The position numbers and the translations under genes were made by a program. The notes under the pieces were generated by a model. That model was not told where the DNA came from and made no database searches. It was given only the letters and a program-made list of their open reading frames with translations. A stretch of 64,000 nt of DNA, from NCBI GenBank assembly GCA_944382715.1, contig CALWNC010000001.1:304496-368495 (forward strand), read 5' to 3'. Source of the stretch: an uncultured Clostridia bacterium. GTDB lineage: Bacteria > Bacillota > Clostridia > Christensenellales > UBA1242. Positions 1 to 64,000 of this stretch are shown in pieces. Position 1 is the first letter of the stretch. Every line of letters starts with the position of its first letter.

Positions 1-297
1 ATATCTAAGTTTATCTTTTTCTCTCCAAAGCACATTTTGATTCTTACAGGGAACAGCAATTTCTAATTTTATGTGTGGATATTTTGATTTTAATTTTAAA
101 ACAACCTCAGCAAAGTCCATATCAACACCAACAGCCCCACCAGAAATAAAATAACTATATCCACTTTTAATTGCATCAATAATTCTTCTTACAAGCTCGT
201 CATAGTAAAAAAAATACTCCAAATTTTCCGTATTCCCATAATCCATATATTTATTTAATGTTTGGGGTCTGTGCCCTGAAACTGATAATACTTTCAT
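1..297 (-). CDS. YpsA/DUF1273-like SLOG family protein (runs off window start)
   Basis: Hand translation from ATG at 297 with RBS AGGGG: MKVLSVSGHRPQ...YFISGGAVGVDMDFAEVVL...LEIAVPC; the GHRP and SGGAxGVD motifs are typical of the YpsA SLOG family. Confidence 0.75.
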   Translation of the reverse strand, partial: MKVLSVSGHRPQTLNKYMDYGNTENLEYFFYYDELVRRIIDAIKSGYSYFISGGAVGVDMDFAEVVLKLKSKYPHIKLEIAVPCKNQNVLWREKDKLRY

Positions 298-776
298 AAT
301 TCATTCCCCTTTATGGATAAAAATTTGTTTTAATCAAATTCACAAGTTAAAAGTTTCAGTGGAGCTTGTCAAATCAAAAAATTTTATCTTAACTTTTTAG
401 TTATAAAAATTTCAAAACCAAGATTATAAATAAAAATTTACATTAGATTTATTAAGTTGCAATAATTATATCTTCATTAGATTATTATAATTATATCATA
501 ATTATAGGCAAAGTAACATAGTTTTTACAACTTTATTATGAAAATAAAAAGCACTATAAAAGTCAAAACAAGACCTTTATAATGCTTTGAAAATAACCTT
601 AAGATCCCTTTTACTTTATAAATAAAAGCAGAGTGTTTAAGTAGTTAAATTTATTTTATATGATTTTCACTTTAGATATTATTCTATTATATGGAATTGT
701 TAATTTAATATATAAAAATTTTTAAATTTAACTTAAAACTCTAAAAAAACCATTCTATTAAAGAATGGTTTATATT

Positions 777-992
777 TTATTTTTTATATTTATTTAAAAA
801 TATTTCTTTAGCTTCATCACTTGCAGCCATATAATGATCAAGAAATTTTCCCAACTTTTCATCAAAATCTGATTGAATCTTTGCTGTTTCTTCTTGTTGA
901 ATTTTATTGTTTTCTGCACGAAGTTCTGAAAGTGAGATTTTCTCAATCTTTGGTTCATTTTCTGTAATCTCTGTTGCTGTTACTTTTTCCAT
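777..992 (-). CDS. small acidic hypothetical protein
   Basis: 71-aa ORF, AAGGAG RBS, co-oriented with neighbours, hairpin downstream at ~745-772. Confidence 0.6.
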   Translation of the reverse strand: MEKVTATEITENEPKIEKISLSELRAENNKIQQEETAKIQSDFDEKLGKFLDHYMAASDEAKEIFLNKYKK

Positions 993-1006
993 CTCTTTAC
1001 CACTCC

Positions 1007-1339
1007 TTATTTTTCATTTTCTGAATCTTCTTCTTCTGGGTAAAAACGCACTGAGCCATAAACTTCTTGTAGTGCTATCATTTGATTGATAAAATCAGGG
1101 TCGGTTTTGCAAAGGTCAGTAAGTTTTTGTAGTGTCACATCAGGATTGTCGTCCTCAGAAAAATTATCATCAATTTTTTGTATGAATTCTTGAACATCTT
1201 GGTCATTATCTGGAAGCATATCCACAGTTTGTGAATATGCGCTTGCACTCTCTAAAATGTCTAACTCTTCCTGTGTAAAATTTAATTCTTTCAACTCTTC
1301 GTCAGTGAATGGTAAAAAAGTTTGCTTATCATTCTCCAT
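1007..1339 (-). CDS. acidic hypothetical protein
   Basis: 110-aa ORF, GAGGG RBS, very D/E-rich. Confidence 0.65.
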   Translation of the reverse strand: MENDKQTFLPFTDEELKELNFTQEELDILESASAYSQTVDMLPDNDQDVQEFIQKIDDNFSEDDNPDVTLQKLTDLCKTDPDFINQMIALQEVYGSVRFYPEEEDSENEK

Positions 1340-1446
1340 AGATTTCCCTCTCTATATATTAGACTAATTTATAAACTATAATAACAATAATTTAAATAGG
1401 TTAAACTTTATAATTTTATATTGTTAATTAGTTTAATTTCACTCTC

Positions 1447-2643
1447 TTATTCGTCACCCTTTTCTGCAGCTCTTCCAGCCTCATCTCTTTTTACAGCTCT
1501 CTCTTTTGAAGCTTCTTGTTCAGCCATAATTCTTTGTACGATTTTATCAATTTCTTCTTCATTACCAGCCAATTCAGGTCTTACCTCAGAAATTCTTTTT
1601 TTCCAACCATCTAGTGTTGTTGGAATAACATTTCCTGCACGCCCACTACCAGCATCTAATATAATCTCTTTTGCTTCTCTATCTAATCTTGCAGCTTCTT
1701 CAACTTCATTTGCTCTCTTATCTGAATCTTCTAATCTTCTTTTTAATTCTTCATTCTCTGCAGTTATTTTAGAAACATCTTCTGTTTTCTTTTCTTCTGA
1801 CTCAGTTGTTGCACTTCCTGTTCCACCTGCTTCTGTTGCTTCTTCTTTTGTTGCTTCTTCTTCTCTCGTTGCTGCTGCACTTTCTCCCTTTCCTGCTGGT
1901 GTACTTGCTTCGCTAGCTTTTTCTTCTTTTCCTTCTTCAGGTTCTGCACCTGCATATGCTAGGTTGTTTGCTGCATTTACTTTCATTCGGTCTTCTCTTA
2001 TTCTTCTTGCTGTTCTTGTTGCTGACCTATCTATTGCTGGTACTATCTTTGATGCTGCTATTAATCCTGCTCCACCAAGTAATGCTACTAATGCTGCTGG
2101 GTTATTTTTCCACATTGCCTCTATTGCTATTTTTAATAATTGCATTAAACTCTTTCCTGCAACTGCACTTGTGATTTGTCCTGCTGCACCTAATCCTAGT
2201 GCTGTTACTCCAATACCAAGTGCCCACTTATCTAAGTTTGTGTTTCTGAGTTTATCTCTCATTCCATACTTGATATGTTTGTCTTTCCCGTTATACTCTT
2301 TTTCTCCTACATTTTTACCATTGATTTTTGCAATAGTTAACTGTGCAAGTGTGCCCTTTGCTTTAACAATTTCTTTTGTTTTTGGGTTGTTATAATAGTT
2401 TCTATGCCACTTTCTAATTTCAGCCTCTGATCTTTCATATTCGTCTAGTAGTTCTGTTAATTTTGCCTGTACTGCTGGCGAATTACCCGTCTCTCCAAGT
2501 TTTTTGTTAAGTACATCTTTTGCCGCTTTAATTTGTGGTATTGTTAAAAAATTAATTGATGTAAATTTTGAGCTTCTCGCTTTTGCTGTTTTAATAATTT
2601 TACCATCTTCTCTTAAATATTCATCATGTTTAACTTTTGGCAT
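1447..2643 (-). CDS. hypothetical membrane protein (basic N-terminus, two Gly/Ala-rich hydrophobic segments, acidic coiled-coil C-terminus)
   Basis: 398-aa ORF with AAGGAG RBS; no recognisable family. Confidence 0.7.
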   Translation of the reverse strand: MPKVKHDEYLREDGKIIKTAKARSSKFTSINFLTIPQIKAAKDVLNKKLGETGNSPAVQAKLTELLDEYERSEAEIRKWHRNYYNNPKTKEIVKAKGTLAQLTIAKINGKNVGEKEYNGKDKHIKYGMRDKLRNTNLDKWALGIGVTALGLGAAGQITSAVAGKSLMQLLKIAIEAMWKNNPAALVALLGGAGLIAASKIVPAIDRSATRTARRIREDRMKVNAANNLAYAGAEPEEGKEEKASEASTPAGKGESAAATREEEATKEEATEAGGTGSATTESEEKKTEDVSKITAENEELKRRLEDSDKRANEVEEAARLDREAKEIILDAGSGRAGNVIPTTLDGWKKRISEVRPELAGNEEEIDKIVQRIMAEQEASKERAVKRDEAGRAAEKGDE

Positions 2644-2912
2644 AATAAAAATCTCCTTTTTACTTAAATTTTAAAACTGATTTTATTATTTTTAGTTTGA
2701 TTTTATTATAAAAGATTTTTGTGGGTTAGTCAATATTATTTTTAATATTTTTATAAATAAATTTTTACTAAAAGTAATATGTATTTTTATAATTATTTTA
2801 TGTAGAAATAATTTTATTATGTGAAAATGAACTTCTGCAAGCAAGAATAATAAACTTATTGTAAAAATTTATTGAGTATGCTAAAATATATGCTGTTAAG
2901 GAGAAAAGAAAT

Positions 2913-3704
2913 ATGCAAAAGGGAATTAGTTATTTTTTTGGATATAAAAATATAAGTAAAGAAGAACGAGTAAAACTTATAAAAGATGGAGGATTTGACT
3001 GCGTAATAACAAGCCAAGATGAAAGATTTAATGAGCAAAACGGAGATATAAACTTTCAAGTAGAGTTATTTAAAAGATATGGTTTGAAGCTTTCATCACT
3101 ACATAATCAATATATTACAAGTGAACTTCCTAATTTTTGGCTAGATAACGAAATTGGTGACAAACTTGAAAGAAATTTAATAAAAGACCTTGAAACTGCA
3201 AAACAATTTGGTTTTAAGTGTGTTGTAGTACATATGATGGGCACATATAACGAAATTGGAAAAGAAAGATTGAAAAGAGTACTTTCAAAATGCGAAGAAC
3301 TTGATGTTCCAATAGCAATTGAAAACATTGACTACCAACACCCATTTATTGATATTTTCGAAAACTTTAATAGTCCATACCTTAAATTTTGTTATGATAG
3401 TGGTCACAACAATTGTTTTGATAAAGAATTTAATTATCTTGAAAAATATGGTGATAAGTTAATTTGCTTACACCTACATGACAATGATGGCACAGCAGAT
3501 CAACATACACTTGCAAGATTTGGGACGATTGATTGGGAAACACTCGCAAAAAAACTTGCAAAACTTGACCTGTCAAATGTTTCTCTTGACTACGAAATGT
3601 TGATGAAGGTTAATGGCAATGTAGATGCAAAGCAGTGTATACAAGAAACTAAAGAAATGGCAGACAAACTTGAAAGTGCAATAAAGAAATATCAAAATCA
3701 GTAA
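2913..3704 (+). CDS. sugar phosphate isomerase/epimerase (xylose isomerase-like TIM barrel, AP endonuclease 2 family)
   Basis: Metal-binding motifs IAIEN, CYDSGH, LHLHDN, DQH..G.IDW. Confidence 0.8.
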   Translation: MQKGISYFFGYKNISKEERVKLIKDGGFDCVITSQDERFNEQNGDINFQVELFKRYGLKLSSLHNQYITSELPNFWLDNEIGDKLERNLIKDLETAKQFGFKCVVVHMMGTYNEIGKERLKRVLSKCEELDVPIAIENIDYQHPFIDIFENFNSPYLKFCYDSGHNNCFDKEFNYLEKYGDKLICLHLHDNDGTADQHTLARFGTIDWETLAKKLAKLDLSNVSLDYEMLMKVNGNVDAKQCIQETKEMADKLESAIKKYQNQ

Positions 3705-3876
3705 AAAAAATAACAAAAATGTAATTAAATTACATTTTTTAAACAAAATCTACAAATTAAAAATTTATTTTTAAAATTTCACTTGCAATATAAATTGTCA
3801 CAACAATCATAGTATTAATTATTAATTTTAAAAATACGATTTTTATATAAAAATTTAGATAATAAATAAAAAACTC

Positions 3877-5355
3877 TTATAGCAAGTCATAAGAGTTTTT
3901 TTGTATTATATTTTTTTTCTTCTTCCAAGTTGATGGAATGAAAATTATAATCATTGGAAATATTTCAAGTCTTCCAAGAAGCATTAAGTAAGAGAGAAGA
4001 AATTTTGATCCAGAAGCAAGCGAGCCATAATTACCCAACGGACCAACTATTCCTATTCCAGGACCAGCATTATTAAAGGTAGCAATACAAGCTGACAAAG
4101 CAGTTTGCACATCTACAGCAGGATCCAATGATAATAATAAAGTTGATATTGCCAAGATAGTAACATAGATGCAAAAATAAAAATATAAACTATTTATAAA
4201 TGATTCATCTTGAACCTTTCCATCAATTTTTACATTCAAAACTTTTCTAGGGTTTGTAACTTGTAAAAGTTTTTGCTTAGACGACTTTACAAGCCCCACA
4301 ACTCGCGAAACCTTTAAACCACCAGCAGTTGAACCAGCACAACCCCCCATTACCATAATGAGTAGAAGCAAAGATTTTGAAAATGTAGGCCAATTATTAT
4401 AATCAGTATTTCCAAATCCACAACAAGATATAGACGATGAAACCTCAAAGGAGGCATACCGTAGTGCATTCCAAAAGCCACCAACCACATCAATAATATC
4501 TATCGTAACTAAAATTATTGATGCGAAAAATATAATTACAAAAGTCCAAAGTTCTTCATTTTTTATTGTAAGTAATATTTTGCCAGTAAATATTAAAAAG
4601 TAAACGGCAAAATTAATAGAAAAAATAAACATAAAGATTGTTATAACAATCTCAGCACCAAGATTCCCGTAAGAAGCAACACTTTGATTTTTTGGTGCTA
4701 ATCCACCTGTTCCCGCGGTAGAGAATGAAAGAGTACAAGCATCAAACCAATCAAGTCCTGTCAAAAGCAAACTTATGAAACATAAAATAGTTATTCCAAA
4801 ATATATTATGTAAGTTGCAATTGCAGTATTTTTAACTTTATTGGTCATCTTATTTCTACTAGGTCCCGTTGATTCTGCTCTTAAAAAGAAAATAGCATTA
4901 ATATTGCCATTAGATGAAATCGCAAGTATAAAAATTAAAATTCCAATTCCACCTAAAAAGTTTGTAAAACTCCTATAAAATAATATTCCCCTTGGCAGTG
5001 ACTCAATATCAACCAAAATTGTTGCACCAGTTGTGGTGATACCAGATATCATTTCAAAAAACGCATCAAAAAAATATGGTATGGCACCACTTATGATATA
5101 TAAAAGTGCACCAAGTAAACTAATAATTATCCAAGCAAGAGCAATTGAAACTATTGCTTCCTTTGAATATATCTCTAAGTCCTTTGGTTTTCTAAATGTA
5201 AATATAAAACCAATAGATTCTATAATCAAAATCGTCCAAATGAATGAGAGAAAATCCTCTCCATAGCCAATTGCAACAATCATAGGAATTAAAAGGGTCA
5301 AACCAAATAATTTTACCATACGGCCTATTGTGTAAAAAATCATTTTATAATTCAT
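3877..5355 (-). CDS. trkH: Trk potassium uptake membrane protein
   Basis: SGITTTGAT, GGCAGSTAGGLKVSR, NNAGPG and GRLEI motifs; adjacent to trkA. Confidence 0.92.
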   Translation of the reverse strand: MNYKMIFYTIGRMVKLFGLTLLIPMIVAIGYGEDFLSFIWTILIIESIGFIFTFRKPKDLEIYSKEAIVSIALAWIIISLLGALLYIISGAIPYFFDAFFEMISGITTTGATILVDIESLPRGILFYRSFTNFLGGIGILIFILAISSNGNINAIFFLRAESTGPSRNKMTNKVKNTAIATYIIYFGITILCFISLLLTGLDWFDACTLSFSTAGTGGLAPKNQSVASYGNLGAEIVITIFMFIFSINFAVYFLIFTGKILLTIKNEELWTFVIIFFASIILVTIDIIDVVGGFWNALRYASFEVSSSISCCGFGNTDYNNWPTFSKSLLLLIMVMGGCAGSTAGGLKVSRVVGLVKSSKQKLLQVTNPRKVLNVKIDGKVQDESFINSLYFYFCIYVTILAISTLLLSLDPAVDVQTALSACIATFNNAGPGIGIVGPLGNYGSLASGSKFLLSYLMLLGRLEIFPMIIIFIPSTWKKKKNIIQKNSYDLL

Positions 5356-5358
5356 ACA

Positions 5359-6714
5359 TTACCTCAATATGCCGTCCAAACTATTTACGCTAGATTTTGC
5401 ACAAACTATAACCTTATCATCTGCGTCAAAGTAGTCTTCTCCGCTTGGAATAATAATCTTACCTTTTCGTATAATACAGGCAATTAGCACTCCCGGTCTA
5501 ATTTTTAACTGTTTAATTTCTTTACTGACAAAGTCATCATTGCCATTTACATTAAACTCTAAGATTTCAAGTTTGTCGTCCATTGTCATTCTTAATTTTT
5601 CAATTGTATTTTCTTCTTTTGCCCTATTTGAGCGAATAAAATAAAGCACTTGATTTACTGTCACTTTTTTTGGGGAAATTTTGCCATTTAATTCAAGTTT
5701 ATCTAAAATTTCAACAAGTTTATCGTTATTTAATTTTGTAATGACAGTACCCACTCCGTTGGTTTTTGCAAAGAGTGAGATTAATATATTTTCTTCATCG
5801 TGACCAGTAAGTGTTAAGCATGCATCATAGGACTCTATACCTTCTTCTGCAAGAACTTGCTCATTTGTTCCGTCAGCTTGAACAATTTCAACATTACTAT
5901 TAAGTCTCTCAGCAAGTTCTTTGCAACGAATTGTGCTAGATTCTACAATCTTAACATCAACCCCTATATCAAATAATAAGTTTGAGAGATGGTATGAAAT
6001 TCGGCTTCCACCAACTATAAGCACCGACTTTACTCTTTTGTATGGTATTCCCATATTTTTAATAACGCTATCTATATTTTCAGGAGTTGATATAATATTG
6101 AGTACATCTCCAGCTAAAATTAGACTTTCACCATTCGGAATCTCTAAATTATCTTCTCTAAGTATCGCACCCACAATAATCTTAGAGTCATTATTTTCAA
6201 CAAATTCAGAAATGGTCTTATTCGCTGCAGGTGAACCTTCGGGGATTTTGACCTCAACTGAAATGACTCTACCTTTTTCAAAATATGATACTTCACTTGA
6301 GTATGGAAATCTAAGACGATAAAAAAGGTCTTTAGCAACTGCAAATTCAGGATTAACCAACATATCAATGCCAAAAAGGTCTCTCATAAGCTCAGCCTGC
6401 TCGGTGTAATCAGTATCACGAAATCTACAAATTGTTTTTTTTGCACCAAGTTCTTTTGCGACTTTACAACTAACAAAGTTTGTTTCATCATCGCCTGTTA
6501 CCGAAATATAGATGTTGCACTTATTGATATTTGCTTCTTTTAAGGTAACTGTAGAAGTACAGCTTCCACTCACTCCACCAACATCATATACATTAATTAT
6601 GCTATTAATAAGTTCTTTATTTTGGTCAATTACAGTAATGCTATGACCCTCTTTGCAAAGATATTTAATAATTGAAGTCCCAATCTTGCCACAACCTGCA
6701 ATTACAATTTTCAT
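5359..6714 (-). CDS. trkA: Trk potassium uptake NAD-binding (RCK) protein
   Basis: Two RCK_N/RCK_C units (IAGCGKIG; IVGGSRI), 451 aa. Confidence 0.92.
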   Translation of the reverse strand: MKIVIAGCGKIGTSIIKYLCKEGHSITVIDQNKELINSIINVYDVGGVSGSCTSTVTLKEANINKCNIYISVTGDDETNFVSCKVAKELGAKKTICRFRDTDYTEQAELMRDLFGIDMLVNPEFAVAKDLFYRLRFPYSSEVSYFEKGRVISVEVKIPEGSPAANKTISEFVENNDSKIIVGAILREDNLEIPNGESLILAGDVLNIISTPENIDSVIKNMGIPYKRVKSVLIVGGSRISYHLSNLLFDIGVDVKIVESSTIRCKELAERLNSNVEIVQADGTNEQVLAEEGIESYDACLTLTGHDEENILISLFAKTNGVGTVITKLNNDKLVEILDKLELNGKISPKKVTVNQVLYFIRSNRAKEENTIEKLRMTMDDKLEILEFNVNGNDDFVSKEIKQLKIRPGVLIACIIRKGKIIIPSGEDYFDADDKVIVCAKSSVNSLDGILR

Positions 6715-6783
6715 AGTATCTCCTTATGTTTATTAAAATAAATTTATTATTAATCTTAAAATCAACTTAAATTTTACTAAAAA

Positions 6784-6831
6784 TTAAATTGCGTTAGAGC
6801 ATAGTAATAATGTATGCCTAAAATTTTTCAT
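6784..6831 (-). CDS. putative 15-aa leader peptide upstream of trkA (MKNFRHTLLLCSNAI)
   Basis: GGGAG RBS 5 nt before the ATG; lies between a sigma-A-like promoter and trkA. Confidence 0.4.
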   Translation of the reverse strand: MKNFRHTLLLCSNAI

Positions 6832-6861
6832 ATAAACTCCCATTTTATTTTTATTTTCTTA

Positions 6862-6890
6862 ATAGTATCATTTTTTATTAAAAATTTCAA
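6862..6890 (-). promoter_or_regulatory. sigma-A-type promoter of the trk operon
   Basis: TTGAAA-17 bp-TACTAT on the minus strand. Confidence 0.55.
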
Positions 6891-7296
6891 TCATAAAGCA
6901 GTAATATTTCTAAATTCAATCAATTAAAATAAATTACTTTAAAGCAATTCACTTGAAAATTAGGTTATAAAATCACTACTAATAAATAGTTTTAACTTTT
7001 AGATAGATGAAAATTAAATACGACTAGAAATTTGTTTGCCTGCCTATTTTAATTTTATTATTGTGGAGCAAAATCAATGACATTCAAATTATTATAATTA
7101 ATTTTTTACTTACTAAATTTTCAATATTTTTTTCACAAAAAATGTCCTGCAGGTACGCAAGACACTTTTTTACTAACTAGCAATTGAATTTGCTCATTTA
7201 AAATTTAGAGTTATAAATTATTAAAGATGTGAAAATTAAAGCAGTGCTAATGAAAAATGCATTTAATATTAAACTTTAATTTTCATAAGAATTTTA

Positions 7297-8268
7297 TTAT
7301 TTTACATCATCAGCTTTTGGATTTGGAATTTTCTTTTGGTCTGAACTGGCTGGTTTGTGTGGTGGCTCTGGTGGAACAGGGCGAACCGTTTCGGCAAGTG
7401 AAGCAATGAGTCCCGTAACATCTTGTATATTTGATGGAACAATGATTTTTGTGCTTTTACCATCAGCAAGTGATTGAAGTGCCTCATATCCTTTAAGCGT
7501 TAGATATGCTGAACTTGGGTTTGCTTCGTTAATAAGTCTTATCGCTTCTGCCATACCTTGAGCTTCTTTTTCAAGAGATGCCTGATTTGCCTCTGCCTCT
7601 AATATTTGAGCTTCCTTATCAGCTTCTGCTCGTAAAATTTTACTTTGTTTTTCACCTTCTGCTACCAAAATCTTACTTTGCTTTTCACCTTCTGCCCTAA
7701 GTATTGCTTCTCTTCTTTCACGCTCTGCTCTCATCTGCTTTTCCATAGCTTCACGAATATCTTTTGGTGGCAAAATATTTTTAAGTTCAACTCTATTAAT
7801 TTTTATTCCCCAAACATCTGTTGCTTCGTCAAGAACAATACGCATTTTTTCGTTTACTGTATCACGAGAGGTTAATGTTTCATCAAGTTCAAGCTCACCA
7901 ACAATATTTCTAAGAGTGGTTGCAGTGAGATTTTCAATTGCACTCATTGGATCCTCAATTCCATAGATATATAATTTTGGATCTGTAACTTGATAGAAAA
8001 GAACTGTATCAATTTGCATAGTAACATTATCTTTTGTTATAACTGATTGTGGTGGAAAATCTGCAACAATTTCCTTTAATGAAATAACGGGACTTACCTT
8101 TTCAAAAATTGGAATTATAAAGTGCACACCACTATGAAGCACTCTACTAAATTTTCCAAGTCTTTCAACGACCCTTGCATTTGATTGTCGCACAAACTTG
8201 ATAGAAGTAAATGCGATAAAAAGTAAAATTACAATAACGACAATTGCAATAATTCCTAACTTAGTCAT
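7297..8268 (-). CDS. SPFH/band 7 (stomatin/QmcA-like) protein
   Basis: VVERLGKF, VITKDNV, LRNIVGELELDETL and MEKQMRAERERRE motifs. Confidence 0.92.
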   Translation of the reverse strand: MTKLGIIAIVVIVILLFIAFTSIKFVRQSNARVVERLGKFSRVLHSGVHFIIPIFEKVSPVISLKEIVADFPPQSVITKDNVTMQIDTVLFYQVTDPKLYIYGIEDPMSAIENLTATTLRNIVGELELDETLTSRDTVNEKMRIVLDEATDVWGIKINRVELKNILPPKDIREAMEKQMRAERERREAILRAEGEKQSKILVAEGEKQSKILRAEADKEAQILEAEANQASLEKEAQGMAEAIRLINEANPSSAYLTLKGYEALQSLADGKSTKIIVPSNIQDVTGLIASLAETVRPVPPEPPHKPASSDQKKIPNPKADDVK

Positions 8269-8692
8269 TTTTTATCTCCTTTTTAACTATAAATTTATTC
8301 CCTCTAACCTCTACAATTTGAACTTTTTCACCAGCCTCTATTTGTTCGCCATTTTCGGTCGTCACTCCCCAAACAACACCATTAAGTTTAATTTCACCAA
8401 GAGTTTCCAAACCTATTCCCTTTAATAGCGTGTGCGTTGTGCCAATGACTGTGTCTAGGTTAGTTTTTTCGTTGTTCTTTTTTAAGAGCCTTATAAATAT
8501 TGTTCTTAGACATGCAAGTAGTACTGTTGAAACAACTAAAAACACTATTATCTGTATGTTAATGCTAACATCGCAAAGTGCAAGTATAAAAGCCACTAAA
8601 CTTCCAAAGGTAAACCAAATTGAAGCGAGTTCAACGGTTACAATTTCAATAACAAGCGTTAAAATAAAAATTCCTGCCCATACCCAAATCAT
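8261..8692 (-). CDS. NfeD family membrane protein (SPFH partner)
   Basis: Hydrophobic N-half plus OB-fold C-terminus (GEIKLNGVVW...GEKVQIVEVRG); overlaps the SPFH gene. Confidence 0.88.
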   Translation of the reverse strand: MIWVWAGIFILTLVIEIVTVELASIWFTFGSLVAFILALCDVSINIQIIVFLVVSTVLLACLRTIFIRLLKKNNEKTNLDTVIGTTHTLLKGIGLETLGEIKLNGVVWGVTTENGEQIEAGEKVQIVEVRGNKFIVKKEIKND

Positions 8693-8996
8693 ATCAATTT
8701 CTCCTTTAATTACTTACATTATAAATGTATATGCTAAGTTTGTCAAATTAAGACAAAAAATAAATAATTTTATGTACAATTTTTTGATAAATGCAAGTTA
8801 GTTAATTAAAAATTCAAAAAGGGCTTTTCAAATCAATGAAAAACCTTTTTTTTATAGGATTAATTAAACTTTCGCATAACTTTCAGCTTATACCTGCTTT
8901 TTTCATTGTTTGCAGTATCTTTAACTTTTAAAATATAAAAATTACAAATTGTAAATTAAATATTAATTGATAAACAATTTATACAGTTTTATTTAA

Positions 8997-10028
8997 TTAT
9001 TTTTTAATTATAAAGTGAGATGAGCCACAATTTGGACACTCATCTTCTCCCTCTGGGAACTTTGTTCCACAATATTCACAGTAACGGCGTGATTGATTAA
9101 GTTCATCTTCTGCCTGCTGAGCTCGTGCCTGAGCCTCTTTAACTTCGGCTTGTTTTTTAGCCTCTTCCATTGCTTGTTGTTTTTTAGAATTTTTAATTAC
9201 CTTTACAAACGACAAGATAATAAGCGCTATTATTACAACTATAATTACAATCAAAATCACTGCAGAAGTGGTTGCAGTTTTTATTGAACTATTGCAAGCC
9301 TCCACTTGAGCCTCATAATAAGCCATATCCTCTGCATAAGTATTAACAAAGTCAGTTTCAACTGAATAGATGATCACTTCATTTCCATTAGTCACAATTT
9401 GATATGCTATAGTAAGAGAACTTGGAACATCAGAAGTACTATAATATAAAGACATAGTTTCGTCATAGTACAAATCGCCATCAACGGTAAAACTATAAAC
9501 TACTGAATAAGTTCTACTACCATAACTATTATAAACAACAAAACCTGTTCTTTGTCCATTTACACTTCCAGAATAACTATTCCTATCGAATGTGCCAGTT
9601 GTCTTGCCATATCCACTTTCACCATCGTTTGCCTTCTGAATAATATCAAGATAACTACTACTATACTCTTGGTATTCGGCAATTGTTTGTCTCCACTCTT
9701 CCCTGTCATTTTTGTACATACTTAAATTTCCAAAAACTGCAAAAGTTGAAACTAGCATTACAAGAAAGGCAACAAAACCACACATAAACCCAATTTGTCT
9801 GCCACTTGAAATAATAATTGGTCGTCCAAAAAACATAAATCTCATTGGTCCATGAAAAAGCCTTACGCCTGAAAAATAACCTCTTCTCTCTGGGCCTCTT
9901 GGACCATGTCCCCCTGGACCCCCTGGGTCACCCGGTTCACCGCCTCTTCTTGGACCACTTGGACCACCAAAGCCTCTTGTACGACCACCACCTTGTGAGC
10001 CTCCACCTGAAAAACCACGAATTGCCAT
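8997..10028 (-). CDS. membrane protein with Gly/Pro/Arg-rich N-terminus and C-terminal zinc ribbon
   Basis: Two TM segments; C-terminal CEYCG...CPNCGS; GGAG RBS. Confidence 0.75.
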   Translation of the reverse strand: MAIRGFSGGGSQGGGRTRGFGGPSGPRRGGEPGDPGGPGGHGPRGPERRGYFSGVRLFHGPMRFMFFGRPIIISSGRQIGFMCGFVAFLVMLVSTFAVFGNLSMYKNDREEWRQTIAEYQEYSSSYLDIIQKANDGESGYGKTTGTFDRNSYSGSVNGQRTGFVVYNSYGSRTYSVVYSFTVDGDLYYDETMSLYYSTSDVPSSLTIAYQIVTNGNEVIIYSVETDFVNTYAEDMAYYEAQVEACNSSIKTATTSAVILIVIIVVIIALIILSFVKVIKNSKKQQAMEEAKKQAEVKEAQARAQQAEDELNQSRRYCEYCGTKFPEGEDECPNCGSSHFIIKK

Positions 10029-10094
10029 AATTATCTCCTATTATTTAACTTTTTGTTTACTATATTTTACTTATATCTACTTGTATATTATTGA

Positions 10095-11537
10095 TTAATT
10101 TTCTTGGACATTAATTGTTTTAATAGTTTCCTGCTGATTATTCGAATTATCAATTACAATTTCTTTTTGAGCATTGTCTGAGATAGAGATGTTTTCTTCT
10201 TTTTTATCTTTTGGGCAAACTTTGAAAAGCAAAATAAGTGAAATTAGTAAAAAGAAAAATCTTTCGTCAATATTAGCTTCTTGAATTGAATAAATTGCAA
10301 AAATTATTATAGGTAAGGTTTTGCTAAAAGATATTTTAAGTTTGCCATCACATGATTTTATGTATAGCACAATAAGTCCCAAAAGCATAATTAAACCCAT
10401 AATACCAAATCTAAAAAGCAAGGCAATATAAATGCTGTGTGGCCCAATATCAACAATGTCGGTTGTAAATAGTCCTTCGCCAAATACTATCTTTACTGGT
10501 GAAGAGAAAATTTCATTTAAAAACTTTATCCAAATTGCAACTCTGCCAGTAGTCATATCATCAAGAGAACTTGAACCATTTTCTGGAAGAAGTCTATAGA
10601 TTATAATTGCAATTTGATTTCTGAATATAAAACAACAAACAGCAAGTATCACCACTCCGGCAACTATATATTTTATAGATTTCTTCTTATAATGGGACAC
10701 TAAAAACGCAAGAACATAAAGTAACTCTATAACAAAAATTATAAAGAAAGCTTTTGATAAAGTCAAGAAACCAACAATCATTCCGACAATAAACATAAAA
10801 ATATTTTCAATAAGTTCGCGTTTTGAGCCTGTAGAATTAATTAATTCATAAATGCTATAAGCAATCAAAAACATACAAAAACAAGCAAGATGATTTGGGT
10901 GATAAGAGAAAAGCTCAAGTCTTTTATACTCATCTCCAACGGGCAAAAAGACTTTATCTTTAACGGTTACAAAGCCATAGTCCCAGTTGTCAAAAATAAA
11001 AACTTTAGCAGAACTTACAAAGTATAGAATGAGTGAAAGCAGAGCCGTCACCAAAATTCCAGCACACATTGATTTAAAGAGTTTTCTAATAGAAATTTGG
11101 TCGCGATAACAAAATACAACATAAGCTAGATACATTAGTGCAATGATAAGTAAACCTTGAAACACTCCATACTCATTAATTTTGTAGTGAATGAGTGAAT
11201 AGAGTGCTACAATGAGTGTAGTAGCTAATAAAGGCCATTTGTAAACTTTAACCTTACCCCTTGAAGCTTCAACTATATATTTTATGAAAACAACCAAAAA
11301 TGAGCCAACTGCCATTACAATATAAAATACTATTACACCTGAAAAGAGCATAAAATAAAATGAATAGGCAAAAATGTCCTCAATACTTGAAAATATATAT
11401 GAAATGAGTATGTACACTGAAGCAATGTAAATGGCAGGGTTCCAAAATGTAGATATAAAAAATAACAGCGTAGAAATAACCAAAGTTATTACAAGCTGAT
11501 ATTTTTTATAAAAGTTTGATAATTTTTCAAGTTTCAT
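10095..11537 (-). CDS. O-antigen ligase / Wzy-like polymerase family membrane protein
   Basis: Polytopic; HPNH, TTGRVAIW, FGEG and PHSIY..LL..FG motifs; start moved to the ATG after AGGAG. Confidence 0.75.
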   Translation of the reverse strand: MKLEKLSNFYKKYQLVITLVISTLLFFISTFWNPAIYIASVYILISYIFSSIEDIFAYSFYFMLFSGVIVFYIVMAVGSFLVVFIKYIVEASRGKVKVYKWPLLATTLIVALYSLIHYKINEYGVFQGLLIIALMYLAYVVFCYRDQISIRKLFKSMCAGILVTALLSLILYFVSSAKVFIFDNWDYGFVTVKDKVFLPVGDEYKRLELFSYHPNHLACFCMFLIAYSIYELINSTGSKRELIENIFMFIVGMIVGFLTLSKAFFIIFVIELLYVLAFLVSHYKKKSIKYIVAGVVILAVCCFIFRNQIAIIIYRLLPENGSSSLDDMTTGRVAIWIKFLNEIFSSPVKIVFGEGLFTTDIVDIGPHSIYIALLFRFGIMGLIMLLGLIVLYIKSCDGKLKISFSKTLPIIIFAIYSIQEANIDERFFFLLISLILLFKVCPKDKKEENISISDNAQKEIVIDNSNNQQETIKTINVQEN

Positions 11538-11937
11538 ATCATAAACTCCTAACAGCAAGTCAAATTTTGACACATTTTGTCTAATTTGTACGAAAATATA
11601 TAAATTTCATATAATAGCCTAAAATTATAATAATTATATTTAAATGCATATACAAAATCATAAAACGATTTTTTTAATAAAAAACAGCATTATTTTGCAA
11701 AAAATCAGACTAAATTTTGTGAAAATTGTAATTTTACAAATAAAACCCAACTAATTTTGCAAAAAACATCTTCTCGCATTGTAGTTATAAAATTTTTTAA
11801 CAAAATATCTTATTATATTGATTGCTTTTATATAATAAATCTTTTTATCATTTTTGTCAATCTAAGAAGATATTTTACAATATATCTTGATTTTTTTGTG
11901 AAACTTTTATATACTAACAAGTAGGAGATACGCTAAG

Positions 11938-12846
11938 ATGAAAAAAGAAGCTTTATATAGTGAACTTCAAATAACAAATTCTTTTTACTCTAATTTTGTA
12001 AAAAGATTTTTTGATATTACTATTTCTTTAACTGCAATAATTGTTCTTTCTTTAGTGCTACTTATAACTTATCTATTGACCTTGGTTTTCTTAGGAGCAC
12101 CGGGAATTTATAAACAAGCAAGACCCGGAAAAAATCACAAGGTTTTTTATATATATAAATTTAGGTCGATGACAAATAGAAAAGACAAAAATGGGAACTT
12201 GCTTCCTGACTCGCAGAGAATTACTTGGTTTGGTAAGTTTTTGAGAAAATCTTCACTTGATGAACTCCCTCAATTATTTAATATTTTAAAGGGAGATATG
12301 AGTATTATTGGACCAAGACCTAGACTTGTTAAAGATATGGTCTTTTATGATAAAAATGTTTACGATTATTACGCAGTAAAACCTGGATTAACTGGTCCAA
12401 CTCAAGCATACGGTAGAAATAAAAATACTTGGGAACAAGTTTTTGCAAAAGATATTGAATATGCAAAAAATATTACCTTTAAAAATGACCTAAAAATTTT
12501 CTTTAGAACTTTTACTTCTATTTTTGTAAACAAAGGTGAATCTCACTCAAATGCAGAGGAAGATAAGCAAAACGAAACAAAAACACAAGAATACTATTAC
12601 GCTGACTATCTTCTCAGAACCTGTAAAATTACCAAAGAGCAATATGACCTTGGACTAAAAATTTCTGAAGAAATCATTTCTGGTTCAAAGTTTATTGACT
12701 ACTACCCAGAACTTCATAGTGAAACTCAAAAACCAAACAAGGTAGAGCTTATTACTATTAAGTCAAATGCTATAATGAATATTAACGGAGAAGATAGCAG
12801 AGAAAATGAAAATAGTAACCGTGCAGACAATGTAGAAATTGCATAG
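11938..12846 (+). CDS. bacterial sugar transferase (polyprenyl-phosphate phosphoglycosyltransferase, PglC-like)
   Basis: KRFFD, YKFRSM, LRKSSLDELPQLFNILKGDMSIIGPRP and KPGLTG motifs. Confidence 0.9.
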   Translation: MKKEALYSELQITNSFYSNFVKRFFDITISLTAIIVLSLVLLITYLLTLVFLGAPGIYKQARPGKNHKVFYIYKFRSMTNRKDKNGNLLPDSQRITWFGKFLRKSSLDELPQLFNILKGDMSIIGPRPRLVKDMVFYDKNVYDYYAVKPGLTGPTQAYGRNKNTWEQVFAKDIEYAKNITFKNDLKIFFRTFTSIFVNKGESHSNAEEDKQNETKTQEYYYADYLLRTCKITKEQYDLGLKISEEIISGSKFIDYYPELHSETQKPNKVELITIKSNAIMNINGEDSRENENSNRADNVEIA

Positions 12847-13047
12847 TGAAATGCTTGTATTTTAGTTTAGAGAGTTGCATTGAACACTTTTTTTTAACAC
12901 ATTGATTTTACTCTTGGCGTTCAAACAAATAAACTAGAATAAAAAAATTTTGCCAAAATTTATCTCACAAATTTTAACAAATTAACATAGTATATTATTG
13001 GAGAAGAGAAAACGCATCTTCTCCAATTTTACTTTAAGGAGAAAAAT

Positions 13048-13926
13048 ATGGCAACAAACCTCACTAATCAAGCACATGTTTCATATTCATACGAGGGCTA
13101 TGAGGGAACAAGAAACAGCGATTCAAACATTGTTACTTCAACAAGAAAAAATCAAGTTGACTTCACTGTAGAAAAAACTTCTACTTCTGACTGCTTCAGA
13201 GCTGGTGACAGATTAACATTCTTTGTAAAAATCACAAACACTGGTTGCAGTTGTTTAGGTAAATTTGAAATTTCTGACAATCTTGGTGGAGATGGTGACT
13301 ACTACACCTATGTTGATGGCAGTGCAAGAATTTTTAATGGCTCAATGGAAACCATTACACCAACTTCTACAAATCCATTAGAATTTGAGATTAGCAAAAG
13401 ACTTGAAAGAGATGAAGAATTAGTCTTACAATATTCAGTAGATGTTAGCGAAAGCATTCCTTCTGACATAGACGAAATTACTAACGAAGTTTGCGTAAGA
13501 GGTTGCAGATGTTCTTGTAGCAGTGACGAAGAATCAAGAGGTACTGGAAGCTCTAACTGTGTTACAAAAGAAGCCAGTTTAACTATCACAAAGTGCCAAT
13601 ATGCAGAATTATTAATCACAAAAGAAGTTAGCAATGATACTTTCTGCTGTGATGACGAATTAGATTACTTCATTACTTTGACAAATACTGGAAATATTGA
13701 TGCAACTAATGTTGTTGTAACCGATTATTTACCAGAAGATTTTACTCTTATGGAAATTCACAAAGAAAACAATGGCGTTCACTATCAATATGATTCAAGT
13801 GAATACGATTTAGATGATGCTAATTTCCTTACACTTCCTAATGAAACTGGCGAATCTATTTATGTTCCAGCAATTGGGCCTGGTGTAGACAACACTACTA
13901 GAATTAGAATTCACGGTCATATGTAA
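13048..13926 (+). CDS. DUF11 (conserved repeat domain) protein, Cys-rich
   Basis: Two units of K..S......GD.LT(F/Y).(V/I).(I/L)TNTG......V.D.LP; AAGGAG RBS. Confidence 0.7.
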   Translation: MATNLTNQAHVSYSYEGYEGTRNSDSNIVTSTRKNQVDFTVEKTSTSDCFRAGDRLTFFVKITNTGCSCLGKFEISDNLGGDGDYYTYVDGSARIFNGSMETITPTSTNPLEFEISKRLERDEELVLQYSVDVSESIPSDIDEITNEVCVRGCRCSCSSDEESRGTGSSNCVTKEASLTITKCQYAELLITKEVSNDTFCCDDELDYFITLTNTGNIDATNVVVTDYLPEDFTLMEIHKENNGVHYQYDSSEYDLDDANFLTLPNETGESIYVPAIGPGVDNTTRIRIHGHM

Positions 13927-13930
13927 ACAA

Positions 13931-13960
13931 AAAAATAATCCCCTTTTGGGGATTATTTTT
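13931..13960 (+). terminator. intrinsic terminator after the DUF11 gene
   Basis: AAAAATAATCCCC-TTTT-GGGGATTATTTTT. Confidence 0.8.
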
Positions 13961-13987
13961 TATTCTTACTTTTAGATAAAATTTTAT

Positions 13988-14059
13988 TAAAAGATAAAAC
14001 ATATACATTAATAAAAGATAAAAAATATACATTAATAAAAGATAAAAAATATACATTAA
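13988..14059. repeat. 24-bp tandem repeat x3
   Basis: TAAAAGATAAAA(C/A)ATATACATTAA, three adjacent copies. Confidence 0.85.
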
Positions 14060-14306
14060 GCAAATAAAATTTAAACATCAAATCTTAATTTACGAATATT
14101 TCAATGCAAGCAAACTTAATTGCAAAAATCAAAACTTACATTACCTTAAATTTAAAGTAAAAATTTACAAATAAATTTTTTAATTAAAAATACTTTTTAA
14201 TTTTACTTTTTATAGACTTTTTAAATTATAATAGCGAACTTTTTATTTCTCGTGTAATTTTTTTAAATTACTTGTATATTTTATTGGTTATGTTTATAAT
14301 ATTTTT

Positions 14307-15593
14307 ATGAAATTTACAATTACGGAAAACAAATCTAAAAAGTTAAATTATGCCAATATGTTTGATAAATACTTTTATGTATTTTATTTTCTTATTCTTG
14401 CTACTATTATCTTTTGTTGTTTTTATAATCTTGGAAAAGCACCAATTACGGACTGGGACGAAGCAAGGCACGGAGTTAATGCCTATGAAATGCTTAAATA
14501 CAATAATTTTATTGCCAATTTTTACAATGGTGAAATTGACTACTGGAACCTAAAACCCCCAATCAGTTATTATTTTATAATACTGGGATTCAAAATTTTT
14601 GGCTATAACGCATTTGGACTTAGATTTTATTCTGCTCTTTCATATATTTTAACTGCGATTATTGTTTCAATATTTATAAAACGAAAATTTGATAAAAAAG
14701 CTAGTTTACTTTTCCTTGTAATTTTGCTTTCATTTTGCAATCTATTTATATCACACTGCGTTAGAAGAGGTGATGCTGATGCACTATTTTTACTTTTTTA
14801 TTCTATCTCTTTTATTTCTCTAATAAAAACCGAAGACAATCCAAACTGGATATATTTGACAGGTTTAATGTTTAGTCTTTGCTTTTTAACAAAAAGCTGG
14901 CACTCACTAATTCTAATTCCTACTGTATTTTTTTACTTGATTTTTACAAAGGGATTTAAACGACTTGGATTTAAACGAATTACTTTATTTTTTATCGTTT
15001 CCGTTGCGCCAATTTTTATTTGGGCAGTAGCAAGATATCAATTTGATGGATTTGAATTCATTAAACAAATGATTAAATATGATTTACTTTCAAGGTCTTC
15101 GACTGTTATTGAAGAACATTATGGTGGAATTTTATACTATGTAATATATCTTCTAAGCAGTGAAAGTGTAGTTTATTGTTTGATACCTATTATTGCAATT
15201 AATATCTTAAAACTTATTAATAAAGAAAAATTTTCATATTTTGACATAGGAACAATATCTGCTTTTTTATCTGTCTTTATCCTATATACTATTTCTAAAA
15301 CAAAACTTTATTGGTATATTTTTCCTTGTTTTATTTTAATTGCAATCTATGGCTCAATTCAAATAGTTAAACTTAGTAAAAAACTTAAAAGTTATAGTTT
15401 TATTATAATATTCTTAATTTGTGCTTCTTGTCTTTCCACTTTTAACTATGTTTTTTCTGTCACTAGTAATGATAAAACTCAAAACTTTATTAATAGTATT
15501 ACAAATGTGTCTAGCATTGACCTTTACATTGAAACCGAAACCACAAATGGCTGGAGCCAACAAAAGAGCTTGCACTTGACGCTAACTGTCTGA
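14307..15593 (+). CDS. ArnT/PMT-like GT-C glycosyltransferase (C-terminus probably frameshifted; continues to 15763 in the -1 frame)
   Basis: WDEARHG, KPP, RFYSA and FLTK motifs; polytopic membrane protein. Confidence 0.8.
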   Translation: MKFTITENKSKKLNYANMFDKYFYVFYFLILATIIFCCFYNLGKAPITDWDEARHGVNAYEMLKYNNFIANFYNGEIDYWNLKPPISYYFIILGFKIFGYNAFGLRFYSALSYILTAIIVSIFIKRKFDKKASLLFLVILLSFCNLFISHCVRRGDADALFLLFYSISFISLIKTEDNPNWIYLTGLMFSLCFLTKSWHSLILIPTVFFYLIFTKGFKRLGFKRITLFFIVSVAPIFIWAVARYQFDGFEFIKQMIKYDLLSRSSTVIEEHYGGILYYVIYLLSSESVVYCLIPIIAINILKLINKEKFSYFDIGTISAFLSVFILYTISKTKLYWYIFPCFILIAIYGSIQIVKLSKKLKSYSFIIIFLICASCLSTFNYVFSVTSNDKTQNFINSITNVSSIDLYIETETTNGWSQQKSLHLTLTV

Positions 15594-15826
15594 GTGGTGG
15601 AATTAATGGGTTTTTATCAAATGAAAACTCATATATTATAGTTGATACAAATAAGTTACAGCTTTTAGACGAAAATTCAATTCAAATAATATACTTCTCT
15701 GACAATTTATTTCTTTGCAAAAACACTTCCCTACAAAGTGGAAGTGTTTTTTATTTCAAATAACTTTCATTTTTAAAACTTTCAGCATCTATTTTATTTC
15801 AATTAACCTAATAAGCACAATTTATT

Positions 15827-17533
15827 CTATCTCTTATCAGAATTCTTTTCCAATCCACATGCATAGCTTTCACCAATTTGCTCCTTGCAACATTTTACCA
15901 AGCTATAATACCGATAACCTCCTGCAAAATTATAAGCGTCAAATCCATTTTGCATTAAAATTCTGGTAGCAATATAACTTCGTAACCCCGACTGACACAT
16001 AACATAAATTCTTTTGTTTTTATCTAGACTATCCAAATTATTTCTCAAATCATCTAGTGGTATATTTTTAAATCCCTGTATAGAACCTCTATTATACTCT
16101 TGTTTAGTTCTCGCATCAATTAGAGTCGCACCTTTATCATTTAAAAGATTTTCAATATCTTCGATATAAAATTGTTTCACTTTCCCAGTAACTAAATTTT
16201 CTATTATAAAACCTGCCATATTAACGGGATCTTTTGCCGAAGAATATGGAGGAGCGTAGGCAAGATCCAAGTCTTTAAGTTCGCTTGCCTTCATGTTGTT
16301 AAACATTGCCGTAGCAATAACATCTATTCTCTTATCAACTCCATCTTCCCCAACAATTTGTGCACCTAAAAGTTTTTCAGTAGATTTTTCAAAAAGCACC
16401 TTCATTGTCATTGTGCTTGCACCCGGATAATATGTTGCATGGTTTGACGGCGAAAGAATAACTTTTGAGTAGTCTACATTCATTGTTTTTAACTGTCTTT
16501 CATTTAAACCAACCATTCCAACAGTAAGTGAAAAAAGTTTCAATACAGAAGTACCTAGACTACCTTTATACTTACTTTTTATGCCACAAATATTGTCGCC
16601 TGCAATTCTTCCCTGTTTATTTGCTGGTCCAGCAAGTGATATAACCGCTTTATTGCCCGTAATTATATGTTTAATTTCAACGGCGTCACCCACAGCATAT
16701 ATATTCTTCTGTGATGTCTGCATATTTTCATTAACAACAATGCTTTCTTTTATTCCAAGTTCTAAACCTGCCTCTTTTGCTAAGGTAGTTTCTGGCATAA
16801 CTCCAATACATAAAATTGCAATTTGTGACTCTATTTTATAATTACTGTCAAGTACTGTTATAATTCCATTATCTGACTTTAAGAATTCTACAACATTTCC
16901 GTTTAAAATTAAATTTGCACCATTTTTCTTGATTTCTGTATGCAAGAAACTTGCCATGTCATAATCAATTGGGCTAAGCACGTGGTCATCTTTTTGTATC
17001 ATCGTTACTTTTATTTTTTGTTGTACTAAATTTTCAAGCATTTCAAGTCCAATAAAACCACCACCTATTATTGTTGCAGTTTTTACATTTTTTTCTTTTA
17101 TATAGTCATAAATTCTAAAAGTATCTTCGACTGTTCGGAGAGTAAAGATAAATTTACTATCTACTCCCAAAATATTCGGTATGACTGCCTTTGCACCGGG
17201 CGAAAGCAAGAGTTTATCGTAAAATTTCTCAAATATTTCACCAGTTTCTAGGTTTTTTACCATCACACTATTATTTTCTTTATGAACTTTTAACACTTCG
17301 TGATTAACAAAAACATTTATGTTAAATCTTTTTTTAAAACTTTCAGCTGTTTGAAGCGTAAGTTCTTTTTTGTCCGTAATCTCCCCGCCAATATAATATG
17401 GTAGCCCACAATTTGCATAAGAAATATATCCAGTTCTCTCAAATATTGTTATCTTAGCATTTTCATCTAATCTTCTTATTCTTGCGGCTGCAGTAGCTCC
17501 ACCTGCAACACCTCCAACAATTACTATCTCCAT
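15827..17533 (-). CDS. CoA-disulfide reductase-rhodanese fusion (FAD-dependent pyridine nucleotide-disulfide oxidoreductase)
   Basis: GGVAGG, SYANCGLPY, GGGFIGLE, YAPPYS, C-terminal rhodanese CQSGLRS. Confidence 0.9.
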   Translation of the reverse strand: MEIVIVGGVAGGATAAARIRRLDENAKITIFERTGYISYANCGLPYYIGGEITDKKELTLQTAESFKKRFNINVFVNHEVLKVHKENNSVMVKNLETGEIFEKFYDKLLLSPGAKAVIPNILGVDSKFIFTLRTVEDTFRIYDYIKEKNVKTATIIGGGFIGLEMLENLVQQKIKVTMIQKDDHVLSPIDYDMASFLHTEIKKNGANLILNGNVVEFLKSDNGIITVLDSNYKIESQIAILCIGVMPETTLAKEAGLELGIKESIVVNENMQTSQKNIYAVGDAVEIKHIITGNKAVISLAGPANKQGRIAGDNICGIKSKYKGSLGTSVLKLFSLTVGMVGLNERQLKTMNVDYSKVILSPSNHATYYPGASTMTMKVLFEKSTEKLLGAQIVGEDGVDKRIDVIATAMFNNMKASELKDLDLAYAPPYSSAKDPVNMAGFIIENLVTGKVKQFYIEDIENLLNDKGATLIDARTKQEYNRGSIQGFKNIPLDDLRNNLDSLDKNKRIYVMCQSGLRSYIATRILMQNGFDAYNFAGGYRYYSLVKCCKEQIGESYACGLEKNSDKR

Positions 17534-17536
17534 ATT

Positions 17537-17854
17537 TTATTTCTCAATTTCTCCTTTATAAGAAGAAATACCTCCAATATTATTAACCTTTTCAAAGCCA
17601 AGACTTACAAGTTTTTGAGTTGCCTCAAGGCTTCTAACTCCACTGTAACAGTATAAATAAAGTGGTGTATGTTTGTCACTCACCATATTTTTGACTTTAT
17701 CAATTTCGTCAAGTGGTACATTTTTACTGAGTGGAATATGTCCCTCATCATATTCTTCACGCGTCCTAACATCTAATAAAACTGCGTTTTTTGTATCTTT
17801 AAATTCTTGATATCCTCTATTAATATCTGAACTAGAAAAATTAAACATAAGCAT
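17537..17854 (-). CDS. rhodanese-like domain protein
   Basis: LLDVRT.EEY..GHIP, CYSGVRS, GGI. Confidence 0.88.
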   Translation of the reverse strand: MLMFNFSSSDINRGYQEFKDTKNAVLLDVRTREEYDEGHIPLSKNVPLDEIDKVKNMVSDKHTPLYLYCYSGVRSLEATQKLVSLGFEKVNNIGGISSYKGEIEK

Positions 17855-18067
17855 AACCTCTCTTGATAATAAGTTTTCTATAAAAAAATTATACTAAATG
17901 CACTTTTTTTTGTAAAATAAAAAATCAAGACAATTTTGTGTATTTTTGTTGACAAATAATTTAAGTTTAAAAAATAAATAAAAATAAAAAATATTTAAAT
18001 TAAAATTTTTGATTTAAATACTTTTTTTTATATTTATTTTAAGTTAATTTTGTAAATTTTGCGTTTT

Positions 18068-18397
18068 TTACGATATCTTTAAAACATACTTGATTTTTGG
18101 CAAATTTCTTCCTATTTCAAAAGCTCCAGCCTGCGATATAATGTTTTTAAATCTATACTGACTTTCGTCCAATTCAAAAATAGCCCCCTTAACTCCACTT
18201 TGCTTTAACTCATTTAAAAGAAAGTTAAACAGAGCTTTCCCATAACCATTTGACTGATACTTCTCATAAACATAAATTTCTATTGGATTGACTTCTCTAC
18301 TATAAATATATCCGTAGCCAATATCCGTGTCTTGCTCTTTTAAAACATATTTAACAGAGTTTTCTTTGTCTGAGTTTCTTGATTTTAAAAGTTCCAT
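18068..18397 (-). CDS. GNAT-family acetyltransferase-like protein
   Basis: Acetyl-CoA motif A: V.EKYQSNGYGKAL; strong RBS inside the end of the upstream gene. Confidence 0.7.
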   Translation of the reverse strand: MELLKSRNSDKENSVKYVLKEQDTDIGYGYIYSREVNPIEIYVYEKYQSNGYGKALFNFLLNELKQSGVKGAIFELDESQYRFKNIISQAGAFEIGRNLPKIKYVLKIS

Positions 18398-19236
18398 TCA
18401 CTTCCCCCTTTCTCAATTTGCTTTAAGCTGTAATCATAAAATGCTTTAAAACTATCAAAGTTTTCATATGCTGTTTTGATTTTATCGTTAAACTGACCCC
18501 TTTCTTTTCTTGAAGCAGTTTTTAAAAATTGTTTCATCTTTTTGTTTACCATTTCAATCAACTGGTCATTTGTTAGTATAATTTTTTCGTCTGAATTTTG
18601 AAAATTAATTAAATTAACTTTATCCGTAAGTTGCCAATCTTTATTATAATGGCTTTCAAGTTTTAAATTTTGGTCTAACAAACTGAGCATAAAAGCTGAG
18701 TAGGTTTTAACAAAATCAACTTCAGAAACATTTGAGTTAAAGGAATATTTTTCTCTCAATTTCTTTATTGAAGCCGTATCGTGAGGATTTAGCTTAGATA
18801 ATTCATTTAAGTAATGCATTTTTATTACATGAAATCTATGCATACCATTATTTCCAATTATATATTTGCCACTATCAACTTCAATTAGGCAAATTGGTTC
18901 TTTTTTAAAACTGTATTCCAATTGCTTTATAACTTCACCTTGAGGGATATCAAGCATAGATACCGACCTACTATGATAGCTGTCACCATTCTTGTCAAAA
19001 AAACCAGAAAGATTGTTAATTATACTTCCTCCTTCAAGACTTCTCCAACCATAATCATAGCCTACTACATCAGCTATTGAAATTTTTTTATTTTCCTTTT
19101 TTAGTTTAAAAAATGAAAACCTTGAAATTATTGCATTTACATCTTTATCATTTTTAATTTGACTTTCTTCTAATAAATTAAATTTCTCAATGTCAACATT
19201 CATTGTTTCTAAAAATTTTTGTACTGTTTCGTTCAT
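18385..19236 (-). CDS. hypothetical protein with a ParB/sulfiredoxin-like motif
   Basis: PICLIEV...YII.NNGMHRF resembles the ParB/Srx G.HR motif; TTGACA-17-TATTAT promoter 6 nt upstream of the ATG. Confidence 0.6.
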   Translation of the reverse strand: MNETVQKFLETMNVDIEKFNLLEESQIKNDKDVNAIISRFSFFKLKKENKKISIADVVGYDYGWRSLEGGSIINNLSGFFDKNGDSYHSRSVSMLDIPQGEVIKQLEYSFKKEPICLIEVDSGKYIIGNNGMHRFHVIKMHYLNELSKLNPHDTASIKKLREKYSFNSNVSEVDFVKTYSAFMLSLLDQNLKLESHYNKDWQLTDKVNLINFQNSDEKIILTNDQLIEMVNKKMKQFLKTASRKERGQFNDKIKTAYENFDSFKAFYDYSLKQIEKGGSEWNF

Positions 19237-19538
19237 ACTAAAATAATACTATCTATCATAAAATTTGTCAAGATAATGGTTTTATATCGCTTTTAATCAA
19301 ATAACCATGAATTGAATACAAAAATAGAAACACAAAAATAATAAAATTATAATTTAAGTCCCTTAAAATTATGTCTTATTAATATTTTAAGTTTAAGTTT
19401 TAAATCACACTAAACATTATGTTTAGCAAATAAATTAAGATTAAATACTAAGATTTTTATATAATTAGAATTAATTTTTCTTATTTCGTCGTTTTATACA
19501 AAAAGAAAAACCCCAACCAAACTAGTTGAGGTTTGCTT

Positions 19539-19613
19539 TGGTGATCCCAAGCAGATTCGAACTGCTGACTTCACCGTGAAAGGGTGATGTCTTAACCGCT
19601 TGACGATGGGACC
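19539..19613 (-). tRNA. tRNA-Glu (TTC)
   Basis: GGTCCCATCGTCAAGCGGTTAAGACATCACCCTTTCACGGTGAAGTCAGCAGTTCGAATCTGCTTGGGATCACCA folds as a cloverleaf with encoded CCA. Confidence 0.95.
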
Positions 19614-19621
19614 ATTATTAT

Positions 19622-19698
19622 TGGTAGCGGCAATAAGATTTGAACTTATGACCTGCCGGGTATGAACCGATTGCTCTAGCCAACTGAGCTATGCCGCC
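19622..19698 (-). tRNA. tRNA-Met (CAT, elongator type)
   Basis: GGCGGCATAGCTCAGTTGGCTAGAGCAATCGGTTCATACCCGGCAGGTCATAAGTTCAAATCTTATTGCCGCTACCA; G1-C72 pair and no GGG/CCC initiator stem. Confidence 0.9.
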
Positions 19699-20446
19699 AT
19701 ACTTGCTCTCGCTTAACGATAATAATATAATATAGATTTCGTTTTTTGTCAACATTATTTTTAAAAATTTTAATTTTTTTTTACTACATAAATTTATAAA
19801 ACATTTTAAATTTTATATAAAATTAATTTATTTATATTTGTTTTATATTTATAATTTTTTAGCTATGATAAATATTATTACCTATACTATTATCTATAAC
19901 TATTCTAAAAATATTTTATATTAATTTTACCACTAAAACTATCTTTACCTTAATAAAGTTAAAAATTTTTTATTTTAATTCATATAAACAAACATTTATA
20001 AATATTTTAGAAAGTAAAGCAAATGTTGTGAAATGTATATTTGAAATGTATGTCCGTATAAGTTTAATAAGTGTTTTAGTATTGTTAATTAAAAATCAGA
20101 TTAGATAAACCATTTTGAAGCCAAAAAATAAGAAAACAAAAATAAATTTACAAAAAATAGAAAAATTCTTTTTTAATTAGTCTTAAAAATGTTTTAATAA
20201 AATTTCTTATTTTTTTGATTTTTACTAATTGAAGATTTCTCTACTGTTTAGCTTACATAAAACAGTATAAATTCCTTAACTATATATATAACCATATAAA
20301 AATTTAAAAGCTTTAAAAAAACATTTCTTTTTACAACAAAATTTGTCTTAATTAAATTAATTATTTAAAGTTTTTTTTTATAAAAAAAAGCACTTTTGAA
20401 TATAAAAGTAAAATTTTCTATTCAAAAGCACCAATTTAATTTTAGA

Positions 20447-21187
20447 TTACATATTTCTTTCAGCTTCTAAGTTATTTAAAAAAGACTGAATTTCATTTGA
20501 ATAAGGCTGTGATGCTAGTTCTTGTAAAAATTGATTTGCTAGTGCCTTCTCTTTCCTTGAAGATGTAAAATAACTAAGATTTTTTGCTAATGAAAACTTT
20601 ATCTGATTATTTTCTCTATCTACTACATAATTGGAAATCAAATCTTTTCTAACTTGATTTACACAATCTTTCAAATCCGTACTATTATGAAGTGGTACTG
20701 ACCTTTGAATTTCAACAGCCATCTCACACTGACTTGGGTTGTTAATAGCTATTCCACTATTCCAAAAGCTATTAGCACAATCTCTCTTACTTTTTGTATA
20801 AGTTTCATTCCTAATCTTTTCTTCCAATTCATGAATTTGAGATTCCAAATGTTCATCAAACAAAAGTCCATCTCGTCTTTTAGAAATAAGCCTACTATAT
20901 TCAAGTGCAAAATTAGAGCTTTTTTCGTCAATTTCCTTTCTATTATAGTAATAATATTTATTTAATTTTGCATAATCACCATCTGGTGTTTGATTTTTTG
21001 AATAATCGTCTATAATTTTGTCAATTTTTTGATTTTTTTGTGATGAAAATAAATAATAATTTTGTACAGCATTAATTTGTCCAAGTTCGGCAAGTCTAGT
21101 AAGTACATTCATATCCATTTTCCCACTAAGCAAATAATTGGACCAAAGAATTATAAAATCATTATCTAAATTTAAAACTTTTGTCAT
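20447..21187 (-). CDS. hypothetical protein (helical)
   Basis: Start reassigned to the ATG at 21187 after AAGGAGA; 246 aa; no family recognised. Confidence 0.65.
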   Translation of the reverse strand: MTKVLNLDNDFIILWSNYLLSGKMDMNVLTRLAELGQINAVQNYYLFSSQKNQKIDKIIDDYSKNQTPDGDYAKLNKYYYYNRKEIDEKSSNFALEYSRLISKRRDGLLFDEHLESQIHELEEKIRNETYTKSKRDCANSFWNSGIAINNPSQCEMAVEIQRSVPLHNSTDLKDCVNQVRKDLISNYVVDRENNQIKFSLAKNLSYFTSSRKEKALANQFLQELASQPYSNEIQSFLNNLEAERNM

Positions 21188-21354
21188 TACTATTCTCCTT
21201 TGGGATATTATAGCAAAAATACAATCAAAATACAATAGTAAAAATAATATTATTTTTAAAGAAATTCCATTTAAGAAAAGAAATAAAATTAATTTAAAAT
21301 TTAATAAGTATTTACAAAAATAACACACCCAAAATAAGGTGTGTTATCATCAAT

Positions 21355-21705
21355 TTAAACATTTTCTTTTATAGTATCGCTAACTTCTGTAACAATACCA
21401 ACAAATTTTGACCATGTGCTAGGGAAGAACATCATAAGCACAACAAGAGCAATCATAACATAGAAAATAATTCTAAATACGATGTGCTTGTCAGCCACAA
21501 ATTCAATTCCAACAAGAGCAACAACAATAAGAGGGGCAAATGTCTTAATAATGTTTAAAACATTCATAATAAATGAGCCTTCTGGAATGAATGGCACTTG
21601 TGCATTAATGCAAAGAACAAGATAAGCAATAACAGTAACAACAGCAGCAATACACCCTATTACGTCAAAAATTTGTCTTCTTACTTCTCTACTATTATCT
21701 ACCAT
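21355..21705 (-). CDS. small 3-TM membrane protein
   Basis: AAGGAG RBS, hydrophobic, terminator hairpin at 21321-21346. Confidence 0.7.
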   Translation of the reverse strand: MVDNSREVRRQIFDVIGCIAAVVTVIAYLVLCINAQVPFIPEGSFIMNVLNIIKTFAPLIVVALVGIEFVADKHIVFRIIFYVMIALVVLMMFFPSTWSKFVGIVTEVSDTIKENV

Positions 21706-21838
21706 AATTTTAATCTCCTTATTTATTACTCCAATAATACCACATTAAAATTTTATTTGTCAATAAAATGAAAAGCAAATAAAGAAATTTCTTTTTGAGT
21801 TTTTTGTTACAAAAAAATGGTAGTTGCATATAATATAT

Positions 21839-21964
21839 TAGACTTGACAAAGTTCAAGTCTACTACACAAAAGAAGAACGCTACAAATTTTTCAAATAAT
21901 AAATCTCTTTTCCTTAAAACTTTACTCTTCAATGCAAAGGCGTACGCCTTTGCATTTTTATTTT
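21839..21964 (+). ncRNA. candidate ~120-nt small RNA
   Basis: TATAAT at 21829-21834, 5' hairpin at 21839-21862, perfect 26-bp palindrome at 21931-21956 plus T-tract, no ORF. Confidence 0.4.
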
Positions 21965-21985
21965 GGTATTACATATAATATATTT

Positions 21986-22108
21986 ATGAGAGAAAATAAT
22001 AAAAATAACCTTTATACATGTGAAACTAACAGAATTGACCAAAATTTAAGAAAATTTGTCAAACAAAAAAGAATAAGCGTAATTAACAAACACAGAAACA
22101 AAACTTAA
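21986..22108 (+). CDS. possible leaderless 40-aa basic peptide
   Basis: TATAAT 6 nt upstream of the ATG; MRENNKNNLYTCETNRIDQNLRKFVKQKRISVINKHRNKT. Confidence 0.25.
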   Translation: MRENNKNNLYTCETNRIDQNLRKFVKQKRISVINKHRNKT

Positions 22109-22438
22109 AACAAAGCCACCACAAATTTCCAAATAAAATCTTTTTTATTGAGCAAAATTAATTTAATAAATATAGAAGATTAAAGATAAAAATTTACCAT
22201 TATAAAAACATTTCCAATTAATATAAAAATAAATTTTTATTTGCATTTTTTATGCAAGATTTTTACTTTAAAATAAAGTATTATTAGATATCAATGTATT
22301 TTTTTATTTTTTTTCATATAAAAAGAGCTTAAAATCTAACATAGAAATACTTAAGCTCTTTTTATTAACTTAAATTTTGAATATCACTTGTAGATTACTA
22401 TAAATATTGGGGCAGTTAAAATTTAAAGTACTGCCCCA

Positions 22439-23665
22439 TCAGGCGACAGCGTTTTCTGGAAGCGTACGATTTGCCTTAAACCAATCGGTATCTTTCAAAA
22501 CTGTATCATTGTTTGAACACATAACAATGGTATCGTTACTTCCCGTCGAACAAATTGTTATATTACCATTAAACGATTCAAACTGATTTGAAGAGTAATC
22601 TATACAAAGTGTCGTAACATATATTCGAGAAGTGTAGATTGAAACATTGTCAATAAACTCCTGCGTTGGAAATTGGTTCTCATTTTTTGTAGTGTACTCA
22701 CTACTTCCCGCAACACAGCAAACTACGACTATTTTTGGCTGAATTACTGCCATAAGTTTAGCAGAGGAAGAAGTTTTTGAACCGTGATGACCTGCCTTAT
22801 AAAGCTCTACACTTGAAAGTTTTCCTGAATTTCTTTCATCGTCAACCAAAGATTCTTCCCCATCTTTTTCAAGGTCGCCGGTAAATAAATACTTCTTTGT
22901 TCCCTGAATTATTTGAAAGCACACTGAAAAATTATTTTCAGTCGTAGTTTCAAGTTTGCCCTGACTAGTATAAAATTTTGTATACAAAATTTGAAGCCAA
23001 ATTGTATTGCCGTCACTATCAGTGCCAAGGTCATACATACTCTGAGCTTGAAAACCTTGATAGTTAATAGTTTCTTCACTGCATTCAAGAGCCGTGAAGT
23101 GTTTTGCACCACTAGTGGTTGCTTCGCCAAGCTCTCTTAGATAGTTTGAATGCATATTTGCCGTGTCTGACTTTCTAGTCTGAGCAAATGTTATAATTGT
23201 TCCAATTGACTTTCCATTAGTTCCATCATTTCTATAGTGGTCAAACAAACTTTCAGTAGTGGCATTTGTTGCGTATCCTGCATAGTGGTCCTCATGGGCA
23301 TGTGTAATAATTATGTAATCCATTACATCGTCCGTCATAAACTCATCAACATAACTAGTTATGGTTGAAACACTGCTAGTCTTTGAACCACCATCAATCA
23401 AAATATCTGTGTCGCCAACTTTAATATAAATGCAATCTCCCGTGTACTTGTTTCCAAGTTCTAAAAAATGGATTGATAAATCACTATTTGAAATTACTCC
23501 TGCGTCAGGAGTGCCTGATACAACACTACTAGATGACGAAACCTTTGAAGGAATTTTGTAAGAATCGGGTAAACTTACAAAAATGTTGCCTACAACGCCA
23601 ACAGCAAATCCAACAATAAAGCAAATAAGTGAAACGAAGAATATTTTAATTTTACTACTGCGCAT
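22439..23665 (-). CDS. membrane-anchored MBL-fold metallohydrolase (ComEC C-terminal/Rec2-like)
   Basis: GD..YI, IDGG, THAHEDH, NFS, LFTGD and GHHGS motifs; N-terminal TM. Confidence 0.82.
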   Translation of the reverse strand: MRSSKIKIFFVSLICFIVGFAVGVVGNIFVSLPDSYKIPSKVSSSSSVVSGTPDAGVISNSDLSIHFLELGNKYTGDCIYIKVGDTDILIDGGSKTSSVSTITSYVDEFMTDDVMDYIIITHAHEDHYAGYATNATTESLFDHYRNDGTNGKSIGTIITFAQTRKSDTANMHSNYLRELGEATTSGAKHFTALECSEETINYQGFQAQSMYDLGTDSDGNTIWLQILYTKFYTSQGKLETTTENNFSVCFQIIQGTKKYLFTGDLEKDGEESLVDDERNSGKLSSVELYKAGHHGSKTSSSAKLMAVIQPKIVVVCCVAGSSEYTTKNENQFPTQEFIDNVSIYTSRIYVTTLCIDYSSNQFESFNGNITICSTGSNDTIVMCSNNDTVLKDTDWFKANRTLPENAVA

Positions 23666-24416
23666 CGTCTTCCCCCCTTAAAACAATAATGTTTCTAATA
23701 AGTTTTACCGTGCTATATTTCTTTGACGGAGCCGTGTAGACTGCATAGTAAATTCCCTCTACACTTGTATCAACCCCATCAACTTCTACTTCGTCCATAG
23801 AAAGATCATTGCGATAATAATAGGTAACTTTAAATTCATCTGAGCAGTCCCTGCCAAAGGCAACACAATTAACTCCGAGTTCTCTATAATACTGATACTC
23901 CTCGTCCTGACCAATGACAATATCTGCTTCACCATTGTCATAGCAAACCATAGCATAGACATCGTTTTTGCAAATTATATGGGCAGTAAAAAAACCACCA
24001 AGTGCACCTATTAATAAAAAGAAGATTGAAAATGCCAAGATAAGTGCTTTTTTTGATTTTTTTGATGATGAAGAAGTCTTTTTCTTTTTTGATTTTGTGT
24101 TTGATGTGATATTAGCCACATCTTTAAGTGTGCTCACAGTCGTTTCAAAAAAAGAATTGTCTGGCTTCTTTGTTTTTGATGATTTAGAAGAAGTCCTCTT
24201 TTTTGTAGTACTACTTGATTTTCCACTAGACGACTTTGAAGTCGTCTTTTTTGATGCACTATTAGTTTTCTTTGTACTGCTTGACTTTGAAGATGAACTT
24301 GTTGATTTTTTTGAAGTGCTTTTGCCTTGAGAAAGACCTGAAGCCAAAGAACTTATTGCATCTTTAGCTGATTCTGACTTACTCGTTTTTGTGGCTTTCA
24401 TTTCTGAATAATCCAT
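23655..24416 (-). CDS. Ser/Lys-rich single-pass membrane protein with an Ig-like C-terminal domain
   Basis: Low-complexity S/K/T N-terminus, one TM, C-terminal VDTSVEGIY..VY...R.I.V Ig-like signature; overlaps the MBL gene. Confidence 0.7.
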   Translation of the reverse strand: MDYSEMKATKTSKSESAKDAISSLASGLSQGKSTSKKSTSSSSKSSSTKKTNSASKKTTSKSSSGKSSSTTKKRTSSKSSKTKKPDNSFFETTVSTLKDVANITSNTKSKKKKTSSSSKKSKKALILAFSIFFLLIGALGGFFTAHIICKNDVYAMVCYDNGEADIVIGQDEEYQYYRELGVNCVAFGRDCSDEFKVTYYYRNDLSMDEVEVDGVDTSVEGIYYAVYTAPSKKYSTVKLIRNIIVLRGEDDAQ

Positions 24417-24664
24417 TAGTTCCTCCTTTTATACACTTATAATATATTACAAATTCTCTCAAAAAGCAAAAAAAGAAACAAAAAAAATAACAAAAATTGA
24501 GTTTTTTGTTAATTTTATAATTTTTATGTCAAATTTTAACAAATTTTAAGTAATTTTGCATTTTTTTAAATTAATTTTTTACTATACTGCAAGGTTTAAA
24601 ATAATTTTTAAAAAACTTGCTTTTGTAAGGAACGAATAAATAACACAATTTTTATTTTCATTCT

Positions 24665-25110
24665 TTACAGTCCAATTAATCTTTTCCATAAAAACATTTC
24701 TTTAAGCTTTAATTTCATTCTACTTGCATACTCTTCTAAAATATTGTTAATTTCTGATTCATTTTGATAGAACATATCATCACAATCATTAAGCTTATTT
24801 ATTGCTTCTTCATTATCTACATCTTTATTTAAGACTAAATATGCGCCATATGCTTCTTTAAAATTATTTTTTAAATTTTCAGGCAAAATCTTTTCAATAG
24901 ATGCAATTTCTTTTTGTAAAATTCCTCTTTCTTCCATATTAGAAAAGTATTGGTCATGTCCACCATTATTAACTTCACTTTGATAGGTCATTAACTCTGC
25001 AAAAGGTGACTCTGCACGCTCTTCAGTCCAAAGGTCCCACATCTTATTCCATTTTTTTTGTTCGTCAGATAACTTTTCATTTTTTTCTTTAAACTATCAA
25101 AAATTTTCAT
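24665..25110 (-). pseudogene. DUF4375 (DMP19-like) protein, frameshifted in an A7 run near the N-terminus
   Basis: EVNNGGHDQYF motif; the GGAG-preceded ATG at 25110 is out of frame with the main ORF (24665-25042) by one base at the homopolymer 25080-25086. Confidence 0.55.
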
Positions 25111-25135
25111 AAAATAATACTCCAAAAAAATATTC

Positions 25136-26836
25136 TCAACTTAATAATATTTTATCATAAAGTGGCATTGTTAAGTATCCATTTAATTTCTTACTATAAT
25201 TTTGAATTATTTTAGAAACAATATCAATTTCTTCCGTCCAAACAAACCATTTTTCTACATAATCTTTTGCCATTAATACATCACCATCAATTTGAAGCCT
25301 GATAACTTCTTTCATTATTTGTTTTGTCGTTTGTTTGATTTTTTCAAAATCAAAAATTAATTTTCCCTGTTCATCAAAAGTTATTGACTTTGTCTTTATC
25401 ATTCTATTGACAATCATACATGATCTAACTTTATGTGGTTCGGTCAGAGATGGTTTTCCCTTTAAAAAGCTTGAGGCAAGACTTGTTACCATTATTTGCT
25501 TAGCCTGTTTTTCTGTAAAGAGTTTTTTTTCTACAAAATTATCCAAAAAAGCATACATTCCCATATCAGCCTTATACTCTTCAAGAATTGAAGTATACTT
25601 TCCAAGATTAACATTACTTGGACCAAGCGTATGAGTGTTTTCGTGGCAGATTGTTGCCCAATGGTCTGCTTCTGGGTAAAAATATTCATACTGACTGTCA
25701 GTTATTAGGTTTTTATAAAGTCTTCGATTTGTCTTTTTTCTAATTTGTCTATGATATACATTTCTTCTTCCACCACCTTTTTTTAATGAAAGTTTATCGT
25801 CATTTGGCAGATTTTGTGCAAGTACAATCCCTGCCCTGTATGCACCTTCTTCGCCAGTTAAAGAAATTATGTCAACATCGACAGCTGTTTGTGGAATGTT
25901 CCCTGAGGAAGAATTTCTCTCATACTCTTGCCTATAAGGCATATACTCTGCTTCTATTTCAGTTAATTTTTTAAGTTTATTTAAAAATTTAGTACCTCGT
26001 TTATTGACAATTCCAACTCTCGCTCCAAGCGAATCTTTACTATTAATATCAATGTCAAGTGCTTTAAGTCTATTGCAGAGTTTTTCATTTTCAAAAATTG
26101 TATTAGTCATTTGTTCGTCATAGTTTTCTCTTGTAATTGTAAATTCTAAATTAGACTTATCAAGCTTTGCCCATGCAATATCAGCTTTTGCATCAATCTC
26201 TATGTCAACACATCTAAGTGCCTGTGCTTGCAAATTTAAATACTCTGCAAACTCTTTATCCTCGCATAAATTTTTAGCTTGTTCAAGTTCTGCCGCAATC
26301 TCTTCAAACTCTGGAAAATAGTCGACATAATCAATTGAAGTTAATTTATCACCATTTCTTACGACAACTGTTCTTTGACTGAGAATGTTTTTAACTTCTT
26401 GAACTTCACCTTCATCAAGCATTTTATCTAAAATTTGATGAAATTCAAAAGGCTCCAAGTCTTCAGGATAAAATCCAAGTCCCGGGGTCTTTTTTAAACT
26501 CTTTGTTAGGACAATTTCATTACCCAGAGCATCAGGAGAAAAAGCGCCCTTTTGTGAATCAAATAATTTTTTTGTAAGGTATGCCTGTTTATTACCTTTT
26601 TCAATTTCTTGATTTAAAAAAGCTAAAAATTCTAAATTCTTATGATTATCAAGTTTTAGCCAAATTTGGTCAAACCATTTACTTGCCTTTACAAGATGAA
26701 AGATTACTTCTTTTTCACTACCTGTAAGTTTTTGGTACTCTGGGCTTGTATCTGACAAAAGCTTTATTTCTAAGTAGTGTTTTTTTGAAGTTCGCATGCT
26801 AAGTTCTTTAAGAGATAAATTTAAATTAAATGTCAT
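25136..26836 (-). CDS. peptidase M49 (dipeptidyl peptidase III-like)
   Basis: GFYPED, AQNLPND, HENTH zinc motif, EEYKAD. Confidence 0.8.
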   Translation of the reverse strand: MTFNLNLSLKELSMRTSKKHYLEIKLLSDTSPEYQKLTGSEKEVIFHLVKASKWFDQIWLKLDNHKNLEFLAFLNQEIEKGNKQAYLTKKLFDSQKGAFSPDALGNEIVLTKSLKKTPGLGFYPEDLEPFEFHQILDKMLDEGEVQEVKNILSQRTVVVRNGDKLTSIDYVDYFPEFEEIAAELEQAKNLCEDKEFAEYLNLQAQALRCVDIEIDAKADIAWAKLDKSNLEFTITRENYDEQMTNTIFENEKLCNRLKALDIDINSKDSLGARVGIVNKRGTKFLNKLKKLTEIEAEYMPYRQEYERNSSSGNIPQTAVDVDIISLTGEEGAYRAGIVLAQNLPNDDKLSLKKGGGRRNVYHRQIRKKTNRRLYKNLITDSQYEYFYPEADHWATICHENTHTLGPSNVNLGKYTSILEEYKADMGMYAFLDNFVEKKLFTEKQAKQIMVTSLASSFLKGKPSLTEPHKVRSCMIVNRMIKTKSITFDEQGKLIFDFEKIKQTTKQIMKEVIRLQIDGDVLMAKDYVEKWFVWTEEIDIVSKIIQNYSKKLNGYLTMPLYDKILLS

Positions 26837-26926
26837 AAAATCACCTTTTTATATATTTTTTGATGGAAAATTGCAGTTTTTTGCGATAGTAAATAAAAAA
26901 AGTATATCTTAAAAATATACTTTTAC

Positions 26927-27322
26927 TTATCTTTTTCCTTTGTTTCGCCTTATGATATTTAAGACAATACTTGAAATAAATAGGATAATAAAGATGATTG
27001 CCGTTACGCAGAAAAAAACTTGAAAAACTAAACACGAATTTGCAAGTTCTAAGTTATCATTATTTAGATAATGATTTCTTTCAGTTGTAAAAAACAAAAA
27101 GCCTAAAAAACATACAATACTCATCACTCCCACAAAGCCAAGAGCAGGAGTATAACTAAGCCTATAATTTAAATTCTCAAAAAAAATCTTAAATTTTGAC
27201 TTTGGCCTTTCATAGTAAATTGAATTGTCATTTGAACTTATTGTACTTGAAACCTCACTCTCTTCACTAATATTAGATTCATGGTTTTCAGTTTCTGTAT
27301 CCATTCGAGACTCTTCTGCCAT
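26927..27322 (-). CDS. hypothetical 2-TM protein
   Basis: GGGGGAG RBS before the ATG at 27322; two hydrophobic segments. Confidence 0.6.
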   Translation of the reverse strand: MAEESRMDTETENHESNISEESEVSSTISSNDNSIYYERPKSKFKIFFENLNYRLSYTPALGFVGVMSIVCFLGFLFFTTERNHYLNNDNLELANSCLVFQVFFCVTAIIFIILFISSIVLNIIRRNKGKR

Positions 27323-27479
27323 AACAATTCTCCCCCCCAAACTATCTATTTCAAAATTCGAATAATAAAATGTTAAATGTTCAATTTAGAAATATCAAAA
27401 TTTTATTCATAAAATTAATTGTAATAATTTTGTGATAAAAGATTTGAGTTTGCCCAATTTGAACAAATAATCAAATTAA

Positions 27480-28076
27480 CTAAATTTCTTTTCTGTCGTG
27501 AAGTGCCCTTGAAAGTGTTACTTCATCTGCGTATTCAAGCTCACTGCCAATAGAAATTCCCTGAGCTATTCTTGAAACTTTTATTTGAAGAGGCTTTAAA
27601 AGTTTTGCAATGTAAAGCGCTGTTGCCTCACCTTCAACATCGGGATTTGTTGCAAGTATAACTTCTTCCGTTTCATTATTACTTATTCTATCAAGCAGTT
27701 CTTTAATTCTAATGTCGTTTGGACCAATACCAGAAATTGGATTGATTGTTCCATGAAGAATATGATATTGCCCCTTAAATTCTCCCGTCTTTTCTATTGC
27801 CATAGCATCTTTTGGCTCTTTTACAACGCAAATAATTTTAGCACTTCTATCTCTGCAAATTTTACATGGTGAGCTATCAGTGTAGTTCCCACATATCTCA
27901 CAAAATGTTATTTTACTTTTCACGTCCATAATACTTGTAGCTAGATTTCTGGCATTTTCTTCACTAGTACGAATTATGTAATATGCATATCTTTCTGCCG
28001 TTTTCTTCCCAACTGCTGGCAATTTTGAAAATTCATTTATAAGTCTTGCAATTGGTTCAATTTTGTTTATGTCCAC
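27480..28076 (-). CDS. recR: recombination mediator RecR
   Basis: HhH LPAVGKKTA, C4 zinc finger, Toprim EVILATNPDVEGEAT. Confidence 0.96.
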   Translation of the reverse strand: MDINKIEPIARLINEFSKLPAVGKKTAERYAYYIIRTSEENARNLATSIMDVKSKITFCEICGNYTDSSPCKICRDRSAKIICVVKEPKDAMAIEKTGEFKGQYHILHGTINPISGIGPNDIRIKELLDRISNNETEEVILATNPDVEGEATALYIAKLLKPLQIKVSRIAQGISIGSELEYADEVTLSRALHDRKEI

Positions 28077-28396
28077 TAAATTAAGCCCCCAAGTGCACCG
28101 AGCTTACTCTGCTTCATTTCATCGGCTTTTGCTTTTGCATCGTTAAATCCTGCTATAATTAAATCCTCTAACATTTCAACATCATCGCTATCCACAACGC
28201 TACTATCAATGTGCAAGCCAACCATTTCAAATTTACCGTTAATTTCAACCTTAACCAGTCCACCACTAGCAGTTCCTTCAAAAATTGTATTATCTAACTC
28301 TTCCTTTGCACGCATTGCCTCTTCCTGCATTTTTTGTGCCTGACGCATCATTGCCTGCATATTATTTGCACCACCAAATCCACCAAATTTATTCAT
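28076..28396 (-). CDS. ybaB: YbaB/EbfC nucleoid-associated protein
   Basis: MQAMMRQAQKMQ, GGLVKV, DVEMLEDLI; located between dnaX and recR. Confidence 0.93.
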   Translation of the reverse strand: MNKFGGFGGANNMQAMMRQAQKMQEEAMRAKEELDNTIFEGTASGGLVKVEINGKFEMVGLHIDSSVVDSDDVEMLEDLIIAGFNDAKAKADEMKQSKLGALGGLI

Positions 28397-28519
28397 ATTA
28401 ACTCCTTTAATAAATATTATTTAAACTAGTTATAGGCAAATCAAAAATTAATAGACCCAATTTTAAGTTTTGCCATAACTATTTTAATCAACAACTTAAA
28501 ATCATTATCTTTTGCCTGC

Positions 28520-28724
28520 TCTTACATTTTAGCAAAGTCACAATAAAGAAAAGACTTCCAAAAGGACTTATCTTTGTAAAATCCAAACTAAAAGTTTTGT
28601 TAAAAACTTTATCAGTTTTATTTTAAGCTACAAAAAGAACCATCAAGATAATTGCTTTTACCATTTGAAAACCATCAGGTGCCCTCCAAATGTGATTTCT
28701 CCACACTTGACAGCCACTTCTGAT
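28520..28724 (-). ncRNA. candidate structured leader RNA/ncRNA upstream of ybaB-recR
   Basis: Starts just after TTGAAA-16-TATAAT (28731-28758); 28633-28721 folds by eye into a four-way junction; further hairpins downstream. Confidence 0.4.
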
Positions 28725-28773
28725 ATTATTATTATAATGTCTTTTTATTTTTTTTCAAATCTTTTTTACATAT

Positions 28774-29316
28774 TTAATTAGTTTTGTCATCTGTTTTTAT
28801 AATTTTTAGTTTTCCACCAACTAGCGCGTTGAGTGTATCTTTATCGTCAACCTCGCTCAAGGCTGACTTTGGCTTAAAGCCCAGATTTTTTGAGTTGAAA
28901 AATCCTTCAAGTACTTCGGTGTAGTTACTCTTTGTAAATAATTCCTGAACCTCAATATCTTTATACTCAATTTCTGCAATTCCATTAATTATATTAATGC
29001 TTTCAATCTTACGACAAATCATAAGCATTGACATATACTTATTTTCTTTTAGAAATTTTAAGAGCTCACCTAAAATAACAATTCCTTCATCAATTTCGCT
29101 TTTTGAGGTGTCATCAAAAACCACGGTTTCTTCTTTAATTTTTTTTAACTCAGAATTTAATTCTTCCACAACATCATCAATATTTTCATTGTTTTGAGTG
29201 TTTTTTTTAATATTTTTAATATTTTTTGCAGTTTTTAAATCCGGGCTATTATCTGGGAAAAATATTATTAACTTTTTCTTCAAGTCTTTCAACTCTTTCT
29301 GCAAGTGAACTTGCAT
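28774..29316 (-). CDS. probable DnaX tau C-terminal portion, in the +1 frame overlapping the dnaX 3' end
   Basis: 68-nt overlap with dnaX; no RBS; low-complexity linker followed by a compact domain ending L..LVGGKLKI, at the position expected for tau domains IV/V. Confidence 0.6.
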   Translation of the reverse strand: MQVHLQKELKDLKKKLIIFFPDNSPDLKTAKNIKNIKKNTQNNENIDDVVEELNSELKKIKEETVVFDDTSKSEIDEGIVILGELLKFLKENKYMSMLMICRKIESINIINGIAEIEYKDIEVQELFTKSNYTEVLEGFFNSKNLGFKPKSALSEVDDKDTLNALVGGKLKIIKTDDKTN

Positions 29317-30391
29317 TTATAATTTTTATTATGGCACATTCAAGTACAATTCTCGGCTTTGAGCTATAGCGAAGTTCCTGTTCAACTTTGCTTAAAATTT
29401 CTATTGAACTAACAATCTTACTATAATTTTCCTGTGTTGCTTGGGCTTTCATTTTCTCAAATACATCATCTTTTACTACAACAATCTCTCTAGATTTTTC
29501 TTTAAGTGACCAAATAAGTAGTAAATCTCTTAAATACGCAATCAAGTCATTTGATAGAACTAAAGGACTTTTACCACTTGAAAGTACGCTGTCAAGTTCC
29601 GTTAAACACTTGCCAAGATTTTTTTCTAAAATGAGATTTGTAAGATTTATCATAACATCTCGTTTAGAAATTCCAAGCACATCAATAACGCTTTGATAAG
29701 TTAGTTTATCACCCGCAAATGAAACACATCTATCTGCTATTGACAAGGTATCTCTGACGCTACCCTCTCCTGCTCTTGCCAAAACATTAATACTTTCACT
29801 ATCATAGCTTATATTTTCTTCCTTTAGAATTTTCTCAAGCAGCATTGAAAGGTCTTCAAGAGATACTAGTTTAAAGTCAAAGCGCAAACACCTTGAAAGA
29901 ATTGTTGCTGGAAGTTTATGAACTTCTGTAGTTGCTAAAATAAATACCGTGTGGCTTGGTGGTTCTTCAAGTGTTTTTAGCAGTGCATTAAAGGCACTTG
30001 ATGAAAGCATATGAACTTCATCAATTATATAAACCTTATATTTCCCAACTACAGGTGGATACTTAACCCTTTCCCTAAGTTCACGAATTTCATCAACCCC
30101 ATTATTAGAAGCGGCATCAATTTCAAGAACATCAACATTGGTCTTTTCAAGTGCCTTACATACTTCGCACTCACAGCAAGGCGAGCCATTTACAGGGTGC
30201 AAGCAATTAATAGCTCTTGAAAAAATTTTTGCCGTGCTTGTCTTACCAGTGCCCCTACTACCCGTAAACAAATAAGCGTGGGATATTCTATCCGTTTTGA
30301 TTTGATTGATAAGAGTCTTTACTATATGCTGTTGCCCAATTACCTTATCAAATGTATTTGGACGGTATTTTCTGTAAAGAGCTAAATACAT
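29249..30391 (-). CDS. dnaX: DNA polymerase III clamp loader subunit gamma/tau (gamma-length, 380 aa)
   Basis: LYRKYRP, GSRGTGKT, zinc module, IIDEVHML, NALLKTLEEPP, SRC. Confidence 0.96.
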   Translation of the reverse strand: MYLALYRKYRPNTFDKVIGQQHIVKTLINQIKTDRISHAYLFTGSRGTGKTSTAKIFSRAINCLHPVNGSPCCECEVCKALEKTNVDVLEIDAASNNGVDEIRELRERVKYPPVVGKYKVYIIDEVHMLSSSAFNALLKTLEEPPSHTVFILATTEVHKLPATILSRCLRFDFKLVSLEDLSMLLEKILKEENISYDSESINVLARAGEGSVRDTLSIADRCVSFAGDKLTYQSVIDVLGISKRDVMINLTNLILEKNLGKCLTELDSVLSSGKSPLVLSNDLIAYLRDLLLIWSLKEKSREIVVVKDDVFEKMKAQATQENYSKIVSSIEILSKVEQELRYSSKPRIVLECAIIKIINASSLAERVERLEEKVNNIFPR

Positions 30392-30448
30392 ATAAAATCT
30401 CCTTTTTTTAATGTTTTTTAGTTAAAATTAATAAAAATTGCGTTTTTT

Positions 30449-31012
30449 TTAACCAGCTTTATTTAGTTTTGATTTTATTCGTTGCAAGGTATTGTCTATT
30501 TGTTTTACTTGTTTATTTAATGAAACTGCAATTTCCGACTGTTTTTCGCCTTCAAGATAATGTTTAAGAACTTTTTTTTCAAATTCGCTCAGTTCACTTT
30601 CACAGATTTTGAGTTTCTCTTCAATTTTTTCTTTATCAATAAAAATGTCTAAGGGGTCATTTGATAAATTTCTATCAAACATCATATCCAGCATTGATTT
30701 TTCATTCCCACTTTTATCAATACCATTAAAGCTTATTGACTCGTTCAAGATTTTATTTTTTTGATTGTTAGACTTTCTTATGGCATCTAGGATTTGTCTT
30801 TTTATACAAAGCTTAACAAATGAATTAAACCTCTCTTCAAAAAGACTCTCCCCATTATAATTCTTACAAGCCTGCAAAATTCCAATTACACCCTCTTCAA
30901 ACAAATCATCACCAGTGCCATCTTTTACATAGTATCTTTTACTTAAATAGCTTACATATGGCGAATATTTTTGCACGATTTTAACTATATCGCCCGGGTC
31001 AACATTTTCCAA
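30449..31012 (-). CDS. sigH: RNA polymerase sigma-H-like factor
   Basis: DDLFEEG, CIKRQILDAI, K.LN.SIS, KQIDNTLQRIKSKL; follows rlmB as in Firmicutes; TTG start. Confidence 0.85.
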   Translation of the reverse strand: MENVDPGDIVKIVQKYSPYVSYLSKRYYVKDGTGDDLFEEGVIGILQACKNYNGESLFEERFNSFVKLCIKRQILDAIRKSNNQKNKILNESISFNGIDKSGNEKSMLDMMFDRNLSNDPLDIFIDKEKIEEKLKICESELSEFEKKVLKHYLEGEKQSEIAVSLNKQVKQIDNTLQRIKSKLNKAG

Positions 31013-31013
31013 T

Positions 31014-31739
31014 TTACTTTCTCCTTTGTCTTATTACTTCATAAATTCCTATGCCTGCACTTACACTTGCATTGAGTGAATTAACCTTGCCAAACATTGG
31101 TATGCTTATTATTCCGTCACAAATTTTTCGCGTCAGTTTACCAACACCATTGCCTTCACTGCCAACAACAAGTGCAATATCTCCAGTCAGCGAGGCACTA
31201 TACATCTCTTCACCGTCCATATCAAGTGCATAAACCCAAATATTTTCTTTTTTTAAGGTTTCGATTGCATTATTTATGTTATTAACTTTTATTATTGGCA
31301 GATAAGCCGTTGCACCAGCAGATGTTCTTACAACCGTTTCATTGACAGTTGCACTTCGCCTATTTGAAATAATCACTCCACTTGCGCCAGCACACTCTGC
31401 AACTCTAACAATTGAGCCTAAATTATGAGGGTCTAAAATTTCGTCAAGAATAACAAACAAAATATCCTTACCCTTTTCCCTTTCAGACGCAATGACTTCT
31501 TTTAAGTTAAAGTACTTATAATTATTTTGCTCAGCAATTACTCCTTGATGATGTCCCGTTTGCGAAATTTTATCCAAACCTCTCTTATCAACAAATTCAA
31601 CTTTAATGCCTCTTTCTCTAGCAAGCTTTTGAATTTCTCTGAGGTCACCATCAGAATTTCCGTTTTCTATCATAATTTTCTCAATAGTTTCATCGCTATT
31701 TAAAAGTTCTTTAACTGGATTTTTACCTTCTATTTTCAT
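31014..31739 (-). CDS. rlmB: 23S rRNA (G2251-2'-O)-methyltransferase
   Basis: HQGV, DPHNLGSI.R.A, GSEGNG and SLNASV SPOUT motifs. Confidence 0.93.
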   Translation of the reverse strand: MKIEGKNPVKELLNSDETIEKIMIENGNSDGDLREIQKLARERGIKVEFVDKRGLDKISQTGHHQGVIAEQNNYKYFNLKEVIASEREKGKDILFVILDEILDPHNLGSIVRVAECAGASGVIISNRRSATVNETVVRTSAGATAYLPIIKVNNINNAIETLKKENIWVYALDMDGEEMYSASLTGDIALVVGSEGNGVGKLTRKICDGIISIPMFGKVNSLNASVSAGIGIYEVIRQRRK

Positions 31740-31882
31740 AAATTTTATGTTCCCCTCAAAATTTATATATAATTTATAAAAGCCTAATTTATATAAAACT
31801 AGATTAAACTTAAAGAAAAGTTTTTAATAAGTTTAATTCTTAAATGCAAAGTTTATTCTAACTAAGTCTTTCCAAAAAATAC

Positions 31883-32287
31883 CTAATCAATAACCATTTC
31901 ATCTAGAGATTTGATTAAAAATTTTTCTAGTCTTTCATCTTCTCCAACAAGATATAAATATCCAATGATTGCTTCAAATGCCGTTGCATAAATGTATTCA
32001 GTTATTGTAAAATTTTTTGCCTTTGAATGAATATGGGTGTTTCTTGCCCTATGTGCAATCTCCAATTCATCTTCTAAAAGGTTTTCTTCTATTTTTTTAA
32101 ATGTAACAAATTGTGCCCCAGCCTTAACAACACTCGACACAATCTTATTTAACTTATTAACTTTGTAGTTATATGATTTTGCAAGATACTCTCTTACGAA
32201 AAGTGTTTGCACACTGTCTCCAATCATTGCAAGAACCAAGGGTTGCATTTGCTTTGCTTCCTGTTTACTAATTGTTTTCTTTATCAT
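31883..32287 (-). CDS. mrnC: Mini-ribonuclease III
   Basis: LAMIGDSV, RARN, Y..ATAFEAIIGYLYL. Confidence 0.9.
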   Translation of the reverse strand: MIKKTISKQEAKQMQPLVLAMIGDSVQTLFVREYLAKSYNYKVNKLNKIVSSVVKAGAQFVTFKKIEENLLEDELEIAHRARNTHIHSKAKNFTITEYIYATAFEAIIGYLYLVGEDERLEKFLIKSLDEMVID

Positions 32288-32563
32288 AAGTCACCAACTT
32301 AATTTATTATAGCATTTATTTAAAATTTTAGCAATGATAATTTAACTAAGTTTACCTTAACAATTAAACTATTATACAGTCTTTAACAATTTAAGTTTAT
32401 CTTTAATTCAATGAAGTTTCTTAAGGAAAATTAATTTTTTTGTTTTTAGCTTGTAAAACTAAAAAATCAAACTTATGACTTAAATTTTAAAAAAATAAAA
32501 ACGCAAAATATCAAATTTTTAATTGAAATTCTGCGTTTAATTGAATTTTTTTGAAGAATGAAA

Positions 32564-33970
32564 TTATTTGAGGATTTTTGTAAAATAATCAGATAAAATT
32601 GTTTCATATGAAACATTTTGAGTTTCTCCACTCTCACTTTCTCTACTTACAAAAATTTTTATTTGGTCGCCACTTTCTCCTGCAAGTAACAATTCTTTCA
32701 AGGTATAATTTCTAAGCAAATAATTTTGATAGTTATCATAAACTATTCCATTATATTCTAGTTTTATAATCTTATCCCCAACTTCAAGTCCTGAGTTTGA
32801 TAGTAAACTTTCTTCATCAATACTTGTAATTACTATGGTTTCACTTATCTTTATTGTTGATGTTCCTGAGTCGTAAATTGTCAGAGAATTTGTGGTTTCT
32901 AGGTTATCCTCTATTCCTGTGGAATAAATTGTAACTGAACTTTCACCACTACTTACTATATTTTCAGCAACTGCTTTAACAACATTTGCAGGAATTGCGT
33001 AATTCATAAGTGTTCCTTCTCTTCCACCATTTGTAAGACCAATTAGTTTTCCATATTCATCAAACAGTCCACCACCTGAATTCCCATGATAGATGTAAGA
33101 GTCGTGACGAATTTCACTATAATATGAAGAAACCCCACCAACATTCATTGAAATTGTTTCGCGTTCAACGCTAATAATTCCCTGAGTTACAGTCAAGCCA
33201 TACTCACTAGTATTGCCAATTGCATAACATGTTTGACCAAGGCTCACATTTTGCAAGCTAAAATCAACTACCTGAGCATTTGAATTTTTTAAAGCTTCAC
33301 TACCTTCAACCTTTAAAATAGCTATGTCATAGCTTCTTATTCCACCTAGATATGTTGCCTCAATTTCTATATCTGGTTGTCCAAACAAGTAAAGTTTGAA
33401 ATAAGGATACATATTTCTACTAGACGAATTGTATGTCACATGGTAATTGGTAATAATATATGCATCACCATTATCATCTATCCTATAAATAATTCCTGAA
33501 CCTGCATTTAAATAATTTGCATAAGGTGAATTTGATGTATATCCATAAACTTCCACAACACTCATCAAATTTTTATTTAAATAACTTCCACTCGTTATTG
33601 AACTATTTGCAAAAAATCTACTTAGGAAGTCTAAATATGTATAATTTTCATCAATTTCTTCATTTTCTTTAGCTGACAAATATGCCTGATAGGTATCAAT
33701 ATTTTGTGTTTCAGCATCTTTACCATTTTGACCCTGCAAACTCAAAAGCCATTCCTGCTCTGTTCCAGTAAATCCATTTTTCACAGCTATCTCATACGCA
33801 CTTTCTCCCCGTAAACTCAAAAGCCATTCTTGCTCTGTCCCAGTAAATCCGTTTTTCACAGCTATCTCATACGCAGACTGCGAACCACAAGATGTGAGCA
33901 CTAGGCAAAGTGGAAGGACAAATGCAAAAAGCATTATAGAAATTAATGTTTTTAATCTGTTTTTTTTCAT
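32564..33970 (-). CDS. HtrA-like S1C serine protease with PDZ domain, lipoprotein
   Basis: Lipobox LTSC; catalytic triad TNYH / DIA / GNSGG; C-terminal PDZ (GLEVGDKII). Confidence 0.85.
   Translation of the reverse strand: MKKNRLKTLISIMLFAFVLPLCLVLTSCGSQSAYEIAVKNGFTGTEQEWLLSLRGESAYEIAVKNGFTGTEQEWLLSLQGQNGKDAETQNIDTYQAYLSAKENEEIDENYTYLDFLSRFFANSSITSGSYLNKNLMSVVEVYGYTSNSPYANYLNAGSGIIYRIDDNGDAYIITNYHVTYNSSSRNMYPYFKLYLFGQPDIEIEATYLGGIRSYDIAILKVEGSEALKNSNAQVVDFSLQNVSLGQTCYAIGNTSEYGLTVTQGIISVERETISMNVGGVSSYYSEIRHDSYIYHGNSGGGLFDEYGKLIGLTNGGREGTLMNYAIPANVVKAVAENIVSSGESSVTIYSTGIEDNLETTNSLTIYDSGTSTIKISETIVITSIDEESLLSNSGLEVGDKIIKLEYNGIVYDNYQNYLLRNYTLKELLLAGESGDQIKIFVSRESESGETQNVSYETILSDYFTKILK
33738..33875. 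repeat. 63-bp direct repeat (75-bp period) encoding SAYEIAVKNGFTGTEQEWLLSL twice
   Basis: Copies at 33738-33800 and 33813-33875 differ only at a few synonymous positions. Confidence 0.9.
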
Positions 33971-34434
33971 TATTCCTCCTGCAAATTTAACAACTTTTCT
34001 AATATAAAAATACCCTAAAAAGTAATTAATACTAATTTAAAATGTATAAGTTTGTTAAATTATTCTTCTATTATTATCTAACTACAATGCAAAGCACAAA
34101 TTGAAAGCTTTTTACTATAAAGTAATTTTTAGATTGGTTAGTTTTGTTAGAAAATTTATTAACAATTTTATTATAACATTTTTTTTATATAAGTAAAACA
34201 AAAAGATACAAAATTAGTATTTGTATCTTTTATTAATTTATTGTTAAAAATTACAAAATCCATAATGTTTGGTTTTTTCTACATTTTTTTGTAGTTAAAT
34301 GCTCATAATTACAGTAAATTGTATTGCTAAAAATTTTTAATATACATTTTAAGATTATAAAATCTCTAATCTTAGCGTTTTACTGTTTTTATTTACTATA
34401 AAAACGATCATTTTGACTAGAAATTTTATTTTTG

Positions 34435-36102
34435 TTATTTTAAACTGCTTATTACAAACTCAAGTCTATTTAAAACTTCTTCTTTACCTAAAAGTTTTAT
34501 AATTTCATATAAGTCTGGAGTATTAGTTCTGCCTGTGATTGCCACGCGGACAATATTACTCGCATCTGCAATGTTTCCTTTATAAGACTCCGGTGACTGT
34601 TTATATGTCTTCATATCGGCATATCCACACACAAAAGCACATTGTTTTAAAGTATCAAACCACTGCTCTTTACTTTCGTCTAAGTTTAGTACTTTTACAT
34701 ACTCTTTTAAAAGATTAACTATATCCGACTTACTATATTTGTCATCAAACACCAAACTAGTACTGTTATCGTAAAATTCATTAAACATATAACAAAAAAG
34801 TCGCTTAACTTCGCTAAAGTGTCCAATATCTTTTCTTGGTCTTGCGTTTTCTCTATCAATCGCAAGCAGTCTTTCTGCCATTTCTTGATGTGCAAGTAAA
34901 ACTTTTGCTAGCTGTGTATCGTATTCATTTGCCCAATCCACAATTTCTCTCAGAAGCTTTTTAGCAGGTACTTTCGAGATTATATTCTTTGAAATGTCAT
35001 TTATTTTAACTAAATCGAACATTGGGTTGCTTGAAGATATCTTTTTGATTGAAAATGGAAAATCAGTATAAGGAAGATCAGGGTTTGCCTTTCTCCAATT
35101 TTCAAAATCTGAGTTTAAAAGATTTAACAAATACTCATTTATTGCAACTGTTGGATATCCCTCTGCAATAAAATATCTTGTATCGGCTTCAGGGTCATAT
35201 CGCTTACTGAGTTTTCGCTTTGTTCCAGTTTTTTCATCAATCTTACAAACAACTGGGGTATGTGCGTACTTTGGAGGCTTAATTCCAAGTGCTCTAAAGA
35301 TTTCCAAGTGAGCATTTAATGATGGCCACCATTCTTCTCCTCGAACAACAATACTGGTGTGCATTAAAGTATCGTCAATAACATGTGCAAATGCATATGG
35401 TGGAATACCATTACTCTTCATAAGAACAATATCTTTTGCATTTTCGTGAAGTGTACGCTTTCCCTTTATTAGATCAGTAAACTCGTAAGTTTTTTCTGGA
35501 TCACCATTTGAGTATAACCTAAGAGCCCAAGGCTTGCCCATTTTTAAATTAAGTTCAATTGTTGCTATGTCAAGATTTCTGCAAGGGTCTTTATCTATAA
35601 TTTCATCGGACTCTTCAAGTTGTTTCTCTCTTCTAATTTTTATATCTTCCTTGCCTTCACTTGCATTACAAAAACAAGGAAATGCCCTACCAAGTTCCAC
35701 CATTCGTTTTGCAAACGCCGTGTAAATTTCTTGTCTTTTAGACTGAACATAGTCACCATACTCTCCCACTTGCTTTTTGCCCTCACCCATAAAACCCTCA
35801 TCGGGCTTTGTGTTAAACTTGCAAAGCATATTATAGGCAACATCTGCAGCACCCGGAACTTGTCGTTTTTGATCAGTATCTTCTATTCTGAGATAAAAAA
35901 TGCCATTTGTTTTTAATGCCACTAATTTATCTATCATTGCACCAAAGAGTCCACCAGTATGATAGTAACCCGTTGGGCTTGGTGCAGTTCTCGTAACCTC
36001 TGCCCCCGGTGCTAGATTTCTTTCAGGGTACTTTTCAAAAAAGTATTCAGGGGTGAGTGTTACATTTTTATAAAGCATTTCTGCCAGTCGTTTATAATCC
36101 AT
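34435..36102 (-). CDS. gltX: glutamate--tRNA ligase
   Basis: RTAPSPTG..HTGG (HIGH), LRIEDTD, VRGEEW, KLSKR (KMSKS); ATG after GGAG. Confidence 0.93.
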   Translation of the reverse strand: MDYKRLAEMLYKNVTLTPEYFFEKYPERNLAPGAEVTRTAPSPTGYYHTGGLFGAMIDKLVALKTNGIFYLRIEDTDQKRQVPGAADVAYNMLCKFNTKPDEGFMGEGKKQVGEYGDYVQSKRQEIYTAFAKRMVELGRAFPCFCNASEGKEDIKIRREKQLEESDEIIDKDPCRNLDIATIELNLKMGKPWALRLYSNGDPEKTYEFTDLIKGKRTLHENAKDIVLMKSNGIPPYAFAHVIDDTLMHTSIVVRGEEWWPSLNAHLEIFRALGIKPPKYAHTPVVCKIDEKTGTKRKLSKRYDPEADTRYFIAEGYPTVAINEYLLNLLNSDFENWRKANPDLPYTDFPFSIKKISSSNPMFDLVKINDISKNIISKVPAKKLLREIVDWANEYDTQLAKVLLAHQEMAERLLAIDRENARPRKDIGHFSEVKRLFCYMFNEFYDNSTSLVFDDKYSKSDIVNLLKEYVKVLNLDESKEQWFDTLKQCAFVCGYADMKTYKQSPESYKGNIADASNIVRVAITGRTNTPDLYEIIKLLGKEEVLNRLEFVISSLK

Positions 36103-36245
36103 AATTTTCTCCAAAATAATTTAAATTTAAAGTTTTTTAATTTTTTTTATAAAAATATGCAGTTTTTTAATTGTGCGTTGCTATTTATTTATAGATTTAT
36201 ACCCACAAAAAACAAACTCAGATACACATTTCAAATATTTATTTA

Positions 36246-36839
36246 CTAATTTGTTTTTGGTTCATCTAAATATGTCGCCATTAAATCTGCAATGTGAGTT
36301 AGCGTTGCAAGTGGAAACTTATAGTAAGCAGATGAAAATGATAAATCGCCACCTTGAACTCTCTTGTCAAATCCACCCATATGCCAGTTTATCGCAATGG
36401 CCTCTTCTCTTGTAAGTCGCATATAACCATTAATGATATAAACAGATTTTTCACCATGTCCGTAAGGAAGAGGATCATCAATGGAATAATATGGCTTTTG
36501 AACCCACTCACCATTTTCCTTAACATTTCGCATTTCTATCTTATAAAAACAACATTTACAAATGTCATGAAATAGTGCCACTATTGTGATAGTTTCAAGA
36601 TTAACATTTTCATTTCCCCATTCGTTTATGGCAAGTTCTAGTAGTCTTTTATAAACATTTAACGAGTGTTTGCAAAGTCCTCCTGCTTCTGCCATGTGAA
36701 ATTTTGAGCTTGCTGGTGCATCAAAAAAATCGGTAGTGACTAACCAGTTCATAAGCTCATCTATTCCTTCTCTGTGGATATTATCCTTAACAAGTTTTAA
36801 AAATTCTTGCTTGTTATCTTCTTTCTGTTTATCGTCCAT
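36246..36839 (-). CDS. HD domain hydrolase
   Basis: APAS.KFH..GGL..HS, LFHDICK, GHGEKS, WHMG, HIAD. Confidence 0.85.
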   Translation of the reverse strand: MDDKQKEDNKQEFLKLVKDNIHREGIDELMNWLVTTDFFDAPASSKFHMAEAGGLCKHSLNVYKRLLELAINEWGNENVNLETITIVALFHDICKCCFYKIEMRNVKENGEWVQKPYYSIDDPLPYGHGEKSVYIINGYMRLTREEAIAINWHMGGFDKRVQGGDLSFSSAYYKFPLATLTHIADLMATYLDEPKTN

Positions 36840-36978
36840 AAATTCATATTATCACATTTTATTTTTAAAGTAAATTGTTTAAAAAAATATTTAAAACTTT
36901 AGACAATTAACTTATGAATATGTTTCGTAATGGGATATTTAAAGCATAAAAAAGCAAAGCTGTGTTTAGCTTTGCCAT

Positions 36979-37686
36979 TTATTTTATTTGTAAAAACTCA
37001 ACAATTCCTAGATATATACAGTTAATAATTTTTTCTTGATAGGCGTCCGTCAGTAAAAGTTTTTCGTCCTCTTCATTAGATAGAAATCCACACTCAACTA
37101 TTACTGATGGTGCAGTTGTACATTTAAGCATAAAATAATCACCCGGACTTGTTGTTTTGTTGCTGTGCTCTAAATTTTTTAGAAACTGTTTTTGAATATA
37201 CTCTGCAATTTGCTTACTAGTGTCACTGGTTTTATCATAAAAAACCTGAGCTCCTCTAAGTTTATGATTTGTATAAGAATTTTGATGCAAGCTTATAACC
37301 ATATTTGGTCGGACTTTTTTGATTAGTTCTTTCCTAAGTTCCATATCGCGTTTTTTAAATGCCTTTCCTGCTCCGTCTGCAAGGCTTGCATCGGTTTCTC
37401 TAGTCATTACGACATTTATACCTGCATCTTCTAACTTATTCTTTAAAAGTTTTGACATTTTAAGATTAAGTTCATCTTCGTGAACTTTTGTCTTATAACC
37501 AATTGAACCCGGATCCGTGCCTCCATGTCCCGGATCAATAACTACAGTATAATTTCTACTTGGTACCGTGTCGGTTGGTGTTGGGTTTTCCAATGCAAAA
37601 GCTATTTTACTTTGATAGTTATAAAAAATGCAAACCATAAGTAATGATAACAAAAAAATACTTAATTTGTTTATATATGTCTTCAT
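36979..37686 (-). CDS. N-acetylmuramoyl-L-alanine amidase (Amidase_3, CwlD-like)
   Basis: IDPGHGG.DPG, E..LNL, SLHQN, GAQVFY, IVECGFLSN. Confidence 0.88.
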   Translation of the reverse strand: MKTYINKLSIFLLSLLMVCIFYNYQSKIAFALENPTPTDTVPSRNYTVVIDPGHGGTDPGSIGYKTKVHEDELNLKMSKLLKNKLEDAGINVVMTRETDASLADGAGKAFKKRDMELRKELIKKVRPNMVISLHQNSYTNHKLRGAQVFYDKTSDTSKQIAEYIQKQFLKNLEHSNKTTSPGDYFMLKCTTAPSVIVECGFLSNEEDEKLLLTDAYQEKIINCIYLGIVEFLQIK

Positions 37687-37738
37687 ATTTCTTAGGTTGG
37701 CACTTTTATTGATTTTTATGCAATATTTTGGAAGATTT

Positions 37739-37754
37739 TGTTTCCCGTGGAACT
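37739..37754. promoter_or_regulatory. degenerate parS-like site
   Basis: TGTTTCCCGTGGAACT versus consensus TGTTTCACGTGAAACA. Confidence 0.45.
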
Positions 37755-37783
37755 TTTTATTTTTTAGTCGAAAGTAATTAAGC

Positions 37784-38779
37784 TTAGTTATTCATTTCAT
37801 TAGTAGTTTCTGGATTTGTATGAACCAAACAATGTTTTACGGTATCAATCTCACTTTCAATTTTATCATGCACCTTTTGTGCTATCTCATGAGACTCGAA
37901 AAGACTGATTCTCCCATCACAGGCAATTTCAACATCAATATAAACCATACTCCCAAAAAGTCTAGTCCTGAGTGAATCAATTCTCTCCACACCTTCAACG
38001 GATAACACAATTTCTTTAATTTTCTCTTGAATAGATTCTGGTGCAGATGTGTCCGTAACTTTTTTGACAGAGTCCATAAAAATGTCTATGGCAACTTTTA
38101 AAATAACAATACAAATTACAATTCCAGCCAAAACATCTAAGATACTTACCCCAAGCATTGCCCCCAAAATTCCAACAAAACTTCCAATAGACGAAAGCGA
38201 ATCGGATAAGTGATGCCACGCATCAGCTTTAAGTGCACCTGAATTTATTTTTTTAGCGACAATTCTTGTAACAATAAATAAAATTAGTTGCATTAAAATT
38301 GAAACAACTGCCGCAATTAATGCAATTAGTTTAGGGACCTCTTTTGTTAGATATTCGCCTGAGATTAAGCTTGAAACTGCGTCATAGCCAATTAAAAGTC
38401 CAACATCAAAAAGAACAAATGCTAAAATTAGTGCAGTGATACATTCAAATCTATCGTGACCATATGGGTGGCTTCTATCGGCTTTTTTTGCAGAGATTTT
38501 TACTCCTATTATTACAACCACTGTCGTAAGTACATCGGATATTGAGTGCACCGAATCTGCCACCATAGCATAAGATTTTCCAACAATGCCAGCAACCAAT
38601 TTAAAAACGGACAAAATGACATTTGACAAGATTGCAAGCATTGACACCCTAACTGCCGTTTTTTCATTTTGCTTTAACTTTCTAAATCTATGTTCATCAT
38701 TTTTATCATCAACAATTTCCGTAGAAATCGGCAAATATTTTTTCTTCATATCTTTCACCTGAAATTCAGTTTTTTTCAT
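37784..38779 (-). CDS. cation diffusion facilitator (CDF) transporter
   Basis: ADSVHSISD, HPYGH.RFE, ADAWHHLSD; alternative start at 38749. Confidence 0.92.
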   Translation of the reverse strand: MKKTEFQVKDMKKKYLPISTEIVDDKNDEHRFRKLKQNEKTAVRVSMLAILSNVILSVFKLVAGIVGKSYAMVADSVHSISDVLTTVVVIIGVKISAKKADRSHPYGHDRFECITALILAFVLFDVGLLIGYDAVSSLISGEYLTKEVPKLIALIAAVVSILMQLILFIVTRIVAKKINSGALKADAWHHLSDSLSSIGSFVGILGAMLGVSILDVLAGIVICIVILKVAIDIFMDSVKKVTDTSAPESIQEKIKEIVLSVEGVERIDSLRTRLFGSMVYIDVEIACDGRISLFESHEIAQKVHDKIESEIDTVKHCLVHTNPETTNEMNN

Positions 38780-39144
38780 AATGTTATTATATTAATTGTG
38801 GTTAATTTTTGTCATTGGTACATTAATTTATTAAAAAAATTTACACTAGCACAACTAAAAAATTTAGTGAGCTATAAGTAAAATTATAATTAATAAAAAA
38901 TTCAAAACTAATTGAAATAGAATTAAATTAATATAAAACCACAAATTTTAAGTTTATCTATTTCAAAATTGCAGTTTTTATTTTATATTTTATATCAAAA
39001 AAAATAAAGTTTTATATCATTTACTTTAAAAAATACAAGAGTTTGACATCTATGGTTAATAGATAAATAACTCTTGTATTTATTATATTTAACAAAAAAC
39101 ATTAATTTAAGTAGTTGTTCTTCTTAACCCATCTATAAATTATC

Positions 39145-40653
39145 TTACTTTACAATCATAGAATCAACCATTGTGTCTGGTTTCTCAAGTCCAAGAAGTT
39201 CAAGAACGGTTGGCGCAACATTTGCTAAACTTCCGTTAGAGATTAATTTTGCATTTTTGTATCTTTCACTAACCAATATAAATGGAACTGGGTTTGTGGT
39301 ATGCTGTGTAAGCGCATTACCTTCGTCATCAATCATTTCTTCACAGTTGCCATGGTCGGCAATAATGATGCACTCTCCACCTATTTTCACTGTTTCTGTC
39401 GCAACCTTATAAGCACATTCTTCACAGTAAGCAACTGCCTCTTTAGCAGCTTCAAAGTCACCAGTATGACCTATCATATCTGGGTTTGAATAGTTTACTA
39501 AAATAAAATCATATTTTTTGCTGTCAATGACACTAATTAAATCTTCGGTAATTTCTGGAGCTCGCATTTTTGGGTGAACGGCAAAGTTTTTATCGTTATA
39601 ACTTTCAATAACCTTTCTATCTTCTCCCTCATATTGTTTTTCTATTCCACCATTAAAGAAAAATGTTACATGCGCATACTTTGTGGTTTCTGCTATGTGA
39701 TATTGTTTCATTCCTGCTTTTGATATTAAATATGCCAAATTATCTTCAATGATTTTTGGTGGATAAATAGTGTTTAAATGTGAAAGTTCTTTTGCGTATT
39801 CTTGCATTGGAGTCATTAAAAGCTTATCAAATTTTTCTACCTTAAATTCATTGAAATTTTCATCAGTGAGCGCAAATGTCATTTCTCTTGCCCTATCCGA
39901 ACGGTAGTTATAGAAGATTACCGAATCACCATTTTTAATTGTTCCATTCTCGTCAATTAACATTGGTTCACAGAATTCATCAGTTATACCTCTATCATAA
40001 CTTGTTTCAATGGCTGTGATAGAATCATCAAACTTTTCTCCCTTACCATAAACATAGAGATCATATGCCTTTTCAAGTCTATCATATCTTTTTTCTCTAT
40101 CCATGGCATAAATTCTTCCACAAATTGTTGCAATGTGAGCATTTGTCCCAGCAATATATTTTTCAGTTTCTTCCAAAAATTCCTTTCCACTTGTAACTGC
40201 AGTATCTCGTCCGTCAGTTATCGCGTGAATGTAAATATTTTTAATATTGTAGTTTTTTGCACAGTCAAGTATTGCAAACATATGACTAATTTTTGAGTGT
40301 ACGCCACCATCTGACAAAAGCCCAATTAGGTGCAAATTTGTACCATTTTCTTCTGCGTACTTTAATGCCTTTACCAAAGCATTATTCTTTTGAAAGTTAC
40401 CATTTTTAATTTCATTATCAATATGCAACAAATCTTGTTTAATAACTCTTCCACCACCAATTGTAAGGTGTCCAACTTCACTGTTTCCCATTTGACCCTC
40501 AGGAAGCCCTACGGCATTGCCTGATGCCTTGATTAGCGTATTTGGATAAGCCATTTTAAGTTTGTCAAGGTTGGGAGTTCCCCCAGCCACAACGGCATTC
40601 CCCTTAACCCTATCGGTAATGCCAAAACCATCTAAAATACATAATGTAACCAT
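39145..40653 (-). CDS. gpmI: 2,3-bisphosphoglycerate-independent phosphoglycerate mutase
   Basis: ILDGFG, GQMGNSEVGH, SDGGVHS, YAMDR, DMIGHTG, ADHGN. Confidence 0.96.
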   Translation of the reverse strand: MVTLCILDGFGITDRVKGNAVVAGGTPNLDKLKMAYPNTLIKASGNAVGLPEGQMGNSEVGHLTIGGGRVIKQDLLHIDNEIKNGNFQKNNALVKALKYAEENGTNLHLIGLLSDGGVHSKISHMFAILDCAKNYNIKNIYIHAITDGRDTAVTSGKEFLEETEKYIAGTNAHIATICGRIYAMDREKRYDRLEKAYDLYVYGKGEKFDDSITAIETSYDRGITDEFCEPMLIDENGTIKNGDSVIFYNYRSDRAREMTFALTDENFNEFKVEKFDKLLMTPMQEYAKELSHLNTIYPPKIIEDNLAYLISKAGMKQYHIAETTKYAHVTFFFNGGIEKQYEGEDRKVIESYNDKNFAVHPKMRAPEITEDLISVIDSKKYDFILVNYSNPDMIGHTGDFEAAKEAVAYCEECAYKVATETVKIGGECIIIADHGNCEEMIDDEGNALTQHTTNPVPFILVSERYKNAKLISNGSLANVAPTVLELLGLEKPDTMVDSMIVK

Positions 40654-40677
40654 AAAATTTTCTCCTTATTTTTTACT

Positions 40678-42018
40678 CTACAAAATAAAAATAGTTTTTG
40701 CTCTAAGTTTATTTCTATCCATTTTAAACCCTTGCATTGAGCCATCATTAGAAATTTTAATCGAAACCCCGTAGTTTGAAAGTGTTTTTGCGGCGGCAAG
40801 TCTACCACCACCCGAACTGCCTGCTTCAATCTTAATGATAGCGCCAACGGCAATGATTGTACCATCATAGCCTATCACAGTTGCCCCGTCCATTGCAATC
40901 AAATCTTGCCTAAACTTTCTGTCAAGTTCTTGGAACTTTCTGCCCTTTATAAGCTGTCTAATTGTTGCAGACTTGATACATTTATTTTCCATTAAGAAAT
41001 TTTCATATGCTGGGGTTTCTTCATTTTCCTTTTCAAAATATGAAAAGAATGATTGGTCTTTTTTTATCTGCTGAATACTGTCAAAACTATCCTTATTTAA
41101 AACATCGGCGTCATCAATATGTTTTAAAACATTAATTGATTCACTATTATTGACATGCACGATACAACCACCTGTACGGTTAAAGCTCGTATCAAGAGCT
41201 GAAAGATAAATTGCCTTTCTCACATCTTCATACTCTCCAGCGCGCTCAGAAAGTTTATCAACTATTTCTTCATGAGAATAACATACCCAGTTCCCACCAC
41301 GCTTGGCAAATAATAGACTTTTATCTTTAAAGATTAAGAGGTCGCCTTCTTCAGTTAAGCAAATTCCAATTTTAGAACCCGTTGAATGAGTGGCAAGTTT
41401 AAGTTGATTGTATGGCGCATACAAGTCGTAGTCAATTTGTTTAACCATACAAATATAGTCAGTTACATAACCATCGCAAGAAATTTCCATAAATGAATTT
41501 TTGCCGTCGGTTAAAAGAGCTGAAAAATCTTTTTCTATAAACTTTGAAATGTGAAGATTTGGGTTTGTCTTAGTGCCAGCCTTTTTTCGTGTAACTATAC
41601 AGCCAAAACTCATTCGTCTACCCTCATATGTTCGCTGACTCCAATAAGTCATTTCATTTAAAAGCAGTCCAAGGGTTTTTGAAGCAGTGTTTGTAAGTGA
41701 TTTACAAATTGCCTTTTCAATTATCATATTTTCAATGCCAAGTTTGTATTCTTCAACTACCTTGATGCTATAAATTTTGTTCATTTCGTCAATAATAGAC
41801 TTAATCAAATGAACCTCAAAATTTTTAAATGGCTGAGCTCGCTTAACTATAATTCTGTAAGTATCATTTCTAGAAAACTTAATCTTAATTGAGCCAGCAT
41901 CACCCTGAGCTACGCAGTTATCTCTTGAAGAAGATGGCTCTTCACCTATAATTTCTGAACCGGTAAAAAGAGGCAGAATATCGTTTTGCAAAAAATTCAA
42001 AAACTGTGTTTTCTTCAT
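40678..42018 (-). CDS. divergent diadenylate cyclase (DisA_N/DAC)-domain protein with a large N-terminal region
   Basis: C-terminal MDGATVI...AVGAI...GGGRLAAA...ISNDG; N-terminal TYEGR motif. Confidence 0.7.
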   Translation of the reverse strand: MKKTQFLNFLQNDILPLFTGSEIIGEEPSSSRDNCVAQGDAGSIKIKFSRNDTYRIIVKRAQPFKNFEVHLIKSIIDEMNKIYSIKVVEEYKLGIENMIIEKAICKSLTNTASKTLGLLLNEMTYWSQRTYEGRRMSFGCIVTRKKAGTKTNPNLHISKFIEKDFSALLTDGKNSFMEISCDGYVTDYICMVKQIDYDLYAPYNQLKLATHSTGSKIGICLTEEGDLLIFKDKSLLFAKRGGNWVCYSHEEIVDKLSERAGEYEDVRKAIYLSALDTSFNRTGGCIVHVNNSESINVLKHIDDADVLNKDSFDSIQQIKKDQSFFSYFEKENEETPAYENFLMENKCIKSATIRQLIKGRKFQELDRKFRQDLIAMDGATVIGYDGTIIAVGAIIKIEAGSSGGGRLAAAKTLSNYGVSIKISNDGSMQGFKMDRNKLRAKTIFIL

Positions 42019-42160
42019 AAGCTCTCCTCCTCTTGTTTACCTTACTATTTTTCTAAAAGACAAAACATGTCATTTTTAATATTATTTTAAACTTTTTTAA
42101 CAAAAATTGCAATTTTACGCTTAATATATAATATGTTTTTTAATAAATAACAATTCCCGT

Positions 42161-43081
42161 TCAGTCACATTTTTTAAGGCATTTAAAATATACTTTTTTA
42201 AATTTTTGCGTATTTACCTTTATGCAGGTTTTTGTATTTGGACTTTTATCAAAATCCATAACTAAAACGCCCGTATCAATACTGTCATAATACTTAATTT
42301 CGGCAAAAACATCACTAACTTCAAAAAGCTCGGGGTTTGTAAGATATGCAACTGCACAGCCATCATGAGTAGCAATGCCATTTTTTACATGTCTATCTTT
42401 ATAGCTTCGATAAATCTTTTCTAAGATTTCGCCAGTATTATTGAGATTTTTAGTATCAAAAACATCTTTCCAGTCAAGGTATGCAGTATGTCCCATTTCC
42501 ATCGGCACAATCATAATATCTACATTTGAGTTTAGCAGTACTTCTCCTGCTTCTGGGTCACCACTTACATTAAATTCAGGATATGGCATTTCATTTTCAC
42601 CAATATCCTCAATTGATCCAGCCATAACGACCACTTTTTCAATTTTGTCAATGCAGTCAGCGTGCTCAGTAAAAAGCCTAGCAAGATTGGTAGTCGGAGA
42701 AATGCATATTATAGTGATTTTTTGTTCACTTTCCATAATCGTTTTATACATTTCCTCCACTGCGTCACCCTCGGTTATTTTTCTTGGGTTATTCTTTAAT
42801 TCAAATCCTCCAAGTCCATTATTTCCATGAGCAGTAAATCTTGCCCTTTCTCGCACAAAACATCTCCCGTCACCTACAACAACGGGTATTTCTGGTGCGT
42901 GCAAAATTTCAAGCACATTTAATGTGTTTATTGCAGACTGTCTTGTGTTTACATTCCCAACATCAGTAGTAATAAGTTTTATGTCGAGTTTTTCACTTTT
43001 TACTCCTATCATAATTGCAACAGCATCATCTATTCCGGTATCACAATTTATTATTACGGGAATTTTCTGTGTTTTTAGCAA
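42161..43081 (-). CDS. inosine/uridine-preferring nucleoside hydrolase (RihC-like)
   Basis: CDTGIDDA, HG.NGLG, P.TNLA, EFN...DPEA, HD; TTG start. Confidence 0.9.
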   Translation of the reverse strand: MLKTQKIPVIINCDTGIDDAVAIMIGVKSEKLDIKLITTDVGNVNTRQSAINTLNVLEILHAPEIPVVVGDGRCFVRERARFTAHGNNGLGGFELKNNPRKITEGDAVEEMYKTIMESEQKITIICISPTTNLARLFTEHADCIDKIEKVVVMAGSIEDIGENEMPYPEFNVSGDPEAGEVLLNSNVDIMIVPMEMGHTAYLDWKDVFDTKNLNNTGEILEKIYRSYKDRHVKNGIATHDGCAVAYLTNPELFEVSDVFAEIKYYDSIDTGVLVMDFDKSPNTKTCIKVNTQKFKKVYFKCLKKCD

Positions 43082-43583
43082 TTTTTTATCCCCCTATTTG
43101 CAACATATTTAGTTTACCACACAATTTGTAAAGTGTATAGTTAAAAAGTCAAAAAATATGGAAAATTTTTATTTCCATATTTTTTTTAATATTTAAAGCA
43201 TAATTTTTGCCATTTAACTTTATTAAAAATTGTGTTTTTTGTAAAAATATTTTTTGCTATAATAATATTTTTTACTATTAATATATATTAAATTCAAATT
43301 TTTCATAAGTATAAATCAATAAGAAAAATTTTACAAGTGTTTTAGAAACTTTACTTTTAAAATATTAAAATTTTATTTTTATATCTACTTTAAGATGATT
43401 TATTAATTTTAACAAAAATAGAAAAACTAAATCGCAACGAAATCAAAGAATATAATTTTACAACCCAGCATATTTAATTTAGTATTAACTTTTTATAGGC
43501 ACATAATACATATTTTTATTAACCTTTAAAAGGTATTTTAAATCACTTTTTAGTTGTAAAATTAATGTGTCTATTTTTTTAAA

Positions 43584-45812
43584 TTAACTAAATAGTCTAA
43601 TTAAAACTTCCTTGTCCATCTCAGAGATTGTATTGGAATTTTCTATAGCACTTTCAAAAGCATAAGCCACTTCTAAACTTACATTTTGACTAATAAGATT
43701 TTGCAATGTTGATGGCTCTTCCCCGTAAACGGCTTCTTCTATCATAATCATAACTGCATTTGAGCGAGTTAGAGTAATGAGCATTTCTTCTGCCGTTTCT
43801 TCATTAATTTGAGTTTGGCTATCTAAGTTTATTAAATCCATAATCACTTGACTAGCATTCAAATCTACTTCCTGCGATTCTACATTTCCATTTTCTATAA
43901 AGCTTACAAGAATATCAGTCAAAACATTTAAATTATCCGATTCCCCAACAAAACATGCAATGATGTCAGTGTCGTTTAGAATTTCAAGTATATTTTGGCT
44001 TAATACTTCACTTGTTTGAATTTCTTCAAGTGCTAAAGCAAGGTCACTAAACTTTATATCAGAGTTTGCAGTTGTGCTACCTGCAAAATTGACAAGCTTT
44101 GAGAGCGATGAAAAGGTGTCTTCAAATTTAAAGTCTGAATTTTCTGACAAATCCCACTTATCATTAATATATGAAGTGAGCGTGGACTTGACACTATTAT
44201 CTTCAAAAGAAATTTTATCAGAGTTAATATAATTAATCATAAACAACTTAACACTATCGGAAATAATTACTGATTCTCTTGCGATGTCCATTGCCCTGCC
44301 GAGTTTGCCAAGATTTTCATTAACCAAGACTGAATTCCCGTCATCAGAAACATCTAATTCGCCGTAAAGTTCAATAATTTGAGAAACAAATCTCTGTATA
44401 ATATCTGCCTCGCTTTCATAGCTTTCTACCAAGTATTCTCTGTCACTATCATAGCTTAAATTCCCATCTCCCACCATTGTATCATATAAAAGTACAATGG
44501 AATTATTTAAAATTGCTGGGAGATTATTTTTGAATTCCTCAGTCGCAAAAAGACAAACAATAACTTCTTTAATAATTGTTTTATCTTCTCCAAGTGCAGA
44601 AATTAAACCCGAAGCATTCAAATTAGCTATAAAATTATGATCGTTCACTATCTTAACGCCATCAATAATGGTACTTAAATTAAACCTTATTCTTCCTATA
44701 GAATTTGTTGCCTTAAAGACTTGCAGTGCGTCTTTAGCAATTTCTTTGTACTGCTCTTCTACTGGAAGTGAAATTCCAAAGAATTTGTCGTCATTTATCC
44801 ATCTGTCTGCAACGACTGGCACTAATTTTTCTACAATATTACTAACAAAAACAGATTCAGAAGCCTTATTTACCATACTTAATACGCCGTCTAGTGAATC
44901 ATTATTCTCTAAGCTGAAAGAATTTTCCTTAAAGGTTTGTTTATAAAGGTTATAGGTTTCAACTGCAACCACAACTTCATCAGAAAGAGCCACATTTTCG
45001 CCTTCAACCTTAACCCTAGTAAGATAATCAAAAAATACAGAGCCAACATCGTCAAGTCTTGTAAGTCCAAAGATTTTCCCAATAACAGAGCTATCGTACA
45101 TTTCTTTTATATCTGCATAAACCTTTACATATCCCTCAACCTGACCAATCTTTTCATCTTCAGTGTAAAAAAGTTGACCACAAACTAGACTACCAGCACT
45201 ATAAGCACTTGCTACACGCTCAGTAGAAGGCGTTTCACTATCTTGTAAAAATTTATCACAAACATTCATAACGCCAAATATTGGTATTAATATTGCAAAG
45301 CAAATAATAAATGTTGTAAGAAATCCCTCAACTGCTCCAACAAACCTTAGCCCTATACTGCTAGGAGTTTTTTCTTCTTTATTTTTCTTTGAAACGCATT
45401 TCAAAATAATTATTACAATAAAGTAAATAATTAGAGAAACAAAAACTATCGAAAAAAATGCTATTAGAAATGAAGCTATGCTAATAATAACGCTAACTAA
45501 AGCCTTTGCAAACTCGCCGACCTCGCCCGAAATTAAAGAAAAATCTTCACCAATACCATTGCCAAGAATGCCCTGAATTTCTTCTTCAAAGTCAATGCTA
45601 AAATTGAAAATATTAAGCGTTGTTCCATTTACAAAACTTCCTGAAAGTGCATTAGAAATAATCGGGGCAAAAATAAGTGAAATCATAAAGGCAAAAAGTA
45701 CTATTCCAAGCCTAATTAATGACCTGCACCAATTTCTTGCAAACCCAATAAAAAAACCTGCAAATAGCAAAAACAAACAAACACTAGAAACAATAAAAAA
45801 TATATTACTCAT
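43584..45812 (-). CDS. large membrane protein with a CvpA-like N-terminal domain and long acidic C-terminal region
   Basis: GF.R....SL TM pattern and R.VGA..G motif, then ~550 aa helical region. Confidence 0.65.
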   Translation of the reverse strand: MSNIFFIVSSVCLFLLFAGFFIGFARNWCRSLIRLGIVLFAFMISLIFAPIISNALSGSFVNGTTLNIFNFSIDFEEEIQGILGNGIGEDFSLISGEVGEFAKALVSVIISIASFLIAFFSIVFVSLIIYFIVIIILKCVSKKNKEEKTPSSIGLRFVGAVEGFLTTFIICFAILIPIFGVMNVCDKFLQDSETPSTERVASAYSAGSLVCGQLFYTEDEKIGQVEGYVKVYADIKEMYDSSVIGKIFGLTRLDDVGSVFFDYLTRVKVEGENVALSDEVVVAVETYNLYKQTFKENSFSLENNDSLDGVLSMVNKASESVFVSNIVEKLVPVVADRWINDDKFFGISLPVEEQYKEIAKDALQVFKATNSIGRIRFNLSTIIDGVKIVNDHNFIANLNASGLISALGEDKTIIKEVIVCLFATEEFKNNLPAILNNSIVLLYDTMVGDGNLSYDSDREYLVESYESEADIIQRFVSQIIELYGELDVSDDGNSVLVNENLGKLGRAMDIARESVIISDSVKLFMINYINSDKISFEDNSVKSTLTSYINDKWDLSENSDFKFEDTFSSLSKLVNFAGSTTANSDIKFSDLALALEEIQTSEVLSQNILEILNDTDIIACFVGESDNLNVLTDILVSFIENGNVESQEVDLNASQVIMDLINLDSQTQINEETAEEMLITLTRSNAVMIMIEEAVYGEEPSTLQNLISQNVSLEVAYAFESAIENSNTISEMDKEVLIRLFS

Positions 45813-45856
45813 TTTGTTTCCCCTAATAATTATAAATTTTCATTTCAAGCTCTAAC

Positions 45857-46618
45857 CTATCCATTTTTTAGTGAATCAGAAATTAGTTTGCTATCATTTT
45901 CGTCATAAGGCATATACACAAGTTCTATTCCAGCCTGAGTGAGAAGAGTAACAGAAAATTCATCTGGATAGTTATAACCATAAACAATTCGCTTTATGCC
46001 TGCATTTATTAATAGTTTTGTGCAAATCACGCAAGGACGATGAGTAACATAAATTGTGCTACCATCTACACTTATACCCATTTTAGCTGCTTGAATTAAG
46101 GCATTTTGCTCTGCATGTGTTGAAAAACAAACCTCTGCGCGTGTACCACTTTCAATGTTAAGTTTATCTCTTAGGCAGTATCCCTTTTCTGAACAACTTA
46201 AAATTTTTGATGGTGCACCATTATATCCAGTTGCTATAACTCTCTTATCTTTAACTATAACCGAACCGACTTGTCTATTTTCTCTCACGCAGGTGCTCCA
46301 AGATGATACCATTTTTGCCATGTCCATAAATCGCCTATCCCACTTTTCTTGAATTATCTTAGGGTCTGGCTTTTTTGACAAGTGTTCTTTCGCACACTCT
46401 ATTAAAACTCTTTGAAAATTTTCTTCTTTTTCTGCGTCACTAGTTTCCCTATTTTGTCCACAGCCACCTTTATGACAGCATTGATGTTGCTGTGTTTGAG
46501 TAGCTTCATTTTCTGCAAATTGTTGAGCTTTATGACAACAATTATGTTCTTTTTCGCCATCTCCATGACAGTGCATTTTTTTTTGTAAATTTTCGTCATT
46601 TAACTGTGCTCTTTCCAT
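45857..46618 (-). CDS. dCMP deaminase family protein with a His/Cys-rich N-terminal extension
   Basis: WD.RF, S.C...QVG, ATGYNG, HAEQNA, PC..C. Confidence 0.88.
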
Positions 46619-46718
46619 AGTATCTCCAAGTGAATTAATTATTATTTTTTGGTAACAATAATATTATATATTACTTTTTTATAATTATCAATAACTTTTT
46701 CTCAAAAAAGGAGCAATT

Positions 46719-48341
46719 ATGCTTAAGAACTTTCGAATTTTAAAGGCATATTATGGACTTGCTAAGGTAAAGTGGAAGTTTGTTGTAATAGAATTTATCG
46801 TGCTGTTAATTCCGTCACTTCTCTCAATTCTTTCTCCAATATTAACGGCAAACGTAATCTCTTATATTACTGTTTATGATTTTAAAAATGCAACCCGAAT
46901 GCTATGCTATGATTTTGGCATAATTTTAGTTACTGCACTTCTCTATTTTATCTATCACATTGTAAGCAATAAACTTTCAAAAACCATACTTTTAAATACT
47001 AGCGAATACATTTACAACGAAGTTAAAAACAACAAAAATCTCAGCAAAATTAATTCATCTACAATGTCAGACATTTGGACATTTTCAAGTTTTAACAGCA
47101 ACCTTCTTTATAAGCTTTGTTTTTTTATTAAGTCAATAATTATTTTAGGAATTATCTTTGCATATAAATATTTAATTTCACTATCACTAATTGGAGTCAG
47201 TATTGTATCGGCATTACTTCTCAGTTTAAGCAACAAGCAAATTCAAAAAAACAACTTGATTTTAACTGATAGTAAGGTTAAATCCCTTGAGCTATTTAAT
47301 TCTATCCAAAAAGGTATTAGTCTAGAAAACAACAACTACATGGAAAGTACTATGAAATATAAGTACATTCAAAATGTTGAAAGCTCACTCAGCACAAATA
47401 GTAAAATTACTTTATTTTATAATATCAATAACAATTTTATATCACTCATCTTAAAAACTGCAGTTTTTTTATTTACCTTTTATCTTATTTCGCAAATCAA
47501 AGCAACTTATTTAACGCTTTCAGTCTATTTGATTTTAACGCCATATCTCACCAGTTCTGCACAAAACTTAATTGCATTTTTTGAAATTTTTCCAGAGATT
47601 GGCATAATTGATAATATACTATTTAACTTTAATGAGCTTAAAACAAAAGAAGATACTGCAAATAAACCCGAACCTGATTTTGAAAGTACACATTCGTTTA
47701 AGCTAAAACTTTTTCACTGCTACTACAAATCTGATTCTTATGGCATTGAAGATGCCGACTTTGAAATTGAACAAAAAGAACTCGTTCAAATTATTGGGAA
47801 ACAAAATAGTGGAAAGAGAGCCATCTTTGACCTTATTACTAAAAAAGGACTTGCAAGTTCGGGTAGTGTATTTTTGGGAGATAAAAATGTAGATGCTTTT
47901 CCCACAAATATTTATAATCAATTTGTCTATGCCACATATAAATCACCCTACTTCTACAACCTTTCAATAGAGGACAACTTAGAAATAGTTTGTGGAAATA
48001 AGAATAAAATTATAAAAACAATAAATGCTTTAAATTTGCAGTCAATGATAAATGACTTGCCTGATGGACTTAAAACAATGATTGATGAAAACTCATCAAA
48101 AAAACTTCTCTTTTTTCTGGGACTTGTCCGAGCAGTTTTAAGTCAGGCAAAAATAATTTGCATTTATGAGTTGCCCGATAACTTTTCAGAAAAGGACTAT
48201 GAAGCCCTAGAAAATATAATAGAGTATTTAAATAAAAAATCTACTGTAATTTTGTTTTTACACGAAGTACTTAAACTGTCAAACTGCAAAGTAGTTCAGG
48301 TTTCTAAATCTAAAATAAAAGAAATAACTCATAATAATTAG
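46719..48341 (+). CDS. ABC exporter-like protein (TMD + degenerate NBD)
   Basis: 6-TM N-terminal domain; NBD with GKQNSGKR, LPDGLKT, LVRAVL, IICIYE. Confidence 0.7.
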   Translation: MLKNFRILKAYYGLAKVKWKFVVIEFIVLLIPSLLSILSPILTANVISYITVYDFKNATRMLCYDFGIILVTALLYFIYHIVSNKLSKTILLNTSEYIYNEVKNNKNLSKINSSTMSDIWTFSSFNSNLLYKLCFFIKSIIILGIIFAYKYLISLSLIGVSIVSALLLSLSNKQIQKNNLILTDSKVKSLELFNSIQKGISLENNNYMESTMKYKYIQNVESSLSTNSKITLFYNINNNFISLILKTAVFLFTFYLISQIKATYLTLSVYLILTPYLTSSAQNLIAFFEIFPEIGIIDNILFNFNELKTKEDTANKPEPDFESTHSFKLKLFHCYYKSDSYGIEDADFEIEQKELVQIIGKQNSGKRAIFDLITKKGLASSGSVFLGDKNVDAFPTNIYNQFVYATYKSPYFYNLSIEDNLEIVCGNKNKIIKTINALNLQSMINDLPDGLKTMIDENSSKKLLFFLGLVRAVLSQAKIICIYELPDNFSEKDYEALENIIEYLNKKSTVILFLHEVLKLSNCKVVQVSKSKIKEITHNN

Positions 48342-48503
48342 CCTTTATTTGTCTTTTTATTTTTTTGAATTTATGTCACCTATAAGTTTAGATAGCATTT
48401 AGAAAATTATCTTCAGATTTTTCTATAATATTAAATTTTAATAAATATAAATCTTTTAAGGTAACTATAACTAATAGCCAGCAACTTGAATCTAAATTTG
48501 TTT

Positions 48504-48510
48504 TTCGACA
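48504..48510 (-). promoter_or_regulatory. Spo0A box match upstream of the small ORF (second match at 48818-48824)
   Basis: TTCGACA is the reverse complement of TGTCGAA; a 7-mer, so it may be chance. Confidence 0.35.
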
Positions 48511-48606
48511 TTAAATTTAAAAAAACTAATTTTTTTGACAAATTAATGTATATTTTAAATTGTTTTGCAGAAAATACTAGTATAAAATCTAAAAAAGGAG
48601 ATAAAT

Positions 48607-48726
48607 ATGAAAAGAGATTCTAAAAAATCTTTGGCAAAGAACTGTGCAAAAAACCGCTCAAAGAACTGTGCTAGAAATTCTGCAAAGAAATCTTGCGATT
48701 GCCCAAAAACCAGAGATTGCAACTAA
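48607..48726 (+). CDS. 39-aa basic Cys-containing peptide (MKRDSKKSLAKNCAKNRSKNCARNSAKKSCDCPKTRDCN)
   Basis: AAAGGAG RBS 6 nt before the ATG, own terminator, internal KNC repeats. Confidence 0.7.
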   Translation: MKRDSKKSLAKNCAKNRSKNCARNSAKKSCDCPKTRDCN

Positions 48727-48770
48727 AAAACAATAGAAACAAAAAACAATAAAAACTAAATACTCTCATC

Positions 48771-48803
48771 AAAAAAGCACTCCTTATAATAAGGAGTGCT
48801 TTT
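48771..48803 (+). terminator. intrinsic terminator after the small ORF
   Basis: AAAAGCACTCCTTAT-A-ATAAGGAGTGCTTTT. Confidence 0.75.
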
Positions 48804-48814
48804 CACGTGAAACA
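48799..48814. promoter_or_regulatory. parS-like site
   Basis: CTTTTCACGTGAAACA (14/16 match to consensus). Confidence 0.65.
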
Positions 48815-49123
48815 TTTTGTCGAAGTTTGACTTAAGTTGAATTAAAATATAACATCTTTGACTATCACCTTAAACAATCTAAAAATAAAAAGTTTGTCAA
48901 ATTTTGTCTACTTCTCTCTGGTTTTGTCTAATTTTATGTTACCTGTCTTTATTTCACTAAATTTACTCAGAAAAATTGTATAATCTGTCAAAAATCATTG
49001 AATTTTGTCTAAATTTTTTTATTTTTGGTATATTTTGTTTTAAAAAGGGCAAAAAGGAAAATGTTAGTAAATTACCAAGTTTAGTTATCATCACTTTTAA
49101 CTGAAAAATAGTTGTTTTTCTTT

Positions 49124-49897
49124 TTAAAGAAAGAATATTACAGAAAGTCCAAGTAAAAACAAATAAATTGAGAAATAAATAAACTTATGTCCCTTTAATA
49201 GTTTAACTGTGAGTTTTAACGAGAGAAATGCAACAATAAAAGTAAAGAAAAAGGCAAAAACAATATACCATGGATTTATTTGATTAAACACGGTTTCCCA
49301 AGAGTCTATCTTCAAAATTTCAAATAAAAATCCACCTACTATTATTGGGATTGAAAGTAAAAAGCTGTACTTAGCCGATTCACTTTCATCATTACCAAGA
49401 AGTAAAAGACTTGAAATGGTACTTCCCGACCTTGAAATTCCCGGCAAAACTGCAATGCCCTGAACTGCTCCCACAATTATAGAATCTTTATAACTTATTT
49501 CACCAACCTTTAAAGAAATTGATTTTTTTTGATATAAAAATGTAACAAACAAAAGCAGAGCAGTTACTAGAAAATAATAACAATAAAATGCATCAAGGTA
49601 TTTTCCAAGGTCAAAAATTTCATAAATTACTGCAAAAACTAAAGTTATTGCAGTTGACAAAACAAGTTTATATGTTAGTGGTTGAAATGGTTTTTTTAAA
49701 AGACCAAATATGATTTTACGATAATATATAATCACGGCGAGAAGTGTTGATAAATGCAAAAATAAATTTAAGAGCAAAAGGTTGTCTTCTATTCCAAAAA
49801 GATTTTCTAGCAACAACAAATGACCACTGCTTGACACTGGCAAAAATTCTGTAAGCCCTTGAATTAAACACAAAATTAAAAGTACATAAAACTTCAT
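49124..49897 (-). CDS. uppP: undecaprenyl-diphosphate phosphatase (BacA)
   Basis: QGLTEFLPVSSSGH, PGISRSG.T, SFLLSIP. Confidence 0.95.
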   Translation of the reverse strand: MKFYVLLILCLIQGLTEFLPVSSSGHLLLLENLFGIEDNLLLLNLFLHLSTLLAVIIYYRKIIFGLLKKPFQPLTYKLVLSTAITLVFAVIYEIFDLGKYLDAFYCYYFLVTALLLFVTFLYQKKSISLKVGEISYKDSIIVGAVQGIAVLPGISRSGSTISSLLLLGNDESESAKYSFLLSIPIIVGGFLFEILKIDSWETVFNQINPWYIVFAFFFTFIVAFLSLKLTVKLLKGHKFIYFSIYLFLLGLSVIFFL

Positions 49898-50043
49898 ATT
49901 TACATTATATTTGTTAACATTTAAAATTTTAACTTTATTGCTTTATTTTTTATAAAAGATATTGTATAATACTGACGGAAGAAGTTAGTTTTTGCCTAAT
50001 CTAAACTACTTACAAACTAAAATTTAAATCAGGGAGAAATTTT

Positions 50044-51141
50044 ATGGAACTTGGAGTTGTTGGTTTGCCTAATGTTGGAAAAAGTACACTATTTAATGCA
50101 ATCACAAAGGTTGGTGCAGAAGTTGCAAATTATCCATTTTGCACCATTGAGCCAAATGTTGGGATTGTACCTGTGCCAGATGAAAGGCTAAATGTACTTG
50201 GAAAAATGTACAATACGAAAAAAATTACTCCTGCAGTACTTAAGTTTGTTGATATTGCAGGACTTGTTAAAGGTGCATCGCGTGGAGAGGGACTTGGAAA
50301 TAAATTTTTAGGAGCAATTCGCGAGTGTGATGCGATTGTTCATGTGGTTAGATGTTTTAATGACCCTAACATTACACATGTGGATGGTTCAGTCGACCCT
50401 ATTCGTGATATTGAAACAATCAATACCGAGCTTGCACTTGCCGATCTTGAAACCGTAAAGACAAAACTTGAAAAGACGGAAAAAATGTATAAGCAAGGTA
50501 ACAAGGAGCTTTTAACCGAAGTCAACCTACTAAAAAGAATTGCAGAACTTTTAAATGATGGAAAACCTGCAAGGCTTGCCATTCAAACAGATGAAGAAAA
50601 AAAGCTAGCCAGTTCCTACTTTTTGCTAACTACAAAGCCAGTAATTTATGCCTGCAACATTTCAGAAGATGATATTTCAAAAGACGAGGACAGTTTGGAA
50701 TATGTGCAAAAGGTAAAAGCATATGCCGAGTCAGAAAATGCAAAAGTTCTTGTTATTTGTGCAAAAATTGAGCAGGAATTATCTGAACTTGATGAAGAAG
50801 AAAAGCAAATGTTTTTGGAAGATCTTGGACTTAGTGGCAGTGGACTGGAGAAAATTATCAAACTAGGATATGAAACACTTGGTCAGATTTCCTTTTTAAC
50901 TGCTGGTGAAAAAGAAGTTCGTGCATGGACAATTATCAAAGGGACAAAAGCTCCCGGTGCTGCAGGAAAAATTCATAGTGATTTTGAAAAAGGATTTATA
51001 CGCGCTGATGTCGTTTCTTATGAAAATCTTGTTGCCTGTGGTGGTTATAATCAAGCACGCGAAGCTGGAAAAGTTAGAAGCGAAGGCAAAGATTATGAAG
51101 TTCAAGATGGTGATGTAATTCTTTTCAAGTTTAATGTTTAA
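50044..51141 (+). CDS. ychF: Obg-like ATPase YchF
   Basis: GLPNVGKST, NYPFCTIEPN, DIAGLV, GEGLGNKFL, TGS C-terminus. Confidence 0.97.
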   Translation: MELGVVGLPNVGKSTLFNAITKVGAEVANYPFCTIEPNVGIVPVPDERLNVLGKMYNTKKITPAVLKFVDIAGLVKGASRGEGLGNKFLGAIRECDAIVHVVRCFNDPNITHVDGSVDPIRDIETINTELALADLETVKTKLEKTEKMYKQGNKELLTEVNLLKRIAELLNDGKPARLAIQTDEEKKLASSYFLLTTKPVIYACNISEDDISKDEDSLEYVQKVKAYAESENAKVLVICAKIEQELSELDEEEKQMFLEDLGLSGSGLEKIIKLGYETLGQISFLTAGEKEVRAWTIIKGTKAPGAAGKIHSDFEKGFIRADVVSYENLVACGGYNQAREAGKVRSEGKDYEVQDGDVILFKFNV

Positions 51142-51346
51142 TTTTTTTGATAAATATAATTTTTAGTTTTTAGTTTTAAATTAATATTATTATCAATTTC
51201 TAATTATTTAGTTTATTATTTTACAAAAAATCTGCTGAGATAGTTGTGTAACAATCTCGGCAGATTTTTATTTTTAATTTATAATAGTAATTATTATTAC
51301 CACAAGAAAAATTATCATAATTCAAGAAACAATATTAAAAATCAAT

Positions 51347-51925
51347 TTAAATTGATTCAACATACTTAATCAATTTTTTTGGATTACCTTTAACAATAAA
51401 TGGTGTGCTATCCTTATAGCCCGTTTCCTTATTAGTTGAGTCATTGGTGACTGAACTATAAACAACCATTTCTTCATATGAACTATTGATTGGTATTATG
51501 AAAATAAGACACATATAGGAAATTACCCTGCTACTATCACCCTCATAGCATACAATATTTTTTAAGTTCTCTTCCCTATAAATCAATTCTATGACCAAGT
51601 TATCATTTTTCATACTCGTGTCATATGTAGAATAGTTATCTTCGCCGTATACTGGGCGATTTTTAAGATTTCCATCGCTTATCATTACTCTAAGCAGAGA
51701 GTTACGAATAGAATTATTAAGTTCTTCCATTATTCTAATATATCCCTCATCTCCCTCATAATAAGAAGCTCCGTCATTGACTGTCGTTGTACTCTTATAA
51801 TATACATTAATTGAAAACGGGTTATCAAAGGTAACAACCCTTTGTCTAATACAGCCAAGCGTAATTAAAAACACTCCTATAACACCAATAAATGCAGCTG
51901 AAATTATACAAAATATCTTTTTCAT
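51347..51925 (-). CDS. hypothetical exported/membrane-anchored protein
   Basis: N-terminal hydrophobic segment; 8 bp downstream of ftsH. Confidence 0.65.
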   Translation of the reverse strand: MKKIFCIISAAFIGVIGVFLITLGCIRQRVVTFDNPFSINVYYKSTTTVNDGASYYEGDEGYIRIMEELNNSIRNSLLRVMISDGNLKNRPVYGEDNYSTYDTSMKNDNLVIELIYREENLKNIVCYEGDSSRVISYMCLIFIIPINSSYEEMVVYSSVTNDSTNKETGYKDSTPFIVKGNPKKLIKYVESI

Positions 51926-51933
51926 AGTTCTTC

Positions 51934-54531
51934 CTATTCGTTATCTTCTTTCTTTGTACTTTTAACTTTAGAATTAGACTTACTATTGTCCGTAACCTTT
52001 GACTTAGATTTTTCAGAAGTTTCTTTGTTCTCTTCGTCGTCGTTTTTAGAGATTTCAATATTTTTCTTTTCATCAGCAATAGTGTCAGAGGTTTTAGTTT
52101 CTTTTGACTCTACTCCGTCTTGCTTCAAATTGTTCTCTTTATTTTCTTCCTTTGCAGGCGCTATTTTTTCATGTGAAACAATTTCGTTTGAGTCGTCATT
52201 TTTCTCTTTGCTTGTATCGCTTTCTAATTTTGAATTTATATCTTCTTTGGTTTCTTTTTGTTCTAAATTTATAGAATCTTGAGATTGAATTGCAGTTTTT
52301 TGAGTGTTTGTATCACTTTCAGATGTGTAAGTGTCTGCACTTTCATTTTCATCATTTGACACTTTTTTTGAAGTATCTGTTTTTTGATCATTCTGCAAAT
52401 CTTCATTATCTATACTATCCGAATCTGTATTTTTATTATCTTTTTCAGAACTTTCTACACTCTCTTTCAATTCTTGATTTGAATCTACGCCAGTTTGTTT
52501 TTCTTCAGTTTCAGTATTTTGTTCCTTAACACCATTTGTTTCTGTGGTTTTTGCTTGTTTTTCTTTAATTTCTGCATTTTTTATTAGTTCATCTACATAA
52601 TTTGAAGAATTTTCTGTTTTAGTCTGGTCATCCTGTTGAAGCAATGTAGACCTTTTATCTTTATGGTCAATATAATCAATCACTTCTTCCTTTGTTTTGC
52701 CAGCAATAATCATATCTACTTCTTCTGCATAGATTGTTTCTCTTTCAAGAAGAACATTTGCCATTGTCATCAAAACATCTTTATTTTCTGTTAAGATACG
52801 CTCAGTTTCTTTTTGGCAAGAATCTATAATTTTCTTAATCTCTTCGTCAATTAGCGTACCTTGAGATTCACTATATGGCATTCTTTCTTGATAAGATTTT
52901 CCAATAAAGACTTCATCACTACTGCCACAGTAAACCATACCAACATTTGAACTCATACCCCACTCAGTAACCATTCGCCTTGCAATACTACTTGCACGCT
53001 TTAAATCGTTCGATGCGCCCGTTGATATGTCACCAACATATAGTTTTTCAGCAGTAATTCCACCAAGTAACATTTGAATTTTACAAAGTAATTTCTCTTT
53101 AAAATAAACAGTTGAATCGTCATCAGTTGAAAGTGTGTAACCACCTGCCCCACCTCTTGGAATGATAGACACTTCGTGAACTGGGGATTTTTCTTTAGCA
53201 AGCTTAGAAATAAGTGCGTGACCTGACTCGTGAATTGCAGTATCTAGTCTATCTTTTTCATCAATTACACGGCTTCTCTTTTGTGGTCCAAGAGTAACTT
53301 TCATTATAGCCTTTTGAATATCTTCTTCGTTTATAAATTTACGGTTATCCTTTGCAACCATTATTGCGGCCTCATTTAAAAGGTTTTCAAGTTCGGCACC
53401 AGTAAAGCCTGAGGTTATTCTCGCTATTGTCTTAAAATCAATATTTTTAGCAAACTTTTTATTTCTTGAATGAACTTTCAAAATTTCTTCTCTTCCCTTA
53501 ATATCAGGAACCCCTATATTAATTCTTCTATCAAATCTTCCCGGTCTGAGAAGTGCTGGGTCAAGTATATCAACTCTGTTAGTTGCAGCCATTACGATAA
53601 TGCCTTCATTCTCTTCAAATCCGTCCATTTGAACAAGAAGTTGGTTTAGGGTTTGTTCTCTTTCGTCGTTTCCTCCACCAAGTCCAGCACCCCTTTGTCT
53701 ACCAACGGCATCAATTTCATCAATAAATATAATGCAAGGCTTTGCCTTTTTTGCAGTTTCAAACAAATCTCTCACTCTTGACGCACCCACGCCGACAAAA
53801 AGTTCCATAAAGTCACTACCAGATATTGTAAAGAAAGGTACATTTGCCTCGCCTGCAACAGCTCTTGCTAGAAGTGTCTTACCCGTTCCTGGAGGTCCCA
53901 CAAGGAGAACACCTTTTGGAATTTTTGCTCCTAGCTCAGTATATTTCTTAGGATTTTTCAAAAAGTCCACAACATCTTCGAGTTCTTGTTTTTCTTCTTC
54001 AGCACCTGCAACATCAGTAAACTTCGTTTTGCTAGGATATATCCTTGCTCGGTTTTTAACAAACTCAAAGTTTTTGTTGTTTGTATTTTTAAGTTGTCTT
54101 GTAATAAAGACAATCATGAATATAAGTGATGCAATTAAAAGTATTGGATAAACAATATTTAGTATTGAAACTGTTGTCGTTGTTCCAGATACAAGTATTG
54201 GAACTTCAAGACCTTGCTCATTTAATTCGTTCCACTTGCTTAAAACATCTTCTTCTATAGAATCTCTTCTATATAGCCAATGTGCTTCACCATTTTTATA
54301 ATAAATCTGTATTTTAGTCTGATTTAAATCAATCTCTTTAATATTTCCAGCAGTAAGCTGTTCGACATATGTATTAACATCAATTTCAGTACCAGTTGCA
54401 CTTCGATTAATGTATACGTAAACTAGTGTTATAACCAGAATAAAAGCCAAACAAAGAATAATCCTCCTAAACATCTTATCCTTTTGTTGCTTAATTCGTA
54501 AATTTTTATTCTGCTCTTCTATTTCGCTCAT
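51934..54531 (-). CDS. ftsH: ATP-dependent zinc metalloprotease FtsH with a long acidic C-terminal tail
   Basis: [31 protein letters not shown]; start at the ATG after GGAGG. Confidence 0.96.
52165..52180. promoter_or_regulatory. parS-like site inside the ftsH tail
   Basis: TTTTTCATGTGAAACA (14/16 match to consensus). Confidence 0.5.
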
Positions 54532-54717
54532 TTTTACCTCCATTTTAGTACATAATCTATTTTATCAAAATATAATATTTTTATCAATTCTTTTTAATAA
54601 TTATATAAAACAATAATAAAATTTTACATAAATTTTTGAAAAATTTTTGTCATAAAAATAGACTTTACATATATTTTATAATATAATATAATTAGAAACA
54701 AAAAGAGGTATTTTAAA

Positions 54718-55479
54718 ATGAATTGGTTGGATTTGGGTATAATAATTTTTATTATAATCCTGATTGTTATTGGGATTAGACAGGGGCTTATGAACTCGGT
54801 ACTCTCAAACTTTTCTTTTTCAGTTAACTGCTTGATTAGTTTTTTTCTGAGTAGACCGATAAAGTTCATTTTTAATCGTGTTTTTGGTGTAGGTAGTGCA
54901 ATTTCAAGCCATTACTACGATTTGTTAATTCAAAAAGAAGGCTTTGCAACCAATTTACTTGAAATTTCAGAAGAAAATTTGCATAGCACTGTCAATATTG
55001 CAATTAACAATGGTGACTTTAATTTTGTTTCAAAAACAATGTTTAAGATATTTTTAAATAAAAACAATTTGTATGAAACCCTACATAACTCAGACCATGT
55101 AAGCAGAACAATGGCAGACATAATTTCTGAAACCTACTCCTCTTTCTTTATGACAATTATTGCATTTGTTACATCTTTAGTTCTTGTGTTTATTGTTGTA
55201 AGTTTATTCCAACTTTTATCTAACAAACTTAGAACCGTTGGAAGTGTTAAGGTGGTTGATAGTGTACTTGGTGCTTTTTATGGAATATTTAGATGTTTCG
55301 TAATTTTAGTTATTGTATGTATTGCAATTAAACTTCTCTCAGCATTTTCATTTATGGACAGTGTTGTAAACTATATTAATGACTCATTCTTCGGACGGCT
55401 TATATATGTCCAAATTAATGACTTTATAAATAATTACCTTAGTTTTAGTGATATTGTCTCCTCGCTATTTAATCATTAG
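54718..55479 (+). CDS. CvpA-like membrane protein
   Basis: N-terminal LDLGII....GIRQGL and C-terminal DSVLGAFYG motifs. Confidence 0.7.
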   Translation: MNWLDLGIIIFIIILIVIGIRQGLMNSVLSNFSFSVNCLISFFLSRPIKFIFNRVFGVGSAISSHYYDLLIQKEGFATNLLEISEENLHSTVNIAINNGDFNFVSKTMFKIFLNKNNLYETLHNSDHVSRTMADIISETYSSFFMTIIAFVTSLVLVFIVVSLFQLLSNKLRTVGSVKVVDSVLGAFYGIFRCFVILVIVCIAIKLLSAFSFMDSVVNYINDSFFGRLIYVQINDFINNYLSFSDIVSSLFNH

Positions 55480-55551
55480 CATTAGAAATTAAAAACTTCA
55501 AATTTTAATAATATATATTATAGCTTTCAAATTGAAAACGCAATTTAAATA

Positions 55552-55592
55552 AATATAAAAAGGAATAAGACTTGCTTATTCCTTTTTATATT
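55552..55592. terminator. bidirectional-type terminator
   Basis: Perfect 18-bp inverted repeat AATATAAAAAGGAATAAG / CTTATTCCTTTTTATATT. Confidence 0.75.
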
Positions 55593-56308
55593 ACATCAAA
55601 TACTCTATGGGGGTATTATTTTAAAAATTTCTCTATAGTTAATTGTTTTTTTCACTTATTATATTGCATAATACTACTTAGATTGTGTTTTTCACTAATA
55701 ATAAATTATATATTTAAATCTACACCTATCTTAACTCAATATAATACATATTTTATTGTTTTTTTTAGATTATTAACTTCTATACATAAATTTATTTAAT
55801 ACTATTATTTTTAATTAAATATTTAAAAAATTGTATTTTTATTATAATTTTTTATTTTTACTGTGATTATTAGTTATTTCTTATCATTTATTAGAGCAAT
55901 ATAGATTTTTTTAATCTATATTAATTTTATTTTTATTAATTTTTATTTTATTTCAAAAATTTAAATAGCTTTTTAATAAAACAGAGGGAGCTTTTAAGGA
56001 ATTTTTATTATAAATAGGTTTTAAAAACAAGTAGATTTCATTTAATCTTGATAATAGTATTTAATTTTTTAAAATTTTAATATTTTCAAACAATAATTTA
56101 TTAATTAAGCTAATTTAATTGAATAATTACTTATTAATTGGCTATTATTAATTTATAAATCCAGAACCAGTTTTGTCAATACAGAAGTGCATACTTTTAT
56201 ATTAAATAATATCTTTATTTATATTTAAAGCATTTCTAAATCATTTCAATTAATAAGTGTTGATTTTATCATATAAAATTAGATATTAATTAAAAAATTT
56301 TAATTTTG

Positions 56309-56378
56309 AAATTCTGCGACTACAAGCAATATTGAGTGACCACTTTTTTATGTTTTAGATACCCCCTATTTTGCCAAA
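56309..56378 (+). repeat. ~70-bp dispersed element, copy 1
   Basis: AAATTCTGCGACTACAAGCAATATTGAGTGACCACTTTTTTATGTTTTAGATACCCCCTATTTTGCCAAA. Confidence 0.8.
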
Positions 56379-56960
56379 ATTAATATTTTATTTGTGATTT
56401 TTATTATTAATTTTCACTTTATTGGTTTACTTATTAACTTTATATTAATTTTATAGTGTGATACTTTAACATCTTTATTTCTTTTATATTTATATATTTT
56501 TACAGCAATAAAACCAATGCAAGTATATTGTTTTAATTAAATTAAGTTTAAATGTTTTAGACTTTAATTATACAAACACCTAATAGTTTTCAAAATCTTA
56601 ATTCACTTTTTGATTAAATTAACCGTGCTTGTCAGTTTTAAATATATCTTTGGCTAGTATTAATTAATACTTTCCCATTTAATGCTATATTTGTAATTAG
56701 GTAATAAATATTTTATTTCTATTTTAAATAATGCACAACAATATCATACCAAGGGAAAATGTCAATCTCTTTTAAAATTAATTAAACACTTTTTACAAGT
56801 CTTTAATCCAGATGGATAATTCTTTTATAATTTATGTGAAACATTATATTAATATAACAAGGTTAAGACAATTGACAACTTAAAATAGATACTCATATTA
56901 TTATTTTATTTTACTAAAAATAATATAAATTTAGGTAATTTTTCTTAAAAATCAATTTTA

Positions 56961-57029
56961 AAATTCTGCGACTACACGCAATCTTGAGTGACCACTTTTT
57001 AGCTTTTAAACTACCCTACTTTTGCCAAA
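56961..57029 (+). repeat. ~70-bp dispersed element, copy 2
   Basis: AAATTCTGCGACTACACGCAATCTTGAGTGACCACTTTTTAGCTTTTAAACTACCCTACTTTTGCCAAA. Confidence 0.8.
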
Positions 57030-57294
57030 TCTTACAATAAATCAAATAGAAATTTTAAGTTTAAAACTATTTTTATTATGAAAAATAATTTTTTTATTTA
57101 AAAAATAAGCAAATCATAATAAGGATACTTATTCTTTTTAGCTTAAAGCAAAACAGATATTAAGCGTATAAAAGAAAGTTTTTTCATAACATTAATAGTC
57201 AAATAAATAAGGTTTTGAATCACTTATTAATGATTAACATTTCCATTGTTATATTATAGATATTTAAATATATTCCTTGTACTAAAATTTAAAA

Positions 57295-57310
57295 TGTTTC
57301 ACATGAAACA
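57295..57310. promoter_or_regulatory. parS site
   Basis: TGTTTCACATGAAACA. Confidence 0.85.
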
Positions 57311-57670
57311 TTTATTAAATTATTTTGTCAAACAATATAATTATTTTTCTAATTTAAACACAATTTAGCGTCTTATTTAAACAATTTTATAGTTTATTTT
57401 TAATATTTTAATTATTAAAATTTATTATTTTCTAAAAATATCAAGAAAAAATCAAAGGTAAACTTAATTTTAAATACAATATTCTATTATAACAGGATAT
57501 TTATTATAATTATTTAATAAATTTTTAAATTTTTATTCTTTTTTATTGTTATTGGTGACATTTTATATTAAATGATTTACTAATAAATTAAAATAAAAAT
57601 GATATCAATAATATAAAATTGCTTAACTCTTTAATATATATTTTGTTTACAACTATTATTATATTAGTGT

Positions 57671-57686
57671 GGTTTCACGTGAAACA
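57671..57686. promoter_or_regulatory. parS site
   Basis: GGTTTCACGTGAAACA. Confidence 0.85.
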
Positions 57687-58002
57687 TAATTCCTTAATTT
57701 TAAACATTTTTCACTAAAATATTACCATTTTTATTTAAAATCCGTCTAAATCCATTATTAATATTTAAAATAATTTTGGTTTATATAAAGTACATACCAT
57801 ATATAATATAATTATATCTTATAATACCCTCATTTTGATGGTTTTTAACTTAACATATTAATAAGAGATGTTTATTATGCTTCAATAATAGTAATTTATA
57901 ACCCTTTATTATTACTTATTTAATACTATATAATAATTAGAAATTGGTTTTAATATTATAGTAAAATTAGCTCATTTTTTATAAAAAAATTAATGCGAAT
58001 TC

Positions 58003-58066
58003 ACAAGTTAGGGGTATCTGAAATCATAAAAATTAAAGCTTCAAGAATGCGTGTATTCGCAGAATT
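58003..58066 (-). repeat. ~70-bp dispersed element, copy 3 (inverted, more diverged)
   Basis: Reverse complement reads AAATTCTGCGAATACACGCATTCTTGAAGCTTTAATTTTTATGATTTCAGATACCCCTAACTTG. Confidence 0.7.
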
Positions 58067-58210
58067 TTAAAAATCAAAAATCGTTAAATATTCCCATTAT
58101 TTTAATACATTTTAACGAGGTTTTGCAGGTTAGTTGAGTCAAATCTCTTCCTTAAACTCTTCTTTATTAATTGGAATACAAGAATAGATTTTAAACAGGC
58201 ATTGTTTTTT

Positions 58211-58226
58211 TGTTTCATGTGAAACA
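58211..58226. promoter_or_regulatory. parS site
   Basis: TGTTTCATGTGAAACA. Confidence 0.85.
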
Positions 58227-58251
58227 TTTTTTTACATTTTTTGACAAGTAA

Positions 58252-58360
58252 TAATTATATTTGTTTTTAAATATGATTGAGTTATAATTATATTTGTTTT
58301 TAAATATGATTGAGTTATAATTATATTTGTTTTTAAATATGATTAAGGTATAACTATATT
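58252..58360. repeat. 33-bp tandem repeat x3.3
   Basis: TAATTATATTTGTTTTTAAATATGATTGAGTTA: two identical copies, one near-identical, then a partial copy. Confidence 0.85.
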
Positions 58361-58591
58361 CATTTTGGGGATAATTTTTTTTTAGATTAAGTACTTATCT
58401 TATAATATTGCTAATTGTCTTATTAAATACTTTTTAGTAATCATTATATTTTAATAATTATTAATTATTTTATTAAATTATTAAGAGTAATTCATGTCAA
58501 AATGTATTGAATTTAGTGGAAAATATTGAGTTTATATACTTATTGCACATAAATATAATTAATTAGAATGAAAATATTAATTATTTTTATA

Positions 58592-58607
58592 TGTTTCACA
58601 TGAAACA
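58592..58607. promoter_or_regulatory. parS site
   Basis: TGTTTCACATGAAACA. Confidence 0.85.
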
Positions 58608-58828
58608 TTTTTTTGACAAAAATATATAAAATAAAAACTTAATGCATTAAGTTTTATTTTTTAACAAGTAAATATATTTTTATTATTAAATATAATCTAT
58701 TTTATTGTTTTTAGCTTGATTTTGGCTTTGATTAAACGCAATTTACTTAAAAACAATAAAAACTTTAATTATATAAACCACAAGAGGGTTATTTTTATAG
58801 AACAAACAAATATTTTTAACATTTAAAA

Positions 58829-58860
58829 AATGGAAAACCAATAATTTATGGTTTTCCATT
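58829..58860 (-). terminator. terminator of parAB
   Basis: AATGGAAAACCA...TGGTTTTCCATT followed by a T-run on the minus strand. Confidence 0.75.
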
Positions 58861-58880
58861 ACAATTTCTATTATTTCAGC

Positions 58881-59771
58881 TTATCTTTTGTTATTTAATA
58901 CATCATATATTCGATTTAAGTCTTCTTTATTGTAATATTCAATAATTATCTTACCCTTATTGTCATTACCTTTAATTTGAACCTTTGTAAGCAATGTTCT
59001 TTTAATTTGATTTTCAAATTCTTTAAGTTCAACACTTTTTTCTGGTCTTTTTGTAGCTGAAAGCTTTGTTCCTTGATTAATATTATGAATTAATCTTTCA
59101 GTTTCTCTTACACTTAAACCTTTTTCAATAATTTGAAGTGCAACTTCCTTTTGTTTTACAGAACTTTCAAGTGCAAGCAAAGCCCTTGCATGCCCTGCAG
59201 AAATTTTATTTGTTTCAACTAAATTAATTATAGCTTCTGGTAAAGTAAGCAATCTAATTGTATTTGCAACGGCAGGTCTGCTTTTGCCAATTTTATCAGC
59301 CACTTCATCTTGTGTTAAATGATATTGTTCAATTAAGTTTTTAATTGCTCTGGCTGACTCAATTGGATTAAGATCTTCTCTCTGCAAATTCTCAATAATG
59401 GCAATTTCACTAACTTCTTGTTTTGTATATTCTCGAACCAAACAAGGTATCTTTTTAAGCCCTGCTATTCTTGCAGCTCTCCATCTTCTTTCACCAGCAA
59501 TAATTATGTATCTTCCATTATTTTCCTGAACAATTATTGGTTGGACAACACCAAATGATTTAATTGATTCAGCAAGTTCATTTAACGCATCTTCATCAAA
59601 ATTCTTTCTTGGCTGATCTGGATTTCTATCAATAAGTCCAATTTCTATTTCTTTTGGTTCATTTACTACAACCTGCTCAACTTTTGTTTCTACTTTCACT
59701 TCTGCTGGTGCTTTTTCTTCTTCATATTCACCAAACAACGAGTCTAAACCTCTACCTAAACCTTTTTTCAT
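58881..59771 (-). CDS. parB: chromosome partitioning protein ParB/Spo0J
   Basis: KKGLGRGL, QPRK.F, IAGERRWRA, ENLQREDLNPIE, HTH, GHARALL. Confidence 0.96.
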   Translation of the reverse strand: MKKGLGRGLDSLFGEYEEEKAPAEVKVETKVEQVVVNEPKEIEIGLIDRNPDQPRKNFDEDALNELAESIKSFGVVQPIIVQENNGRYIIIAGERRWRAARIAGLKKIPCLVREYTKQEVSEIAIIENLQREDLNPIESARAIKNLIEQYHLTQDEVADKIGKSRPAVANTIRLLTLPEAIINLVETNKISAGHARALLALESSVKQKEVALQIIEKGLSVRETERLIHNINQGTKLSATKRPEKSVELKEFENQIKRTLLTKVQIKGNDNKGKIIIEYYNKEDLNRIYDVLNNKR

Positions 59772-59870
59772 AAAACTACCTCTAAAATCATAAATTTATT
59801 TTATATTTTTAATATATCAAAGCATATTTTTATAAAATTTAAATTAAATCTTTAATAAAGATAATTAAAT

Positions 59871-60656
59871 TTAAACTAATTTTTTAAATTTTATGCCTTT
59901 ACGGCGAAAATATTCTTCAGTCAATGCCTGATATGCCTTTGAACCAATACAATTTTTATCATAAATGTAAATAGGTTCACCAAAACTTGGAGATTCAGCA
60001 AGTCTTACATTTCTTGGAATCATTGTTTTAAACACTGCACCACTAAAAAACTTTTCAATTTCCTGTGCAACTTGCTTACCTAAATTGCTACGGCTATCTC
60101 TCATTGTCAAAACAACTCCATCTATTTCAATTGACGGATTAAGTTTCTTTTTTACAATTCGTATACTATTCATTAATTGACTAAGTCCTTCAAGCGCAAA
60201 AAATTCGCATTGAATAGGTATAATTACAGCATCTGAAGCAGTAAATGCATTAACTGTAAGTAAATTAAGTGATGGTGGACAATCAAGAGTTATAAAATCA
60301 TAACTATCCTTTATCGGTTCAAATATTTTTTTGATTACCGTTTCACGATTTTTCATATAGACCAGTTCTACATCTGCACCAGACAAGTCCAAATTTGATG
60401 GCAAAATTGATAGGTTTTTAACTTTAGTTTCATAAATAGATTCTTGCAAAGTCTTTTGTTCCATAATAACTTGATATATAGAATTTAAGTTATTGTCTTT
60501 AATAAAACCAAGATTACTTGTTGCATTGCCCTGTGGGTCAAGGTCAACCATTAAAACCTTTTTACCCATTAAAGCCATAAAAACAGACATATTAACGCAA
60601 GTAGTCGTCTTACCAACACCACCTTTTTGATTGGCGAACGCAATTATTCTTCCCAT
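59871..60656 (-). CDS. parA: chromosome partitioning ATPase ParA/Soj
   Basis: NQKGGVGKTT, DLDPQGNAT, DCPPSL, QCEFFALEG, PRNVRLAE.PS.G. Confidence 0.96.
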   Translation of the reverse strand: MGRIIAFANQKGGVGKTTTCVNMSVFMALMGKKVLMVDLDPQGNATSNLGFIKDNNLNSIYQVIMEQKTLQESIYETKVKNLSILPSNLDLSGADVELVYMKNRETVIKKIFEPIKDSYDFITLDCPPSLNLLTVNAFTASDAVIIPIQCEFFALEGLSQLMNSIRIVKKKLNPSIEIDGVVLTMRDSRSNLGKQVAQEIEKFFSGAVFKTMIPRNVRLAESPSFGEPIYIYDKNCIGSKAYQALTEEYFRRKGIKFKKLV

Positions 60657-61876
60657 AAAAACTCCTCTAACTACTTAAACTAAAATAATTATAATATATT
60701 TTAAGATAAAAGAAAAGTAAAAACATAAATATTTTTTAATTTGTAAAAATTCAGTATAAAATGCAAATAATTACACAAAATCAAGCCAAGAAAATAATAC
60801 AAATAAAATTAAAATAATTTATAAATAGAATATAAGGTCAAAAAACAATCGTTTAACAGAAATTTAAAAATAACCAACACAAACCCCCACTATAAATAAA
60901 AAAAAACTAAGAATATAATTAAATTTAAGGCATTTAAATTAGTTCTAAAAATTACACCTAAAAAATAATAAAAAATTTATTTTTAAAATAAAATTACAAA
61001 AATATAAAAGCTTTATTTATATTTTAGGGTAATAAAAATTAAACTTTAAAATAACCTTTGCTAAAAAAAGATAGAAATAAAATTTTTCTACACTTTTTGT
61101 GTGCCACAAAAAATACATTTCTTTATTTCTTATTTTAAAATACACAAAATTATTATCACAAAATTTTTAATACCATCATCTATATAAATCTTTAAACTAA
61201 AAAGATTAATTAAACTAAAACAAAAAAATTATATACCAAGTCAAAAATTTAAAACCAAAATATTATTCAAAAAAAATTAAAAATATTTTTTAAGCAAAAA
61301 ATAAACCCAAAATCAAAACTAAAAAAATAAAAATTGAAAGTAATAAAAAAATAACTAAATAAAATTTTAATTCCAAATTTTTATGATAGTTATATTTTAA
61401 TAATTAAATAAAATTTTAAAAATTAAAATAGTTTTGTTATAAAAAATAAACAATTTATGTTTTAAAATAAAAACAAATTAAGTTATAAAAAAAGCACCAA
61501 AACCAAAGTAATATAAGACTGTTTTATAATTTTTAAAAAAGTTATGAGAATATAAAGATTTAATCCGTATTGAGCCAAGCACCAAGCTAATATATTATAC
61601 CTTATAAACATAGCTAAATTGCCTTATTATTTTTTATAAATTTTTTAACGTTTAAGCAAATAATAAGACGCAAGTTACTTTAAATAAAAATAAAAAACGC
61701 AAAAACTTTATTTTTTATTTTAAAAATTTAATATTTTAGCAAAATTTGGCGTAAATTAATAAAAAATTAAAAATTTTTATAAAATTACAATTTTGCTTTT
61801 CAAATTATTATTTTTTTTGTATATAATTAATATATAAAAAAGCAAAAAGCTTGTAAAATAATAATATTGGTGGCAA

Positions 61877-63625
61877 ATGAGTAAAACAAAAAGTTCCTTT
61901 TCTTGCTTAAAATACATGAAGAAATATAAACTGTATTCTTTTCTTGCACCATTTTTTAAAGGTCTTGAAACACTTACTGAGCTTTTTGTTCCATACATAA
62001 TGGCACAGATAATTGACTATGGAATTTCTGCCCATGACAATGCCTATATCATAAAAAACGGCATAATTATACTTATTTTAAACATTTTAGGTATAATTTT
62101 TGCGATTTTTGGACAAAAGTTTGCATCAAAAGTTTCTACAAATATTGGAAAAGATATAAGAAATGACATATTTTCACATATAAACTCATTTTCTCACAGT
62201 GAGCTTGACAAATTTACCACCACAACCCTTTTAAATCGAACTGTAAATGATGTTAGAAACATTCAAGATGGTCTTGGGTCGGTTTTAAGACAAATTATGC
62301 GAACCCCCGTTTTACTTCTTGGGTCATTCATTATGTCTCTATTTATTAATGTAAAACTGAGTATAATTTTTATAATAGTTGTACCAATATTTTTATTAAT
62401 TATTTGGTGGATAACCAACAAACTAAAGCCATTACTTATACAAATCAAAACAAAACTTGACAAGACAACCAACATTACTCGTGAAAATTTAACGGGTGTT
62501 AGAGTTGTTAGAGCATTCAACAAACAGGACCATGAAACTAAAAAATTTAGAGAATCTAATGACCAGCTTATTGAAACGCAAATTAAACACGCAACATGGG
62601 CATCACTTCTTGAACCACTTATATTTTTAGTAGTGAATTTTGCAATAATTTGCCTATTTATTTTTGGTGGAATTGAAGTGAATATTGGTGAACTCACGCA
62701 AGGTAAACTTATTGCATTTATTGACTACTTTGGCACAATTTCTTCGTGTTTAATAATGCTTTCAAACCTAATCAATATAATAACGCGAATGAATGCATCT
62801 AGTGATAGAATAAAGAATCTATTTTTAGTTCAAAATTCAATTGAAAATCCTACAAGTCCTGTAGCCATAAACCCAAATGACATTAATCTTGGAAAGGTTG
62901 AGTTTAAAGATGTAAATTTTTCATATTCAGGAGTAAAGAATATTGTCAATAATTTATCATTTGTGGCAAATCCCGGAGATATAATTGGAATTATTGGAGG
63001 AACAGGCAGTGGAAAAAGTTCAATAGTAAATCTTATTCCTAGATTTTACGACACAACAAGTGGAGAAATTTTAATTGGAGATACCAATATTAAAGATTAC
63101 AATGTGGACGATTTAAGAAGCATAATTGGACTAGTTCCTCAAAATCCAACCCTATTTAATGGAACAATTCGTTCTAATATGTGCTGGAGAAAACAAGATG
63201 CCACTGACGATGAAATTGTCAAGGCACTAAAAATTGCACAAGCCTACGAGTTTGTTAGAGATTATCCTGACTTTTTAGAACATAAAGTTAATAGAGGTGG
63301 GACAAACTTTTCAGGTGGGCAAAGACAAAGACTTACTATTGCAAGGGCTCTTGTTGGAAATCCCAACATAATAATTTTGGACGATTCGTCAAGCGCACTA
63401 GACTTTGCCACGGACAAAAATCTTAGAAAATCTATTTGGCAAAACCTAACAGCTTCCACAACATTTATTGTCACTCAACGAACAAATTCAATAAAAGATG
63501 CTACTAAAATTATAGTTACAAATAACGGCGACATTGTTGACATTGGAACTCATGATGAACTTTTACAGCGTTGTCAAATTTATCGTGAAATCCACTACTC
63601 TCAAAACAGCAAGGAGGTTGAATAG
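61877..63625 (+). CDS. ABC exporter, degenerate-site subunit of a heterodimeric (TM287/EfrA-type) multidrug transporter
   Basis: TMD plus GGTGSGKS, FSGGQRQR, ILDDSSSALD, VTQR. Confidence 0.9.
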   Translation: MSKTKSSFSCLKYMKKYKLYSFLAPFFKGLETLTELFVPYIMAQIIDYGISAHDNAYIIKNGIIILILNILGIIFAIFGQKFASKVSTNIGKDIRNDIFSHINSFSHSELDKFTTTTLLNRTVNDVRNIQDGLGSVLRQIMRTPVLLLGSFIMSLFINVKLSIIFIIVVPIFLLIIWWITNKLKPLLIQIKTKLDKTTNITRENLTGVRVVRAFNKQDHETKKFRESNDQLIETQIKHATWASLLEPLIFLVVNFAIICLFIFGGIEVNIGELTQGKLIAFIDYFGTISSCLIMLSNLINIITRMNASSDRIKNLFLVQNSIENPTSPVAINPNDINLGKVEFKDVNFSYSGVKNIVNNLSFVANPGDIIGIIGGTGSGKSSIVNLIPRFYDTTSGEILIGDTNIKDYNVDDLRSIIGLVPQNPTLFNGTIRSNMCWRKQDATDDEIVKALKIAQAYEFVRDYPDFLEHKVNRGGTNFSGGQRQRLTIARALVGNPNIIILDDSSSALDFATDKNLRKSIWQNLTASTTFIVTQRTNSIKDATKIIVTNNGDIVDIGTHDELLQRCQIYREIHYSQNSKEVE

Positions 63626-64000
63626 TGAGTTATACAAGAATGTCGTCCAAGCAAATGCGTGACGACTTTACAAATAAAGCCAATGAAAAATATAGTAGTT
63701 CAAATCATAGTGCTTTTCAGATTATTAAAAAAGTTTTTAAGTATGCTAAGCAATGCCGAGCTTATCTGTATGTCGCACTTTTTATGGATATAGTAAACAC
63801 TGTCAGCAACGTGCTCTTACCAATCTTTGTCGGCAAATGCATAAACTGTATAGTTGGCATCAATGATGTTAATTTTGTGGCACTTTATCAAAATATAATA
63901 TTTGTTGCTCTCTGTGCAATAATGTCTGCAATTTCTTACTTTACTCAAAAATTTTGCCTTTCTCATTACAACTATCGTGGGACCTTTAAAATTCGAGAAC
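63625..64000 (+). CDS. partner ABC exporter subunit (5' part, runs off window)
   Basis: GTG after AAGGAGG overlapping the previous stop; VSYTRM...VFKYAKQ...LPIFVGKCIN resembles an ABC TMD N-terminus. Confidence 0.75.
   Translation, partial: MSYTRMSSKQMRDDFTNKANEKYSSSNHSAFQIIKKVFKYAKQCRAYLYVALFMDIVNTVSNVLLPIFVGKCINCIVGINDVNFVALYQNIIFVALCAIMSAISYFTQKFCLSHYNYRGTFKIRE

Follow-up and report, generated by a model that had tools for sequence, protein, structure and literature searches.

A putative programmed +1 frameshift at a rare proline codon in dnaX of a Clostridia genus

Described recoding systems and the dnaX locus

In DNA polymerase III, tau is the subunit by which the clamp loader is connected with the polymerase. 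In both E. coli and Thermus the zero frame of dnaX encodes tau, while gamma results from a -1 shift at A_AAA_AAG (E. coli) or from mRNA indels introduced by transcriptional slippage (Thermus). To our knowledge, very few chromosomal genes of bacteria make use of a +1 ribosomal frameshift. The classic case is prfB (RF2), with a cassette composed of an SD sequence, 3 nt and CUU_UGA_C.

A reversed form of dnaX, represented by two-ORF genes, has been described by Antonov et al. 2013 (NAR 41:6514, PMC3711429; also Atkins et al. 2016, PMC5009743). According to the available text of the former, the 17 published reversed dnaX genes all have a -1 offset in their DNA, and poly-A runs are present in 12. 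As for +1 shifts at proline codons, the accessible part of Gurvich et al. 2011 (PMC3082878) describes E. coli pheL, in which UUC_CCC_UGA supports a Phe-dependent +1 shift at 15%; UUU is as good as UUC, and the shift was judged incidental. The tRNA-Pro with the UGG anticodon is presented, in the sections available, as pairing weakly with CCC and as shift-prone (PMC4519876). In the Listeria phages PSA, A118 and A500 the +1 shift also takes place at CCC, with a utilized shift on CCC_UGA; in PSA cps it occurs on ACA_CCC_(UCC), the next codon being a sense codon, and the longer product gains a C-terminal part (PMC5009743, available sections). The same sections state, with the same two references as for the Listeria phages, that bacterial ribosomes employ pseudoknots for +1 shifts.

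The locus considered here lies in a stretch of 64,000 nt (the window) from an uncultured Clostridia bacterium. Its dnaX, the sole copy found in the genome, ends with ...GAA GAA AAA GTT AAT AAT ATT TTT CCC AGA TAA. The initial annotation had described the gene as split, with a 380-aa product and a +1-frame ORF overlapping it by 68 nt, and the coordinates bear out this layout (Table 1). In a Pfam/NCBIfam search the 380-aa product matches PF13177, PF22608 and PF12169, with DNA_pol3_gamma3 covering residues 231-370. It also scores 533 bits against NF004046 (PRK05563; cut-off 400), the match spanning profile positions 1-380 of 567, and 452 bits against TIGR02397 (cut-off 250). It is thus a member of the DnaX family that has AAA+ domains I-II and domain III.

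Table 1. Features of the dnaX locus (window coordinates)
Feature	Position	Strand	Remarks
dnaX zero-frame ORF	30391..29249	minus	380 aa + TAA; domains I-III; gamma-length default product
dnaX end codons	TTT 29260-29258, CCC 29257-29255, AGA 29254-29252, TAA 29251-29249	minus	
Proposed +1 shift cassette UUU_CCC_AGA_UAA	29260..29249	minus	zero-frame stop one codon downstream
+1-frame ORF, stop to stop, 180 codons	29316..28774	minus	overlaps dnaX by 68 nt
First codon (ATG) of the +1-frame ORF	29316-29314		
Hairpin TGCAAG-TTCA-CTTGCA, 6 bp	29315-29300	minus	seen in sequence; adjoins the ATG
tau linker, K/N/E-rich	29254..29095	minus	variable, gappy genus alignment; predicted disorder
Compact tau C-terminal domain, ~95 aa	29094..28810	minus	AlphaFold2 pLDDT >90
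+1-frame share of tau			residues 380-538, after the proposed shift
Predicted trans-frame tau junction peptide			...VNNIFPDNSPDLK

This organization resembles reversed dnaX as presented in the available text of PMC3711429: the zero frame corresponds to gamma, the stop is at or just past the site, tau needs recoding and the domain boundary is the same. It departs from the genes covered by that text in that the frame offset is +1 (19 of 19 loci in the genus), an A-run is absent and a rare Pro codon forms the site. Therefore, as far as the accessible literature goes, the inverted layout is already known (PMC3711429) and reversed dnaX is there only as the -1/poly-A form; the novelty lies in the +1 direction and in CCC as the site. 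In comparison with E. coli and Thermus dnaX, the gene and the boundary are the same and two products are likewise predicted from one locus, whereas polarity and direction are each reversed.

The +1 ORF and conservation of the frame break

The initial annotation had regarded the +1 ORF as encoding the missing C-terminus of tau, and profile comparison agrees with this. The genus alignment of the ORF shows homology with the C-terminal part of continuous tau proteins from sister genera (hhalign probability 99.7%, E 2e-26), and BLASTP links the compact domain to the sister L075 (3e-17). If CCCA is read as one Pro, a 538-aa tau is obtained that aligns with the 500-aa continuous tau of a sister genus in a single HSP (530 columns, 54% identity). 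For this trans-frame product the PRK05563 match reaches profile position 508 of 567. Right past the site the linker is collinear with the continuous sisters (FPAK vs TLPAK). On this evidence, the +1 ORF is the tau C-terminus.

Linker and domain differ in the AlphaFold2 model, with pLDDT below 50 for model residues 1-53 (linker). Sequence searches of the C-terminal domain, the +1 ORF or the genus alignment against Pfam, NCBIfam and PDB sequences gave nothing significant, and a Foldseek search of the domain model against the PDB gave no match at E <=0.001. By structure comparison, the fold resembles DnaA domain I/KH, the best match being 4tps_D (Z 8.5, rmsd 2.6, 78 aligned residues), a score within the range that VIA-align calls common (alpha/beta arrangement). 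The likeness to the E. coli tau chain 5fku_E is weak (Z 4.2, rmsd 3.0, 68 aligned).

Comparison of 19 dnaX loci shows the +1 break in every genome of the genus with a dnaX gene, and homologues of the +1-frame ORF occupy the +1 frame in 18 of 20 further genus genomes. The zero-frame stop is found at aa 379-381, except for one genome with the stop at 386, and in 18 of 19 genomes it lies one codon past CCC. A sequencing indel, considered in the initial annotation, finds no support, as contigs of four runs from four other studies span the junction and have no indel at the site. The break is biological and no assembly error, judging from the 19 independent assemblies of different species together with these bridging contigs; a pattern of this kind is far beyond chance.

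A quick tree of DnaX residues 1-360 with 71 rows groups the 19 genes with the +1 break in a single clade (SH-aLRT 99), placed among genera that have continuous tau. Across these loci the +1 frame opens 14-71 nt 5' of the zero-frame stop, and in genome G014 a +1-frame stop is located two codons (3 nt) upstream of UUC. The stops of both frames therefore confine the shift to N_UUU_CCC_AGN_stop. The ATG and the adjoining hairpin highlighted in the initial annotation are both present, but neither seems to matter: they are not conserved, and in five species no more than 14 nt of open +1 frame precede the zero-frame stop. Because the ATG and the open +1 frame in this region are not kept across the genus, the hairpin is probably incidental.

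At the site itself, the 8-nt TTTCCCAG is invariant in 19 of 19 loci and, apart from the start of the gene, represents the only run of six or more invariant nucleotides in dnaX. The proline codon is CCC in every locus (19/19), compared with a single one of the 171 codons at nine other conserved Pro columns. Overall, an invariant codon is kept at just 8 of the 174 invariant-residue columns of the genus dnaX alignment. These values indicate that selection at the nucleotide level acts on synonymous sites of the cassette.

Proposed mechanism and alternatives

Taken together, the data lead us to propose, with a probability of roughly 80%, that dnaX of this genus uses a programmed +1 ribosomal frameshift in which tRNA-Pro re-pairs from CCC to CCA after Phe. 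The break, the motif, the homology, the lack of a conserved start codon, and the codon and tRNA data are observed, whereas the ribosomal nature, the exact point and the efficiency of this shift are inferences. Normal translation to UAA would give a 380-aa gamma-like clamp-loader subunit, while some ribosomes would shift +1 on UUU_CCC_A. The P-site CCC, weakly paired with tRNA-Pro(UGG), would allow re-pairing on the overlapping CCA, and subsequent reading (GAU AAU AGC...) would yield a 538-aa tau that includes both linker and C-terminal domain. A stimulatory role, through the nascent peptide or the E site, is probable for the invariant Phe that precedes Pro, as in E. coli pheL. Alternatively, the slip might be one of tRNA-Phe, from UUU to UUC, while the rare CCC awaits decoding in the A site; the same protein would result. 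In either case, tau apparently is obtainable only through a forward one-base slip at UUU-CCC-A. The initial annotation had proposed that gamma is produced by default and that a ~540-aa tau arises from +1 re-pairing at UUU_C or CCC_A; the genus-wide break, the invariant TTTCCCAG and the 538-aa reading all speak for this view. A -2 event, offered there as another option, was dropped, as no tRNA at UUU, CCC or AGN could re-pair two bases back.

Codon and tRNA data are consistent with re-pairing of tRNA-Pro. Among the Pro codons of this genome CCC has a share of 5%, and just three sense codons are rarer. ARAGORN found 39 tRNAs, among them one tRNA-Pro, with the anticodon UGG. With a single Ser tRNA among them, the tRNAs recovered from this MAG are not a full set, and a second tRNA-Pro may have been missed. 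The invariant CCC_A thus combines a rare codon with an overlapping CCA that suits tRNA-Pro(UGG), as expected for a +1 shift on CCC_N. No four-base tRNA with the anticodon UGGG or GAAA was detected in the genome by ARAGORN. In one odd tRNA-like call of the program the loop is GGCA and the acceptor stem is poor.

The resemblance to pheL, within what the available text of PMC3082878 covers, includes the E-site Phe codon, the P-site CCC and the tRNA-Pro +1 slip proposed here. The difference is that the A site in pheL is UGA, whereas here it is an AGN sense codon, the stop comes one codon on and an essential protein is at stake. With the Listeria phage cases (PMC5009743, available sections) the locus shares a low-GC Firmicute host in which CCC accounts for ~5% of Pro codons; those cases, unlike dnaX, are structural genes. 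The pseudoknots mentioned in the same sections have no counterpart at the genus dnaX site, where RNAalifold predicts no structure.

As in prfB, a chromosomal housekeeping gene would need a +1 P-site slip for its full-length product. The genus dnaX site differs from the prfB type in having neither an SD-like element nor an adjacent stop. The prfB of this genome itself is apparently a single open frame.

Several observations do not sit easily with a +1 ribosomal frameshift. The codon after CCC is AGA, AGU or AGC throughout the genus. All three are common sense codons (20.8, 20.9 and 6.5 per 1000 in this genome) and not the stop or slowly decoded A-site codon typical of +1 shifts on CCC_N, so there is no evident ribosome-slowing element. 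Nor was any SD-like element detected upstream of the site in the genus, the upstream stretch being A/T-rich; RNAalifold predicted 0 conserved pairs from -30 to +100 (19 sequences), and Rfam families had no match in window positions 20000-40000. In addition, ten other in-frame TTT_CCC_A heptamers, none followed by G, occur in ORFs of at least 150 aa in this genome; therefore, TTT_CCC_A alone cannot shift efficiently. EF-P and TrmD, suppressors of tRNA-Pro +1 slips, are both encoded in the genome. Finally, the proposed mechanism leaves unaccounted for both the G directly after CCCA, invariant in the genus, and a semi-conserved GC-rich patch 5-9 nt beyond the stop. A second gene with the same signal did not emerge, since TTTCCCAGNTAR elsewhere in the genus genomes is about as frequent as its reversed control. 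The other TTTCCCAGNTAR copy in this genome is antisense within an ORF that, judged from its translation, resembles fmt.

Tau might instead consist of two pieces, the 380-aa DnaX and a separate C-terminal polypeptide, which would associate non-covalently, the second piece being translated from a start of its own or through reinitiation after termination near the dnaX stop. This possibility, also raised in the initial annotation, draws on the position of the break, since a split at the boundary of domain III and the linker may be tolerable. There may even be a true split within the family: in genome G297 (L112) of another genus the C-terminal ORF opens past the dnaX stop, and its AGGTGA-GAA-GTG resembles an SD and start of its own. 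We nevertheless consider two pieces unlikely in the present genus. The 19 species share no conserved ATG, GTG or TTG and no SD for the +1 ORF; in five of them the first such start candidate is 138-192 nt past the site, within or just before the conserved domain. A plain gene boundary would explain neither the conservation of synonymous sites in the 8-nt motif nor the rare codon, and the collinear linker noted above also argues against it.

A change at the RNA level is another candidate, with polymerase slippage or editing dropping one base (or adding two) at TTTCCC. Transcriptional slippage produces the Thermus dnaX products and has been proposed for the poly-A two-ORF dnaX genes (PMC3711429, PMC5009743, both as far as their available text goes), and A6-A10 runs are present at the boundary in most genera of the family. 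However, the site is no homopolymer; its runs are T3-T5 and C3, compared with the ~7-10 nt cited for slippage in the same available text, and the rare CCC, the next base A and the Phe before Pro fit tRNA re-pairing instead. We therefore regard slippage or editing as very unlikely. Still more improbable is that the organism makes gamma only, with the downstream ORF being a decaying remnant or having another role, or that the break is an artefact of assembly. Indels beside homopolymers are indeed a frequent type of error, but the independent assemblies and the contigs of four further studies contradict an artefact. Moreover, the +1 ORF stays open for 138-180 codons beyond the site in an AT-rich genome and its domain is conserved, while dnaX is present as a sole copy and tau links the clamp loader to the polymerase.

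Other designs in the family and implications

In all, 19 + 29 + 29 + 40 dnaX loci were examined. A family-wide search with the pattern GGTGNNNCCCTRR returned mostly noise and was used only to locate sites beside dnaX. In four genomes of other genera (G146, G216, G226 and G230) the tau domain is in the +1 frame after GGUG-NNN-CCC-UAG/UGA/UAA, a design that copies the prfB layout; two more (G170 and G190) were assigned to this type by motif. In G175, also of another genus, the tau domain is in +1 after GGUG-UUA-CCC-AGU-UGA. From these loci, CCC is the element common to the +1 dnaX sites of the family. The remaining designs have either A-runs with the -1 frame or continuous tau.

For genome annotation this means that pipelines would call such genomes tau-less or their dnaX split, and that a motif rule would mend dnaX calls in many gut MAGs. 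A broader reading, which we put forward as speculative and doubtful, is that the tau:gamma ratio in the family is set by a tunable +1 proline-codon frameshift, that the replisome thereby tracks the translation state and that designs have been repeatedly swapped. If so, tRNA-Pro charging, m1G37 modification or EF-P activity would be the inputs and, in the genera with CCC-stop, release-factor activity, as in prfB autoregulation. The -1 A-run, +1 SD-CCC-stop, +1 Phe-CCC-A and continuous designs would have replaced one another in the lineage because, under this reading, the two-product output itself is under selection in these small-genome gut Clostridia.

Apart from this broader reading, the proposed +1 frameshift would make an essential replication gene seemingly dependent on a signal unlike that of prfB, namely Phe-CCC-A followed by an A-site sense codon, with neither an SD nor an RNA structure detected. 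A family in which prfB-like +1, A-run -1, continuous and possibly split dnaX genes occur side by side would offer a comparative system for the origin and replacement of recoding signals.

The zero-frame gene and the remainder of tau

The zero-frame dnaX product contains clamp-loader domains I-III (Pfam, NCBIfam) and scores 533 bits against NF004046 (PRK05563; cut-off 400 bits), with the match restricted to profile positions 1-380 of 567. The MAG that holds the window (1.61 Mb, 19 contigs) has a single copy of the gene. ybaB and recR are the usual partners of dnaX, and we take the two downstream ORFs to be these genes. The spacer that separates the tau ORF from the putative ybaB has no long ORF and no Rfam match at gathering thresholds. 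The sequence details reported in the initial annotation are all correct, including the ATG and the hairpin. Coordinates are listed in the table.

Features of the dnaX locus, related genes of the same MAG and sites at the dnaX end in other genera
Feature	Location	Strand	Description
dnaX, zero frame	30391..29249	minus	380 aa; ends ...AAT AAT ATT TTT CCC AGA TAA
Second ORF	29316 to 28774	minus	+1 frame; 68-nt overlap with dnaX
ATG in second ORF	29316
Hairpin	29315-29300		6 bp
Proposed shift site	29249..29260	minus	UUU_CCC_AGA_UAA
Linker deletion	29204		9 nt, in frame; run X9, one strain from another study
Spacer	28397-28773		377 nt, A/T-rich
Putative ybaB	28396..28076		named from its translation
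Putative recR	28076..27480		named from its translation
prfB, same MAG	C1:193608-194666 (L201)		single 387-codon open frame, no internal stop
tRNA-like gene, same MAG	C8:57994-58070		ARAGORN; 8-nt anticodon loop (GGCA, read as Ala or Cys)
dnaX end, genome G146	L093		GGUG UUG CCC UAG; tau in +1
dnaX end, genome G216	L120/L105 (cited jointly for G216 and G170)		GGUG AAG CCC UGA; +1 frame opens 5 nt before stop
dnaX end, genome G226	L108		GGUG UCG CCC UAA; tau in +1
dnaX end, genome G230	L102		GGGGUG CGU CCC UGA; tau in +1
dnaX end, genome G175	L094		GGUG UUA CCC AGU UGA; tau in +1
dnaX end, genomes G170 and G190	G190:C9:3191-3203		GGUG-NNN-CCC-UGA; assigned by motif
dnaX region, genome G297	L112, G297:C3:4370-5880		tau C-terminal ORF opens past dnaX stop TAG, after AGGTGA-GAA-GTG

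Taken alone, the +1 ORF of the window has no family match in Pfam or NCBIfam. The 19 +1 products of the genus consist of a variable K/N/E-rich linker and a conserved domain of ~95 aa (LLGELL..LR..K.MS.LM.CRQI...FF..KGL.FK...LLGGKL.IK). Their profile aligned by hhalign over 103 columns (probability 99.7%, E 2e-26) with one made from the C-termini of 26 continuous tau proteins of sister genera and the order, confirming the suspected relationship to the DnaX C-terminus; BLASTP of the +1 ORF against one sister tau gave 3e-17. If CCCA is taken as one step, a 538-aa protein results, which aligns with a sister's 500-aa tau in a single HSP (54% identity, 530 columns) and carries the match to PRK05563 on to profile position 508 of 567. 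In the AlphaFold2 model the linker is disordered and the C-terminal domain is predicted with confidence (pLDDT >90). Fold searches with this domain returned only the common KH/DnaA domain I-like arrangement (Z 8.5) and, weakly, E. coli tau (Z 4.2), results that weigh neither for nor against the assignment. Judged by sequence, the +1 ORF is the remainder of tau.

Conservation of the frame break and of the site

Homologs of the +1 ORF protein are present in 18 of the 20 other genomes of the genus. Of the two genomes without a match, G018 and G012, one is 56% and the other 85% complete; G018 also had no match in a search with the DnaX N-terminal protein, which did not cover G012. At all 19 loci, including that of the window, the downstream ORF is offset from dnaX by +1. 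In 18 genomes the zero frame comes to its stop at residue 379-381, and in the remaining one at 386. TTT CCC AGN is found in 19/19 loci, with TAA or TAG immediately after it in 18; in genome G014 the zero-frame stop comes five codons later. Both the break and the motif thus recur in the dnaX genes of relatives. The +1 frame is open from just 14-71 nt upstream of the zero-frame stop, and in G014 the +1 frame has a stop two codons (3 nt) upstream of UUC. Together with the zero-frame stop, this confines the frame change to N_UUU_CCC_AGN_stop.

Contigs that span the junction of this species, taken from four runs in four other studies, show substitutions and no indel at the site, so the break is real and not a sequencing indel. 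One bridging contig is 9 nt shorter in the linker, an in-frame deletion that fits a K/N-rich spacer that is tolerant of length change yet translated.

When the 19 dnaX genes (protein identity to the window 71-79%) were aligned by codon, only 8 of the 174 columns with an invariant residue keep an invariant codon. Besides the first six nucleotides of the gene, the 8-nt TTTCCCAG is the sole invariant run of at least 6 nt. Nine of the ten conserved Pro columns use CCC in 1/171 codons, and the shift-site column uses it in 19/19. Residues on either side of the motif are variable in frame 0 (R/S) as well as in frame +1 (D/V/A). Because the 19 genomes are related, these counts are not independent; the contrast between the shift site and the rest of dnaX is plain despite this kinship. 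In the MAG, CCC accounts for 5% of Pro codons (1.23 per 1000) and is the fourth rarest sense codon; the Listeria host likewise has 5% CCC (PMC5009743).

Routes to tau

Tau might also be a split gene, with the +1 ORF separately initiated rather than reached by a ribosomal shift. The ATG and hairpin pointed out in the initial annotation do exist at the window locus, but they are confined to this species. Throughout the 19 loci the +1 ORF has no conserved start, and a Shine-Dalgarno (SD) sequence is absent before every shared position. In five species the first ATG/GTG/TTG lies 138-192 nt beyond the motif, inside or barely upstream of the conserved domain. Moreover, the trans-frame sequence just beyond the site (e.g. 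FPAK...) is collinear with that of continuous sisters (TLPAK...), and therefore the genus gene resembles a sister gene to which one C has been added in the Pro codon. DnaX residues 1-360 were also used for a quick maximum-likelihood tree of 71 rows, from which five duplicated genus loci and one row whose alignment was truncated at its start were left out. The 19 +1 genes group there as a single clade with an SH-aLRT of 99, placed within genera that have continuous tau. Separate initiation is disfavoured, and we put the probability of a ribosomal +1 shift at this motif at roughly 80%. The original interpretation, gamma by default and tau via a +1 event, is supported by the genus-wide break, the motif and the tau homology.

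As to the step itself, one tRNA-Pro (anticodon UGG) was found among the 39 tRNAs of the MAG, an incomplete set. Weak pairing of tRNA-Pro(UGG) with CCC has been described in E. coli, where this tRNA is by nature prone to shift (PMC4519876). The E. coli pheL end, UUC_CCC_UGA, shifts +1 at 15% when it occupies the E, P and A sites, and needs the Phe residue, UUU being equal to UUC in effect (PMC3082878); Listeria phages shift +1 at CCC_UGA and at ACA_CCC_(UCC) (PMC5009743). Given these precedents, the invariant Phe-CCC-A fits a slip of P-site tRNA-Pro from CCC to CCA, which would be aided by the preceding Phe. Alternatively, tRNA-Phe could slip from UUU to UUC while the rare CCC waits in the A site, yielding the same protein; comparison with other genera favours CCC as the core element. 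Several observations sit poorly with the proposed shift. The A-site codon (AGA/AGU/AGC) is common in the MAG. No SD-like element occurs upstream of the shift site at the genus loci, and RNAalifold predicts no conserved structure there. The model explains neither the invariant G after CCCA nor a GC-rich patch 5-9 nt beyond the stop, and these may be the missing stimulator. Long ORFs of the MAG contain ten other in-frame TTT_CCC_A heptamers, none followed by G. EF-P and TrmD are both encoded.

The tRNA-like gene of the MAG adjoins tRNA-Thr(GGU), has three mismatches in its acceptor stem and may be a pseudo-tRNA; as a decoder of the site it was rejected, having no match to CCCA or UUUC. The MAG's prfB matches positions 2-353 of the family model, and its RF2 seems to be made without the classic +1 frameshift, unlike dnaX, which appears to need one.

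dnaX designs in the family and order

Across the order, dnaX frames are mostly continuous (about 495-760 aa). Among 150 matches listed for the family, the open frame spans 364-410 aa in 95 and 480-600 aa in 55. The genera nearest to this one (61-70% identity) mostly have continuous dnaX. The nearby genus g110 (L071-L078) has an A9-10 run within continuous tau, as in Thermus, and in two of the nearest genera TCA_AAA_AAC precedes a stop and tau lies in -1; in genome G171 the stop lies one codon after this motif, not directly after.

For 40 short-frame rows, drawn from 39 genomes so as to cover genera, we examined the end of the gene. The tau C-terminal profile detected the domain in 37 of these 40 loci; two of the three without a match are short pieces. 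In 31 of the 37 the domain follows an A6-A10 run in the -1 frame (typically A_AAA_AAA_AAC plus stop), which is the reversed dnaX type published by Antonov et al. (2013). Most dnaX genes with a short frame end in this way, both in the family and in one other family of the order. Runs of this kind with a stop and tau in -1 are found at L081-L119 (31 loci), L025, L027, L033, L034, L049, L068 and L073.

The domain lies in the +1 frame in 5 of the 37 loci (G146, G216, G226, G230 and G175). The prfB layout consists of an SD, three bases, a slippery codon and a stop, and the GGUG-NNN-CCC-stop sites of other genera copy it. In the genus site, by comparison, Phe replaces the SD and the stop is one codon further on. 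Since CCC occurs in both kinds of site, it is common to all +1 designs. As judged from its SD and GTG start, G297, the one remaining locus of the 37, may have a truly split tau; in its congener G173 (L100) the site reads UUA_AAA_AAU_UAA and tau lies in -1. The third locus without a profile match, G105 (L109), belongs to a different family within the order. Its dnaX ends ...TCT CCC AGG CAA TGC TGA, and the 253-codon +1 ORF after the CCC site does not match the tau C-terminal profile; this may be a further CCC_AG-type site whose C-terminus has diverged.

Antonov et al. (2013) described a dnaX of a ‘novel type’, with tau dependent on recoding. Their 17 genes come from 12 genera and are -1 at the DNA level without exception, and 12 of them have poly-A; Atkins et al. 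(2016) restate this account. A +1 dnaX was not found in the open-access full texts searched. By comparative evidence, the dnaX of this genus probably has a genus-wide programmed +1 frameshift, whose mechanism we infer. Reversed dnaX and +1 slippage on CCC are both already known, and the genus dnaX is a variant of both.
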